Positions 1 to 64,000 of a stretch of DNA of 64,000 bases are shown piece by piece. Source of the DNA: Takakia lepidozioides. Its lineage: Eukaryota; Plantae; Bryophyta. Where the stretch lies: positions 78,182,001 to 78,246,000 of the forward strand of contig CM060731.1 of the NCBI GenBank assembly GCA_030704615.1. Direction: 5' to 3'. The notes below the pieces were generated by a model that saw only the letters and a list, made by a program, of their open reading frames with translations, was not told the origin of the DNA and did not search any database. The position numbers and the translations under genes are program-made. Numbering within the stretch: the first letter of the stretch is position 1; every line of letters begins with the position of its first letter.

Positions 1-177
1 TGGAAAGGTCTTCTTTTTGGCAAGATCCCCAGAAGCACCTAGAACAACCACAGACAGGCAACCGCCTGCGACGGTTTTTGATTGCACAGGTTCATCTGCC
101 TTGAGATTTTCACAATCCAATGCAGGGGCAACTTCCTGGCCTGCTGGGATAACTGTATCAGCCGTGGGAGGACTCAT
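1..177 (-). CDS. G6PD: Glucose-6-phosphate 1-dehydrogenase, cytosolic type; first coding exon, continues beyond the left edge of the window
   Basis: Minus-strand translation from ATG at 177 gives MSPPTADTVIP...GGCLSVVVLGASGDLAKKKTFP. GASGDLAKKK is the G6PD NADP-binding fingerprint. The short N-terminus and GCLS..LGASGDLAKKKTFP match plant cytosolic isoforms. Absent from the ORF track because it is open-ended. Confidence 0.93.
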   Translation of the reverse strand, partial: MSPPTADTVIPAGQEVAPALDCENLKADEPVQSKTVAGGCLSVVVLGASGDLAKKKTFP

Positions 178-194
178 TGCTACCAATTGACACC

Positions 195-1098
195 CTGAAA
201 ATAATAAGTACTTGCAACAAGATAACTCAGCTTTTTCTTCGCCGGTGTAGCTTCGCCAGAATTGTCCAACTGTGAGGTCAACCATAATACAAATTAGAAT
301 ATAACTTGGCAAACACAGAAGCCAGAGGAGAATTGGAGGAGCTGTTGGTTACAAGAGAGCTTGAGGCGCTGTGCTGGAAATTAACGACCTCCTTTCCAGT
401 ATGATGTCAAAGCAAGAGCATCAATGAACGCTCAATTCCGCCTAACGTGGATATCGCTGGCTGTGAGCTGGAGCTACGGTAATTTCGATGTATCTTCTGG
501 GATAATTTGCTACGGGAAGGTTAGCGTCTACACTTTCCAAAGATACTGACGCGATGCCAGACTTTCAATCAAAATAGGTCCAGCTAAAAATAAGAACACA
601 GTCATGAATCTCAGTAAAACGGGACAGGCACTGAGATATGACCATGACGAAGGTCACAAACAGTCACATATGCATATAAGCCACATCCTCCGACTCATTA
701 TCGAGCACTATTGCAAAGCTGCTCATGAGAGAAATAGGAGAGAGCAACAATATCTCACCTTATGCTGGAACAAGAAGATCACAGAGAATTCCTTCAAAAA
801 TCAGTTGGTGGAATGCTCCCCGAAGAGAAATGAAATGAAATGATGCTCTATAACGTCCGCGGGAAGCTCATAGAGAGAGAGACAAAAACTTATGACGAAA
901 GTGAGACACACGGCGACGACTAATTAGAGAATAAATAAGGAGTACAAAAATCCAGTTAAAATACCCTGATCGTATAGCTCATCGACGGGGAAGAATATGA
1001 ACTTGAATTACACAGTACGAAACAGACGCGGAGACAGTGACCAGACAAAGACAGTCTGTACACAGAACTAGAATCGCAGGAGGTTCATGCGAATTCAC
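195..1098 (-). other. Putative 5'-UTR intron of G6PD
   Basis: Acceptor TTTCAG lies 17 nt upstream of the ATG. Candidate donor AG|GTGAAT at 1098, with a CT-rich leader (GA-rich on +) at about 1100-1230. Confidence 0.45.
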
Positions 1099-4000
1099 CT
1101 GCAACTTCGCCACACTACAAGAATCTGGCTAGAGAAAGAAAGAAGACATTATCATTCACAGAGAAGATGAAGCAAAATCGAGGGAGAAGGGATAGCGGAG
1201 AGCCAAGATATAGAGCACAGCAGAGATGATGCACCTGTACACCATAGCTCGCTCCCACACACCTGTCGAGTCTGCCCGCCTTGCTTACCTTGTCTTCTCT
1301 TTTTCTTTATCTTTTTTTAAAAACAAATCTTTTTGTTTTAATAAAGAAAAGGAAACCTGGGAGCGAATGAAAATCTTATTCTCATTATTATTATTATTAT
1401 TACTCTATTGTGTCCGTAAATTGGAAACACCGTTGACCGTACTACCGTAGATAAGTTTATTTATTTATAATTAATCTTATAGATATATTTTTCTCATTTT
1501 TATATTATTGTAGGTCTCTGCGAGTACTTCTCATTTTCAAGGATTATTATTTGATCTTTAGTCACCAGTATTTATATATTTATTATTTAAAAATAAAGGT
1601 ATGTTTTACTTATTTATTTATTATTATTATTATTTTTGATACTGATAGCCCTTGATAATAGTTTGGTGAGCTTGCTCTCGCGCTGGCAGCGCGGTAGCCT
1701 TAGGGTTTGCCCGGGGGTCTTCATTTTGTTCCTCCTAATAATCCCAACTAAAGTTTTCAGCCTGGGCACCGCTCACCTTTCATTCCTTAACAAACAAATG
1801 AAACAAATAGGTACGTAATTGACCCCAGCAATGTTTTTTATAGATAATTAAAGGCCATAACAACAAAAATTTGGGAAGCAGCCCGGCCTCCTTCCTCTTG
1901 CTGGTTGACCTTCCAACGGATGGCAAATGGACGAATGGATAAAGATAGAGCAATGAATGAATGTAAATGTTGTGGGAATGGATGATGAGAATGAATGTAA
2001 ATGTCATGGGAATGGATGATGAAATGATTCCAGTGGGGGCATTAACGAATGAAATAGCGATGAATGTGTAGTAGATGAATTTGGGAATGGAGAGATCGAT
2101 CGATTACGATCTCTTGGGGATGCAATGCATTTCACGGGTGATAGTCCTCCGTCCAACTCTGCTTGACTGGATTGAGATTTAACTGAGCTTACAGGCTTGG
2201 CAGCACTGCAAATCAGCGATGCCTTAGTGTACACTATGCCCCACAAATCCCCTTCTGAAGGACGATGAGGTGGTGGAGGCGTTGCCTCCCTGAGAATCAC
2301 GACTCTCCTTTGTTGGCGACTCGCTCCTTCGAATGCCAACGGTGTCGATGAGACCTGGATGCTCTCACTGCACTAGTATGTGCAGCCATCTTCTGTGAAC
2401 TTGGAAAACGCTCGAAAACAAGGGGGAAGAAATCAGACAGAATTGCACCAGGTAGACCGAGGTCCAAGTATCTGCAGCTTATAATCCAAGGAAAATATCG
2501 TCTACCCTCGACTTGCTATTTTGTCAGGGCGAAAAGCTGTGTGCGAATATCCATAGCTGCAGCGAAAAATCCGCCAGAGATCCACCTTCCAAAACTGCCA
2601 ATTGGGCTCTCTAGTATGAGGTGTTCACCCACTCCCGTTATGAAATTCTCGATTGTGGCTGATTGATGAGTAACTCCGGCGATGAGTAGCTCTATAAATC
2701 AGCCCACTCATTGAGACCAGTCTGCCAATTTCTTCAAACGCCATCAAGATTGTATATGTAATAATATATCTAAGACACGTATAGATCTAATATCTAAAAC
2801 CTAGACTCGAGAACAACCATCCTACATGGACGACTTGTCTTAACTTTGCAAGCTCTAGCCATGCCTTACCAGACATGCGTGTACAGCGTACACCGATAAT
2901 CTATCAAAAAAATGAAGGGATGACGCCTCCTCAAGGAAGCGTACATTATGGTTTCTCCTCATGCCGAGTGACTACTACCTCTCATTGGAAGGTGGATACT
3001 TTGAACCCTAGATCACCTAGGTTCTGCCCTAGATCACCCAGGTTATGCGCAGGCTAGGCACAACCTCCCAACCGAAACCATTGGGCTACTTGCTCTTTTA
3101 TATCTACAGTAAACAAACTACAAACAGGACAACCCTACATAGAGCAATTGTGCACATGAAGACAAATCGTAAGGGTGCTCAATATACTGAAACCACGATT
3201 TCCAGACAAGCTTTTAGGGACCAGCTTCTTCATCGTGCCCTTCTTCATGATCTCCGAGTCTAGACTGGTCCAACTAAGAGACAGATTCTCGACTGGCTTA
3301 CTTGGAATTTAAGAAACCCTAAGACGTTCTTCTGGAGATATTTTGAACCACGGTGACTGTTGAATTTATAAGGTCAGGCAACTATCTAGAGCACGAATTC
3401 ACGTCATGAACAATGTCGATGACAGTCACACTCCCGTCACACTCTGCAACTCTTGGTTTTTACTCCAAGGAGAGCAATCAGATTAACGCATACACCCAGG
3501 AGACGCCCAGGAATGAACGAATTGCAACGAGTGCCACGAACGAAGCCATCACGACCATTCTCAGGCATGCATGGTAGGTGTGTGGGGTATATGATTGCAG
3601 CTGATCAACCTTGGGTGTAATTGATGAGCGGGTGAGCGAGGAAAGTATCAAACATCTGGGGGGCGGATCGAGGCAAAAGTGCCTGTCATGTCCATGTGTA
3701 ACGTATTTTTCATATACGAAATTATTCTATTTTGTTATTAAAAGAACACACTTCTCAGTACTATGATCTAATGAAATCCATCTGCATATTCAGAGTTTAC
3801 TGTTTCGTAGCATCCACTTGCCATAGGAGTTTGAGTAGTACGAGGCTGCCATGCATGTTGGGCTGATTTGTTTGGGAACAAGCATGTGCAAGATATGGTG
3901 CCGATTTGAGGTAGCAGATCAAGAAGATGAAAGTTAAGCCAAAGTTCTCTCTTAGTCTAAGTACTTCTGCGAATATTGCAGAAAGGCATGCCAGATTTCT

Positions 4001-5389
4001 ACCCCCTTAACCTTCCCTTCCTTGTCTCTATACCTTAGTATCTGGGTGCGTGACGTTAATCTCAAGATTAGACTACATAAAGTTACGACCATTTGAGCGT
4101 AAGCTAAGAACATGCTTTTCTCTACAGCATAATAGCATGAAAATTCTGGACTGCATGTGTAGACCTTAGACCTCAAATCCCTTGACTGAAAGATTGACTT
4201 GTTCGGATGCTTCATGAGGCGTAGTAATTCAACTGTTCAAACATCAGTTGGGGAAAGTCTGACGGTCAAAAAAGGAGAGACGATTGGAGCTTCTCGCAGT
4301 CGACGTGCTACCTCCTTGCAGTTGATCTGCTACCTCAAATCAGCAAGTGTCATATCTTGTGCCTGCACTCCCCGAACAAATCATCCAACATGGCAGCCTT
4401 GTCCTGACTCCTCAGTTTCCAAACTATCGATTGAAGAATCCTCCTACATCCCTCACAGAAGTCAGGATATACATTTTACCATGGGAAACCTTCACCCAGC
4501 GCGGGTCAACAAATCATCGCCAACGAAATTGAAATAAACAGTTCTAAAGCCTTTCTATGAAGCCTCTATTCCCATGAGCTAGATGTAGTTTGGTTTCTGC
4601 AGTTCCATGCAACGTGATACTAGTGCTTGATTGAGTGCAGCTTACTCTCCAGAAGCGTGCTTGGTGGTGAAGTCGAGAATCCTTCTTGAGCAAGTGGACA
4701 TGTATATATGAGTCTGCAGGCCTGTGTGAGAACCTAACCTGACTAATTAAGCAAGCTACTCATGCATGCTGTGGATAGCCCCCAGCGACCATTTGCTAAT
4801 CCTGTGATTCAGGCCTTAGGGCGATAAGTGCTACGGATGTTTCTGGGCAGCTTGACATTGAACAAGTGGTATTTTGAAATATATGTACAACTGGTATGGA
4901 TCTGATATTTCATACCATTTTTGGTTGGCATGTTCCTGGTTGTGTGTGTGTGTACAACACTGCAAGTGCACCCACAATGTGCAGTTAAATACTGCAAATG
5001 AGAAGGGTTGTGTAGCAACACTAGGTAGCGCAGTTGCAGACAGTGCATTCGCGGCCTCCTTCCACGCTCTTTCCCGATTGATCTAAGTATCACCTGAGCA
5101 GATTTGAGGTTGAGGCTACCGATAGCATTGTCGTCACCACCCGAGGACGGACTGTTTCTGCATTACCGGCCGCGATCCATGCTTGCTGTATTCTTTTGGA
5201 TGGGCACCGTCAAAAGCATGGAATTAGGCCGCAGTGACCTGGGATCACTACTACAGAATGGAGATTTTCCCGTACAACTCCCTCGATTTTCCCTCGCGTT
5301 TGCCACATTCTGGCTGTTTGTTGGAAATGACAATTTATCCATTTATGAGGCAAAGTGGTAAGAAATACAGGAAGCGGAACCGCTTGTTG

Positions 5390-5684
5390 CAAAGGTCTGC
5401 AAATGTCAAAAGGGCCTTCCTTGCATGCATGGATACCCACAGCTTGTGGATACGTCATACGAGGCGGATGCACGGGTTCAAGACCCAGCGTATGGATATG
5501 TGGGTCGAACCACCTCACTTCTGCAAAGACAAGTTGCTCAGGTGGAAACAGAACTAGCGACAGCACACTCAGATTTGGCGAGATACGCAAGGGCTGGGAT
5601 GGTTGTGGGTCCATCAGGAGGGCAGGCCGGGTCGTCGTCTCAAAATCTAGATCGTGACCAAGCGTCAGCTTGCTACACTGAAGG
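5390..5684 (+). pseudogene. LOB-domain (LBD/AS2-like) transcription factor remnant, interrupted by an LTR retrotransposon
   Basis: QRSANVKRAFLA (cf. QKFANVHKVFGA), then in another frame YEADARVQDPAYGYVG...LLQRQVAQVETELATAHSDLARY (LOB DPVYGC block plus leucine zipper). No intact CX2CX6CX3C block; frameshifted. Confidence 0.8.
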
Positions 5685-6395
5685 TGTAAAAGATCTGACT
5701 CTCTTTTCTTTGTCCAACTATGACAAAATTTCAGGCGCTTTGCTTGGTTTGCTGTTCACAGGGAATTTACCAAAACTCCAAGGAAAACTGATTGCTCGGG
5801 ATTTTGTTTCAACCGGACTCTCATCTATATCTGAATTCCAGCCAAGGCCCTATTCTTATTCCACTTCCCTCATTTACAAATTCACATATCGATCAAGTGA
5901 TCGTCACTCCTACTCTGGCCTGATTCCTTGTTCAAAAGATCTCCCTGTCAACCTATGTACTCATCTCATGCCATTCTATCTATGCACAGTACTGGACTAC
6001 GATGTCCAGTCCGCCCCTCCACCACACCGTGCATCAACACATTCTATCACCAAAGACCAGTGCAGATCGATCCTTTTTCTTCTTCTCACGACCTCTTTTT
6101 CTGCTCACCAAAAAGCACAGCACCGGCTACGTCCGGTCCACCCAGCCACCACGCCATGCTACACTAGTTTCCTGTCAATACAGATCTGCTCTAGATGCCT
6201 GTACACCATCATTCTTTTCTTGTCTGCACGCTTGCCATCTCCAAGCCCACTTTCTTAAATCCCTAATCGTGGATCTGTTCGTGAATGCGAGCCTGCTCCA
6301 TTCGACCTGCAACTGTCAGTTCGGCGGTCTTCTAGCAGTCACTTGCTTCGCCAAACTGGTCGACAGGTCTCGATCTTTGTTCAAGGCACCTAACA
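5685..6395 (-). repeat. 3' LTR of gypsy element 1
   Basis: TGTAAAAG...CTAACA; direct repeat of 11116-11826 with about 11 substitutions by eye. PPT (GGGAGGGGGAG on -) adjoins at 6396-6410. Confidence 0.96.
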
Positions 6396-9300
6396 AACTC
6401 CCCCTCCCAAAGACAGGTCATTGTCCTCAATGACAGAAAATGAGGGGTAATTCAATGTCAATTCATTTTCCTTCTCCCAAGTAGCTTCTGTCTCTGGGTA
6501 ATGCAACCACTTAATCAAATGTTCTTTCCAAGAACGGTTGCACAGGTGCTTTACTCGCGTTTCTAGAATCTTTTCGGGTTCAGCCATCAGCTGACCATCA
6601 TTCATGGCTTGAGGCAACGTCGACAAGATGTGTGATGAGTCCGACATATACCTCCGAAGAAGACTGACATGGAAAGTTTTATGGATCTTCCATGTTGGAG
6701 GCAGATCCAACTCATAGGCCACTGTGCTATGGCGTTCCAGGATTTTAAACGGACCACAAAATCTTGGTGACAACTTATAACACTTGCCTAGTGTTAGGTT
6801 GCTTCTTTTAGGTGTAACTTTCAAAAACACCATATCACCAATGGCAAATTCACGAAAAGTCCTACGCTTATCAGTAAAGAACTTGGCCCGTTCTTGTGCA
6901 GCCTGCATAGCACGCTTCACCAGATCTAGGACAGAGTGGATCTCTTTGATTCTATCATTCACGCTTTGCACATTTGATGGTGGTGTGATAAGCGAAGCAG
7001 GAGCTAAGCAATCTCGTCCATATAAAGCTTCAAATGGGCTCATGCCAATGGCACTGTGGAAATGCTTGTTATAAGCAAATTCCACCATATACAAATATTG
7101 TTCCCAAGAGGACTGTCTTTCACCAACGTACATTCTCAACATATCTTCAATTGTACGGTTGGTCCTTTCTGTTTGGGCATCTATTTCTGGGTGAAAGGCC
7201 GTACTCAATTTCACCTTGGTTCCCAATTTCTTAAACAAGTCAATCCAAAAATGACTTGTGAACTTTGAGTCCTTGTCACAAATAATCTCCCGAGGCAGAC
7301 CATGGATCCTGAATATCTCTTTCATGTACAAGGATGCAACATCAGATGCCGTAGCACTCATCCTTGTAGGTATCAAGTGGGCTATCTTAGACAGCCTATC
7401 TACAACCACCATGATACTGTCATGGCCACTTCTGGTCCTGGGCAATGCCACAATAAAATCCATACTAATGGACTCCCAATTCCATCCAGGAACAGATAAT
7501 GGTTGTAATAATCCAGGAGGTCTGACTCTCTCTGACTTCGAAACCTGACATGGGAAACATTTCTGCACATATTCTTTAATTTCTCTCTTCATACCCGGCC
7601 AAAAATAGTGCTTCCGTATTGACCAATAGGTTCTCTGAAAGCCCGGGTGTCCAGAGATTGGAATATTGTGACTGTCATGAATAATGCGCAATCTCAAGTC
7701 TGGAATCAGGGGAACACAAAGCCGACCATTATAAAATAACACCCCATCTCTCAAGAGGTATGGCCGGTACTTCTCTTTCTCAATAGAAGTTCTCTGATCA
7801 CAAGACAAACTTTTTAATGGCTCTTTGAAGAATTCATCGACCTCATACTGACCTTTAATGTCTTGAAATATAGTGCTACTGACGCATGAGACAACATTAA
7901 CGTGTAATGGTCTCCTAGAAAGTGCATCAGCAATCACATTTTCTCTCCCTTTGACATACTTTAGGTCATAATGGAACTGCTGAAGCAGTTCTGACCACCT
8001 GATCTGCCTCTGACTCAAATGAGGTTGCGTGGTCAAATATTTTAAACTCTGATGGTCAGTCTCTATCACAAAATCAACTGGAAGCAGGTAATGCCTCCAT
8101 ATCTTCAGAGCATGAACTATTGCCAATAGTTCCTTTTCATGAGTGGGATAATTCTTTTCTGCTGGACTGATCTTTCGAGATTCATAGGCAATCACTTGCC
8201 CATCTTGCATCAGCACAGCTCCAATAGCAAGATCACTTGCATCAGTACACAGTACTATTGCTTCCTTCGTAGGATCGAGCAATTTCAGTACAGGAGCATG
8301 TGTTAAGGCATACTTCAACTTCTCGAAACTGTTATCACAATCTCTTGTCCAAACATCCTTCAAGCTTACAGGACTCGAGTCCTTAAGCAGGTCAGTCAAT
8401 GGGGTTGCAATCTGTGAAAAAGATTTAACAAACTTCCGTAGGAAGCTAGCAAACCCAATAAAGCTCCTGACCTCAGTCTTATCACTTGGTTTAGGCCATT
8501 CAACCACTGTCTGGACTTTCTTAGGATCAATTGAAATTCCATCTTTGGAAATACAAAATCCCAAGTAATCCATGTGGTCTACAAAGAACTCACACTTGCT
8601 TCTCTTAGCAAACAGGTGGTTCTCTCTTAGTATGTCTAAAACCAAGCGTAAATGCAGTTCATGTTCTTCCTCAGACTTCGAGTATATTAGTATATCATCC
8701 ATGTAGACTAAAACCATCTTCCCCAAATATTTCTGGAACAGAGAGTTCATCAGATAAGTAAATGTTGCTGGAGCATTTGTGAGCCCAAATGGCATCACCA
8801 AGAATTCATAATGACCAAAACGAGATCGAAATCCTGTCTTTGGTATATCAGAATTCTTAATCCGTATTTGATGATATCCAGACCGAAGATCAAGTTTTGA
8901 AAAAACTTGACTCCCATATAGATAGTCAAACAAATCGTCCACACGAGGTAAAAGGAACTTATTCTTGATGGTGACCTTATTCAACCATCTATAGTCCACA
9001 CACAGTCTCAAAGTTCCGTCTTTCTTCTTCTTAAACATTACAGGGGCACCCCAAGGGGATTTACTTGGACGTATATACCCCTTTTCCAACAAGTCATTCA
9101 ACTGCCTTTCTAATTCTTCATTTTCTGCAATTGAATGCCTGTACGGTGCCCTTGCAACCGGTACAGCATCTGACATCAACTCCATTGCATGATCAACCTC
9201 CCGTTCAGGGAGCATCCCAGGGAGCTCATCAGGAAATATATCTTTATATTCATTCAGGACCAGGCTAAGTCTGGGATGTGACTTCCCTTCTCCCTGATTT

Positions 9301-11036
9301 GTTTCCAAGATCTCATGCAAGCTAACAGCAAAAAGCTGAGCATTTCCCTTCCGGATACATCTCTTCATTTGAATAGCTGACAAAATAGGTATATTGGGAA
9401 GAGCTCTAATACCTTTGATATTGAATCCCTTCCCGTTGGGCAAGGTACCACTAACCAGTCCGGATTTGCAAGCCACCACAGCATCAACCGGATCCAGCCA
9501 CCGCATGCCAAGGATGCAGTCGTACCGAGCTCCCTCCCAGACCTCGAAGTCAGCCATAGTCCGTACTCCTTGCATGTCCATTGGTACCTTTGGGATGTGT
9601 TTGTGCGTAGAATCCACGCCACCATCTGGTAACAAGATTTGACAGGGTTGCATGTCTTCTTGAACTAGTCCCAATTTGTCAGCAAAATCCTTTGACAACA
9701 GGTTGTGAGTGCTGCCAGTATCAATCAGCACTTGAGTGGGAATTCCAGCCACTCTCCCATGAACCCGTATCACACTGGGGTCATGCTCTATTTGGTCTCT
9801 AATGATAGCTGCAGAAACCCGCACATTAGGACCTTTCCCATTTTCTTGTCCTGATTTCTCTCCAGTTTCAACAACCACATAAGGTTCTGTAGGTCCTTCA
9901 ACTGTTAAGGCGGCTGTCTGTCGAGCCTGACGAGAATTTGGGTACTTCATACACTCAGCAGCTCTGTGTCCAGGTTCATGGCACAAGAAACACAAACCCT
10001 TACGCCTGTGTTCTTCCTGTTCTTTGAAACTGAGCCTTGGGGGAGCCCTCATTGGCGGTCTCCGTATAGTTTGATCCCCCGCCTTCTTAAACGGTTTAAA
10101 TCTCTTCCAATTCCCTCTCTTCGCTGGTGACTGCCAAGGACCAGATGATCTAGGCTTGAACTCGGCCGTGCCACGGGCAAAGTTCGAAGAACGTTGTGCC
10201 CTTACTTCATTCTCAAAATTGCAGGCCAAACGATATGCTTCTGCCTCTGTACGAGGGTTGTGGGCTTTGACCTTAAATTTGAGAGAATCACTGAGGCCAT
10301 CGACAAAAAAATCAACTATGTCCTCTTCACTCAACGAGGGGAAATAACTGGCATGGGTTTCAAATCTCGTCTTAAACTCTCCCACGTTCATAGTCTCCTG
10401 TCTCAGTCTGAACAATTCAACTTTCATCTTGTGTGCATAGTCGCCAGGTAGGTAATGGGCTAAGAACAGTGTCTTAAACATAGCCCAACTATCCACAGAT
10501 GGTTTCTTGTGTTCACGGCGTTCCTGCTTCTGACGCGACCACCATAGCTTGGCGGCATCACGGAGCTATAGAGCAGCTGTCTGTATCTTGGCTTCCTCTG
10601 AATAATCGTCCTCAAAGAACTCTTCTAAGGTATCCAAGAAAGACAATATTTCTTCAGGCTTGACAGATGGCTTACCATAGAATTCTGGCAACTTCACCAA
10701 TCTTCTGATCTCCCTGGTGACATCCTTGCTTCTTTTCATCTTGGCCTCATGGGAGTCAGCCTCTGATTCGTCCTCATTCAGTGGCTCACTCACAGGCAGC
10801 TCCCTAGATCGCTTGTCAGTTTGAGTTTGTGCAGGGGCCAACTTCTGTATCTCAGATCGAATCAAAGTACCTAAGGCCTCCATTTGCTGCTGGGAAAATA
10901 ACTGACTTCCATGTTCGCGATCTGAAGCTCGGTGCAGACTGGCCGCATCTGAGCGCTCACGATCTCCAGCCATTTCACTATCTTGATCGTCGTCACCAGG
11001 TTGCGTGCTCACAGAGCCGAACGAGATCTGGCTCAT
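6390..11036 (-). CDS. Gag-Pol polyprotein with one in-frame TAG at 10566-10568
   Basis: ORFs 10566-11036 and 6390-10496 share a frame ([12 protein letters not shown]). Motifs: [14 protein letters not shown] zinc knuckle, LIDTGS protease, YMDD RT, TDAS RNase H, HHCC/ISMDF integrase, C-terminal EPEKIL...W...EATWE chromodomain. Confidence 0.95.
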
Positions 11037-11101
11037 TCACACGATTACCCTACTTCTGGAAATTGCGAAATCCACAATCCGTTCTACCCGATCGCAAACC
11101 A

Positions 11102-11113
11102 GCTCTGATACCA
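11102..11113 (-). promoter_or_regulatory. Primer-binding site (tRNA-iMet) of gypsy element 1
   Basis: TGGTATCAGAGC on - strand, 2 nt inside the 5' LTR boundary. Confidence 0.92.
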
Positions 11114-11115
11114 CT

Positions 11116-11826
11116 TGTAAAAGATCTGACTCTCTTTTCTTTGTCCAACTATGACAAAATTTCAGGCGCTTTGCTTGGTTTGTTGTTCACAGGGAATTTA
11201 CCAAAACTCCAAGAAAAACTGATTGCTCGGGATTTTGTTTCAACCGGACTCTCATCTATATCTGAATTCCAGCCAAGGCCCTATTCTTATTCCACTTCCC
11301 TCATTTACAAATTCACATAACGATCAAGTGATCGTCACTCCTACTCTGGCCTGATTCCTTGTTCAAAAGATCTCCCTGTCAACCTATGTACTCATCTCAT
11401 GCCATTCTATCTATGCACAGTATTGGACTACGATGTCCAGTCCGCCCCTCCACCACACCGTGCATCAACACATTCTATCACCAAAGACCAGTGCAGATCG
11501 ATCATTTTTCTTCTTCTCACGACCTCTTTTTCTGTTCACCAAAAAGCACAGCACCGGCTACGTCCGGTCCACCCAGCCACCACGTCATGCTACACTAGTT
11601 TCCTGTCAATACAGATCTGCTCTAGATGCCTGTACACCATCATTCTTTTCTTGTCTGCACGCTTGCCATCTCCAAGCCGACTTTCTTAAATCCTTAATCG
11701 TGGATCTGTTCGTGAACGCGAGCCTGCTCCATTCGACTTGCAACTGTCAGTTCGGCGGTCTTCTAGCAGTCACTTGCTTCGCCAAACTGGTCGACAGGTC
11801 TCGATCTTTGTTCAAGGCACCTAACA
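11116..11826 (-). repeat. 5' LTR of gypsy element 1
   Basis: Direct repeat of 5685-6395, next to the PBS. Confidence 0.96.
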
Positions 11827-12758
11827 GAAGGCAATGTGATGCTGCTGCTGGTCGTTTTACTTAACCTACAGATGGTGAATGGTATGCAGGACGTTGAATA
11901 TCCGGAAATGTGAGGTGGTGGATGCACCTGTCTCAGATGGAGACAGGGTAAAACCTAGCATGAGCATCCATGGAAGAGCATGGCACTGCCAAGCTGTGAG
12001 TGCACCACCGTTTCTTGCTTTTTATCGCTTGTTTTACGGCCCCTTCATCTCTCACATATTTCATTGTTTGTCTTCTATTGTCTTCTCCCTCCAACCGCAC
12101 GGTAGACTTTCAACATCGAGATGTCAGCTAATTAATAGTCTGACTTTCAGCAGCTGCTGATGGATGGGACATTGTTCTCTTCCCACAGTGGAGGGTAGCT
12201 GCCAAGCTTGCATATCACATGTGCAACACACTGTGCACTGCCATGGGAGGGGGTACAATAGCATAGAGTAGTGCTCATAAATGACGAAGACGTGACACTT
12301 CATACCAAGAAAGGAGGAAGGAGGCCAACTCTGATACCAGGGATCACCTGCTTGCATCGCCTGCACCAGCTGACTGCATCATGCTCCCAACAGTCAGCCC
12401 AGGCTCCATTGGCTCAGTGCAGCTTCCCTCTAACTCTTAACCTTACACACCAATTACACCTGCTGTTTATGACCTCCGTGAAGAGCAAGAGTGTCCGACT
12501 CGCCTGTGCCTGTGTATCCAGCTTCCACGATGCCAGGTTTCTATGTACATACCACAAAACAAAAGGCTAGCACAGAATTAGGTTCAAGTACCAGAATAGC
12601 AAAAGCAAGAGCGAGGGTTTTGATAATAAAGACATGATACCAACAATAGTCAGGCTCATGGGTATAGATTCTCAGAGGCCCAAGGCTCTGTCTTTCTCCT
12701 TTCCCCAGAATCACAAGAACACAGTTAGCTTGTCACCGGAACGACCTCGAGCGGCAAT

Positions 12759-13217
12759 ATGAAGGAGGAGATCTGGAGCAGGCTCCCTTTCGAGTTAGTG
12801 ATGGTAGTGTTGGCCTGGTTGCCGTATCGAAGTCTTGCCCGCTTTAAGTCGGTGTGCAAGTTGTGGAACTCCCTCCCATCCACTGCTTGTTTCCAACAAC
12901 TCTGTTAGCACCTCCCTCTTCACCAAGACTCCTATATCCTCTTGTTTTTAGGCAGATATTGTACGTTGTATGCACCCACAACTCGAGAGTGGCGCAGGAT
13001 CGGCCTCAAATTCCCCCAGGATAATTTGCTATACAGAGTTCGTGCTGCAGATGAAGGCTTATTTTGCATAACGAAGGAGGGCGACGATGACATATCATGC
13101 ATTGTGTGCAATCCTCTCTTGAGCAGTTCCAGAAACCAGCACGTTTCGGAGTGCAGACAGTAAATATGATTGTGGATAGATGCAGCAACACCTACAAGGT
13201 CCTTGTCATGTCTGGCA
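12759..13217 (+). pseudogene. F-box (F-box/beta-propeller type) pseudogene
   Basis: MKEEIWSRLPFELVMVVLAWLPYRSLARFKSVCKLWNSL is a canonical F-box. TAG at 12906, then AADEGLFC...IVCNPL, a frameshift, and YKVLV. Cut at 13218 by a transposon-like end. Confidence 0.88.
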
Positions 13218-13460
13218 CAGTGTTGGGCGGGTATATGAATTACCCTCATATACCCGCCGGGTATATCGGGTATATTGATATATATATACCTGGTGTGGTG
13301 TGGCAAGTTTAGGTACCCGGATGCATACCCATATATCAGGGTATATTTTTATGATATACCCTTATCCTTATATTTACCTGCATCAAGACGCTCAGTATAC
13401 CCTACTTTCCTGAAGGGTATATGTTAAAATGAAGGGTATATCTAATCAGGGTATATAAGG
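13218..13460 (+). mobile_element. hAT-like DNA transposon terminus with GGGTA/TACCC subterminal repeats
   Basis: Begins CAGTGTTGGGCGGGTAT with many GGGTAT/ATACCC motifs. A related start occurs at 50290. No partner TIR found. Confidence 0.5.
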
Positions 13461-13684
13461 GCCTTTATGTGCCTTCATAGCCTTTATGTGCTAGGTCTTT
13501 TCTCTTTTTGTTGTGTTGTTAGTGAGCCTTGAGCTATAAGAAAGCTCCAATCACAGCTAAAAAAAAAGGTTACATATATATCATTCCTTAAATGTCATAT
13601 AACCCAAACAATACCTCCTCAGATCTCGCATATATATATATTAAAAAAGAAACCTGACAGCCCACAATTTAGGTCCTTGAGGGG

Positions 13685-13905
13685 TTTTTATTTATTTATT
13701 TATTTAAGGAAATCTGGGAGCGACAGCCCACAATTCAGGCCCTTGAGGAGGGGGGAAAGATTAACCCCCTTCATTTATGGGTACAGGGCGATCAACGCCC
13801 AAACATACCGTCACGAACAATCCCACACACGGGCAGGGCAGCGGGTTCGAACCCCGAACCACCTGAGTGACACACACTGTGCACTTACCAGCTGAGCTAC
13901 CACCC
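13685..13905 (-). mobile_element. tRNA-derived SINE
   Basis: A box TAGCTCAGCTGG, B box GGTTCGAACCC, unique body and (AAAT)n tail. A second truncated copy of its 3' end sits at about 13643-13684. Confidence 0.85.
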
Positions 13906-14049
13906 AATGTGCTTTTTTTTAAATCTCAAACCTCCTCTATCTTGCATTGGAAATTAACACCAAAATATTATGCAATATCTTATCAATTTTCTCTTTTACC
14001 ATAGATTTATTTATTTATTTATTTTTTGGTGTTTTGTACAAATTTAAAA

Positions 14050-14735
14050 CAACTTATGCAGGACAATGAAAAATATTCTACTTATGAGACTCCAAGCATA
14101 TAAATGATCAATATAATAATAGAAGGTACATGTAAGAATGAACAGGGAATTGTGAAATTTTATATGCATTTAAGAAGGCTGTTATAGAATAGATTTTAAT
14201 TGGATCTGTCACATATTTGTAATTCTTTTTAGTTAAAAATATTTCATTGCATATTTGTCAATACAAAAATTCCAAGTATTGCGAACAAACTAGAAAACTA
14301 TAGAGTATACGTGCACACATGTTATTAGATCCAATTGTTCTTTATCACAATTCCTATGCATCCATCCTATGCATAGGTTACTCATAATCTTCTCGAATTC
14401 ATGGGATACAAATAAATGATCTATATAATAATAATAGCAAATACGTTTATAAGTGAATATTAAATTATGAAATCTTCTCTGCATTTTAAAATAAATTGTT
14501 ATTTTTTTATAATCCTGTCTACACATCCTTGTATTTTTAATTAAAAATAACTTATTGCAGGACAATGAAAATATTCTACTTATGAGACTCTATACATAAA
14601 TGACATGAAAACACATGTAAGAGTGAACACTGAATTGTGATATTTCATATGCATTTAATAAGGCTGTTATAGGATAGATTTTAATTCAATCTCTACCCTT
14701 TGTGATTTTTAATTCACAATATTTTATTGCATATC
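14050..14735. repeat. Diverged AT-rich direct repeat of about 200 bp (about 14050-14250 and 14548-14735)
   Basis: Both copies share GCAGGACAATGAAAATATTCTACTTATGAGACTC...ATATGCATTTAA..AGGCTGTTATAG..TAGATTTTAATT. Confidence 0.7.
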
Positions 14736-14764
14736 TCATAATATAAATTTGGGCTTTGACAACG

Positions 14765-15030
14765 TCACCCCATGGACCTCTTTGCTCTTTTGTAGGACTG
14801 CTGCAGACTCACAAACGCATTACAAACATGACCTGGTCCAGCTTCAATCCTTCCTGCATCTATTGCTGATCATAGGTCTCAAAAGCCTCCATCCCGCGCC
14901 CTGTTGTGCATGCCCTACAATTATCACGTTCCACAACAAAACATCTTGTTTAGCCATATTGTCGAACATGCTCTTCGCATCCTCAAATTTCAATGCTTGA
15001 ACATTTGGCATACATTTAAGGCAGTGTTCA
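14765..15030 (-). pseudogene. PLS-class pentatricopeptide-repeat gene fragment
   Basis: FEDAKSMFDNMAKQDVLLWNVIIVGHAQQG, then frameshifted MEAFETYDQQ*MQEGLKLDQVMF...SKEVHG; typical S/P/L PPR motifs with stops. Confidence 0.8.
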
Positions 15031-15918
15031 GGAATGCTCTCAGGGAAGATGTGACGCACCTTGTTGGCGCCCCGTGCCTTACTGGCGCCACTAACCTTGT
15101 TGGTGCCAACTGCCTTAGTGGCGCCACCTACATTGTTTGACGCCCATGTTGTCAACAAGTGGTGTGAACAACTAAGTTGATTTGTCGAGGGACGTGGTGG
15201 TCATACGGTATTCCTTCGTGTACCAAATGCCCCACAAATCAAAGATGAAAACATCTAAGCATAAATTTGAAGGATCTAAGAATCTATTAGAGAATATTGG
15301 CTGAACAAGTGGGATGAAGACATGGGCATTTGGTATTCCAAAGCATATGTTTGCCCACAAAATCAACCATGGACAAATCATCTACAACCACTAAGTGGTT
15401 GATTTGTCTAGGGTTGTAGATGATTCGTCGATGGTGGTCGTAGATTATTTGTCGAGGGTCGTAGATGATAGTAAAATTGTCGAGCATTTGGTATTCCATA
15501 CAAGAGAACCGGATCTCCGCTGTAAGGAGTAAGGACCCTGGACCGGCCCCGGAGTCCAGACCATCCATGTTTTGCTCTTTCAGCAGAGTGACGCTCCTTG
15601 TCTGAGGAGCTCACGTCCCCTTTCCTCTCTCTTCACTTCGCCCTTTCTTCATCAGGCTCCGCAATTCCGTCGTCGCCAACTCCGCCTTCTCGCTCAGGTA
15701 CCTTGCTGGCCCTGCTTTGGCCTGCGTTGGTGTGTGTTTGGGAGCGGCGGCGTGGTTCCGAATTTTACTCCCGCATGATTTGCTAATCAGCTTTCGATTT
15801 CTGCTTGTATTTGCTCCGCTTTCTTTCTTTCTTTCTTTCTTCCTTGTGGTGTATGAATCTCAAGTTCTCTGTGTTTGGAAAACCAGTGCATTCACTTGTT
15901 CAGGGTCAGGTTTTCACC

Positions 15919-16177
15919 ATGGTCTCTGTCTACTTCAAGACGGATACATCTGCACCCTTTAAGATTTTATGTACCCCTGATGGTAGGATTGATTTCGGTG
16001 CACTTGGGAACGAGTTCGGGTTGCGTCCAGATACTATCAAATTGGACGGAGGTCGGTTTCCTAAGAGAGACCTCGAGTCAAAACATACCTGGGAGGAGAT
16101 CAAGAAGGCCAAGGCCGTCAATCATGCAGGAACGGAAGACGATCCTTTGATGGTCACTGGTGATGGAGCGTCTACAG
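15919..16177 (+). CDS. Header exon of Crinkler-like gene A (86 codons plus phase-1 intron)
   Basis: CT-rich leader, 5'-UTR intron (donor about 15698, acceptor TTCAG 15903), ATG 15919, donor AG|GTATAT at 16178. The peptide is homologous to the exon at 49384-49642. Confidence 0.65.
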
Positions 16178-16425
16178 GTATATGTTTCTTGGTAGCACTA
16201 GTATTCTTTTGCATGCGATATTTCTCTTTGAATGTCAACGGATTTCTGGACTTTCTCCCTGGAAGCTTCCTTCAGTGATTTATTTGAGACGGAGTTGATT
16301 TTGTCAACCATGGGTGTTCATGGAGTTTAGTGAGGTGCACGTATCAGCATTTGCAGCTACAGTTCACGGGAGAGATGAGAATCATCCATTTGTTGAGATA
16401 CAGAGTGCTCTCACCTTTGCTCGTC

Positions 16426-16443
16426 AGGGTTTAGGGTTTAGGG
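16426..16443 (+). repeat. Interstitial telomeric tract AGGG(TTTAGGG)2 terminating a Penelope pLTR
   Basis: Exact plant telomere repeat at the edge of the repeat unit. The same edge occurs at 18374-18390 and, inverted, at 39174-39194. Confidence 0.75.
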
Positions 16444-16926
16444 TCTATAAAAGAGTGGAGACAAATGTAGCAGTGCAACAGGATGTGGACCGCGAATGCA
16501 CCGGGTGCAATAAGAACACAATCCGAACCAAAAAGTTTTTAGGGAGGACCGGGTATGGGCGCCTTGAAAAAACTTGTAGATATCTAGATCTTGGGAATCA
16601 AAACTATTAGCGTTGATCCAGAGAGACAGAAAGCTAGAAAAGAAGTGTTGTTGAGATGTTCTAAGATGCAACTGCAAAGATATGCAAAGAAGCAAATATA
16701 TGTGATTGAAACTATTTCACTGAGATGACAGGAGAATAATACCCTATCTCTTTTGCTAGAGAATAGACACAGTAGAGAACGACTTAAGATGCTCATATAA
16801 CACGCAACACTCGAGAAGGAGTTTAATGCATGCAATAGATGATAGCAAACCTAAGGCTCAACAGCATAGAAGAAACATTGAGACAAGAACCCTTAGATGC
16901 AGAATAGTAGCCAATCTCTATAAAGT

Positions 16927-16966
16927 CCCAGACTAGTTTCGCTCAACAAGTGAGCTCATCAGTGGG
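16927..16966 (-). ncRNA. Type I minimal hammerhead ribozyme (intact core)
   Basis: CCCA-CUGAUGA-GCUCA cuugu UGAGC-GAAA-CUAG-UC/UGGG: all conserved core bases, paired stems I and II, palindromic stem III. Predicted cleavage after 16931. Confidence 0.9.
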
Positions 16967-17005
16967 AGAGAAATGGAATGAGGTACACAGAGCCTCACCC
17001 CCAGC

Positions 17006-17012
17006 TTATATA
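17006..17012 (-). promoter_or_regulatory. TATA box of pLTR (second copy at 17953-17959)
   Basis: CAGTATATAAGC is conserved in both copies, about 27 nt upstream of an Inr-like TCATTC/TCACTC and about 40 nt upstream of the ribozyme. Confidence 0.6.
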
Positions 17013-17029
17013 CTGCTGTAAGGGGTTGT

Positions 17030-17425
17030 CTCAAATAGGCACAAGACCAAAATAAGTAAAAGAAAGTTATTTCTATGTCTAGAATATGAAAAAGTTCTTT
17101 TTTGTGTCTAAAAAATAACTTCATGCCGAAATAAAAAATAAAAAAAACTTTTAAAGCCTAAAACTGGCTTGACAAAAATCAATAATATCTCTCCAATATA
17201 ATTGACTCTATTGTAACTTAACATAAGCACGATAAGAATACAAAATCCCTCGAGTCTTTTTTCAAACTAAAAGCTTGTAGAAAGAAGGTAATTACAGAAC
17301 TTTAGCAAAGTACTAATGAAGTTTAGGGTGTAGGACGTCCCTAAGGTTTAGAATAGAACACATATGAATGTTCAAGCTTCAGAATCAGAGGGGTCCACTT
17401 GCCTGTCAACTTCTGAGTAGGTTGA
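17030..17425 (-). mobile_element. 5'-truncated diverged Penelope-like fragment (RT C-terminus and 3' UTR)
   Basis: Colinear similarity to 22350-22770, e.g. CAGAACTTT...GTTTAGGGT.TAGGAC..CCC.AAGGTTTAGA...GAATG.TCAAG.TTCAGAA. Confidence 0.7.
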
Positions 17426-17870
17426 CAAAAAATTGGAACTATAAATGTAGGAGTACAACAAATTCGAACCGCGAATGCACCGGGTGCAATAGTAGCACAG
17501 TGCAGACTTAAAAGTTTTTAGTGGGGCCGGTTATGCTCCGAAAAAAACTTCAAGATATCTATTGAAAAACTCAAAGAGATGATTCTGAAGACAAAAAGGT
17601 AGGATATGAGTGATGTTGATATGTTCTAAAGTGCAATTGCAAAGACATGCAAATGACTAAAGTGTATGACTGAGACTGTTTCACCATAAATACAGGATAA
17701 CAAAAACCTATCTCTTATGGAAGAGAAAACACACACTAGAGAACAAACCTAGCAGCAAAGGCAAAACTAAACAGACAATCTAAACAATACAACTGTAAGG
17801 TACAACAACACAACGGAGAAAGTGAGACAAAACACACTTATATGCAGAATACTAGCAAATCTTTATAAGC

Positions 17871-17910
17871 CTCAGACTAGTTTTGCTCAAAACCTGAGCT
17901 CTTCAGTGGG
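17871..17910 (-). ncRNA. Second hammerhead ribozyme copy, probably inactive
   Basis: CCCA-CUGAAGA-GCUCA gguuu UGAGC-AAAA-CUAG-UC-UGAG: the core GAAA is mutated to AAAA and stem I has one mismatch. Confidence 0.8.
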
Positions 17911-18707
17911 AAGACAGAAATGGAGTGAAGTACAATGAGCCTCACCGCCAGCTTATATACTGTCGAAGGATTTTAATATACTGTCGACAGTTGCTTTGAG
18001 ACGTTGCAATCTCTTAAAATCCTTCTTGTATTGTATGAAAGAATTGTCCAATAACTTTTGAGCAGCCTCCACAAAGGTAGGAGTGTGATCCCGTTTGTTG
18101 AAAAACATGCCCACTCGTGGTCTCGAAGAAAAACACTCCCAAATTGTGTACAGCTTCCTACTTTAGAAAGTATCATTGCAGACGGTCGCGACATTAATCT
18201 CCACAGCAGTACTGAAGGGACCCCAACCCTCTTTGCCCATCGTTTATTGCAGTTGTCACCTCTTGCAACATTTCAACCTCTACCTCTTTACTTGCCACTT
18301 TCTACCTGCCCTAACCTAAACCCTAAACCTTAACTCATTCCTTATTCTATAATGAAAAGCTAGTTTGGCAACATTTTAGGGTTTAGGGTTCAGAGTTCAC
18401 AGAAAGTGTCAAAACAAATGTAGCAGTACAACGTGGATGCACCGGGTGCAAAATAAACACAATCCGGGCAAACAAGTTTTTAGGGAGGCTTGTTATGCAC
18501 CCCTGGAAAAATTTCAGATACTGTGAATCAAACCTAAAAAGAGAGATCCCGAGAGACAGGAAACTAGAGTAGAAGTATGTGAGGTGTCCTGAAATGCAAT
18601 TGCAAACCTATGCAAGAGGCAAAAGTGCGTATGAGAACTATTTCACTGGATGCACAGGAGAATATAACCCTATCTCTATTTTGCAAGAGAATGGACACAC
18701 TAGGAAC

Positions 18708-20110
18708 AACACTTTCACTGTAGTGCTGGATGAAGCGCAGGTGTTGGGAAGGAAAAATGTAAATGACTATGAATCCCCCGAGACGAAAGAGCTAAGGTCC
18801 ATTTTTTCTCCGTTGATCAAAGCCCTAGTGGGGCCATCTATGGCGTTGCCAAAGCAGAAAGTATTTGTTGCTGGTACAGGTGTCAGTTGAAGCTGGAAGC
18901 GGACATAGGTTCGCTGATTGCAAAAGAAGAGGGTGGTGGCCCGGTTCAATTTTCTTCTGCTCCATTTTCTTCATGGACAGATGTGCGTCAGGTTCTGAAA
19001 TTCTGCAGCGAGTACCTGAAGCTAGAGGATGATCATATGGAGGACAATGCCCAGTATCTGCTGGAAAAGTTCAGAGGCCGTCGAAGGTGTTTGGTAAGTT
19101 GTGTCGAGCGCCTTCTGAGGAAGGCTGGAGGAAGATGGGATATAACGGTAGTAGACAACTATTTCAAGGAGATCACAATCAACACCAATGACAGCACTTC
19201 CATTTATTATGCTGTGAGCGCTCTGTGTGGAGCAAAAGGAACATTTGTCCTGAAAGAAGAATCATTCAATGGTGCTTCCTTGGTGCAAAGAATAGGAACC
19301 TCCTTTGCCTATGCAGGGAGGGGAGAACATACCGTTTCAACGGACGGAGATATGACTTTGCTCGAGTGTGGCCTTGGACAGCTACACCATTCAACAGGTC
19401 CCCAATTCACTTTCTCTATAGTCGAACCGACAATCCATCATAACATCATGAACTATTTGACGATCAACCATTCATTTGAGAAATCACTTAAAGACTACAT
19501 GGTTGATTGCAAGGATGATCCCAGTGCAATGGGTAGGGCATGGGAGAAACTTTTCACAGTTCATGTGGCCAAGCTGTTTGACGGCACAAAATTGTTGGCC
19601 GATATGTGCTGTTTCAAGGATGCAACCCTGCCTCCAAAATTCGCAAGGGACAAGCCAACGATTACCGGTGAAGGTGAAGGAGTGTGGAGGGAGTCATATA
19701 GGATCCACACCGTAAGTAAATTTCTTGATGCTGAAGAGAAATCTCGTCCGCCATGCCTCATTTTTGACGACAGATCTGGAGCTGATGTTCTTTTTGTTGT
19801 GAGACTTGGGAATTTGAAGATTCCTGTCTTCTGTCAACTGAAGCTGCGATCTGAGGTGCAGTGGGCTAGAGCAGTGGCAACTACAGATCCGGAACAAATG
19901 TACAAGAATAGTTCCGAGTCCAAAACGAGGGCGCTTGCCGCATGCAAAGATGGTTGCATTAGCTTGGTAGTTGCCTATCCTGCAAAGAAGCCAGCTAAAC
20001 TTCAATCTGAATGCCAAGATAATCGTTTAATTGGCTATATTGGACAGGTAGAAGCGGAGGATTTGTTTGACCGCGTGTTATGTGATTTCTTACGTTCTAT
20101 CAAGGAGTGA
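18708..20110 (+). pseudogene. Crinkler/RHS-type P-loop NTPase (C-terminal part) plus PD-(D/E)xK REase-fold module; one frameshift near 18887
   Basis: Walker B VVLDEAQ, then R..FSPL...VAGTG.S, followed by PCLIFDDRSGADVLF...IPVFCQLK (G.D...Q.K REase-like site). The Walker A region is missing and replaced by pLTR sequence. Confidence 0.75.
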
Positions 20111-20752
20111 CGGGGACAAATTTTGTGATGGCTCATGGAGTATTGAGAAGGTGAGATTCATTGGGATACTGGCTCTATTTTTTTGTGTTTGGTGACATTT
20201 CTATATTCTCTTGTTGCTGTCACACCTTTCCATGCTATAGAAATATACTACTAAGTTAGACTGCTTCTGTATTCAACCATGGACCAACTTCAAGAACCTG
20301 TGAAAAAGGGACACAAATTAATGACAAGTATGTTTTCATGAACCAATCAATGAGTTCATCAGCTTTGTGTTACACTGATACGATGGTGTGACAAGTTTGC
20401 AGGATATTCCAGAATAATTTTGTTTCCAGGGGAGTCGGCAGGTCAATTGGTTCAACACCAAGGCTCTATGTTGTAGTGCACTGGACATCAGGTGCCATTG
20501 AGAATTGAGATTAGGTGTGAATATTCTTGAAGTTGTGTTTTGGCTACACTTGGCGGTGAGTCAAGTGAACCAAATAGCGTTAAGATAGACTTCTACTAGG
20601 AGTTGTAGACCAGAGTTTTTCATATCATTGGAAGATGTGCAGGCACTCTGAGTATCAGATTCCTTGTGTGTGTCGACGTTGGCTTCTCTGCAGTGATTTC
20701 CGTGATCACTTTTGATTTTTTGTGATTTACCATTCGGAAATTAAAAACCAAC

Positions 20753-21000
20753 AGTCGGTAGCTCAGTTGGCTAAGTGCACTAAGTGCGACCGAGGCGATT
20801 CTGGGGTCGAATCTTGCTACTGACGGGTGTGGCATACTCTTCTCCCCGGTTCCTGGTCCTGTTCCTATGCCTCGCGGCGCGGGTTACTGTGAAAGAGGTT
20901 ATTTTCTCCTCTCACTGTTAAGGGGCCCTGTCGCTCCGAGGTGTTCCTTTTTTTTTAAAGAAAAAACAATAAAGTAAAACAAAATAAAAGAATAAATACA
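20753..21000 (+). mobile_element. tRNA-derived SINE (partial copies at 21957-22065 + and about 36695-36811 -)
   Basis: A box TAGCTCAGTTGG, B box GGGTCGAATC, 3' end CTGTCGCTCC.AG..TTCCTT shared with the SINE at 13685-13905, and an A-rich tail. Confidence 0.8.
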
Positions 21001-22344
21001 AATACGTGAAGAATACAAATATATGAAGAGGTACAAATACATGAAGAAATCAAAAGTGCTTTTTATTTCGGAACAAAGGGAGTAAAAGATGAAAACCATT
21101 ATTTAGAGTTCACCTTATTTGTGTCACTATGCACTAGTAATGTACAAGTCAAAAAATTTAATGTAAGACATTGATATATAGTGACCTACAAAGTTGCACA
21201 AATAGCTGGGTGATTTTTACATTTTAGAGCCGGGCTGCATGCAGGGGCAGGCTGCCCTTCAATTTTCTTAGAGCCCAACTAAACTGGCAAATCGCAGATC
21301 TCATAACGGGGTACTGCCACCTCGTGCATGTCAGGAAACGGGCCCTCCACTTGCTGACTGGAGAATGTATGTCTTTGCGTTGCAAGGGAAACTCCGCTTC
21401 AAGGTTTTTAGTCGGTGCTCTTCTTTCCAATTCCATACCACCTTGCAATCTTTGCGTTCCTCTCCTGTTTTTCATTTGTTTTTGTTTTGATTCTCCACTG
21501 CAATCACACGCCACATTTTCATGTATTTCGTTTCTGTCACCCCAACATTTCCTCTCCAAGCATTTATTGCTCAATTCCCCGTCTCCAATTGCATAGGGGT
21601 TCTTGCAACCCTAGCTGTCCGTGCATAGGACCATGGACGAGGAGGATGCGGATCTTGATCGTGGCTTTCGTTTCGATCGTTGTTCGGGAAGCGCAAGCGG
21701 ACCAGTCAAAGGCGGAGAGCGGCTGTGCTCGGCGATTTAGGCAGGAGTCCTCATATGCAGTATCACGCTCTGTCTCTCGTCCGTGAGGTATTCCACAATG
21801 GCAATCGTTCGAAAATTGAGCATAGTTTTCCGATTTTGTGATTGAAGTGAAACCTAATTTTTTTGCTGTTGTCAAAAATAAGGTGATCGTACCAAAATAA
21901 GTGATATATTAATCATTGGGCATAGTTACTACTATTAGAATGGTCAAGTTTTTGTATAAGTGCACTAAGTGCGACCGAGACGATTCTGGGGTCGAATCTT
22001 GCTACTGACGGGTGTGGAATACTCTTCTCCCCGGTTCCTGGGTGGTGTCCCGTTCCTACGAGTCTTCTCATATGTTTTTTTTGTTGATATATTTCTGTCA
22101 CATGCACATAGAACTTTCAGATCAGGGCCAGAAACTCACAATGTCAGAAACAAGCTCCCTCTCCACACGAGAGAAGACTCGGTCTGCTCCCAGGCTTGAA
22201 TATGTTGTCCTCTTAGCAGGCTGCAGCACCACTACAGTCAATCAGTATGCAGCCATAAACTGAGATGTAGTGAAGAGACAAGTCATCTTCCTCACTGCTC
22301 CATGTCTGTAACGTAGATTTAAAAACCCAAGTTTCAAATGCAAA

Positions 22345-24016
22345 CCTTATACTGTCGAATAAGTGATGTCTCAAAAAGTGCATAAGATAAAAAGACAACT
22401 AAAAGTATCTTTTAGCCGAGAAAGGTCTTTTTTCTAGAAAAGAAAAAGTTCTTTTTCCAACTTAAGCCTGTAAGCCAAGAATATCTCTTTTCTAAAAAAG
22501 AAAAAGGTCTTTTTCCAACTTATGCCTGTAAGCCAAGAATATCTCCTTTAATATAATTGATTCTATTGTAAATAGGAACGTAAATTCCTCGTTTTTTTCC
22601 AACAAACCATAGGTTTGTCAAAAGATGCTAACTGCAGAACTTTCAGAAGATGCTCATGCAGTTTAGGGTTTAGGACTCCCCCAAGGTTTAGAGCTTTGAG
22701 TATATCGAGAATGCTCAAGTTTCAGAACCACGGGGGCCCGCTTACCCATCAACTTACGAGTGGATTCTGAAGCTAACAGTGTAGCACGTTGTGCGTAGTC
22801 ACATAGACTAAAACACTCTAAGATAAAAGACTTTGGATAGCCTCGAGCACGCAGTTGTTCATAGAACAGTCGTCTGATCTCTGAAAAACCTGCACATGTG
22901 CTTTCTCTCAAAATGTATCGGCGTAGCTCACCAATGATGAATGCTCGTTTTTGGTGTCGCGGATGACAGGACGTCCATAGCTAGTACCGATATCTGTTGA
23001 GTGCCTTCTGATGACATCTCGAAGATAGAATCCCACTATTGACAAAATCAGCTCCCTTGAAGAATTGAATATCAAGAATGTCAATAGTAGAGTCAGAGAT
23101 CACCCTTTGAATGCGAATTGTGGGACTGAGAGAGTTGTATCGATCGAGCTAAGTCTCCAAACTTGCCCGAGATCCTTCCCAGATTCCAAATCCGTCATCG
23201 ATGTATCTCTTGTAGTACAAAGACCATATACCTCTTGCTGCGCAAGCCAATTCTCTTTCTAAGCTGCAAAGAAAGAGACAAGCATACACAACAGCAAAAT
23301 TGCTACCCACTGCAGTGCCTTGGATTTGATGCCAATAGCTCGAGCCAAATTGAAGTTGTTCTCCAAGACCATGTGAGAAAGACTCATGACGAGTCTCCTT
23401 CAAACCGGGGTAACTTGAGCTTGCCGGTAATCATGTCCTTCAATCGTCGAAGCCCGTCCCCAGTAGGAATGCTAGGGTACAATGACTCCACATCAAAGGT
23501 GAATAGAAACACATCTCGAGGAAGTTGTCTACTCGACAGATCTTTCAACAAAGAAATTGAATCTATCAAATGATTACGTTCTTGAAGCAAAATAGGAAAC
23601 AAATGGTACTGTAACCACTTGGATGCGTGTTCAAAAAGGTACCCATTGTACGAACAAATTGGTCTCCCAACCACCACGGGTTTGTGCATTTTGGGCACAA
23701 GATAAAACATGCAGGGTCGGTAGCCCCCTTGGGGCTTGAAAGCCTAAAAATCCTTTTCCTGCTTGTCGATTAATCCCCGCATAAAAGCAGAAGTGAGCAC
23801 TGCATCCAAATCATACTTGAGATTGTCCCATGGAATCTCTGCCACAGATTCATAAACTTGTCCATCGTGGAGTTGGCGGTGTGCCTCATCTATGTACCAA
23901 TCCTTATGCATGATCACCAACCCAAGATTTTTGTCCGCGGGATTGATGACGATGGAGTCATCTGTAGTCAGAGCACGCATTGCGGTCTTGAGATGACCTC
24001 AAATAGAGGACTTGAA
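22345..24016 (-). mobile_element. Endonuclease-less Penelope-like element, RT pseudogene (left copy)
   Basis: PADKNLG, PKMHKP..RPI, FDVESLYPSIP, QIQGTAVGS, RYIDD, LRARGYP; several stops and frameshifts. Confidence 0.92.
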
Positions 24017-24376
24017 AGGGCTCCACCTAGTGAGCGCCTCCGCCTCCTTGAGTGCCTTGGGCACTCAAGGGTGCTTCGACAGAGCGAGCCGGAAAGCGAG
24101 CAAAGAGTGGGGAGCTGTTCCGGACTGCCAACTACCAAAGGGAATTCCGCTGGTTCCGAAGGGGTGAAGGGTTCTTTGGGAGATCGTAGGGGGGACCGTT
24201 ATGCCCCGGTGAGCAGCCGAAGCTCCAAGTTGGCCCGGCGGCCAGGTTGGGAGTTAGGCGCGCGCATCAAGCGAGTAACTATGACTTGAGGGGGGAACTT
24301 ACCGAAGTGAGGTGCGCGACACTTGGTATCAGAGCATAGAGTTCAGTACGCAATCGTCCTTGGGATTGGCCTCATC

Positions 24377-27300
24377 ATGGGGTCGGGCAAGCCAAAGCCA
24401 AAGCGGAACGGCCCAAAAGCTGATGATCCCGGTGAGCCCGATGGGGGCGACGTGTCACCGAGGCGGCCGTTTGAGGAAGCGATGCATGTTTCCGAAAATG
24501 AGGCCGCTCAAGAGCGGGAGGGATCTAAGGAGTCGGAGCCTGAGGAATCTCTGAGAGCTCCGACCGACCAACAGATGCCTCCCATGCCGGCAGCCTTTTG
24601 GGAAGGGTTGTTGGCGCAATTTGGCGGGACGTTGAAAGACGTGTTGAAGGCGGCTAATGCTACTTCCACTAAAGCAAAGTTTAAGGTGAAGCCTAAGGAA
24701 CCCGGCACCTTCGAGGGCGTCCGAAATCGGAAGGCACTCAACATCTGGCTCTTGGAGCTAGAGCAGTACTTCCGGGCGGCCAAGTTAAGTGACGAGGATC
24801 GGGTGGAAGTGGCTCCCACCTATTTGAGGGGCTATGCTCAACAATGGTGGCAGAAACGCCTTCACGACCGAGGTCCAAGCCCGGAAACCTTGAACTGGAG
24901 TGGGTTCAAGGAATTGATGAAGGGCAGTTTGTGCCCCTCAACGCGTCCTGGCTCGCCCAGGACAAGATGAGGAATTTGAAGAAAACAGATGACATTCGGG
25001 GATATGTCCAGGCTTTCAATGTGCTGTTGCTCGAAGTCGCGGACATGGCAAAACCAAAAATGGTCTTCAACTTTGTGGCAGGACTGGCCCCATGGGCCAG
25101 GCGGAAGTTGGAGGAGAAGCCACCTAAGACTTTGAACGAGGCAATTGAGAGGGCTGAATGTTTCTCGGATGTCCCTAAGGGTGAAAGACAAGGCCGTACG
25201 GAGCTGAACCACAAGAAGACCCGGCGGGAAGGTGACTCCTTCCGACCGGAAAAGAAGTGGGATAGGCCACGCGGCGACAATGGCACGTGGAAATCGAAGG
25301 GAGGGCCTTCACAAGTCAAGGCGGCACCCGGTACTTCGAAAGGAAAAGCGGGTGGAGCTGCCTATGGCGGACAGAAGGCGACCTTTGATGGAGTGTGTTT
25401 CAATTGCGGGGAGCCCGGGCATATGGCCAAGAAGCCCCGGCAATTGAACATGACTCGGGTGACCACAGAGCTGTCGAAAGATACCATCAGTCGCTTGGTG
25501 GAAGCGGTGGTCGCCAGGACTTGCAAGGTAGGCAAATTTTCTTGTGAGTTGTATCAGGAAACTGACGCCTTACGTAAAGGGAGTCAGTTATTGTTCGTGG
25601 ATGGGATAATATCCGGAACTAACGTGTCGTTGTTGGTGGACATAGGAGCGTCGCACTCCTTCATGACACCGGCAACGGCACAAAAGCTGGGACTCCCGAC
25701 AAGTGATGTGGGGGCCCTCTATTGAGGTGCGTTCTGCCAAAGGAGAACCGCAATTGGCGACAAGGTTGGCGTTTGATGTTCCTCTTCAACTGGGGAGTTG
25801 GGAGGGACATGAGAACTTCACCATCTGCGAGATCGATGGAGTGGATCTCATTTTGGGGATGTCCTTTATGAGCAAATCCGGAGCGGTCATAGATGGCCGC
25901 AAGAGAGTAGTCACGCTGCCATGTGGGAATGGTGGCGAGGTCTTACGAGTGTCGGAAACGCCTAAACCCGTGGGAGGGCGAATAAACCTTCTGTCAGCAA
26001 GGGAATGGGCCGTGGAAGAGGCACACGAGCCCCAGTTTTTGCTCTTCATTAGAGAAGTGAAGGGAGAAGGCGATGGGTAGCCGAGCCCAAATTGGATCAT
26101 GGGGATTTTGGAGAAATACCAGGATGTAATGCCGGAGGATTTATCAAGCGGCTTACCACCGCGAAGAGGAGTTGACCACAAGATTGAGGTGATACCGGGA
26201 TTGGAACCGCCTGCCAAGGCGCCCTACCGGTTGAGCCACAGAGAGTTGGTCGAGCTGAAGACTCAGCTCAAAGATCTAATGTCAAAGGGGTACATCCGGC
26301 CGAGTAAGTCACCTTACGAAGCCCCGGTGCTATTTGCAGACAAGAAGGATGGGACGTTGTGGATGTGTGTCGATTACAGGGCTTTGAATAAGGTGATTAT
26401 CAAAAACCGGTACCCTTTGCCAAGGATCGACGACCTTTTCGATCGGTTGGCAGGAGCGAAGTATTTCAGCCGGATCGATCTGCGCTCCGGCTATCATCAA
26501 ATTCGAGTGGCGGAAGGAGATGAGGAGAAGACCGCGTGCAGGACAAGGTATGGTTCATATGAGTTCTTGGTGATGCCTTTTGGACTCACCAACGCTCCCG
26601 CAACCTTTAGCACGCTGATGAACAACCTTTTCCAGGAGTGGTTGGATGACTTTGTGATCGTGTACATCGACGATATCTTGGTGTATTCAAAAACAAATGA
26701 GGAGCACCTGGAGCACCTCAAAAGGGTGTTCCAGAAATTGCAGGAAGGGAAGTTGTATGCCAAAGCTTCAAAGTGCGAATTCGGGGTCACAAAAGTGGAG
26801 TTCATGGGGCATGTGATTACACAGGATGGGAACAGAATGGATGACAGGAAGGTGAGGGCAATCTTGGACTGGGAGCCTCCGACTTTGGTCCCGGGAGTGT
26901 GATCCTTCCTAGGACTCGCCTCCTATTACCAGAAGTATGTGAGAAATTTCGCCAAGATCGCGGGGCCGCTGTCAGACCTTCTGTGTAAATCCAAAGTCTG
27001 GGCATGGAACACCTTTTGTGGCCAAGCTTTTGCTGAATTGAAGCAGCGGATGGCGGAAGCTCCAGTCTTGAAAATCCCGGAGTTCGATCGTCCGTTCGAG
27101 ATTCATACAGATGCGTTAGACTTCGCGATTGGGGGTGTATTGATGCAAGATGGACGTCCAGTGGCTTACGAAAGTAAGAAACTGAATGAAGTAGAGCGAC
27201 GGTGGCCGACGCACGAGAAAGAGATGAAGGCGGTGGTGCACTGTCTTGAGCTTTGGCGCCACTATGTTGGTTCCAACCCAGTGAAGGTGTTCACGGACAA

Positions 27301-28930
27301 TGTCACGGTGAAGTATTTTGCCACGCAGCCCAAGCTGCCCCCAAAACAACTTAGGTGGCAAGATACTTTGGCGGTGTTCGACGTGGATATCCAGTATAAA
27401 CCGGGACGGGACAACGTGGTGGCCGATGCTTTAAGTAGAAAGCAGCAGCTCCTGTTGGTGTACAGAGGTGAGACGACGCTCCAAAGGAAGATCCGGAAGG
27501 CTTGCCGGAAGGATGAGCTAGCAAAGTCCGTGATGCAGGACTTGAGGATGGGGATTAAATCGTAGTTCCACTTGCAAAATGGATTGCTCCGGTATAAGCA
27601 AAAGCGTCTCTACGTGCCGAAGGAAGGGATCAGAGATAGCCTCTTGAGAGAATGCCATAATAACCCGCTTGCGGGCCACGGCGGAGCCAAGCGCACTACG
27701 GCACTCTTGAAGAAAGAGTATTTCTGGCCCAAACTGAGGGAGGAGGCAGAGGAGTATGTCAAGACATGCACCACATGCCAACAAAACCGGAGCGAGTACA
27801 AAAAGCAAGCGGGGCTGTTACAACCCTTGCCGATTCCAGAGGGGACTTGGGAAAGCGTCTCGATGGATTTCATGACTGCTATGCCGCTGTCAAAAGGATT
27901 CGATGCAATCATGGTGGTGGTGGATAGGTTCAGTAAAATGGGCCATTTCATCCCCACCAAGGAGACGGCTACAGCGCAGGAAACAGGTTGACTTTACTTC
28001 GCCCACGTCTTAAAGCATCATGGAGTCCCGAAGGATATTGTCTCGGACCGCGATCCAAAGTTTACGAGTAAATTTTGGAGGGCACTTTGGAACAAGATGG
28101 GGACGAGGCTGAAGATGAGCATCGCCTTCCGACCTATGACCGACGGCCAAACGGAAAGAGTGAATTCCGTAGTGAAGCAGATCTTGCGGAATTACGTGTC
28201 GGCAGACCAAACAGACTGGGTGGAACACTTAGACGAGGCATAGTTCTGTTATAATAACACAAAACACTCCGCAACGGGAGTTTCCCCTTTCGTATTGGTC
28301 TATGGAAAAGCACCTCTGGTGCCGACAAGTTGGGCCGCCCAGGACGTTGAGGAACCGGCAGTAGCGGTGGTACTGGAAGAATGCGAGCATTTGTTGAAGC
28401 TCGCAAAGTACAACATTGCCAAAGCTAGGAAACGGTATGAAAGGCAGGTGAATCGGAAGCGGAGGGAAGTGAAGTTTGAGGCAGGCACGGAGGTCTGGTT
28501 GAACATCAAGAATTTCCGACTATCTCCGGAAGTGAGTCCAAAGTTCGTACCTCCGTATGCGGGACCCTTTCACATCCGGAAGGTGATGAATGAGGATGTG
28601 TAAGAATTGGAGCTGCCGGCAAACAGCAAGGTGCATCCAGTATTCCACGTCTCCCTTTTGAAGCCTTACTTCAAAGATGAAGCGCGTCCGAATCGGCATC
28701 AAGTGTTGCGTCCGCCACCTGTGCTGTTGGATCATGAAAATGAACCTGAGTACGAGGTAGAGGCAGTACTTAAGTCGAGGAGGTTCAAGAACCGAGAAAC
28801 GGAGTATCTCGTCAAATGGAAGGGCTATCATCATGTGGAGGCATCTTGGGTGCATGCCTCAGAAATGGGAAACGCATCCGAGGCGGTTGCAGTTTTCGAA
28901 TGGCGACCTCAAAAGCGGAAGAAGCGTTGA
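24377..28930 (+). pseudogene. Gag-Pol-chromodomain pseudogene of gypsy element 2
   Basis: Gag P.TFEG, CFNCGEPGH, LVDIGASH, YIDD, RNase H, integrase VSMDF and chromodomain EYEVEAVL...YLVKWKGY...SW; multiple stops and frameshifts. Confidence 0.93.
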
Positions 28931-29836
28931 TGGGGACATCAACCTTGGAGCGTGGGGGAGGAAATGCATGCTTAGCCTGGCTTAGCTAGCTTAGGAATCT
29001 GATTGCAAAAACTTGTATTGTACAAAAATTTGTTATAAAAGAAATGGATTCCAAATGTTGTGCGTCCTATTTTGTTTGGAATGGTGATGCATGGTGTGGT
29101 TGGCTAGTGTGTAGGATGCATGCTAGCTTACAAAAGTGGGAGAGGTAAATTGGGTTAATCGTGTGTTTGCGCAGTGCCGAAATCGGGTGACTCCCATCCA
29201 AGGGGCAATGAAACTTGCGCCTTCTTTAGGAGTTCACGTGCTAGTGCGCACCTGGCGCGTGCGCGTACTATAACTGCGCTACCGAGGGGGTTGCCTTGTA
29301 GTGCGGGCTAACACGGAAGCTACCTGCTTCCGTTCACGTACTATAATCGTGTAGCCTCGGGACGAAGTCGTAGTGCGGCTTCGGCGTGTTCCCGTACCTC
29401 AGGCCAGCATTCCAAGGCGGACCCAATTGTAGTGATTGGGGCGCGCGGTTGGTTCAAGGTTATCTTCCTAGTCAAAGAGGGTTCGAGGTGAACCCTTGCT
29501 CAAGGTGATGCCAAAAGCGACATCATGAGCGGTCGCAAGCAATGTTGTTGCAGTAAGGCGATTCGATCCTCGGGGAGGATCGTTCCTTGGCCTCGAAGTA
29601 GGCCAAGAAGAGTGCACTGGGAGGAGCTTGAGAGGCTCCACCCTTGGCCGGGACTTGGAGGAAGTCGGCCGAACTAGCTAGTGGAGAGTAGAGTCAAGTG
29701 TGGGGTTTGGTTCTTTGTCATGGGACGCCATGGTACGGAAACAAACTCCTTGATGTGGGATGCCACAACTTGGATGTTCGTTTCCACAAAATGGACAAGC
29801 CGATGAGGACATCGATTCCCTGTTGGTAGGGGTGTG

Positions 29837-30563
29837 TGTCGCGGCCCTTTGCCTTGAGGGCAGGAGGGTCGGGACACAAGAGGGGCTGCCCCTGTGGTGG
29901 GGGCAGTGGCAGCGATAGGTATGAGGGGCTGAAGCACCCTTGAGTGCCCAAGGCACTCAAAGAGGCGGAGGCGCTCACTAGGTGGAGCCCCGCACACCGG
30001 GTTGCGGTGGGGGTGGCTCCACAAGGGGTGGTGGTAGCTTAGCCGGACTTAGTGGGGGTGGCATAGGACTCACCCTGGGGCGGAGACCTCGTGGTGGGAG
30101 TCGTGGGGAGTCTTGGGACTCATCACGGTCCATAGGGGCCGTGGTGGGTTGGCCAAGACTCACCGCGACTCGTCACCGGGAGTCGAGGGTGTTTGTGGTG
30201 GTTCGCCATAAAATGGCATGGTTGTTTGTGAAACCCCCGCGGACAGCTACAGAAGTATATATAGGGAGTAGTAACCCCGAGAACGGTGCAAGCCCGTTGG
30301 TGACCAAAAACTAGTGAGTAAACGAGCGAGCCGGAAAGCGACCAAAGAGTGGGGAGCTGTTCCGGACTGCCAACTACCAAAGGGAATTCCGCTGGTTCCG
30401 AAGGGGTGAAGGGTTCTTTGGGAGATCGTAGGGGGGACCGTTATGCCCCGGTGAGCAGCCGAAGCTCCAAGTTGGCCCGGCGGCCAGGTTGGGAGTTAGG
30501 CGCGCGCATCAAGCGAGTAACTATGACTTGAGGGGGGAACTTACCGAAGTGAGGTGCGCGACA
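29837..30563 (+). repeat. 3' LTR of gypsy element 2 (727 bp)
   Basis: 7-bp terminal inverted repeat, purine-rich tract upstream, internal TATATA near 30256; the last about 240 bp match 24081-24321. Confidence 0.88.
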
Positions 30564-33310
30564 ACAAACCCTAAGTACTTAAACCTCACTATCAGCAAAT
30601 TCAGGCCGCAGAGCCTTAAGAAACTCAGACCGCCACAGGAAAACCTAAATTATCCCGATGACAAAACCCCGATGACACGGAGAAGGGTTTACCACTGCCT
30701 TTACTTGTGTCTGTTGCTGAAGGAGCATCAACCTGCTTAAAGGTATAGTCTCCTGGGTCCAAGGAATCGCTCCCAAGCAGCAGAACTCCCTCTTGATCAA
30801 ACAAATCCCCATATTGATTTGCATTGTCATCGGGTGTCTAGAGGGCAAGTATGAAAATAAAGTAACCCCACCTTCAAAGGGAGATCGTTAACTGCACGTC
30901 ACTACCCTAACACTAGTCATAGCTAAGAAACAAACTAATCATGAAGAATTGTCCCTTTTCTTTCCACTATTGTTCTATTGTTGTTTTATCTTGAATCTTT
31001 GGCATTCCGTCCTTAAGCTCCCGACGAGATGAATTCAAGGTCAGATGGTGGGGTCAGCTGCAAGATATGCCCAACACCAGATATACTAAGTTAATCGACT
31101 CTATATCTTGGAAACAGGACCGCCCTGTCAAACAAGCTAAGTCTTGGCAGAAAAGAGTAGAAGATATTCTCAAGGACTTGGACCTAGAGCCGCAAGTCTT
31201 GACCCTGCTGGATAAATCTGACTTAGAGGCTGTAGTGTCCAAAGCCATGTCTTTTGCCATGAGATTGTCTGATGAAAATGAAGTTAGGCAGAAAACTTCC
31301 CTGAACCTGTTTCCAGTTAGTGACATGGGGGTGGACATCTTGGATGACCTCAAGGGTCTACCCACTCTCGGCACTAGACTGAAATTTAAACTCAGGGCAA
31401 GAAGCCTACCTTTGAACAACAAACAGAAGCAGAGAGGAAAGGGAGAGTGCAATTGCCCGTTGTGTGGGCAATCTGAAGACAATATTCATTTTCAGATACA
31501 CTGTCCAGGGTTCTCTCACCAATCTTCAAATCTATCAAGGGAATTGTGCTTGTACCCCTGTTTACCAACTTTGAAAGTCTCGAGGCTGATCCGAAAGCCC
31601 AGGCCCTGCTGAGGCCTAGTTTTTGGGCAAATCACTTACAGCAGATTGAAGCTTGTGTGAAGGGATTTCTAGAGGATATATGGAAAACCCGGATTAATTC
31701 TATATATCAAGGTAAGTCTTACTACCAACGTCAGCCCCTGACAGAGGTAGGTTCTATCCCTTTTGTTCCCGCTCAAACTGGGCGCGGGGTCAATGTCCAC
31801 AAGGCTACGGCAAACAACGTCCTATGAGTACAATCTATCTTGAATCTGAGCAGATTCCATCCTATGGAATAAATAAATTATTTGCAAACCCTAAGCACTT
31901 GACCTTCTGTTCATTGACTGCTTGCACTACTCGAACTCAAGACAGAAAAACAAAGAAAAGCAACAAAAGCAAGAGAGAAGGTATAGAAAAGCATGAGGGT
32001 CAATCACAGACCATACTGAAATGCAGAGATTCCTTACAATCCAATCCAATCTTGAATCTGAGCAGATTCCATCCTACAGAATAAATAAATTATTTGCAAA
32101 CCTTAAGCACCTGACCTTGTGTTCATTGACTGCTTAAACTACTTGAACTCAAGACAGAAAAACAAAGAAAAGCAACAAAAGCAGGAAGAAAAGCAAAACC
32201 CTACTACATGCTGTAGGTGCTACAAAATCTTTGAGAAGTATCCCCACAAGAACCCATGTTGTTGAGTTGCATCTATCATGTAGTGCACAACCACAATTCC
32301 ACACATAAATAACAAACAACCGTGTCTTTCAAAGGACCCTCCTCATATTTTACTTGTTAACATGGATCTATCGAATGAATAAACTGCGTGTATCAACCGA
32401 ACACAGGATCACACATGGGATTGGGAGAAGCTGTTGAAACCCTGAGTGCACAACGCAGCCAAGAAACCGAAAAAATTGCAAACATTTGACTCCAAACTAC
32501 GCATTGAACGAATCATTGAACAAATCAGCAACTGCAGCGGGTTCAACAATCAACTGCCCAATTGTCTTGCAAGAATTCAAATGTGCCTGCCCACAATCAG
32601 AATTGCAGACATAAAAACAAACGGGCTCAGACTGCCCTAGGCAACCCATCGACATTCAACCCATCGACATTCAGAGACGTAACAAAAATCAGATGAAGAT
32701 TTGAAACCCGAACTCTGTACATACTCTCGAGATGCCATTGAGCCCGTCCAAAACTGTTACGGATATGATTATGGATGCAAAAAATCCAAGAGAGCTCCAA
32801 AGACACAAAGGAAGGCTCCCTCTCCCTCACAATAAAAATAGAAGTGGATGGAGGACGGCAATCACTCACAAGTGAACTACCAAAATGACGGTTTAGAGTT
32901 AGGGTTTCAGGCCACACAACACTTTAAACCTGCCATCATCTGCCGCAATCTGACCGACCACTGTGCTTCAAGAGATTCAGAAGGGCTTGCCCTCTGACCT
33001 CGCACGAAAAGTGCCTACAAAGGTTCACGGGCAGACATTTCCAAGAAGCAGTGCAATGCATATAATCCTTGTGAAAACCCTTACTCCAAAACGAGTGTGT
33101 CGGCAACCAGAATTCCACATACAAATAATATGCTGCTCATGGGCATTTGAGATCATAATCAACCAAGGATTCTGAAGTCATAACTAATATTATCATTTCC
33201 TCTTCAAAAGGAGCAAATGATCTGGTGACGACAAACTCTAAGTACTTGAACCTCACTATCAGTAAACTGAGGCCGCAGAACCCTAAGAAACTCATACCAC
33301 CACAAGGATC
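30564..33310. repeat. Mosaic of repeat modules also present at 43150-49330
   Basis: 30560-31810 matches 44791-46031; 32313-32656 matches 44180-44516, 46274-46613 and 47801-48120; 32675-33060 matches 47056-47441; 33134-33240 matches 48222-48328. Confidence 0.9.
30998..31815 (+). mobile_element. 5'-truncated non-LTR retrotransposon 3' end (RTE-X-like); second copy at about 45229-46031
   Basis: GIPSLSSRRDEFKVRWWGQLQDM...TRLKFKLRA.SLPL...CPLCGQSED..HF.IHC (C-terminal CCHC of LINE ORF2). TATCTTGAATCT flanks both sides. Confidence 0.7.
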
Positions 33311-33385
33311 AGGTGCTGTAAAAACTTTGGATAGCCTCGAGCACGCAGTCGTTCATAGAACAGTCGTCTGATCTCTGAAAAACCT

Positions 33386-36300
33386 CATGCTTGTAGAATT
33401 TCTTCTCCTAAGCTTGTGAATTTCTTCTCCTCTTTGGCCGTTCGACCTTCCCTTGATGCAAGCATTCAATCAGCCACTCTTGCTTTCCATAACACTTTAC
33501 AAAAAGCCTTCATCAAGGCTCATGTGGAGGTGTTGGCAGAAGCAGAAACCACTTTGAGCAAATCATTTGATCTTTTCATTGCTCGACTCCAGGAGATCAG
33601 ATCCCATGTGGACGTCTCTTCTTGTCTTGACAAAGATGAGGACTCTATTTGGATTTTCGAGGAGCTTGAGTTTGTATGCACTGAAGCTACCAAGTCTTGG
33701 TTTGCTGGAATCTCTTATTTTTGTGCTAACCACAACTTGGCAACCACTGTGAGGGAAACGGCTTTGCGTAAAAAGAATCGCGCTAAGGATGCCGCCATGG
33801 CAGATGCTGATGTTCTTCCGTGCGAGCCTTCCATTGCCGAGCTTGTTAGGAAAGAGGTGCAGAAGCAATTTTCCTCCAAAGGGAATAACTCTTCTCTCTC
33901 CCCTAAACAACGACCAACCTACAAGAGACACTTCACCAAATTCCAAAGCAAGTTCTTTCAAGCAACAGGGAAATGGACAGCAGCGGAGTGGGATTGCTCG
34001 CATCCGTTCCGCTGCATCGCGTTTCTCTTCTCCGAGCAAATCCGCCCTGCATTCTCAGACCCCTCATGGTTTTGGCAAACAAAAGTCGGGGCAAAGCCCA
34101 CAACAGAAGCCCAAAAAGAAGGTAACTTGGGTAGGATCAAATCGAAAAGAGCCCGCAAGCTGTTTTGGTGGCCGTTGAAGGATGTAGAGGCCTATAAGCT
34201 TTTTCTTTTCTCTGGCAAGAGAGTCTCTCAGGTAGAGAATAGGTTAACCAATGTGACCATCCACAACATGGCCAATCGACCACTCTCTTGTTTTGAAAAG
34301 AAGCTTTTAGGCTTAGGTTTGAGCTTCATTCCACATCCTACTCCTCCGTCTACTACTTCTATTCTTGATGCTTATGAGGCTTTTGCTCGATCTTTACGTC
34401 TTCGACATCACTCCCGTGATGCTAGAGATAGACCCATTCCTCCATTTAGAGTCCCTAACCCTTCTTGGGATCAGTGTGTACGGCTTCCTGCTTTAGAAAG
34501 TATCATTGCAGACGGTCGCGACATTGTAAAGGCTCGCTTCAAGGATGTGGTTCGCCTGCCTTCAAGTCCTCTATTCGAGGTCATCTCAAGACTGCAATGC
34601 GTGCTCTGACTACAGATGACTCCATCGTCATCAACCCCGCGGACAAAAATCGTGGGTTGGTGATCATGCGTAAGGATTGGTACATGGATGAGGCACACCG
34701 CCAACTCCACGATGGACAGGTTTATGAATCTGTGGCAGAGATTCCATGGGACAATCTCAAGTATGATTTGGATGCAGTGCTCATTTCTGCTTTTATGCAG
34801 GGATTAATCGACAAGCAGGAAAAGGATTTTTTGGCTTTCAAGCCCCGAGGGGGTTACCGACCCTGCATGTTCTATATTGTGCCCAAAATGCACAAACCTG
34901 TGGTGGTTGGGAGACCAATTTGTTCGTACAATGGGTACCTTTTTGAGCACGCATCCAAGTGGTTACATTACCATTTGTTTCATATTTTGCTTCAAGAACG
35001 TAATCATTTGATAGATTCAATTTCTTTGTTGAAAGATCTGTCGAGTAGACAACTTCCTCGAGATGTGTTTCTATTCACCTTTGATGTGGAGTCATTGTAC
35101 CCTAGCATTCCTACTGGGGACGGGCTTCGACGATTGAAGGACATGATTACCGGCAAGCTCAAGTCACCCCGGTTTGAAGGACTCGTCATGAGTCTTTCTC
35201 ACATGGTCTTGGAGAATAGCTATCTTCAATTTGGCTCGAGCTATTGCCATCAAATCCGAGGCACTGCAATGGGTAGCAATTTTACTGTTGTGTATGCTTG
35301 TCTCTTTCTTTGCAGCTTAAAAAAAGAGTTGGTTTGCGCAGCAAGAGGTAGGACTCGTCATGAGTCTTTCTCACATGGTCTTGGAGAACAACTATCTTCA
35401 ATTTGGCTCGAGCTATTGGCATCAAATCCGACGCACTGCAATGGGTAGCAATTTTGCTGTTGTGTATGCTTATCTCTTTCTTTGGAGCTTAGAAAGAGAG
35501 TTGGCTTGCGCAACAAGAGGTATATGGCATTTGTACTACAAGAGATACATCGATGACGGATTTGGAATCTGGGAAGGATCTCGGGCAAGTTTGGAGACTT
35601 GGCTCGATCGATACAACTCTCTCAATCCCACAATTCGCATTCAAAGGGTGATATCTGACTCTACTGTTGACATTCTTGATATTCAATTCTTCAAGGGAGC
35701 TGATTTTGTCAATAGTGGGATTTTATCTTCGAGATGTCATCAGAAGGCACTCAACAGATATCAGTACTTGCCATGGACGTCTTGTCATCCGTGACACCAA
35801 AAACGAGCATTCATCATTGGTGAGCTACGCCGATACACTTTGAGAGAAAGCACATGTGCAGGTTTTTCAGAGATCAGACGACTGTTCTATGAACGACTGC
35901 GTGCTCGAGGCTATCCAAAGTCTTTTATCTTAGAGTGTTTTAGTCTATGTGACTACGCACAATGTGCTACACTGTTAGCTTCAGAATCCACTCGTAAGTT
36001 GATGGGTAAGCGGGCCCCCTTGGTTTTGAAACTTGAGCATTCTCGATATACTCAAAGCTCTAAACCTTGGGGGAGTCCTAAACCCTAAACTGCATGAGCA
36101 TCTTTTGAAAGTTCCGCAGTTAGCATCTTATGACAAACCTATGGTTTGTTGGAAAAAAACGAGGAATTTACGTTCCTATTTAGTTCGTGCTAAGTTACAA
36201 TAGAGTCAATTATATTAAAAGAGATATTCTTGGCTTACCGGCATAAGTTGGAAAAAAGACCTTTTTCTTTTTTAGAAAAGAGATATTCTTGGCTTATAGG

Positions 36301-36410
36301 CTTAAGTTGGAAAAGAACTTTTTCTTTTCTAGAAAAAGACCTTTCTCGGCTAAAAGATACTTTTAGTTGTCTTTTTATCTTATGCACTTTTTGAGACATC
36401 ACTTATTATA
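33386..36410 (+). mobile_element. Endonuclease-less Penelope-like element (longest copy); frameshifted ORF about 33416-36203
   Basis: Helical N-terminal region, HNMA...EKKLLGLGLSFIP (PLE N-terminal motif), ADK, all RT motifs, thumb S.HP...LRARGYP. Ends KTRNLRSYLVRAKLQ* with no GIY-YIG domain. Confidence 0.92.
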
Positions 36411-39370
36411 AGGTTTGCATTTGAAACTTACAGACATGGAGCGTTACAGACATGGAGCAGTGAGGATGACGACCTTCACTACATCTCAGTTTATGGCTGC
36501 AAACTGATTGACTGTAGTGGTGCTGCAGCCTGCTAAGAGGACAGCATATTCAAGCCTGGGAGCAGACCGAGTCTTCTCTCCTATGGAGAGGGAGTTTGTT
36601 TCTGACATTGTGAGTTTCTGGCCCTGATCTGAAAGTTCTATGTGCATGTGACAGAAATATATCAACAAAAAAAGCATATGAGAAGACTCGTAGGAACGGG
36701 ACACCACCTAGGAACCGGGGAGAAGAGTATGCCACACCCGTCAGTAGCAAGATTCGACCCCAGAATCGTCTCGGTCGCACTTAGTGCACTTAGCCAACTG
36801 AGCTACCGACTGTTGGTTTTTAATTTCCGAATGGTAAATCACAAAAATCAAAAGTGATCACGGAAATCACTGTAGAGAAGCCAACGTCAACACACACAAG
36901 GAATCTGATACTCAGAGTGCCTGCACGTCTTCCAATGACATGAAAAACTCTGGTCTACAATTCCTAGTAGAAGTCTATCTTAACGCTCTTTGGTTCACTT
37001 GACTCACCGCCAAGTGTAGCCAAAACAAAACTTCAAGAATATTCACACCTAATCTCGATTCTCAATGGCACCCGATGCCCAGTGCACTACAACACACAAC
37101 CACGCCTTGGTGTTGAACCAATTGACCTGCCGACTCCCCTGGAAACAAAATTATTCTGGAATATCCTGCAAACTTGTCACACCATCGTGTCATGCAGTGT
37201 AACACAAAGCTGATGAACTCATTGATTGGTTCATGAAAACATACTTGTCATTAATTTGTGTCCCTTTTTCACAGGTTCTTGAAGTTGGTCCATGGTTGAA
37301 TACAGAAGCAGTCTAACTTAGTAGTATATTTCTATAGCGTGGAAAGGTGTGACAGCATCAAGAGAATATAGAAATGTCACCAAACACAAAAAAATAGAGC
37401 CAGTATCCCAATGAATCTCACCTTCTCAATACTCCATGAGCCATCACAAAATTTGTCCCCGTCACTCCTTGATAGAACGTAAGAAATCACATAACACGCG
37501 GTCAAACAAATCCTCCGCTTCTACCTGTCCAATATAGCCAATTAAACGATTATCTTGGCATTCAGATTGGAGTTTAGCTGGCTTCTTTGCAGGATAGGCA
37601 ACTACCAAGCTGATACAACCATCTTTGCATGCGGCAAGCGCCCTCGTTTTGGACTCGGAACTATTCTTGTACATCTGTTCCGGATCTGTAGTTGCCCACT
37701 GCTCTAGCCCACTGCACCTCAGATCGCAGCTTCAGTTGACAGAAGATAGGAATCTTCAAATTCCCAAGTCTCACAACAAAAAGAACATCAACTCCAGATC
37801 TGTCGTCAAAAATGAGGCATGGCGGACGAGATTTCTCTTCAGCATCAAGAAAATTTACTTACGGTGTGGATCCTATATGACTCCCTCCACACTCCTTCAC
37901 CTTCACCGGTAATCGTTGGCTTGTCCCTTGCGAATTTTGGAGGCAGGGTTGCATCCTTGAAACAGCACATATCGGCCAACAATTTTGTGCCGTCAAACAG
38001 CTTGGCCACATGAACTGTGAAAAGTTTCTCCCATGCCCTACCCATTGCACTGGGATCATCCTTGCAATCAACCATGTAGTCTTTAAGTGATTTCTCAAAT
38101 GAATGGTTGATCGTCAAATAGTTCATGATGCTATGATGGACTGTCGGTTCGACTATAGAGAGAAAGTGAATTGGGAACCTGTTGAATGGTGTAGCTGTCC
38201 AAGGCCACACTCGAGCAAAGTCATATCTCCGTCCGTTGAAATGAAATGGTATGTTCTCCCCTCCCTGCATAGGCAAAGGAGGTTCCTATTCTTTGCACCA
38301 AGGAAGCACCATTGAATGATTCTTCTTTCAGGACAAATGTTCCTTTTGCTCCACACAGAGCGCTCACAGCATAATAAATGGAAGTGCTGTCATTGGTGTT
38401 GCTTGTGATCTCCTTGAAATAGTTGTCTACTACCGTTATATCCCATCTTCCTCCAGCCTCCTCAGAAGGCGCTCGACACAACTTACCAAACACCTTCGAC
38501 GGCCTCTGAACTTTTCCAGCAGATACTGGGCATTGTCCTCCATATGATCATCCTCTAGCTTCAGGTACTCGCTGCAGAATTTCAGAACCTGACGCACATC
38601 TGTCCATGAAGAAAATTGAACCGGGCCACCACCCCCTTCTTTTGCAATCAGCGAACCTATGTCCGCTTCCAGCTTCAAAAAGCTGACACATGTACCAGCA
38701 ACAAATACTTTCTGCTTTGGCAATGCCATAGATGGCCCCACTAGGGCTTTGATCAACGGAGAAAAAATGGACCTTAGCTCTTTCGTCTCGGGGGATTCAT
38801 AGTCATTTACATTTTTCCTTCCCAACACCTGCGCTTCATCCAGCACTACAGTGAAAGTGTTGTTCCTAGTGTGTCCATTCTCTTGCAAAACAAAGATAGG
38901 GTTATATTCTCCTGTGCATCCAGTGAAATAGTTCTCATACGCACTTTTGCCTCTTGCATAGGTTTGCAATTGCATTTCAGGACACCTCACATACTTCTAT
39001 TCTAGTTTCCTGTCTCTCGGGATCTCCCTTTTTAGGTTTGATTCACAGGATCTGAAATTTTTCCAGGGGTGCATAACAGGCCTCCCTAAAAACTTGTTTG
39101 CCCGGATTGTGTTTATTTTGCACCCGGTGCATCCACGTTGTACTGCTACATTTGTTTTGACACTTTATGTGAACCCTGAACCCTAAACCTAAAATGTTGC
39201 CAAACTAGCTTTTCATTATAGAATAAGGAATGAGTTAAGGTTTAGGGTTTAGGTTAGAGCAGGTAGAAAGTGGCAAGTAAAGAGGTAGAGGTTGAAAGGT
39301 TGCAGAGGTGGCAACTGCAATAAACGATGGGCAAAGAGGGTTGGGGTCCCTTCAGTACTGCTGTGGAGAT
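34561..39370. repeat. Right arm of large inverted duplication
   Basis: Reverse complement of 18197-24016, lacking about 1.1-1.2 kb between the two SINE copies. Confidence 0.95.
37462..38861 (-). pseudogene. Second copy of Crinkler NTPase-REase module with several frameshifts
   Basis: Translations nearly identical to 18708-20110, split over several frames. Confidence 0.8.
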
Positions 39371-41045
39371 CCTTACATAATCTTGTATATTTGTGAGCGA
39401 TCACCACTTGTATTTAAGAGTGATCAGGTCAACCGAATGATCACCCAATTTAGAATGACCTGCCAAGCTTCGTGATACAATTATGCTAAATGCCCTTGTT
39501 TGCATGTAGACCTCGCCCTGGTTTGGAGCTTTGGAGGTCGGATCTCTCAGAGCTCGTTGTGGTTGTTTATGTTTCATATTCAATTTTTTAGTAAGCTAAA
39601 AAGGTATTGGTATTCTATAGAATGAGCTTGGAAAATTGAATGTAATGTTCAAGGCAGTTAATTTTGGCATGTTCTCTTAGTTACTCATTGTGCAAGTTTT
39701 TGGTGCAGGATTCTAGGGACTCTTGGCAATTCTTGGTCAGTTCTACTCATTTATGTTTCTACCCTTGTCTACTTTTACAGGCTAAGGGAGTCTGGCTCTT
39801 GCACCAAGTCAAGTTGAAGACTAAATTTCATTAAGTTCCTTCTACATGATTTGAGGGCCATCATTCACTTTTCCCGATTGTGGTTTCACATCCTTGGGCA
39901 TTGTGGGTCCAATGAGAAAGCCTAAAATTTGTACGGTCAATTATAGAAATTGTATCATTCTACTGCTGCTTATACTTAGCATGGTTAGTACATGCAATAA
40001 ACTTCTGAACCTCTCCACATGTCTTGAACTTTGGGGTTCGAATTTGTGAGTTCAGAGGGCTATCTTTCAGAGTGTCCTTTGCAAATATTATCTTGGTGCG
40101 ACTGATGGATTACCTTTAAGTAGACACTTGTAGGGGTTGGCTTGTTAGTGCCTCCTAGTTAGAGTTTCAAGAAATCGTGGTCTGATTCATTATAGATTTT
40201 AATCTAAACAAACCACCAGAGTCCTCAAAAGTTTTAGGGTTTAGGGTACTTCACCCTAAACCCCCCATTTCGATTCAGCATTGAAGCAATATCTTTGTTT
40301 TTCATAAACTTAGTGAAATTTTTAGCATTTGTAATTTATAGCATGAAACAACGTTGTTGTCAAATTGAAAGTACTGCTCTATAAACAGCCTCTGGTTTCA
40401 TACACAATGAAGTGCCTTTCTCTTTTCTTGTTTTGTTCCGAGGAATAATAATGACACATCAACAATAATGAATACCTTGTTTACTCGAGCGAAAACTGAA
40501 ACAGAAGTTTTAGTTTTGTCTTTATCACATCTACATTATCTGATGGAAAGCTAAGCTTGAAGAGTGAACTGTGAGTTCAACATGGAATCACGATTACATG
40601 GGAAGCCCAGAAACAGGGATGTTATCAGAATTGGTGAAACCACCTATGCAGTTGCGGAGGTCAAATCCTGCCTCAATGGCAACATTCAACATGACGTGCC
40701 GGAGAACAAGATAAGAGTGCATCAAAGGGATTGCTGACTCGAATTTGAAATCATGGAGTCACTAACTGAGGCTGTCATGGCCATCTGCAGAGTCCAAAAA
40801 ATCCAGTAAGGCCAACAAAGACATCTCCTAAACATTAAGAAAAACAGTGCTGTCATTGTACTGTACAGATCTATTGGACCTTGACCAAAAAAACCTCTAT
40901 ACACTCTGGGTACAAGAATCTCTGGTTCATTCTCCTAGAGTACATAGATGGCAGAATGAGGTTCATGGGTTTCCAAAAATTAAACCAGCAACACTTGTCT
41001 CCAAGAACTAAGTTCTTCGTAGCAACATTCTGCACATATCAAAAT

Positions 41046-41311
41046 TCAGTGTACACGCCCAGCAGGGATGCCCTCCCTATGAGCAAGATCGCCGAGTTTC
41101 TGCACATGTTCCAACATGACTTCCAGTTGCACACACTCTCTCTTGCGATCTTCAGTACTGGTGATGGGTCGTGAAATACCAAAATCGATCAAACAAACAC
41201 CTTAATGCCCCCTAAAATCAACCAAGATATTAGGGCATCGAATGTCCCCATGAAGAAGTGCACAGCAGCAAGTGCATCAACAGTCGCTTCCACCGCCTCT
41301 AGTCAAAACTC
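41046..41311 (-). pseudogene. Crinkler-type kinase C-lobe fragment
   Basis: After a TTTGCAG acceptor: VDALAAVH / LHGDIRCPNILVDFRGH*GVCLIDFGISR...ECVQLEVML (HGD..N and DFG motifs); has a stop and a frameshift. Confidence 0.7.
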
Positions 41312-41684
41312 CTGCAAACGACACATCCAACATATTAGACAACCACTTTGCTACAAGCTTAAGCAAGAACCGCAGACTCAAATAAGCGGGATGCCCAGTT
41401 CAGAGCAGACAACTTTCGAAGAATTACAGTGCAATCAGAATGAATTCCAACAGCTCCAGTTTTCTGGGATTCCCTCTCATTTGGCCAACAACAATTACCT
41501 CTCATTCTTTTTAGTCTGTTTGATTAGATCATCTAGAATTATGTGAAAAACTGGAGGTGCAATAAAACAGTGTACAAAAGGTCAATCAGAGAATATAGGT
41601 TAAAGAGAATCCAATTGCAGATTTAAGAGCAGAGCCTCAAACATGTAGCAACTAAGGACAAGGTTTTACCACCTTGCACAAACA

Positions 41685-43130
41685 TCAGCAAACATCAAGG
41701 TCACAAAATGAGAGATGAATGAGGATAAACCCACACACTGATAGCCAAGGATGTTGTAATGCCTGTGATGAACTGAGTTGTTTGTCAGTGAGCTTCCTTA
41801 TAAAGTCTTCAGCATGTGCTGTCCTTGCAACGGGGATATACTCATCCAGGAGTTTGCCAACACTATACATGTCTGAAAAGGGCGTATACTGGTTGCCCTC
41901 ATACATCTCCGGACACCAGGCTGAGAAAGGCTGAAATCCATCAAACAATTTGAAAGGAAAATCTGCTACAGATTCGAGGTCGATGAGCATGAAATCTGTA
42001 TCTGAAAGGCGCACAATATTTGGGAGTCGGATATCCCTGTGCACCAGGCCCGCACTGTGGAGGATACATAAGGCTTGGCAGACACACTGAGCCATCCACC
42101 TGCATTCCTCTTCAGACTCCAATCTGCATTGGTATCCAAGAGGACCAAACTCAACTCTGTAGGATCCATGAGCAGTTTCGAAAGGCAATGCCACCATCTG
42201 CGGCAGAAACTTACATGTTCTCGCAGCAGCATAAGCCCTCTTTATCATGGTAATATCCGTCCCCTGGTCAGCACTATAACTAGAAAAGTCTCTAATGTGC
42301 TTCGCCACTTTGTCATCATAAAAGTAAATACTCCTCCTTCCATCGGTGACTTTTCCAAAGAAAACATGGCACGGCGACCTGGGACTACCGGAACAGAGTC
42401 ATGCATTTTCTTCATTAGCTGGAAGGCATAGCCTACGCTGAGTAAAAATGGCAGCGATCAGAAATATCTGATAGGTTAAGACGTCGACCCACTGGATACA
42501 ACTCCTTCGGACCTCTCCTACCGATGTACACCCACTGAAATTCAGTGCCTGCTGCTATGTAGCCTAGAATAAATTTCAATTCCCCATAAAACATCGGATT
42601 AAGCGACCTCATCTTAGAACGAAGATCGATTTCAGCTGCAAGCAAGTTGCCAACCTTGTCTTCACCTACTAGGAAGGTGCATCCAAAGGCTATGCCAATC
42701 GTATCAGGCCTTGTCCTGTGTGCAGTAGTTTGGGTGAAACTGTACCGCGCCCTTTCAGTAGAATTGAACGAAAACGTGACCTTAAAACCGGCCACATATT
42801 GCTTGAAAAAGCCAAAGAACTCTTGCAAGCCGCCGCATGCAACGAGGAACGATGTTTGTATCTCGGTGACTATCTCCTCAAGTTGGCGCGATAGGAAGGC
42901 TCCCACTAAACAAGGAAGTCTTGAACCATCTGTCTCGATTAAAACATTCGCCGCCAACTCGGGCATTGTTGTTGATACAGACTCATAGGTCTGCGGCGTT
43001 ACAGGAAGCTTCCGATGCTGCTCAGGGAACAATACCTTTTCAAGACCGGCCTTTTTTGGGGGAGCTCAGGTAGCTGTGGGAGCAGCATGTACCTGATCCA
43101 AGCTTCGGAACGATCATTGCGATAACCTGC
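41685..43130 (-). pseudogene. Crinkler/RHS-type REase plus protein kinase module (gene B C-terminus), frameshifted
   Basis: RPDT....FLVGEDK...DLRSK...YG...ILGYIAAG (PD-ExK), then LHSAGLVHRDIRLPNIV...LIDLE...SDMYSVGKLL...ALQHPWL. Confidence 0.82.
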
Positions 43131-43149
43131 TTGAGATGTATCACAAACA

Positions 43150-46100
43150 ACAGCAACAAAATGACTCAGAATAACAATAGAAGTGGATGCAAGGACGGCA
43201 AGCACTCACAAAGTGAACGACCAAAATGACAGTCAACTACCAGAATATCAAGGCAGAAGTTACCATGATCCGGTGACAAACGAACCCCTCACTATCAGCA
43301 AACTCAGGCCACAGGACCCTAAGAATCTCAAATCACCACAAGGCAACTCGTTACTCTAGCTAATCATTGTCCAGACAAACTCCAGAAACAAAACCTAAGT
43401 ATCAAGAACTACAAATACTCGATGCAACAAATAAAGACAACCCTAGGCACTCACGAGAAATGAGGGGTTTGAACGATACTACTCATATTTGCAGCCACGC
43501 ATCAAACAAACCCTAGTTATGAAAAGAATCAAGAAAAGATCCCAGCATCAGCAACCTAGTGCCAAGAATCTACACAACCTCTGAATTACACCAAACGGGA
43601 CGTTGGGGATTTAGGGGACCCTGCGGGAGTAAACATAACCTACGGGACAAACAGCTCCAGTAAGTACAAGAAGACATACCCTACAACCCTTGCTACGAAA
43701 GCCTTGCAAAAATTATGGAGTGAAGGCAAGTGGAGCTTCTGCCTGCTTCACAAAGTTTGCAAAGCTTTCAAAAACCTTGAAACGATCTGGTGACAACAAA
43801 CCCTAAGTACTAAACCTCACTATTAGCAAACTCAGGCCGCAGAGCCCTAAGAAACTCAGACCGCCACAGGAAAACCTAAATTATCCCGATGACAAAAACC
43901 CCGATGACAGGGAGAAGGGTTTACCACTGCCTTTACTTGTGTCTGTTGTTGAAGGAGCATCCTGGGTCCAAGGAATCGCTTGACTGCTTAAACTACTCGA
44001 ACTCAAGACAGAAAAACAAAGAAAAGCAACAAAAGCAGGAAGAAAAGCAAAACCCTGCTACCTGTTGTAGGTGCTACAAAATCTTGAGAAGTATCCCCAC
44101 AACAGATGTATGTGACCAACCCATGTTGTTGAGTTGCATCTATCATGTAGTGCTCAACCACAATTCCACATATAAATAACAAACAACCGTGTCTTCAAAG
44201 GACCCTCCTCACATTTTACTTGTTAACATGGATCTATCGAATGAATAAACTGCGTGTATCAACCGTACACAGGATCACACACGGGATTGGGAGAAGCTGT
44301 TGAAAACCCCGAGTGCACAACGCAGCCAAGAAACCAAAAAATTGCAAAACACTTGACTCCATGCTACGCATTGAACGAATCATCGAACAAATCAGCAACT
44401 GCAGCGGGTTCAAAAATCAACTGCCCATCAAGAATTCAAATGTGCCTGCCCATCATCAGAATGCAGACATAAAAACAAACGGGCTCAGACTGCCCTAGGC
44501 AACCCATCGACATTCACCAGACTCTCTCCATGACGCACTATCTGACACCCTAGCTAATGGGTGAACACTGCCACAGAAGGTTTTGCAGCCAAGGCGGTTT
44601 TGGTTAACTCACATAAGTCTGGGGGAGTAAACATAACCTACGGGAAAAACAGCTCCAGTAAGTACAAGAAGACATACCCTACAACCCTTGCTACGAAAGC
44701 CTTGCAAAAATTTATGGAGTGAAGGCAAGTGGAGCTTCTGCCTGCCTCACAAAGTTTGCAAAGCTTTCAATAACCTTGAAACGATCTGGTGACAACAAAC
44801 CCTAAGTACTTAAACCTCACTATCAGCAAACTCAGGCCGCAGAGCCCTAAGAAACTCAGACCGCCACAGGAAAACCTAAATTATCCCGATGACAAAACCC
44901 CGATGACAGGGAGAAGGGTTTACCACTGCCTTTACTTGTGTCTGTTGTTGAAGGAGCATCAACCTGCTTAAAGGTATAGTCTCCTGGGTCCAAGGAATCG
45001 CTCCCAAGCAGCAGAACTCCCTCTTGATTAAACAAATCCCCATATTGATTTGCATTGTCATCGGGTGTCTAGAGGGCAAGTATGAAAATAAAGTAACCCC
45101 ACCTTCAAAGGGAAATCGTTAACCGCACGTCACTACCCTAACACTAGTCATAGCTAAGAAACAAACTAATCACGAAGAATTGTCCCTTTTCTTTCCACTA
45201 TTGTTCTATTGTTGTTCTATCTTGAATCTTTGGCATTCCGTCCTTAAGCTCCCGACGAGATGAATTCAAGGTCAGATGGTGGGGTCAGCTGCAACATATG
45301 CCCAACACCAGATATCCTAAGTTAATCGACTCTATATCTTGGAAACAGGACCGCCCTGTCAAACAGGCTAAGTCCTGGCAGAAGAGAGTAGAAGAGATTC
45401 TCAAGGACCTGGACCTGGAGCCGCAAGTCTTGACCCTGCTGGATAAATCTGACTTAGAGGCTGTAGTGTCCAAAGCCATGTCTTTTGCCATGAGATTGTC
45501 TGATAAAAATGAATAGGCAGAAAACTTCCCTGAACCTGTTTCCAGTCAGTGACATGGGGGAGGACATCTTGGATGACCTCAAGGGTCTACCCACTCTCGG
45601 CACTAGACTGAAATTTAAACTCAGGGCAGGAAGCCTACCTTTGAACAGCAAACAGAAGCAGAGAGGAAAGAGAGAGTGCAATTGCCCGTTGTGTGGGCAA
45701 TCTGAAGACAGTATTCATTTTTTGATACACTGTCCAGGGTTCTCTCACCAAAGAGACGCTCTCTTCAAATCTATCAAGGGAATTGTGCCTGTACCCCTGT
45801 TTACCAACTTTGAAAGTCTCGAGGCTGAGCCGAAAGCCCAGGCCCTGCTGAGGCCACACACAGCAGATTGATGCTTGTGTGAAGGGATTTCTAGAGGATA
45901 TCTGGAAAACCCGGATTAATTCTATATATCAAGGTAAGTCTTACTACCAACGTCAGCCCCTGACAGAGGTAGGTTCTATCCCTTTTGTTCCCGCTCAAAC
46001 TGGGCGCGGGGTCAATGTCCACAAGGCTACGTAAGTCACCAACAACCACATTCTGTCATCGACCAATTAACGGCTCAAAACATGCGCACAATTTCGGCTA

Positions 46101-49100
46101 GAGCTTTCTATCCTCTGAAGATGGTACTCAAGAAATCGTAAAGGTTTGAACAACACTACTGATTCGCAGGTCACATGCATCAAAGTACTGACGCTACCAA
46201 GAAGCTGCTTGTAATGCTAAAAATATGCAAATATCTCAAGATACTAGATTCAGTTTGAAATACCCTGTCCTAACAAACAACCGTGTCTTTCAAAGGACCC
46301 CCCTCATATTTTACTTGTTAACATGGATCTATCGAATGAATAAACTGCATGTATCAACCGTACACAGGATCACACACGGGATTGGGAGAAGCTGTTGAAA
46401 CCCTGAGTGCACAACGCCGCCAAGAAACCAAAAAAATTGCAAACACTTGACTCCAAGCTACGCATTGAACGAATCACAAATCAGCAACTGCAGCAGGTTC
46501 AACAATCAACTGCCCAATTGTCTTGCGAGAATTCAAATGTGCCTGCCCATCATCAGAATTGCAGACATAAAAACAAACGGGCTCAGACTGCCCTAGGCAA
46601 CCCATCGACATTCACCAGACTCTCTCCATGACGCACTATCTGACACCCTAGCTAATGGGTGAACTCTGTCACAGAAGGTTCTGCAGCCAAGGCGGTTTTG
46701 GTTAACTCACATAAGTCACCAACAACCACATTCTGTCATCGACCAATTAACAGCTCAAAACATGCGCACAATTTCGGCTAGAGCTTTCTATCTTCTGAAG
46801 ATGGTACTCAAGAAATCGTAAAGGTTTGAACAACACTACTGATTCGCAGGTCACATGCATCAAAGTACTGAAGAGAGAACAGAAACTCATTCTTCACACA
46901 TTGGTAGCAAACCCTACAAACTTACACTCACCAGACTCCCTCCTTGACGCACTATCTGACACCCTAAACCATCAACCATGGTTTCCATAACCAACAATCC
47001 CACAAAGAAAGTAGCCTGCGAAGACAGACACAACACCGTTCAACCAAGAAGCAAGAGACGTAACAAAAATCAGATGAAGATTTGAAACCCTAACCCTGTA
47101 CATACTCTTGGGATGCCATTGAGCCCGTCCAAAACTGTTGCGGTTATGGTTATGGATGCAAAAAATCCAAGAGAGCTCCAGAGACACAAAGGAAGACTCC
47201 CTCTCCCTCACAATAAAAATAGAAGTGGATGCGAGGACGGCAATCACTCACAAGTGAACTACCAAAATGACGGTTTAGAGTTAGGGTTTCAGGCCACACA
47301 ACACTTTAAACCTGCCATCATCTGCCGCAATCTGACCGACCACTGCGCTTCAAGAGATTCAGAAGGGCTTGCCCTCTGACCTTGCACGAAAAGTGCCCAC
47401 AAAGGTTCACGGCCAGACATTTCCAAGAAGCAGTGCAATGCAGCAAGCTCAACAAAATGGCAACTCAAAACCATAGAACATGATCCGGCAACTTTTTCTT
47501 CAGCCATTCTCTGAGGGTAGGAGGCGCTGCCCGCATCAATCTATCAACCAACAAAATGACTAGGAATATAAATTGGACGCTGCCATACGCTGGCTCTTAT
47601 CAGACTGCTCGACAGCTCTATGAGCAGCCTGATTAGCATCGTTCTAGAAAATACATTCTAGAGAATTACCCTGGGTGATGCCTACCTGCAGGATATTGCA
47701 GGGAAAGGAAACAAAGAGAACTCACTCATTCATCAGGAGTAACTACAGATAACCAGATAAGGAAAAACTTAAGTAATCTGCTGTAGAGCCATATAAATAA
47801 CAAACAACCGTGTCTTTCAAAGGACCCTCCTCATATATTACTTGTTAACATGGATCTATCGAATGAATAAACTGCGTGTATCAACCGTACACAGGATCAC
47901 ACACGGGATTGGGAGAAGCTGTTGAAACCCTGAGTGCACAACGCAGCCAAGAAACCAAAAAAATTGCAAACACTTGACTCCAAGCTATGCATTGAACAAA
48001 TCAGCAACTGCAGCGGTTTCAACAATCAACTGCCCAATTGTCTTGCAAGAATTCAAATGTGCCTGCCCATCACCAGAATTGCAGACATAAAAACAAACGG
48101 GCGCAACCCATCGACATTCACCAGACTCTCTCCATGACACACTATCTGACACCCTAGCTAATGGGTGAACACTGTCACAGAAGGTTCTGCACCTGACGAA
48201 GGAATGCGTTAGAAGACAAGCTGCTCATTGGCATTTGAGATCATAATCAACCAAGGATTCTGAAGTCATACCTAATATTATCATTTCCTCTTCAAAAGGA
48301 GCAAATGATCCGGTGACGACAAACTCTAAACCCTAAACCTGACCAGGTTAGGACATCTTTTCTTCTCACAAGATCTGAGACTTAAACCCTGTTTGAAGTG
48401 ATGTTGTGTGCTGAGTTTTATGAGATGGTTAAAAAATTAAAGAAGGACATTATGCGATTGAAATGACTCTATATCTACCTCACACCAATATGCTACTTGT
48501 TGATCAATCTCTGATTGCTCCAAAAGAATTGGAGGCCCAAATTAAGACCATGTGATTCACTCTGCTTGAAATATCCAGTCTAATCCTGCTCTACTGGCAC
48601 ATGTCAGAGCGAGTTTCCTCCTACAATCCCATCAATGTTCTCCTTTTTCTTAGAGACCTCCTCTTTCTTAGTTATCTCTGCCCTTCTCTTGTCGCTTCCT
48701 TCTCACAAGGGGGTTGCTAATAGAAGTGATAGTGATCGTTTGTGGACTTTTGAATGTTAAGAATTACTGATACTTGTAGCGTGAAATAAAAAAACCCTAG
48801 CTATCAAAAGTATCAAGAAAAGATCCCAGCATCAGCAGCGGTATTCGAAGAAAAAAATTGAACGAAAAAACAGAGAAAAGAAGACAAGAACGCAGAACAC
48901 TTTAAACCTGCCCTCATCTGCCGCAATCTGACCCACCTTAAGAAAATAATAGTCCTTTAGGTCTGGAAACCTTCAAGTGCAAACCCTCACAAGCTGCTGG
49001 GGGTGCTACAAAAGAATAAACCACAAGTATCAACCAACAAAACGACTTGGAATAAAAATAGAAGAGGGTGTAAGGACAGCAATCACTGTACTATTGATAA

Positions 49101-49330
49101 CATACCAGCAGCTTCAGAGGGTTCAAAGCAAAAAACATAACGAAAAAAAAACAAACCATAAACGCTACCAAGAAGCTGCTTGTAATGCTGCAAATATCTC
49201 AAGATACTAGATTCAGTTTGAAATACCCTGTCCTGGCTGTCGCGCTTTGGATGAAATGCCTTCTTGAATCCTCTTCTGTTCCCAGTACCAGCCAAGAATC
49301 TACATAACCTAATAGATGTAGGTTATTTGT
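43150..49330. repeat. Shuffled array of 0.1-1.2 kb modules filling the presumed intron of gene B
   Basis: At least six modules recur 2-5 times in varying order, all in the same orientation. Confidence 0.85.
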
Positions 49331-49383
49331 CAAATTGCAGACATTATCTTAAGAAATTTCTGCAAACAAGAACACACACTAAC

Positions 49384-49642
49384 CTTCTATTTGTGCAGCT
49401 GGCATTGCGTCCCCATCAACAAGCACCGCGAAGTCTTTCGATTGTCCTGCTGTTGATCCACTTGAATCCCTTACCTCTTCGATGGTTACGCCCTCATAGG
49501 CTGCTAGCTCACAAAACAGAAGTGTTTCAGGACGCAGGTCAGTCCGCTTAGCAATTCTGGAAATATCGAGCGTCCCCTTGTCATCGGTAGCGGTTTCCTC
49601 CCATGACCGCTTGGCTGTACGGAGCCAGATTTTTGGCTTCAT
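49384..49642 (-). CDS. Header exon of Crinkler-like gene B (86 codons plus phase-1 intron)
   Basis: Acceptor ATCAG just before the ATG, donor AG|GTTAGT. Shares G.lD, LRP[DE]T, T.EE[IV] and V.GD with 15919-16177 and has the same 259-nt length. Confidence 0.65.
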
Positions 49643-50289
49643 CCTGATCTTTCACGACCATACACTTGCACTCGCAAGAATATGCCAAAACTAGATCTGA
49701 AACAAAGAGAGAAACTAACATTTAATAAACCTGCACTGCTAGTTGGCAAAGACATGCTCGCTCACATAAACAATCGCGATCAATCATAACATAAAGCAAA
49801 CAAGGAAAAACGCCTTTAACCTAGAAGCAAGAAAGACTTCACACGAAACCCTAGGTGAACAGAACTGAAGCGAAAGCGACAAAGGAAGCAGTAAAAAGTT
49901 GTTCGCAAGCAACACTCACACAACACCTGCGAGGTTTTGATAAACGAAGTTGAATATGAACAATTGGAAAAAAGTACCTCCAATGCACACAACTAGCCAA
50001 CTACCAGGCACATGATCGAGAGAAACATGATCGCGCGACGACGAAGGCAAGCCAAGTGCAAAAGGCGAAAGCATGAGAGTGCAAGACTCTTTGTTCGGTG
50101 CTGCTGCTTAGGGTTTCGGGAGCTTCTATGAGCCGTCGATGGGTTCAGATTGGAGGGTCGAGGGCCGTTGGATGGGAGTTCCCGTGTGGAATTTGCGATG
50201 ATGATCTGCAACTGGGCTATTCGGGTTTGTGCGGGTTCACGGAACCCTACTCACGGGTTCAGGGCTGGAACTGGGTTATGAGTTATGAC

Positions 50290-50520
50290 CAGTGTTGAGC
50301 GGGTATTGAATTTTCATTTACCCTCAGGGTAAGGGTAACCTGAATTTTTAGAAAAGATTTACCCGCCGGGTCAGGGTATTAATATTTTTCAAATGGAAAG
50401 TAAGGGTCGCTTCCGGGTAATGCACACATACGCCGGGTCAGGGTATAACCGGGTACTCTCAAAATATAACCTGAGGGTAAGGTTATTTAACAGGTCCAGG
50501 TAATTTGGTATTACCCCCCA
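50290..50520 (+). mobile_element. hAT-like terminus related to 13218
   Basis: CAGTGTTGAGCGGGTAT followed by GGGTA/TACCC repeats and a shared TACCCGCCGGGT. Confidence 0.5.
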
Positions 50521-51569
50521 AATAAGTTTAAGTTTAGGTAGGGCGAGGGTAGGATGAAAGTCAATTTTCAGAAGGATTTAGGATGATGTGGCAATATAAA
50601 CAATATAAACCAATGAGATTCTAAAATTCTAACCAGAAGAAATTAAAATATATTTCAAAATATAACGTTATTAAGCAAAAGTTTCAATCCCAAGAGTATG
50701 AAAGGAAAAAATTCGATAATTGAAAAACAGGGGGAGTGGAAAAAGGAGCGATGGCGGAGCTACGAGACAACCTCCAATGGTCATCTGAAAACTTCTTCCA
50801 TCTCTATCAGATCCTTTCGACTTCCAGCTTACTTTACTTACATCAACTCGCAAATACTCCCAAGCTCAGCTTTCAAATGATATGCACATTAGGAGTTTTT
50901 GTTTGGTTTTCTTTCAAAACTCTCTTCTACAGTGTTCATCCTAACACCTTACTTCATTTCATCTCCATCTCGGTTGATTGCATCATCCCTAATCCACCCA
51001 CCATAGCCGTCTCTAGCTTTTAAGCCGTTTGCTTTCTACAGTGACATTTCCCACCTATACCCCCTTCCTCTACATTTCCCGTAAACTCCTCTCTTAAGCT
51101 CCATAACTCACACACCCAGCGGAGTCCTTAAAACACCTTCTGTTTTTCTACATTTGTTAACTATGGCTCCCGGAAGCAACCAGCTGCGTAACAACGAGAA
51201 GATGGTGACTCGTGGGAATATCAGAGGGCAACAGAGTATTCACAGAAGACCCAACCTGTCGGTATGGGCTTTTTTATGGCACACCAAGCTCGATCCAGGA
51301 TAGCTTCTGCCAGTGGTTCAGTAAGATATCCCTCCCCTCCCATTCCCATCAACCCTCTCTCTCCTCCCCAACCACTTCTCAAAACACCCAGGCTAAACTC
51401 CTTCATTCCGAACATTCCGAACCCTCCAATTTTGGAGGAACCACTAGCAGATTGGGAGGAGGAGAGCGCTCTTAATCAAGATGATCTGGACAAGGACTAC
51501 CCCATGATCAATATGAACATCCCAGAACGGCAAAGGAGAGTCACAACAATGGAGGAGACAGGTCACAAC

Positions 51570-52875
51570 GCAAGACACATGGCTCCCCGGAAGGCTACAA
51601 TTTTGTGCCTTAACCCTACCCAACTCAACACGTCCGATTGGGCTGGTGAATATCTATGCACCTAATAATTATGCTGACAGAGCAGAATTCTGGATCACTC
51701 TCAACACCAAAATGAGGGAACAACCTTCAATAGACAGCTGGATAGTTTCTAGAGATTTTAATATGGTGGAGATGCAAGAGGATAGAAGAGGTGCGGGGTC
51801 ATTTACCTCGAACCCAGAAGAAATGGACCAGTGGTTCAACTGCTCGCAAACACATAACCTCACGGAAACAGTGCCAATCTTTGGACAGTCATCAAACATC
51901 ACCTTTACATGGTCCAATAACCGTTCTCTTGCAGATCTAAGTATGGCTCGTCTTGATAAGGCTTATCTTTCCCTTGACCTAGTTCAATATGCAAAGAGAG
52001 CCCCGCAAGAACCAATACCCTTAAGCTTCGACCATGCTCCAATTACTCTCTCCATAACCTTACCGGATTCTTACAGAAGGGGTAGAGGCCTTTACAAAAT
52101 AAATAACCTCCTCCTTAAGCTGCCAAGCTTCAAGCAGGGCCTGCTGAGGGCTTGGACTCAGGCGGGAAGTGACCTCCTGGACCCTACGCATCTCTTTCTG
52201 GCCAAGTTGAAGGCTGTCAACATTGAAAGTCAGAGGATGAGTCAAGAACTAGCAAGTATCAGAAAGAGAAAGGTCATGGCCTTAAATAAATGCCTCAAAG
52301 TCTGTTAGTCAAGATTAGAATCTACTCGTTGTGATGAAGATACATAGCGTACGTATGTGGATAGGCCAGAAACAACCTTGATATTCATCACAAAATCCAA
52401 GAGAGGAAGTGGAAACTGCAGGCGGGTGTCAACTGGTCTACAAAAGGAGAAAAAATGAATAAATATTTTTTCGACAAAACAAGATTGAGACATGCCTCTC
52501 AAACAATATCAGAGCTCATTGACTAGCCATCAGGCACTTCAACTTCTACACCAAAGACCATGGCCAAGTTGGTTGGCAGGCATTTCCATAATTTTTTTAA
52601 TAGCGATCTCGACTTCCTGCAACCAACAGAAGAACAAACTTTCTGCTTGATCCACACCCCTACCCTAATGTCCCACCACGTCGCTTCCCAATTAGAAGGA
52701 GATTTCACAGATATAGAACTGGGTGAGGCTTTATCCAAACTATAGAACAACAAATCTCCGGGCATAGATGGTATATCCATGGAATTATATAAAGCATTGT
52801 GGCCGGAAATCTCAAGGGATTTCACTGCAATGGCAAACCACTTGTTTCAACAGGGACACATGCCCCCCAAATGGA
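51570..52875 (+). mobile_element. L1-type LINE ORF2 fragment (AP endonuclease to start of RT), decayed
   Basis: NIYAPN, DFN, TFTWSN, RLDKAY, DHAPI, then NKSPGIDG..ELYKALW; has stops and is truncated before the RT core. Confidence 0.9.
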
Positions 52876-52912
52876 TGGTCAAACTTCGGGCTCCCACATT
52901 GTCCCGCCCCGG

Positions 52913-55900
52913 CACTACAACAGATCCCGGCTTTAACGTCTGCCACATTTGCCCAGTCATAGCATATATGTCATCAAAATGCAAGGGGGCAGTCTTGGTT
53001 GCCATTTGTGACCACCAGAAGTCGTATATGCCACCTTGTACCTCCACCACGACAGGATCTGTGGTCAAACACGTTTAACTAGATAGGGGAAGATGGTAGA
53101 TACGACTAGGAGTCATGGCCAAAACTGCAACAGGATGACGTGGGCATGGGAATGTATGACTGCCAGTATTCACAACTGCACGTGGCAATTGCCGGTTGCC
53201 CAAGGAGTGTCTACGTGGACGATGCAAACATAAATGGATGAAACAGATGTAGGATGTGATTGCAAATGACGACGTGTAAATCTATCATTGCTCGCAGTGT
53301 TGGACATTCAAGTGCATTGGATGCAAGTGCATCTAACGGATGCACACGATGCATGTTACTAACGTGTGGGCTTGGTGGAGAACAGAGACAAGTCCCGAAC
53401 ATGCGTATGAGAGGCGACCATGCAGGTTCTATGATGGTTGAAGCGGTGCACTGTATTTTTCAAAAATCGGCAACACAATTGAAAGACAAAGGCTTGAGAA
53501 AAGACAAAACGATGCATTCAGTGGATACGCACCCTGGTGCAAAACACCGGCCACTCATTCACATTCACAATGATGCAAAATATGTGTAGACAAAAAGACC
53601 CAGCGGGTAGTTCAAGGCACCCAAAAATGAGTGGAGTTCGCTATACCGCAATCTGCAAATGCACTGGCCTATTCAGAATCATGGCACATTGTGTGCGCAA
53701 TGACTCTCAGTATATTCACCTATGCATTTGATCCTCTTAGTGGTCTCCATCATATGTAAGGTTTTAGAGATTCAGTCTTCAACATACATGCAGAAGAAGC
53801 ATGTACGCATCAAAGTTGGAAATAGTCAGTAGCTAGAGAAACAGAATACATCTCTTAAAGTCACCCAATGCTACTCCTTCGACCAAGTGCATCCTAATTT
53901 CTACCGAAGACTGCTATCCTAGTTGCAAGTGCTGGGATAGGAGATTACATGATGCCTTCACACACAAGAGCAGCAAACTTCATGACTGACATCCTGTCAC
54001 ATCTCCTCTACAGGGAGAACCCAATTGGACAGGGAAGATTAGTGATATGGTACCACGCCGCGTAGCCATATAGGTAGGGGTACCGACGCGGTGGGGCGTC
54101 CAACAAAGCACGTTGCATCTCCTGTTGTAAAAGTTGTTCTTGGTCAGGTTCATCCACACCCCTCGTTTCAAGTGTAGGACTGGACGGTCCTTCCTCCCCA
54201 TCCGAATTTTCATCATACATAATGTGAGCCTGCAATTTGCCGCACCAAAGCATGACTCGGCAGTGCAGATACATCAGTAAACGCGAAATGACATCAGCTG
54301 GTATGCCTTGGGCCAGTTCAAATATTGTTCAGGAATGAAGCCATTTTTTGCTTCTTGGAATTGTGCTTGATTCGTTCACTTCAGCAGTTCAACAATGCGC
54401 TTGGCTATTATCAATACCTATCCTTGCGGATCCAAGGTTGTCTTTGAGGTTCATCGTCAAACTCTAATCGCAACGTTAGTCTAATCTAGGATTGAAACGC
54501 CCCCGTTAATCTACTTACTTGAAGTGTTTCGGTGCATGTGTGGAGGTTAGGACACACGTCACGCAATCGTGAAAACAGGTGTAGCCGTGCTTAGGACTAC
54601 CAACGGCATAAAGTGTAGTCACGACCATGACTACCCACGGCCCCATAGCCAACGTCTATGAGACACGTGTTTTGTTAGGCAGTCATGGTGCTCCTGACTG
54701 GCGGTGATTTCAAAAAATGGGACCCCATCTTGAGCAGAGACATCAAGTCAGAAGTGCATGTGGAGTAAGTATGGAGTGCGTACCGGAACTGTAGGGTACC
54801 TCAGGTTTGGGTCCCTGCGATGCATGAGGAGGTAATTCTTTACTGTCATGCGTAGTTGCCACTTGCCACCATGGCACTCTGAGCAACTACACAACATTTT
54901 CTTCAGGTTGTTTGTTGTGGCGTAGGCGTCCTCAAACCTCCACAGGTTGTGGTCTCGCAAGCTCATTCTCCACCTATCCCCTGTCACACTCGACCCCCCC
55001 CCCCCCCCCCCCCGTCTGTACATCTTGATCGTCGTGTTGCGTTTAGGGAGGCGATGTGCTCATGCGATGGTCAAGCACGTGGCCACTGCACCCATTACCG
55101 ACTATGAGAGGCTAAGAGAAGCTAACATTGCTCGCATCAAGCTCATTGAAGCGGAGCTGCTGAAAGACATAGCACAGTGAGTTCACTTTTGAACTATCAA
55201 TGTCACTCTTTCCGTAGAGGTTTGCAGCTTGCGGAGCTTGATTTCATGCAATGTAGGTAGCTTTGTGAGTTCCTAAGACACCATGAAGAGGATGAGATGA
55301 GTGCGAGCGCAGTGTAGGTTATGCTTGCATGGTGGAGTGGGCGGGAGATCACCGCATGTCGCGGGTCGTGAAAGTGGCTACACTTTTAGGGTTGAGGGGT
55401 GCATTAGTTCGTCATCTCCTCCATTATGTTTTCTTTGTCATGTTACTAGTGGTTGGGTTAGGGTTTACAACACCTTCCATGGGGGGTCGAATGCAGGATT
55501 GTGGGAGAGAAGCCAAAGCGTGCAAGACGACGGCCACCAGCTCGCCCCTCTGGTCCCCCAAGACGCAGTGGAAGAATAGAGTCCATGCCCCCCCCCCCCC
55601 CCCACACACGGAGATATGCAATTGATGATGACGATTATGACGACCTCTGTGTGCCTGCGATAGAGCACATCGGGGACTCCGACGAAGACATGTCCGGCGG
55701 TGAACCCGCCCCAGCCACCATCTCGCACAAATGCCCAGCAGCTACGGAGTCTCCAACTGTAAGTACCCAGCTCAGTGTAGGTCATGTGTAAGTATCCAGC
55801 CAGATAGAAAAACTGCCCGTCCACAGTTGCATTGCCCCAATGTTGCATTGCCCCCATTTTGAAAGTACTTGCCAAGCACTTTATGGATGGAAGGAAATGA

Positions 55901-57470
55901 AATGAAATGAAATGGTGCTTTATAATGTCCGCGGAAAGCCCATAGAGCTTGTGGGACAAAATAGAAGAAAACATGAGAGAGGAACAAATCCAGAAACCAC
56001 AATTAATGCTCACGTGATTGTCTAAGGGTGAAGGCCTCGTGCAAGTAGGTTGCCAAGCATTTTTTATCCTCATAGTGGAAGACATCAGTGAGAGTTTGGG
56101 TTCCACTGAATAAAGTAAAAAAAGTATGACGCCTCCCAAAGGGAGCGTAACCACATCTAACGTGGTATGTGCCCATTACCACTGGGTTGTTGGTTGTCTG
56201 GAAAGGAAGAATACATACCCCATTACAAGGGGGCAAACATAGTGCATGAGAATATGGTGGTTGCATTTGCCAAAAAGAAGCAATTGAATTGACCTCTCCA
56301 GCATTCCAGGGGGAAGAGGCATTGATAGCATGCCAAAAGAGGGTGAAAGCCAACCATTCCCTAAAACCATGCACCGGACGCGCAACAAGAGTGAGGCCTA
56401 TTACATTTGGTCGATTTTCTGCCCAACACCTGCATGACTTCTTGGTAAATGGCACCTGATTTCTATTTTGTCATTGTATGATCCTCATTACCAATGTGCT
56501 TCCCTGGTGGTTGTGCAAGGGCTGAGTTTTTGTCAATTGTCTAGGGTGAGTTTTGACCAGCATTGTGTTGTGTGTTGCACAGGCGAGGAAGAAGCGTGCA
56601 GCGATTGGTGGATCCAGCGCTGCCACACATGGCAGCCCATCGGGGCATGGTTTGCTGAAACAGGTGAACCCTCCTGTTGGCAAGACTCCACCCTCCAAAA
56701 ATACCCCCGACCCCCATCTGGTTATGCAGAGCAGGCCTATGGCCATTCTCCACCCCTTCATCCTTCTTTTCAGTAGCTGCCTCATAGCTACCCTCAACCT
56801 GCAGTGCGACCGCCATACCCACCCTATGCCCCTTACCCTGGGCCCTATGTCACATCTCCCCAGCTCCAGTCACAGCCCCCAGTGGATGAAGTCCCTAGTG
56901 ATGTCCCTGAGCCCCCGATTGAAATGTCCAAGAAGGACAGAGCCAATGCACCGCGGCGTCAGAACCGGAGAGCAAAGACAATGGCAACAAAGGTGAAAGT
57001 GGAGCGGGAGCAGCTCGGCCTTCCCTTGCAGATCATTGGTGTCAACAAGTTTGGGGAGCCAGTAGGCCCTTCTCGCAATTCTTGGCATGCAGCCCTTAAA
57101 GGGCAGATGTTTCGATTGTGTGACTTATCATTGGCCATTCAAGATCAGGATGAGGAGGACATTAAGGCAGTCCGGCACGTGCTGGCGTCCACTTTTTCAT
57201 ACACTCCACGCAGTCTGGACTATGAGCACATGCGACACACCATTGGCAAAGCTTTGAAGACACAAACGAAGTGAACTGTATGCAAAGTTCAAGGTAGGGG
57301 AGGTGGACCTTTGTATGTGGACGAAGGGCAATGGACCAGGCTTGTTGCGTACTGGTCAACCCCAAATTTCAGCACCGTATCAGCCAAGATGAAGAAGGCA
57401 AATTCGTGTATACAGAATCCATCAAAAACTGGTCGTGGTGGGAAGGCATCTATGGAGGCACGTTTGGTAA
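52913..57470. mobile_element. CACTA (En/Spm) transposon remnant
   Basis: CACTACAA at 52913. Transposase-associated-like LCSCSECH...TVKNYLLMH..DP at about 54800-54970 (-). YERLREANIAR at about 55100 (+). TnpA/Ptta-like GEPVG...W..L / WTRLVAYWST...GRGG at about 56930-57470 (+). Confidence 0.65.
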
Positions 57471-58869
57471 GTTATTGATCACACCCCCTGGTACAAACTA
57501 TTGCTAAGGTACTTCAACAGTATGATATGTGGCATCAATTCTTCAACCAGACCTGCAATTTGATTTATTTCTTCAACCCGACTGGTTGATTAATTGGTTT
57601 ACTGACTGATTGATGGTTGATTGGTTTACCGATTGATTTAATTCTTCAACACGACTGGTTTGTCTTCCCGCTCCGAGTTTAAATATCAGCCAATTACCTA
57701 GGGTAGCTAGGCCCTTCAGGCCATCCTTAAGGTCCTCGCCTTTGTTAGACCGACAAGTTCAAGGAAGTTTAATGCGTAACCTGATTTGCTAGGACATTTT
57801 ATGTGCTTCCAACTTGCCCTTAGCCACTTCAGCCTCCAAATCAGTTTCATGTACCATGCTCAGTGCTTCTTGCCTAATATTTGTTTCATTGAGAATCTTT
57901 TTTGCCCGATATTGCTAGTACTTGATTTGTTTAAGCGGATGGTCTTTCTTCTGCGAAATAGAGTGGATCATCTTAAGGTATTTGGTATTTCAGTTGGCGC
58001 TCGCATCTAACCCAAATGTCAGGATACTTTACAACGTCCTTGGAAAGCTCAAAGAGCTTGTGGGACAGCAGAAGGGGGGCTGCTATTTCATGAGCGGCAT
58101 GAGCATGAGCGGAAAAAAAAAAAGCATGAGCGGGCCGAATTGTGTCCACGGAAATAGGGTTAGGAGACACGGAAATAGGGTCATGTGGACTCGTCATAGC
58201 AATGAAATGCAACATTTTATTGCAAATTTGGTGGCAAGCCACGTCTATACAAGTGTGTCCTAACTGTCATAGCAGGAATGGGAACTACTCTCCTACACCT
58301 TCCGAGGAACTTGGCCCTCCTTCTTCCTCATCCCCCTCATCCCCCCCATCCTCCGAGCTCTGTGATGCATCGGTTGCAGTATGCCTCTCAAAAATGCCAT
58401 CCTCTCCTTGGGGGACTGTCCACCTCACCTCCTCGGAAAATTCTGCCTCTTCTCCCCCACTTTCCTCAGCAGAATCCAACACAAATCTACGAGCCCGACG
58501 GGCTCTAATAGCTGCTGCCTCCTCCCTCATCTTCATTTTCTTGAGGCTTGCCTCGTCTAAAATCTGCTGTACACGACTAGGTTCGGAACACCTCCTAATG
58601 GACACCGAAGCAAGCCGGGCAGCATAAGTAGGAAGGATGTAGTCCCTTTCTGGACTAGGCATGAAATCCCCCCTGGCAAAAAAAGGCACGTTCCTCCTGC
58701 CCATGAACTCCGGTGTAGACGTCATTCCTGCCGTACTTGGCATCCTACAATAAGAACAAATCCACTTCAAGAATGTCAATACCAGCAGAAGCAGAAAGGG
58801 TTTTCAATGAAATAAGAGAGCGAAGGGAGGTGCCTCACGAAATCTGGAGGCAACTTACAATGCGACCAC

Positions 58870-59245
58870 TCACTCGTACACCGGGGGCTCCTCGGCCTCG
58901 ATCCCAACTTGTTCCTCCCCCTGCTCCTTCTCGGATTTTTCCTCATCCTCCGAGGATGCCTCTTCCTCTTTCGGCAGATGTTTAGCCGCTGCAAGTTCCG
59001 AGATTTGGAGGGCAGTATCTGGCTCGAAGGCGAACACATGCCTGTCGGACAACGTCCCTGCCCACATTGAAGCACTTGAGGAACAAAGCGGGCAGTTAAT
59101 AGCTTGCGGCATGTAATTGCAATCGGGCCAGGGGACAAACTGAGCACGTGAAGGCTTACCCGTGCCGCATGTGAGGTCCAGAATCCGCCCTTGGACATCC
59201 GAGCACGTCTCCATGAGGGTTTGGATGAAAGCAGGGCTCCGGGGC
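58870..59245 (-). pseudogene. C-terminal half of a prokaryote-type amino (N4C/N6A) DNA methyltransferase-like protein
   Basis: KPRSPAFIQTLMETCSDVQGRILDLTCGTG, an 84-nt intron-like insert, then ASMWAGTLSDRHVFAFEPD. This parallels the KP..l...li...s..g..vLDpf.GsG.t..aa....R...g.E.d tail of beta-class methyltransferases. Confidence 0.55.
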
Positions 59246-59697
59246 TTAGCTAGCTTAGGAATCCGATTGCAAAAACTTGTATTGTACAAAACGTGCTATA
59301 AATGAAATGGCTTCCAAATGTTGTGCGTCCTATTTTGTTTGGAATGGTGATGCATGGTATGGTTGGCTAGTGTGTAGAATGCATGCTAGCTTATAAAAGT
59401 GGGAGAGGTAAATTGGGTTAATCGTGTGTTTGCGTAGTGCCGAAATCGGGTGACCCCCACCCAAGGGGCAAGGAAACTTGCGCCTTCTTTGGGAGTTCAC
59501 GTGCTAGTGTGCACCTGGCGCGTGCGCGTACTATAACTGCGCTACCGAGGGGGTTGCCTTGTAGTGCGGGCTAACGCGGAAGCTACGTGCTTCCATTCAC
59601 GTACTGTAATCGTGTAGCGTCGGGACGAAGTCGTAGTGCGGCTTCGGCGTGTTCCCGTACCTCAGGCCAGCATTCCAAGACGGACCCAATTGTAGTG
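59243..59697 (+). repeat. Copy of the 3' noncoding region of gypsy element 2 (28979-29434)
   Basis: Colinear direct repeat of about 455 bp with high identity. Confidence 0.93.
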
Positions 59698-62600
59698 TCA
59701 AGTTAAATAAGCACAGTGTGAAAACAGCTAGAATAAAACTAGTTATTTGTATTTAACACTTGGATTTAGGTCAAGTGTTAAATCAGGTGTCAAGTTTAGT
59801 TTGACACCTGGTCCGTCTTATCTTCACGAGAGCGGCAGTCGCGCAGCTCATCTCTCTCGAGTTGAGCCTGCGCGACCGAGCTCCTGCATCGTTTAGATCT
59901 GAGTGTGCTTATGTAGGGGTATAGGTTGTTGTGGGGTGGAGTCCCCATAGCTTGGGGTGCCCCTGGCTCGACTATTATATTAAAGAGTGATGTTGATGGA
60001 TTTCATATTTTGTGTGAACAGTGTGTTTTGAGTTTTCTTATCACTCGAGAGAGATGACCTCTTACCTGTGAGTGCAAGGTAGGAGTTGAGGGTTAGCACT
60101 TGTATGATTACCTGTGTGTAAGTAGTGCTTAGTTTAAGAAGCTTAATAAACAAAAAAAAAACATGCAGGTTTCGATCATCTTTGGTTTCTGGGTGGTGGG
60201 GGAGGAGATGGGAGCGGAACGAGCTCCGCTGACTGTGCAGCGATGAGCGCTGCGTGCTTGGTTGAACTCTTCCATGGTTGACAATTGCAGGTTGCGGGTG
60301 CTGCGGGCTTACCAAACAGATATGGCCAGTTCTGTAGCAGACAAGTTCGCTGCAGAATTTTGAGAGCTCAAACGCGAAGAAAAGTTGTGATTTTGGATGG
60401 CGAGAGACTGAGGAAGTCGCAATGATTTGTACGCATGCGCTCCGAAAGCCAGAGAGAGGCTGGGGTTCTTGCAGGAGGAGGCTCTTTCCGGAGTCTTGGA
60501 AATCATCGAGTGTGCAGGGATGGTCTGGAGAAATTTGAGTTGTGCAGCCTGAGTCTGGCTGACTAGTCTGATCCGGTTGGGTTGCTGAGAGAGCAATAAA
60601 ATCTTGGGTACATCTGAGTGTGCAGCGGCAGGCAGTGATTCGGGGGTGTGTTTGTTCTGGACAATCTTGGCCTGGAGGGCAGGTTGAAGTCAACTAAGGC
60701 ATTGCCATGCGCCGAGGAGTCGTTATGTGATCTCTCGGCGAGACCCTATCATTTCGGGAAACGACGCTGATAAGTTGTGGCTGCTAAATCAAAGCCTCGT
60801 ACATAGAGAGAGAGTCAACTGAAAGATGTTGATGCTAGTCACCAACTGCTGAGATGGGGCTGAGAGTCATGCATGGCGAGCCTGGCTCAACGTAGGCGTG
60901 ATTATAGGAGTGCCAGTTGGCTACCACTACAATGACACTCTAAATGGAATGCAGCATGTGGAGAGAACGCCGAAAAGCAATGTCGTAGCCGAAGAGCCTG
61001 TGATTGCAGTGGTTAGGCCAGCTGTGGGCCATAACGATCCTTTGAGTCCTGTGAGTGATTCCCCACCCATATTTTCCAGGGCTGGTGCCAAGCAGCTGAG
61101 AAGATCTCGGTCGATTCCTTCAGGTGTACGAGGCCACGCAGCTACTCCTGTGTTCCCTGGTCCATTGCTCCCCATTGTCAGGCGCTTAAAACAGCTCCCC
61201 AATTTCTACTTACACTAACCGGAACAATGTAGGATCAGGGGATACAAAAGGGAGAAGCAAAGAACTAAATGCAGATGTTGGAATCAAAGATGGCAGTACA
61301 CACCATATTGCCAAAGAGATTGAGGACGATCAAGATATGGGTGCAAAGCAGGATTCTAAACTAGAATTAGAGACTGGAAAAATTGGCAGAAGTAATGGCA
61401 AGCAGGTGCAATGTTTTACAGAAACAGGGAAGAGATGTTCTGCCAAATACTCTCGCCGTCAAGCCAAGTGCACCTGAAAGCTCTGTGATATCGAAGGGAT
61501 CCACCAATGGGACAACTTGTTTTTCCTCTCACACTGGCAATGTCATATGTGGGAGTCAGTTCCTCGGTTTCACCTCCGATGTGGTAGATGTATTGTGCAA
61601 GTCCAGCAACCATCCACGAATCTTTCGATTGCAAGCCGCCTGTCCATAAGCCATGAAGGTGTTGCGCAGTGCATCTCTTGACCTGCTCTTGAAATCGCCC
61701 TAGGGTGTGATACCCCATCCATAACTGAGGTCGAGTTTTGGAATTAACGAGCTCTTGGTGCCTGGAGAATCCTGGAGGGGAACGACCTCGGGAACTCGTA
61801 GATAACCTGGGAACAGGTTGTAATGGCAAAAGCGTTTTGGTGTTAAAAAAAAAAAAAAAACCTTTTTGATCTAATTTAAATGTTTAAAGAGCCTGGTTGG
61901 TCATATCTTTGTCAAATGAGCTCCGTTTGACTCAGTTTTTGAGGGGATAGCTGCAGAAAGGGGAAATCTACCTATCTAGACCTGGTTTCTGTTTTTTGGA
62001 CTTTGCTAAAAATCTATGGAATTTTTAGAGTGTGAGTGTGCCATGAAAGATCCACAATCCTGTTTCTAGAACCTGTGCTGGTCTATATTAGAGACAAATC
62101 TGTGGATGTACTCCTTGTATGGCTGGGGGAAATGAGGACGTAATTGAAGGGCAGGTCTCTTCTCTTAGCCTGTGCACACAAGGGGACAGGATTTATGTTT
62201 CCCAAGGAACTCAGACTGATTTGAGTGGAGAACAGTTGGACGAGTTGATTGCATACTGGGAGTCAGGCATTAGCAGTAGACAACAGACTGCTGTAGTTGG
62301 CATTGAGGGCCTCAATACAGTCAGAACTCTATTGGAGCCAGCAGTTCTGCAGCTGTAGGTGAAATACCAAAGTGGGTGAAAGCTAGGCTTGGGACACAGC
62401 CAAAGACAGCCCCGGGGACCAAGGTGTTCAGCCACAAGGCCGTGGTGTACTGGAGCAGAGGAGCAGGAGCTACACAAGTTTGTGCAATCAGACATGGTTG
62501 CAGCCGGATACGCTCTGCACAGGGCAACCACGAGCGGGGGTTCATCAGCAATGACATGTTTGTTGTGCGTGAAGGAGATGCAGTCATTCGCAATGAGGAC

Positions 62601-63371
62601 ACCCGCAACCGTCTCAAAGCTTTCGAGTTGAGAGACTATCAGACCCTACCTTTGTTTTCTTTAGTGTTCAGTGAGCGGGAGATAGCAGAGTGTTGCTTTG
62701 TCTCTACCTGGCAGAAAGAGGAGGAGGGTTGGTTAGAGCGAGCTACTGTAGCTTGGGACAAGGTTAGTGGCAGGTTTCTGGACATAGATATATCTCCTAC
62801 ACCTTACCATCAAGCAGAGCGAGGCACTTTGAGAGAAGTCTGGAAGTTGATAGCATAGATCAGGATTAGATCTTGCTTGGGCGGGCTTCTATTCTTCCCC
62901 TCCATCTCTGTACTATTTTCATTACCTTGTACTTGTAGTTGCCAAAGCCTCTCTTGGTGGAGGCCAGTCAGTCCGGGGTTTTGGGCTGGGATATTCTGCA
63001 GGATCAGCGTTGCTGCTGGATTTTGGTGTGGGGGTGTTGATGTTTTGATTTCTTGTGTTTGGATCCCCCCCAACACCTGCATGCTTGACTGTGCGCCATG
63101 TTGGTTTTGTGTGGGCGCTTGCTTTCATAGGGATTAGGCCGGATTTGATCACCGGTCAATCCTAGAGTATGCTGTCGGTGGTGAGGCTGGAGTGATGACC
63201 AGCAAGACCACCAGTGTTTCTTCTATGGTGAGGCTGGGTTGATGACCAGCCAACCATATGAGTTCTTGCGGTGGATGCAGGTGCAGGTGCCCTGAGCCAT
63301 TGGGATATGACCCTTAGACTGCAACAGGTGCCCACCCGTGTCACTATTAGATTAGTACTAGAGCCTTATAG

Positions 63372-64000
63372 TGTCACGTGGAGGAGGTGCACATTGTGAG
63401 TGTCATTACGGAGTTACCCAAGGGTTTTGAGGGGAGTACGGCTACAAGGAGTGACAGTGAGAGTGGGTTCATAAGACGAGGTATTCGGTTCAGACCACCT
63501 TCACCGCCACCCTCAACTACTGTAGAGTCAGACACAGACTCGGAGGCTTCATCAACAGGTGTGCACTTTCATTCGCCATTGTTGTGGGACGACATGGAGG
63601 AGATGTATGGAGCTACCAAGGGGCCTCGTAGGTACTCTGGAGCTGTGGGCACAATTGAGTTGGATGACTTTATCCAGGAGTTCGACAGCTGGTGTGATTT
63701 GCAGCAGATGCGCAATCCACAGCTATTCACCCCATTCATGGCGTGGAAGGGACTGTTCCAGCATTTGGAAGGCCCGCCTATGGACGATTACCACGAGTTC
63801 AGGCGAGGACATGAAGCAGAGATTGAGGAGTGGAGGATGTATTGGTCACCTGACTACGTCTCCATTACTCGAGGCACGACGCGACCAGTAGCTGCATCAG
63901 TACCAATAGCTCCCACTGCCAGCACTAGTAGTGGAGCAAGTAGTGCTGGTACTTCTGCAGGTGGTACCAGTTCAAAAGGTGCTACTACTCCTCCTGCCAC
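63372..64000 (+). CDS. Retrotransposon Gag-like ORF running off the right edge (first ATG 63594)
   Basis: GPRRYSGAVGTIELDDFIQEFDSWC...LFQHLEGPPMDDY resembles a Ty3/gypsy capsid N-terminus. Preceded by ...GCAACA GGTGCCCACC, a possible LTR end/PBS near 63325. Confidence 0.6.

Follow-up and report, generated by a model that had tools for sequence, protein, structure and literature searches.

A predicted type I hammerhead ribozyme close behind a TATA box in a truncated Penelope-like element of Takakia lepidozioides

The locus described here raises the question of whether a short segment just past a TATA box encodes a self-cleaving RNA and, if it does, what kind of element carries it and what the pairing of TATA box and ribozyme could serve. 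It lies in a window (the whole stretch of DNA that was analysed) of 64,000 nucleotides from Takakia lepidozioides (contig CM060731.1, positions 78,182,001 to 78,246,000), and all positions given below are those of the window. An earlier note, made from the letters alone, had claimed for 16927-16966 a complete hammerhead core with its stems and a palindromic CUAG. Read on the minus strand this segment is CCCA-CUGAUGA-GCUCA-CUUGU-UGAGC-GAAA-CUAG-UC-UGGG, and the fold that we assign to it is made up as follows.

16967->16926, minus strand: type I hammerhead with all core positions present
16967-16963 with 16930-16926, minus strand: inner part of helix I, UCCCA with UGGGA
16971-16968 with 16918-16915, minus strand: outer part of helix I, UCUC with GAGA, giving an overall span of 16915..16971
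16925-16919, minus strand: 7-nt bulge in the 3' strand of helix I, between the inner and outer parts
16962-16956, minus strand: core CUGAUGA, C3 to A9
16955-16951 with 16945-16941, minus strand: helix II, 5 bp including the G10.1-C11.1 pair
16950-16946, minus strand: loop II, CUUGU
16940-16938, minus strand: G12, A13 and A14
16937-16932, minus strand: A15.1-CUAG-U16.1, the perfect 6-nt palindrome ACUAGU
16931, minus strand: C17, with the predicted cut between 16931 and 16930

Between 16962 and 16931 (minus strand) C3-A9, G12-A14 and the A15.1-U16.1 pair are all present and H17 is not G. The topology is that of type I: helix I is open and holds both RNA ends, and helix III is closed by a loop of 4 nt. 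The extended helix I (5 + 4 bp) is also part of the minimum-free-energy structure given by RNAfold, and a bulged, extended helix I is likewise found in related copies. We conclude that 16926-16967 is a genuine hammerhead, competent as far as its sequence goes, and self-cleavage is predicted. The core, stems and palindrome of the earlier note are upheld, with the correction that the strand is the minus strand, and its cut before 16930 is the position predicted here.

Whether repeat-rich DNA could match the hammerhead consensus by chance has to be weighed first. The loosest short consensus pattern occurs in 18 of 100 shuffles, and there is no Rfam match at the gathering threshold anywhere in the window. 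The Infernal search with Rfam models that had been proposed as a check did not come out in favour of the claim, the best match in E-value mode being Hammerhead_HH9 (RF02275) with 19.8 bits against a cut-off of 52. However, a loose structural descriptor finds 1 site in the window where 0.04 are expected per dinucleotide-shuffled window (300 shuffles). The exact-core pattern gives 0 matches in 100 shuffles. The related copies described below also stay under the Rfam gathering cut-off (L038, for example, reaches 32.5 bits). We take the Rfam miss as a limit of curated models for a very short helix III that does not contradict the core; the curated models miss these hammerheads. In the unconstrained minimum-free-energy fold of the monomer, part of the core pairs with loop III (-14.3 kcal/mol, versus -12.5 kcal/mol for the hammerhead fold), and without constraints the folding energies do not favour this structure over others, which is common among hammerheads.

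The hammerhead lies about 355 nt past the RT stop in unit 1, a 5'-truncated copy of an endonuclease-less Penelope-like element (PLE). This unit belongs to a chain of copies, and a further copy lies on the plus strand.

17418->16426, minus strand: unit 1, 5'-truncated Penelope-like copy
16443-16426, minus strand: 3' end of unit 1, formed by (CCCTAAA)2CCCT (plant telomere repeat in reverse complement)
17962->17443, minus strand: unit 2, laid out as unit 1 from its TATA box onward, 71% identity
17911->17870, minus strand: second hammerhead copy, probably inactive (36.9 bits, E 9e-8)
18710->18375, minus strand: third tail, with CCCTAAA repeats at 18388-18375, ending an inverted and broken full-length copy; no TATA box or hammerhead
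34465..36088, plus strand: endonuclease-less Penelope-like RT, broken by frameshifts
38859..39189, plus strand: tail and telomere-like repeat of the full-length copy, homologous to 16783-16428 of unit 1
39174-39187, plus strand: (CCCTAAA)n of the plus-strand copy

The 5' part of unit 1 (17418-17180) matches the RT 3' end and 3' UTR of the full copy (35990-36232; 71%, 246 nt). Unit 1 starts within the end of the RT gene and continues from it, and the hammerhead is in the terminal part of a Penelope-like element on its sense strand. Along that strand the order is RT end, about 300 nt, TATA box, about 45 nt, type I hammerhead, a 487-nt tail and (CCCTAAA)n. There is no clear telomere repeat at the junction of unit 2 and unit 1.

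The minus-strand full-length copy is an inverted twin (97-99% complementary) of the plus-strand copy at about 33400-39190. The RT motifs DKN (ADKN), PKMHK, FDVESLYPSIP, GTAMGS and YIDDG are found in the ORFs at 34465-35794 and are also conserved in an alignment of relatives. This RT copy carries a 172-bp tandem duplication (35178-35521), and the end of its ORF, which stops at about 36088, is the telomere-like CCTAAACCCTAAA at 36076-36089. A Pfam search (E<=0.1; window ORFs, P0002-P0004) found no domain and so no GIY-YIG. As sequence searches with the RT and ORF1 found nothing in Pfam or PDB, the PLE-type RT call rests on these motifs and on DUF8422/HTH_animal labels (the nearest named Atlas clusters for P0004, which is 46% identical to the window RT, are rotifer DUF8422/HTH_animal proteins). 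PLE-type RT motifs, no GIY-YIG domain and reverse-complement telomere repeats at the sense 3' end are thus found together here, as in elements of the Athena/Coprina type.

What the full-length copies have in common with units 1 and 2 is limited to the final 330 nt of the tail. In both of them the descriptor and the covariance model found no third hammerhead or remnant of one, and there is no TATA-ribozyme module. A covariance-model match at 36371-36431 (12 bits) was rejected as a ribozyme, having no core. Inverted head-to-head copies, 5' truncation and telomere-repeat tails are a PLE signature, especially of the endonuclease-less branch (PMC8557442). Ty3/gypsy elements are abundant in the window on both sides of the chain, which suggests that the chain is interstitial and old.

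The hammerhead of unit 2 is a true homologue, as a covariance model built without it still detects it (36.9 bits, E about 1e-7). Its loop II (GGUUU) and N7 (U to A) have changed harmlessly. The earlier note saw in these differences the pattern expected under selection on structure, but this did not hold up, as G12 in the core is A at 17884 (AAAA in place of GAAA) and helix I has a C.A mismatch (UGAGG in place of UGGGA). The second copy therefore departs from the hammerhead core at G12. G12 is the general base of the hammerhead reaction, so this copy is very probably inactive and its RNA would probably not cleave. Although units 1 and 2 are 71% identical overall, the stretch from TATA box to ribozyme is 82-83% identical and the tail 58-70%, which is mild support, from two sequences only, for constraint on the module.

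To place the hammerhead among its relatives, we used loci L001-L079, 6 of them obtained by exact protein look-up and 73 by an RT alignment search blind to the ribozyme. There are 74 loci with RT relatives, mostly at 40-57% amino-acid identity; in the RT-fragment search the best matches were 46-50% identical. The named RT relatives are from Cryptomeria japonica and Ginkgo, and the remainder are metagenome and SRA contigs. The structural descriptor found 27 distinct hammerheads in the relatives' loci, 26 of them on the RT strand. A covariance model was then built from 29 hammerheads, with the window copy included, and gave 54 matches, 40 of them non-identical, in L001-L079. On the window it scores 16926-16967 at 55.8 bits, but this site is itself in the model. 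An additional hammerhead, outside the model, was found in SRA contig L080 (30.1 bits), making 41 non-identical hammerheads, of which 39 are on the RT strand (38/40 in L001-L079). The related ribozymes sit 0.8-1.7 kb past the RT match or one unit before it, and two hammerheads in L013 are separated by 5139 nt. A complete unit of 4.7 kb, L002, has (CCCTAAA)n on both flanks; in it the order is ORF1, RT, TATA box, hammerhead, a tail of about 190 nt and telomere repeats.

Across the 29 copies, 89.7% of cells are paired, compared with 74.6% in shuffles. Double-sided changes are seen at 11 of 13 pairs and the score collapses when the partners are slid by 1-3 columns; the descriptor demanded three pairs each in helices I and II, which makes pairing of the inner positions a given. 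Copies that are homologous and whose helices covary lie beside RT relatives in dozens of independent contigs. The covariation, the covariance-model matches and the copies beside RT relatives refute a chance match, which we regard as extremely improbable.

Every one of the 29 aligned copies has a palindromic loop III of 4 nt between A and U, although the descriptor set no condition on this loop. There are five types (CUAG, CAUG, CGCG, CCGG and UGCA), and five palindromes with no non-palindrome are what selection for an intermolecular helix III predicts. The window copy, with a 1-bp helix III and a palindromic loop (ACUAGU), is of the dimer type. When the core was kept unpaired in dimer modelling, the lowest-energy dimer was a double hammerhead with a 6-bp helix III, at -27.8 kcal/mol compared with 2 x -11.2 kcal/mol for two monomers. 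Hammerheads acting as dimers reportedly go back to Forster in 1988. The PLE hammerhead class with a short helix III is treated as dimer-dependent in PMC4209133. The proposal that the segment belongs to the class of PLE hammerheads with a short, palindromic helix III is borne out by the 29/29 palindromes and by the position on the RT strand.

At the locus itself there is no intact partner for a dimer in cis. In the sole neighbour the core is dead and helix I contains a mismatch; the intact core of a heterodimer would cut the neighbour's site and not 16930.

Upstream of the hammerhead there are two promoter-like features.

17012-17006, minus strand: TATA box TATATAA, 50 nt upstream of C3
16981-16975, minus strand: Inr-like TCATTCC, which fits YYANWYY, with the predicted start at A 16979

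From the first T of the TATA box to A 16979 there are 33 nt, and from there to the cut 49 nt. The geometry given earlier, a TATA/Inr promoter followed by the ribozyme with about 50 nt from start to cut, is correct as a layout of sequence. There is also a TATA box in unit 2 (17959-17953), and the distances to C3 in the window are -50 for the intact copy and -53 for the second copy. In L001-L079 a TATAWA is found 30-60 nt ahead of C3 in 33 of 40 non-identical copies, compared with 4% for random positions in the same loci, so the linkage of TATA box and ribozyme goes beyond a local accident. The distances fall into two classes, -36 to -39 in 26 copies (with a peak at -38) and -51 to -53 in 7. The related boxes match the plant TATA consensus CTATATAWA; their flanks are only about 35% identical, which is near random. 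A USE-like TCCCACATA is located 31-32 nt upstream of the TATA box in the L011-L016 family. A snRNA-type USE is absent upstream of the TATA box of the window copy and, among the loci, is found only in the L011-L016 family and L007. The tail of the window copy has T5-T6 runs ahead of the telomere repeats, which, should the RNA extend to these repeats, speaks for Pol II over Pol III. A poly(A) signal was rejected as an identity for the box, which fits the TATA consensus, keeps its distance fixed and does not stand in the order to UGUA-like motifs that such a signal would require. Taken together, these sequence features suggest that the TATA box is most likely the promoter of a ribozyme-bearing RNA, and that the promoter-ribozyme module and its predicted dimer design are conserved across the relatives.

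It is alternatively conceivable, though rather unlikely, that the TATA box does not serve as the promoter of an otherwise real ribozyme fold. In that case the hammerhead would act on long transcripts started upstream, by read-through from the RT gene or a neighbouring unit, or would serve as a 3'-terminal fold recognised by the RT, with cleavage incidental and the AT-rich box being, for example, a signal at the RNA level. The copies in the window fit such upstream starts. Units 1 and 2 contain the TATA box and the whole ribozyme, which indicates that their templates were uncleaved RNAs begun further upstream. Additionally, a start about 30 nt past the TATA box falls inside helix I in the -38 class, leaving only 3-7 nt of its 5' strand, so that a TATA-initiated RNA of this class may carry a weakened ribozyme. 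In the Anolis PLE, the only PLE tested biochemically, cleavage depended on the protein of the element, insertion in vitro did not require cleavage, and none of the reads had its end at the cut (PMC11167929). The Athena hammerhead is described in a review as a 3'-terminal fold exposing the telomeric stretch (PMC6431247). On the other hand, the box fits the plant TATA consensus and not AAUAAA, its distance from the ribozyme is fixed although the spacer sequence diverges, and the USE-like element before it in one family is a promoter feature. A promoter-to-hammerhead logic has also been shown experimentally in a plant retrozyme, NbRZ1, in which the LTR promoter transcript loses its 5' leader to a hammerhead (PMC12029980). 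A promoter function of the box therefore remains the reading that we prefer.

The uncleaved templates also bear on what cleavage might do. It had been proposed that cleavage defines the ends of element RNAs; as judged from their sequences, the DNA copies in the window do not match this. Retrocopies with their first base at the cut, a sign of in vivo cleavage if present, were looked for and not found, either in the window or in the 79 loci L001-L079. With broken full-length copies, a neighbouring ribozyme that is probably dead and copies that appear to derive from uncleaved RNA, the locus is most likely a relic.

We consider it likely that the segment is the hammerhead of the 3'-terminal (pseudo-LTR) module of a plant endonuclease-deficient, telomere-attaching PLE, in a 5'-truncated copy within an old interstitial chain. 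Earlier publications already report hammerheads in telomere-type PLEs of plants, and the phenomenon as such is known. The telomere-associated PLEs of Selaginella are reportedly the 2007 elements of Gladyshev and Arkhipova. Cervera & de la Pena (2014; PMC4209133) locate hammerheads in the pseudo-LTRs of PLEs from Selaginella moellendorffii that lack an endonuclease and are associated with telomeres. The element described here is like these in its plant host, endonuclease-less PLE, type I fold, location on the sense strand of a terminal repeat and plant-type telomere repeats. Set beside them by description, it differs in its TATA box at a fixed distance, which the passages of PMC4209133 on Selaginella do not mention, and in that its named RT relatives are from gymnosperms whereas Selaginella is a lycophyte.

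The combination of a hammerhead with reverse-complement telomere repeats is also ascribed to Athena and Coprina in two reviews (PMC8557442, PMC6431247). As described in those accounts, Athena/Terminon of bdelloid rotifers (Arkhipova et al., 2017; reviewed in PMC6431247, PMC8557442) resembles the present element in its endonuclease-less RT, its 3' hammerhead with telomere repeats and its head-to-tail chains with 5' truncations. In Athena, again as described in those accounts, the telomeric stretch is immediately 3' of the hammerhead. In contrast, there are 487 nt from the cut to the repeats here, and the gap is about 190-260 nt in L002 and L038, so the Athena/Terminon layout with the hammerhead directly at the telomeric stretch is not found.

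As to the fold, the 1-bp helix III, the palindromic 4-nt loop and the G10.1-C11.1 pair are shared with the metazoan PLE and satellite type I hammerheads that act as dimers, as these are characterised in PMC4209133. Helix II (GCUC/GAGC) is the Rfam HH9 consensus. In contrast with the metazoan minimal hammerheads, the host is a plant, and the length and bulge of helix I set it apart from the stripped "min-HHR". Plant LTR retrozymes such as NbRZ1 (PMC12029980, PMC9695139) likewise have a terminal-repeat promoter directly followed by a hammerhead. Those, however, have a type III hammerhead, true LTRs around a non-coding core with PBS and PPT, and a dependence on Ty3/gypsy RT, whereas the hammerhead here is type I, without LTRs, in a unit that is continuous with a PLE RT and has a telomere-repeat end. 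The promoter of Drosophila Penelope lies internally and lacks a TATA box (PMC2377424).

A further possibility, which we think improbable, is that units 1 and 2 are a non-autonomous, retrozyme-like family whose RNA is cut twice, circularised by tRNA ligase and mobilised by PLE RT. The two units, both of which contain a TATA box and a hammerhead, follow in tandem at a distance of about 950 nt, and animal retrozymes have recently been argued to be non-autonomous PLE derivatives (bioRxiv 10.64898/2026.07.22.740005; PMC7229834). However, since unit 1 starts within the RT 3' end, the simplest view of it is as a normal copy truncated on the 5' side. The units number only two, at 71% identity and with a dead core in one, and their length of about 950 nt differs from that of the metazoan non-LTR retrozymes, tandem repeats of about 170-400 nt that each carry one type I hammerhead and give circular RNAs. 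The truncated PLE copy is thus retained as our reading of unit 1.

For such an element, a mechanism can be proposed. Pol II would start about 30 nt past the TATA box, near 16979, and the ribozyme would be the first structured element of the transcript. As helix III of the monomer would be one A-U pair only, two copies would have to pair through ACUAGU, forming a double hammerhead in which each core would cut the site of the partner copy. Cleavage would strip a capped leader of about 49 nt and leave an RNA that has its 5'-OH at U16930 and extends over the tail into the telomere-complementary repeats. Where elements follow one another head to tail, transcription of the downstream neighbour would also start from this promoter, and a transcript with two ribozymes would release a unit-length RNA. 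HeT-A, according to Danilevskaya et al. in 1997, is said to be "promoting in tandem" at Drosophila telomeres. The likeness to HeT-A is an analogy only: there too the 3'-end promoter of a telomeric retroelement is placed to transcribe the next element in the chain, but HeT-A is a non-LTR (jockey-clade) element without a ribozyme. Finally, the C-rich 3' repeats would anneal to the G-rich DNA end, which would prime the RT. This step is the model of Gladyshev and Arkhipova for endonuclease-less PLEs, as outlined in PMC8557442 and PMC13159263.

The PLE RT is the sister group of telomerase RT. It can be imagined, although we give this little credence, that the TATA box, hammerhead, tail and (CCCUAAA)n form a transcription unit of their own, the RNA of which is copied by the PLE RT onto chromosome ends in the manner of a telomerase-RNA-like template. 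If so, there would be an uncapped non-coding RNA of about 0.5 kb with a 5'-OH and a 3' part complementary to the telomeric G-strand, and its release would be gated by dimerisation of the ribozyme. The USE-plus-TATA (snRNA-type) promoter of one related family would suit such a small-RNA gene.

The locus itself is of modest value, being most likely a relic copy of a published phenomenon. On the question of what hammerheads do for PLEs, both the fixed spacing of TATA box and ribozyme in a plant lineage and the helix III that changes in sequence yet is always palindromic offer concrete, testable designs. The design in question would be a promoter-proximal, dimer-gated loss of the capped leader from an RNA ending in telomere-complementary repeats. 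A search of a literature library found no paper describing a TATA box at a fixed distance ahead of a PLE hammerhead. Relatives of these elements reach gymnosperms and many eukaryotic contigs, past the single plant example that is usually cited.

None of the sequencing runs listed contains the stretch, and in two small runs of uncertain type, available as contigs, only fragments of related copies are present. The TATA box is also conserved in a related contig of run X2. The two small runs have the same species label, and one of their fragments covers the TATA box together with the ribozyme's 5' half.

The reverse transcriptase (RT) ORF of the Penelope-like element (PLE) is closed by the telomere-like sequence CCTAAACCCTAAA, which encodes ...PKP followed by the stop codon, at the following positions in the window:

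36076-36089, plus strand, telomere-like end of the RT ORF
22662-22675, minus strand, telomere-like end of the RT ORF
17334-17321, minus strand, telomere-like end of the RT ORF

Because the RT ORF ends in CCTAAACCCTAAA, there is an internal telomere-complementary site in every copy of the element, approximately 300 nt upstream of the TATA-ribozyme module. Priming could alternatively take place at this site.

The tail is best conserved in a block that contains the near-palindrome TGCACCCGGTGCA and, after it and 30-80 nt upstream of the telomere repeats, a TTGCACTGCTACATTT-like sequence:

16491-16560, conserved tail block
17470-17539, conserved tail block
18432-18501, conserved tail block
39068-39137, conserved tail block

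The tail of a complete unit from a distant relative (L002, 4560-4660) also has TTGCAC...CTACATTT-like motifs. The conserved block may be a recognition or initiation site for the RT.

Two of the PLE copies, 18197-24077 and 34561-39370, are arranged head to head as an inverted repeat of approximately 5-6 kb that is 97-99% complementary. A tandem duplication of 172 bp within the RT (35178-35349 and 35350-35521) is present only in the plus-strand copy. At 18305-18327 (plus strand) and 18375-18388 (minus strand) there are opposed telomere-type repeats with 45 nt between them, forming a junction where two element ends meet tail to tail. This junction belongs to the large inverted duplication and has its mirror at 39174-39254. 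Two ORFs run antisense to the PLE and fill the position held by the TATA-ribozyme module in the shorter PLE pieces, units 1 and 2; a Pfam search of both gave no match:

37845-38990, minus strand, ORF antisense to the PLE
18887-20110, plus strand, ORF antisense to the PLE

The inverted PLE copy has a Ty3/gypsy element inserted directly at its head:

24082-30563, Ty3/gypsy element, with ORFs for gag, protease and RT in 24323-27565

Its 240 bp LTRs (24082-24321 and 30324-30563) are 100% identical, and this, taken together with the site of insertion, suggests that the element is a very recent arrival in an old structure.

Among the related loci fetched by RT similarity, L011 to L016 (for example L013, at approximately 1650-1700) carry a USE-like element, TCCCACATA, exactly 31-32 nt upstream of the TATA box that precedes the hammerhead. 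Plant snRNA-type Pol II promoters have the same distance between USE and TATA box as this family. In L007 (3500-3560) there are two copies of TCCCACATTG upstream of a TATA-like CATAAAAGG. No USE-like element was found at the TATA-hammerhead copy of the window. In most families a short TTGTA or TGTGTA motif recurs, at variable distance, downstream of the TATA box and upstream of the ribozyme:

related loci, 15-25 nt upstream of the hammerhead core, TTGTA/TGTGTA motif
16989-16984 in the window, TTGTA/TGTGTA motif

Contigs of X2, a small sequencing run under the same species label, match 16950-16987 and come from a related copy in which the TATA box is retained together with the ribozyme's 5' half. 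Judged from the loose contig end, GCGCUGAG after CUUGUU, loop II appears to be 5 nt longer in this copy; the contig stops at this point, and the extra length would leave helix II intact. The copy at L024 (approximately 960-1010) retains the tail and the hammerhead's 3' half (GAAACTAGTT...), but in place of the 5' half, with CUGANGA and helix II, it has unrelated sequence.

Finally, a palindromic hairpin at 15363-15438 scores as a mir-5595-like precursor on both strands, but at 32 and 30 bits it stays below the cut-off of 100. A microRNA gene is a less likely reading of this hairpin than an inverted repeat.

Follow-up and report, generated by a model that had tools for sequence, protein, structure and literature searches.

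The window analysed here, i.e. the whole stretch of DNA at its full length, comprises 64,000 nt of Takakia lepidozioides (GCA_030704615.1 CM060731.1:78182001-78246000), and all positions are counted from its start. On the plus strand, positions 33386-39194 hold a composite, a decayed endonuclease-less Penelope-like element (PLE) with an antisense fragment of a Crinkler-type gene inside its split 3' terminal repeat. The composite is internal, with no less than 12 Mb of the sequence piece on each side of it, and most of it recurs as an inverted second copy in the same window; the unit at 33386-39194 is referred to as copy B and the inverted one as copy A.

The coding region of copy B, delimited by frame analysis, homologues and motifs, covers 33386-36088 (plus strand) and includes an N-terminal part and the reverse transcriptase (RT). 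Its frame is broken into four frame-shifted pieces (33416-34609, 34465-35448, 35360-35794 and 35840-36088), and the motifs characteristic of PLE-type RTs are found as PKMHK at 34882, FDVESLY at 35080, GTAMGS at 35260 and YIDDGF at 35546. Many of the 36 RT homologues carry RVT_1, DUF8422 and HTH_animal domains, and GIY-YIG is not among the domains listed for these homologues, which come from a length-filtered search. None of the RT pieces in the window matches a nuclease family, Pfam returned no match for the pieces themselves, and the frame stops at 36088, within a telomere-like stretch (36076-36089). The sequence-only reading had described an RT frame without GIY-YIG, which agrees with the presence of PLE-type motifs and with the lack of a nuclease in both pieces and homologues. 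The assignment of the element to the endonuclease-less, telomere-tailed PLEs is supported by these sequence features and by the telomere tract at its 3' end. Two rearrangements affect copy B in this region: a 172-bp tandem duplication inside the RT (35178-35522, plus strand), which disrupts the frame and is restricted to this copy according to self-comparison and to the comparison of both copies, and a short inverted patch (33319-33385, minus strand), which is the reverse complement of RT positions 35860-35927 (98.5% over 68 bp) and abuts the 5' edge of the copy.

Downstream of the RT, the 3' UTR extends over 36089-36412 (plus strand) up to a TATA-like motif with which the terminal repeat opens, as delimited by alignment with a canonical unit and by a repeat search, and includes a 59-bp tandem repeat at 36217-36336. 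What follows is not the remainder of the repeat: alignment with the canonical unit places 2.45 kb of host DNA at 36413-38861, in place of about 224 bp of terminal repeat, and, only after it, the final ~310 bp of repeat sequence (38862-39172, plus strand), which leads into a degenerate CCCTAAA tract, the reverse complement of the telomere repeat, at the 3' end of the element (39173-39194, plus strand; tract search). The reference for this comparison is provided by older canonical PLE termini at 16428-17962 (minus strand), recognised by alignment and by a search for the hammerhead core, which consist of a 5'-truncated unit (TATA motif, hammerhead at 16936-16962, tail and telomere tract) and a solo terminal repeat (17962 to 17420). 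The canonical unit, read on the reverse strand from 17423 to 16428, aligns to 35985-36398 and then again to 38859-39189. One junction is exact (36412/36413), the other lies at about 38859-38861, and between these two points the canonical unit has 224 bp, including the hammerhead core, where the composite has 2.45 kb. The hammerhead is accordingly absent from both copies of the composite, its region being replaced, and a search of Rfam with E values up to 1 gave no hammerhead; the core also occurs in the related locus L008. Three claims made earlier are borne out, at the coordinates given for them, by the alignment and the tract search, namely that the 3' UTR reaches the TATA position and is followed by about 2.45 kb of foreign DNA and the rest of the repeat, that the unit has a telomeric end, and that the ribozyme-containing part has been replaced.

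TCGACAGTATA, the motif at this 5' edge, is found again where a solo terminal repeat begins, and in copy A as well, which amounts to three matches against 0.48 expected. CCCTAAA-type tracts are over-represented in the window (18, where 0.47 would be expected), among them those at 39173-39194, 18375-18395 and 16423-16443. The PLEs of the window comprise one duplicated composite and older units that are all free of a spacer.

The host insert consists, in antisense orientation, of the 3' two-thirds of an NTPase-REase gene, its 3' UTR, a spacer of about 650 bp and a SINE-like head. In copy B, tblastn and motifs place the gene fragment at 37465-38858 (minus strand), where it runs from about residue 225 of 692 to the end and carries several frameshifts; in copy A (18711-20107, plus strand; tblastn) it is truncated at the same point, with a single frameshift near 18887, and the tblastn alignments begin at residue 225 in both copies. 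The spacer and the native 3' UTR of the gene occupy 36811-37464 (minus strand; locus comparison), with the stop codon at 37462-37464. The tRNA-derived head at 36700-36810 (minus strand), with its A and B boxes, was read from the sequence; neither ARAGORN nor Rfam called it, and the term SINE stands here for nothing beyond a tRNA-like head with these boxes.

By tblastn, the N-terminal half of the gene (residues 1-224, including Walker A) is found nowhere in the 64-kb window, and only Walker B is kept (18720-18740 in copy A, 38829-38849 in copy B). The REase-type motifs (D ... QxK) are conserved in the alignment, at 19784-19849 in copy A and at 37772-37789 and 37724-37741 in copy B; the AlphaFold model, with a mean pLDDT of 51, did not confirm the fold. 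Substitutions in the fragment number nine non-synonymous and five synonymous. Since the half with Walker A is missing and both copies are frame-shifted, the fragment is dead and no enzyme can be made from it.

The identification of this gene piece as a Crinkler-type NTPase-REase sequence is supported by homology. A profile of the moss family matches Rhizophagus and Funneliformis (Glomeromycota) proteins at E 2e-25 with 91% coverage, the matched proteins carry the Crinkler N-terminal domain (P0044 reaches 31.3 bits on PF20147, with a cut-off of 24.6), and the Atlas lists a Crinkler cluster at a score of 0.93. The earlier proposal of an antisense NTPase-REase module thus holds for homology and orientation, but what was called a module is a 5'-truncated, frame-shifted fragment. 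The PF20147 header domain had no match in the moss homologues, a candidate header exon at 15805-16278 matched nothing, and no header exon was confirmed adjoining either copy. The closest relative, L006, has an intact 692-aa frame and is 82% identical at the DNA level, and this similarity starts exactly at the junction of the composite; a 66-bp block of the 3' UTR (37292-37357) is conserved with Ceratodon.

Copy A (18197-24016, minus strand) is an inverted duplicate of 34561-39370 at 94-97% identity, with both junctions included. In this sense the composite does exist twice, as the sequence-only reading had it, but not as a whole: copy A is without the first 1.2 kb (33386-34560) and without the 172-bp tandem duplication, and has 1.1 kb extra at 20858-21956, flanked by an 85-bp partial second copy of the SINE-like head. 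At its outer end lies a 51-bp patch (18145-18195, plus strand; self-alignment) that is identical in sense to copy B 34475-34525 and joined in opposite orientation to the remainder of copy A. On its inner side copy A meets a 65-bp piece of a young retroelement, in inverted orientation, by which the original 5' extent of copy A has been erased.

Alignment of the copies also reveals 176 bp in common past the telomeric tract (39195-39370 in copy B), within which lie an inverted telomere tract (39234-39254) and an inverted tail of weak similarity. The end of the shared block does not coincide with any recognisable PLE terminus, and the inverted telomere tract in the DNA around its end suggests an older tail. 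Direct segmental duplications in the neighbourhood are 95-98% identical and of similar age to the duplication of the composite. The shared flank, the inverted 51-bp patch, the missing first 1.2 kb and the neighbouring duplications indicate that copy A is probably a DNA-level duplicate, and the geometry, as reasoned from the copy alignment, does not fit twin priming. DNA-level duplication, which the sequence-only reading had offered as its alternative, therefore gives the best fit for this step, the endpoints of the duplication being unrelated to PLE termini. An exact search for the junction sequences in metagenomes gave no match.

The explanation that we consider best overall, and to which we would give about an even chance, is a single capture of host DNA at the repeat boundary followed by an inverted DNA-level duplication of the composite. 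The composite would have been assembled once: some 10 bp past the palindromic TATA motif that forms the 5' edge of the 3' repeat, about 224 bp would have been lost, comprising the promoter-proximal part and its hammerhead, and a contiguous 2.45-kb host piece substituted, which gives a layout shared with the rotifer element Pen1_Av. Capture may have occurred by template switching during PLE reverse transcription or by break repair at the palindrome. The antisense orientation of the insert would require an antisense template if RNA was copied, which counts against this explanation. At a later time, corresponding to about 1-3% divergence, an inverted duplication of 34475-39370 at the DNA level would have followed, as the junctions suggest, in a locus with other segmental duplications of similar age. 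The copies would then have diverged by the 172-bp tandem duplication in copy B, the 1.1-kb difference between the 85-bp repeats and additional frameshifts. A second observation that speaks against this account is the uneven divergence between the copies, which is 1.0% in the Crinkler fragment and 3.0% elsewhere (p = 2e-5).

A resident gene, the alternative named in the sequence-only reading, might also account for the arrangement, which we regard as rather unlikely. Here a Crinkler-type gene would have been in place before a full PLE inserted downstream of it, the tail of a separate 5'-truncated PLE would have bridged a break in the coding region, deletions would have taken the terminal repeat of the first PLE together with the N-terminal half of the gene, and DNA-level duplication would have come later. 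The locus does offer the ingredients, as it holds a Crinkler-type module, the kinase at 41685-42308, within a Crinkler-type gene cluster, and short 5'-truncated tails and solo repeats of the PLE family lie nearby. Furthermore, endonuclease-less PLEs attach to DNA ends (PMC8557442), and the RHS genes of trypanosomes, which are relatives of Crinklers, are known targets of retroelements (PMC5289972). The scenario nonetheless demands that the cut in the first PLE coincide exactly with the start of its terminal repeat on the 5' side, and that two PLE parts share orientation and collinearity with only about 224 bp missing between them, while the N-terminal half of the gene is missing from the whole window. 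The order of gene and then kinase, seen at the moss loci L001 and L003, is not kept in the window either, whose kinase is not orthologous to theirs.

The capacity of the composite to move as RNA, on which the earlier suggestion that the element duplicates and relocates effector modules depended, is considerably more doubtful, and we judge it improbable. The composite would be, or recently have been, a retro-competent chimera. Its RNA would begin in the PLE, traverse the antisense gene piece and finish in a telomere-complementary tail, and would be reverse-transcribed onto DNA ends by the RT of the element; copy A would then be a retro-copy, made from a read-through RNA, and PLEs would spread and shuffle Crinkler modules in moss genomes. 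In its favour, the parts required for priming, namely the 3' tail and the telomere tract, persist in the composite, copy A is truncated at its 5' end in comparison with copy B, the shared 176-bp flank could derive from a read-through transcript, and in rotifers PLEs are able to mobilise host genes enclosed by their repeats (PMC3846280). Against it, the shared flank leaves the two copies without independent flanks, the geometry of the 51-bp patch is wrong for target-primed or twin-primed copying, and at the 5' end of copy A the junction, which is with another retroelement, is secondary. The known copies are all linked, in a stretch of about 90 kb, and no PLE RT was found around six related Crinkler-type loci in other mosses (up to 10 kb on each side of the gene). 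With its ribozyme region gone, its RT broken in both copies and its cargo dead, the composite is a fossil rather than an active carrier, and the claim of effector mobilisation is not supported. An assembly error in a region rich in repeats, as the origin of the inverted copy or of the junctions, is very improbable: many small indels between the copies do fall in short repeats and homopolymers, but the copies differ by 1-5% substitutions, the 172-bp duplication and the 1.1-kb indel, and each is set in different unique flanks, unlike a collapsed or duplicated assembly.

If it were true that retroelements which attach to DNA ends carry pieces of Crinkler-type genes, this would represent a diversification route for such modular genes in plants, and a plant counterpart of the Penelope-driven gene mobilisation known in rotifers. 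The evidence supports less, namely one capture that left a dead gene fragment in a dead element, which was then copied by ordinary DNA duplication. As such, the composite offers a clean and datable plant case of host DNA trapped at a Penelope terminal-repeat boundary.

The separation of a PLE body from its 3' repeat by host DNA is already known from Pen1_Av of the rotifer Adineta vaga, in which a host-DNA spacer of 0.9-1.5 kb lies at this position (PMC3846280). Pen1_Av and Pen3a_Av together share with the composite about 1-2.5 kb of host DNA between body and 3' repeat and a terminal repeat that opens with a short palindrome, and host genes can sit between their repeats (Arkhipova et al., 2013; PMC3846280). 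They differ in that they encode GIY-YIG, have target-site duplications and a full 3' repeat, and have been proven to mobilise by an empty site, whereas the composite is without nuclease, its repeat is truncated and its cargo is an antisense dead fragment. The endonuclease-deficient PLEs of the Athena and Coprina types and of Selaginella, as well as the bdelloid terminons, resemble it in that the RT comes without nuclease, the 3' end carries telomere repeats in reverse complement, relatives have a hammerhead in their terminal repeat, and units truncated at the 5' end form chains (PMC8557442, PMC4209133). Terminons are giant, carry multiple ORFs with extra frames in sense orientation and occupy chromosome ends. 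At about 5.8 kb, internal and with an antisense truncated gene fragment as its extra DNA, the composite was rejected as a terminon.

Copying by endonuclease-less PLEs takes place onto exposed DNA ends and is mediated by a telomere-complementary RNA tail. In LINE-1 3' transduction and endonuclease-independent insertion, the RNA may carry flanking host DNA or the cDNA may patch a break, with 5' truncation and no target duplications. LINE-1 transduced DNA lies downstream of the 3' end of the element and in sense orientation, whereas the host DNA of the composite lies inside the terminal repeat and in antisense. Trypanosome RHS genes present a comparable case, in which a retroelement interrupts the 5' half of a Crinkler/RHS-type NTPase gene within a multigene region rich in repeats, although there one specific site is repeatedly used by ingi/RIME, in contrast to the single junction common to the duplicated copies (PMC5289972). 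The composite further resembles filler-DNA capture in having a short deletion filled with kilobases of ectopic genomic DNA, joined over a few bases of microhomology. Such capture is a generic outcome of double-strand-break repair in plants, not tied to retroelements, and would explain why the junction lies at the boundary of the repeat only if the palindrome were fragile. The composite also shows the boundary of the terminal repeat, a short palindrome, to be a recurrent joint.

The composite at 33386-39194 on the plus strand (copy B) is a Penelope-like element (PLE) with foreign DNA inside its 3' terminal repeat. Its decayed coding region consists of four frame-shifted pieces, which were searched singly, with no joining or mending, and in which the characteristic motifs of a Penelope-like RT follow one another (PKMHK, FDVESLY, GTAMGS and YIDDGF). 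A word search with the 327-aa RT piece recovered 36 relatives, mainly from conifers, Ginkgo and metagenomes. The families precomputed for these relatives are RVT_1, DUF8422 and HTH_animal, with GIY-YIG absent, which bears out the sequence-only reading of an RT that ends without this nuclease. Pfam gave no match for the window's own RT pieces or Crinkler pieces. A related nuclease-less PLE on another contig (L008, 4921-9161) lies behind a long array of CCCTAAA repeats and a hammerhead core (5364-5388), has two reading frames after these, and like copy B ends without a nuclease; it would be a good family reference. Endonuclease-deficient PLEs attach to telomeric overhangs via reverse-complement telomere repeats located beside hammerhead motifs (PMC8557442; PMC4209133), and the features of copy B and of the L008 element match this description. 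The window is moss-type plant DNA, and telomere-type tracts of the plant repeat are strongly enriched in it (18 vs 0.47 expected).

The position of the foreign DNA was defined against older termini of this family, which form a chain on the minus strand at 16428-17962. One canonical unit of this chain aligns to copy B at 35985-36398 and then again at 38859-39189. Fine alignment places the left junction at 36412/36413, immediately past a TATAAG motif, and the right junction at about 38859-38861; between these points the canonical unit holds 224 bp and copy B 2.45 kb. The beginning of a solo terminal repeat (17962 to 17420) is marked by TCGACAGTATA, part of a short palindrome, and copy A retains this motif at the junction. 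Taken with the junction alignment, this places the start of the foreign DNA about 10 bp into the 3' terminal repeat, counted from its 5' edge. The 224 bp of the canonical unit include a hammerhead core (16936-16962), which is a pattern match only, of a pattern whose count is not above chance; Rfam and ARAGORN called no hammerhead and no tRNA over 16000-40500. An exact search of metagenome contigs with both junctions gave no match, the source species being probably absent there. Altogether, the alignments confirm the anatomy first proposed for the composite, namely a split terminal repeat, an antisense NTPase-REase, a telomeric end and a second copy.

On the minus strand, the cargo runs from a coding fragment (38858-37465) through a stop codon and 3' UTR and a spacer of about 650 bp to a tRNA-like head with A and B boxes, read from the sequence at about 36810-36700. 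The coding fragment covers residues 225-692 in alignments with moss proteins 692 aa long, the best relatives coming from Ceratodon purpureus and moss-like metagenome contigs. Full-length relatives display Walker A, Walker B and a C-terminal D...QxK motif, and the AlphaFold model of a full-length homologue is poor (mean pLDDT 51). Since a profile built from the moss proteins hits proteins of Glomeromycota with a Crinkler N-terminal domain (E 2e-25, 91% of the query), the name Crinkler-type NTPase-REase module is justified by homology. Within the window the gene is truncated, as residues 1-224, including Walker A, are absent from both copies and from everywhere else in the stretch; a header exon beside copy A was looked for and not confirmed. 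In the closest relative, L006 from a JGI contig, the frame is intact and free of interruptions; its DNA is 82% identical, and this similarity begins exactly at the cargo junction. A 66-bp block of the 3' UTR (37292-37357), conserved with Ceratodon (12351-12416 in locus L001) and found at 11502-11529 in the ENA contig L002, shows 85-96% identity across mosses. The fragment in copy A carries one frameshift, near 18887, and that in copy B has additional frameshifts near 37695, 37850, 38157, 38237 and 38458. Substitutions between the copies are near neutral (9 non-synonymous, 5 synonymous). The cargo is a dead fragment.

In order to see whether such genes lie near a PLE elsewhere, six loci of the same family were fetched, three from Ceratodon (L001, L004, L005), two from ENA contigs (L002, L003) and one from the JGI contig, with 10 kb of DNA on each side of the gene for five of them and a contig of only 3.8 kb for L006. 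A PLE RT was absent from the fetched DNA around all six. In the region 9481-15243 of the moss-like contig L003, a family gene of intact length is flanked by short TTTAGGG tracts at 9481, about 12180, 12508 and 15208, and has no PLE RT within 10 kb.

We infer that host DNA was captured once, at the boundary of the terminal repeat, and that an inverted duplication of the composite at the DNA level came later. The capture could have proceeded either by template switching of the RT or by break repair at the palindrome. The gene may instead have resided at the locus already, which would call for more coincidences than capture. There are precedents in rotifers, where Pen1_Av has 0.9-1.5 kb of host spacer between element body and 3' repeat, and a mobilised host gene lies between the repeats of Pen3a (PMC3846280). 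The layout of Pen1_Av, with its host spacer between body and 3' repeat, is exactly that of the composite. The composite is a new plant example of an already known kind of structure. The proposal that the PLE carries a Crinkler module as cargo stands as far as the location inside the element is concerned; for travel of the cargo there is no evidence.

The duplication step rests on copy A (18197-24016), which is the reverse complement of copy B 34561-39370 at 94-97% identity. The block common to both copies had been noted to reach past the telomeric tract, and this extension measures 176 bp; within it lie a telomere tract in inverted orientation and a tail of weak similarity. Just outside the outer end of copy A lies a 51-bp patch corresponding to copy B 34475-34525, 35 bp upstream of the block's inner end there, and in the orientation opposite to the rest of copy A. 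Its appearance is that of a templated patch left by break repair or by replicative template switching. An in-place inversion would require a breakpoint coinciding with the end of the duplicated block. The orientation of the patch is wrong for a circular intermediate, which was rejected on that ground, and the patch geometry is at odds with reverse transcription by target priming or twin priming; twin priming fails because the inverted piece sits 3' of the block rather than 5' of it. The inner end of copy A adjoins a 65-bp inverted fragment of a young retroelement (24082-30563), so that the apparent truncation of copy A at its 5' end is secondary. In the DNA around the copies there are other duplications at 95-98% identity. 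Flank, patch, inner-end junction and neighbouring duplications argue for a DNA-level origin of copy A, which the sequence-only reading had offered as its alternative; retro-mobilisation of the composite within the window is not supported.

The copies have since changed independently, through a 172-bp tandem duplication in copy B, a difference of 1.1 kb between 85-bp repeats, and small indels. Divergence in the Crinkler fragment (37462-38858) is 1.0%, compared with 3.0% in the rest of 34561-39370, that is, PLE body, spacer and tail (Fisher p = 2e-5); the fragment nevertheless holds seven indels between the copies. CpG sites were ruled out as the cause of this threefold difference, which may reflect gene conversion with another paralogue.

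Several neighbouring elements deserve mention. The young retroelement is GC-rich, has gag, protease and RT matches, and spans 24017-30563 if the 65-bp fragment preceding it (24017-24081, an inverted copy of its internal region 29931-29990) is counted; its 240-bp terminal direct repeats are 99.6% identical and begin without the usual TG. Inverted patches at 33319-33385, 24017-24081 and 18145-18195 all lie at element junctions, each copied from the adjacent element, and may all have arisen in one way, for example by snap-back or template switching. Direct duplications link 30560-33308, left of copy B, with 43780-48329 further right (87-98% identity), some pieces ending at telomere-like motifs, for example at 48324-48337. 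In the right flank of copy B (39195-40250), G-strand telomere tracts occur at two more places (39234-39254 and 40233-40247). These tracts suggest that telomere-tailed units, oppositely oriented and from another or far older family, are chained together here. At 41685-43032 on the minus strand, 2.3 kb from copy B, a protein-kinase frame (Pkinase, E 3e-11) and an upstream frame without a family may form another Crinkler-type module; this kinase is not orthologous to those adjoining moss NTPase-REase genes, and synteny with these neighbours was rejected on that ground. A Ty3/gypsy-type element at 5425-11415 encodes a 1368-aa polyprotein (6390-10496, minus strand) between 300-bp repeats that are 99% identical.
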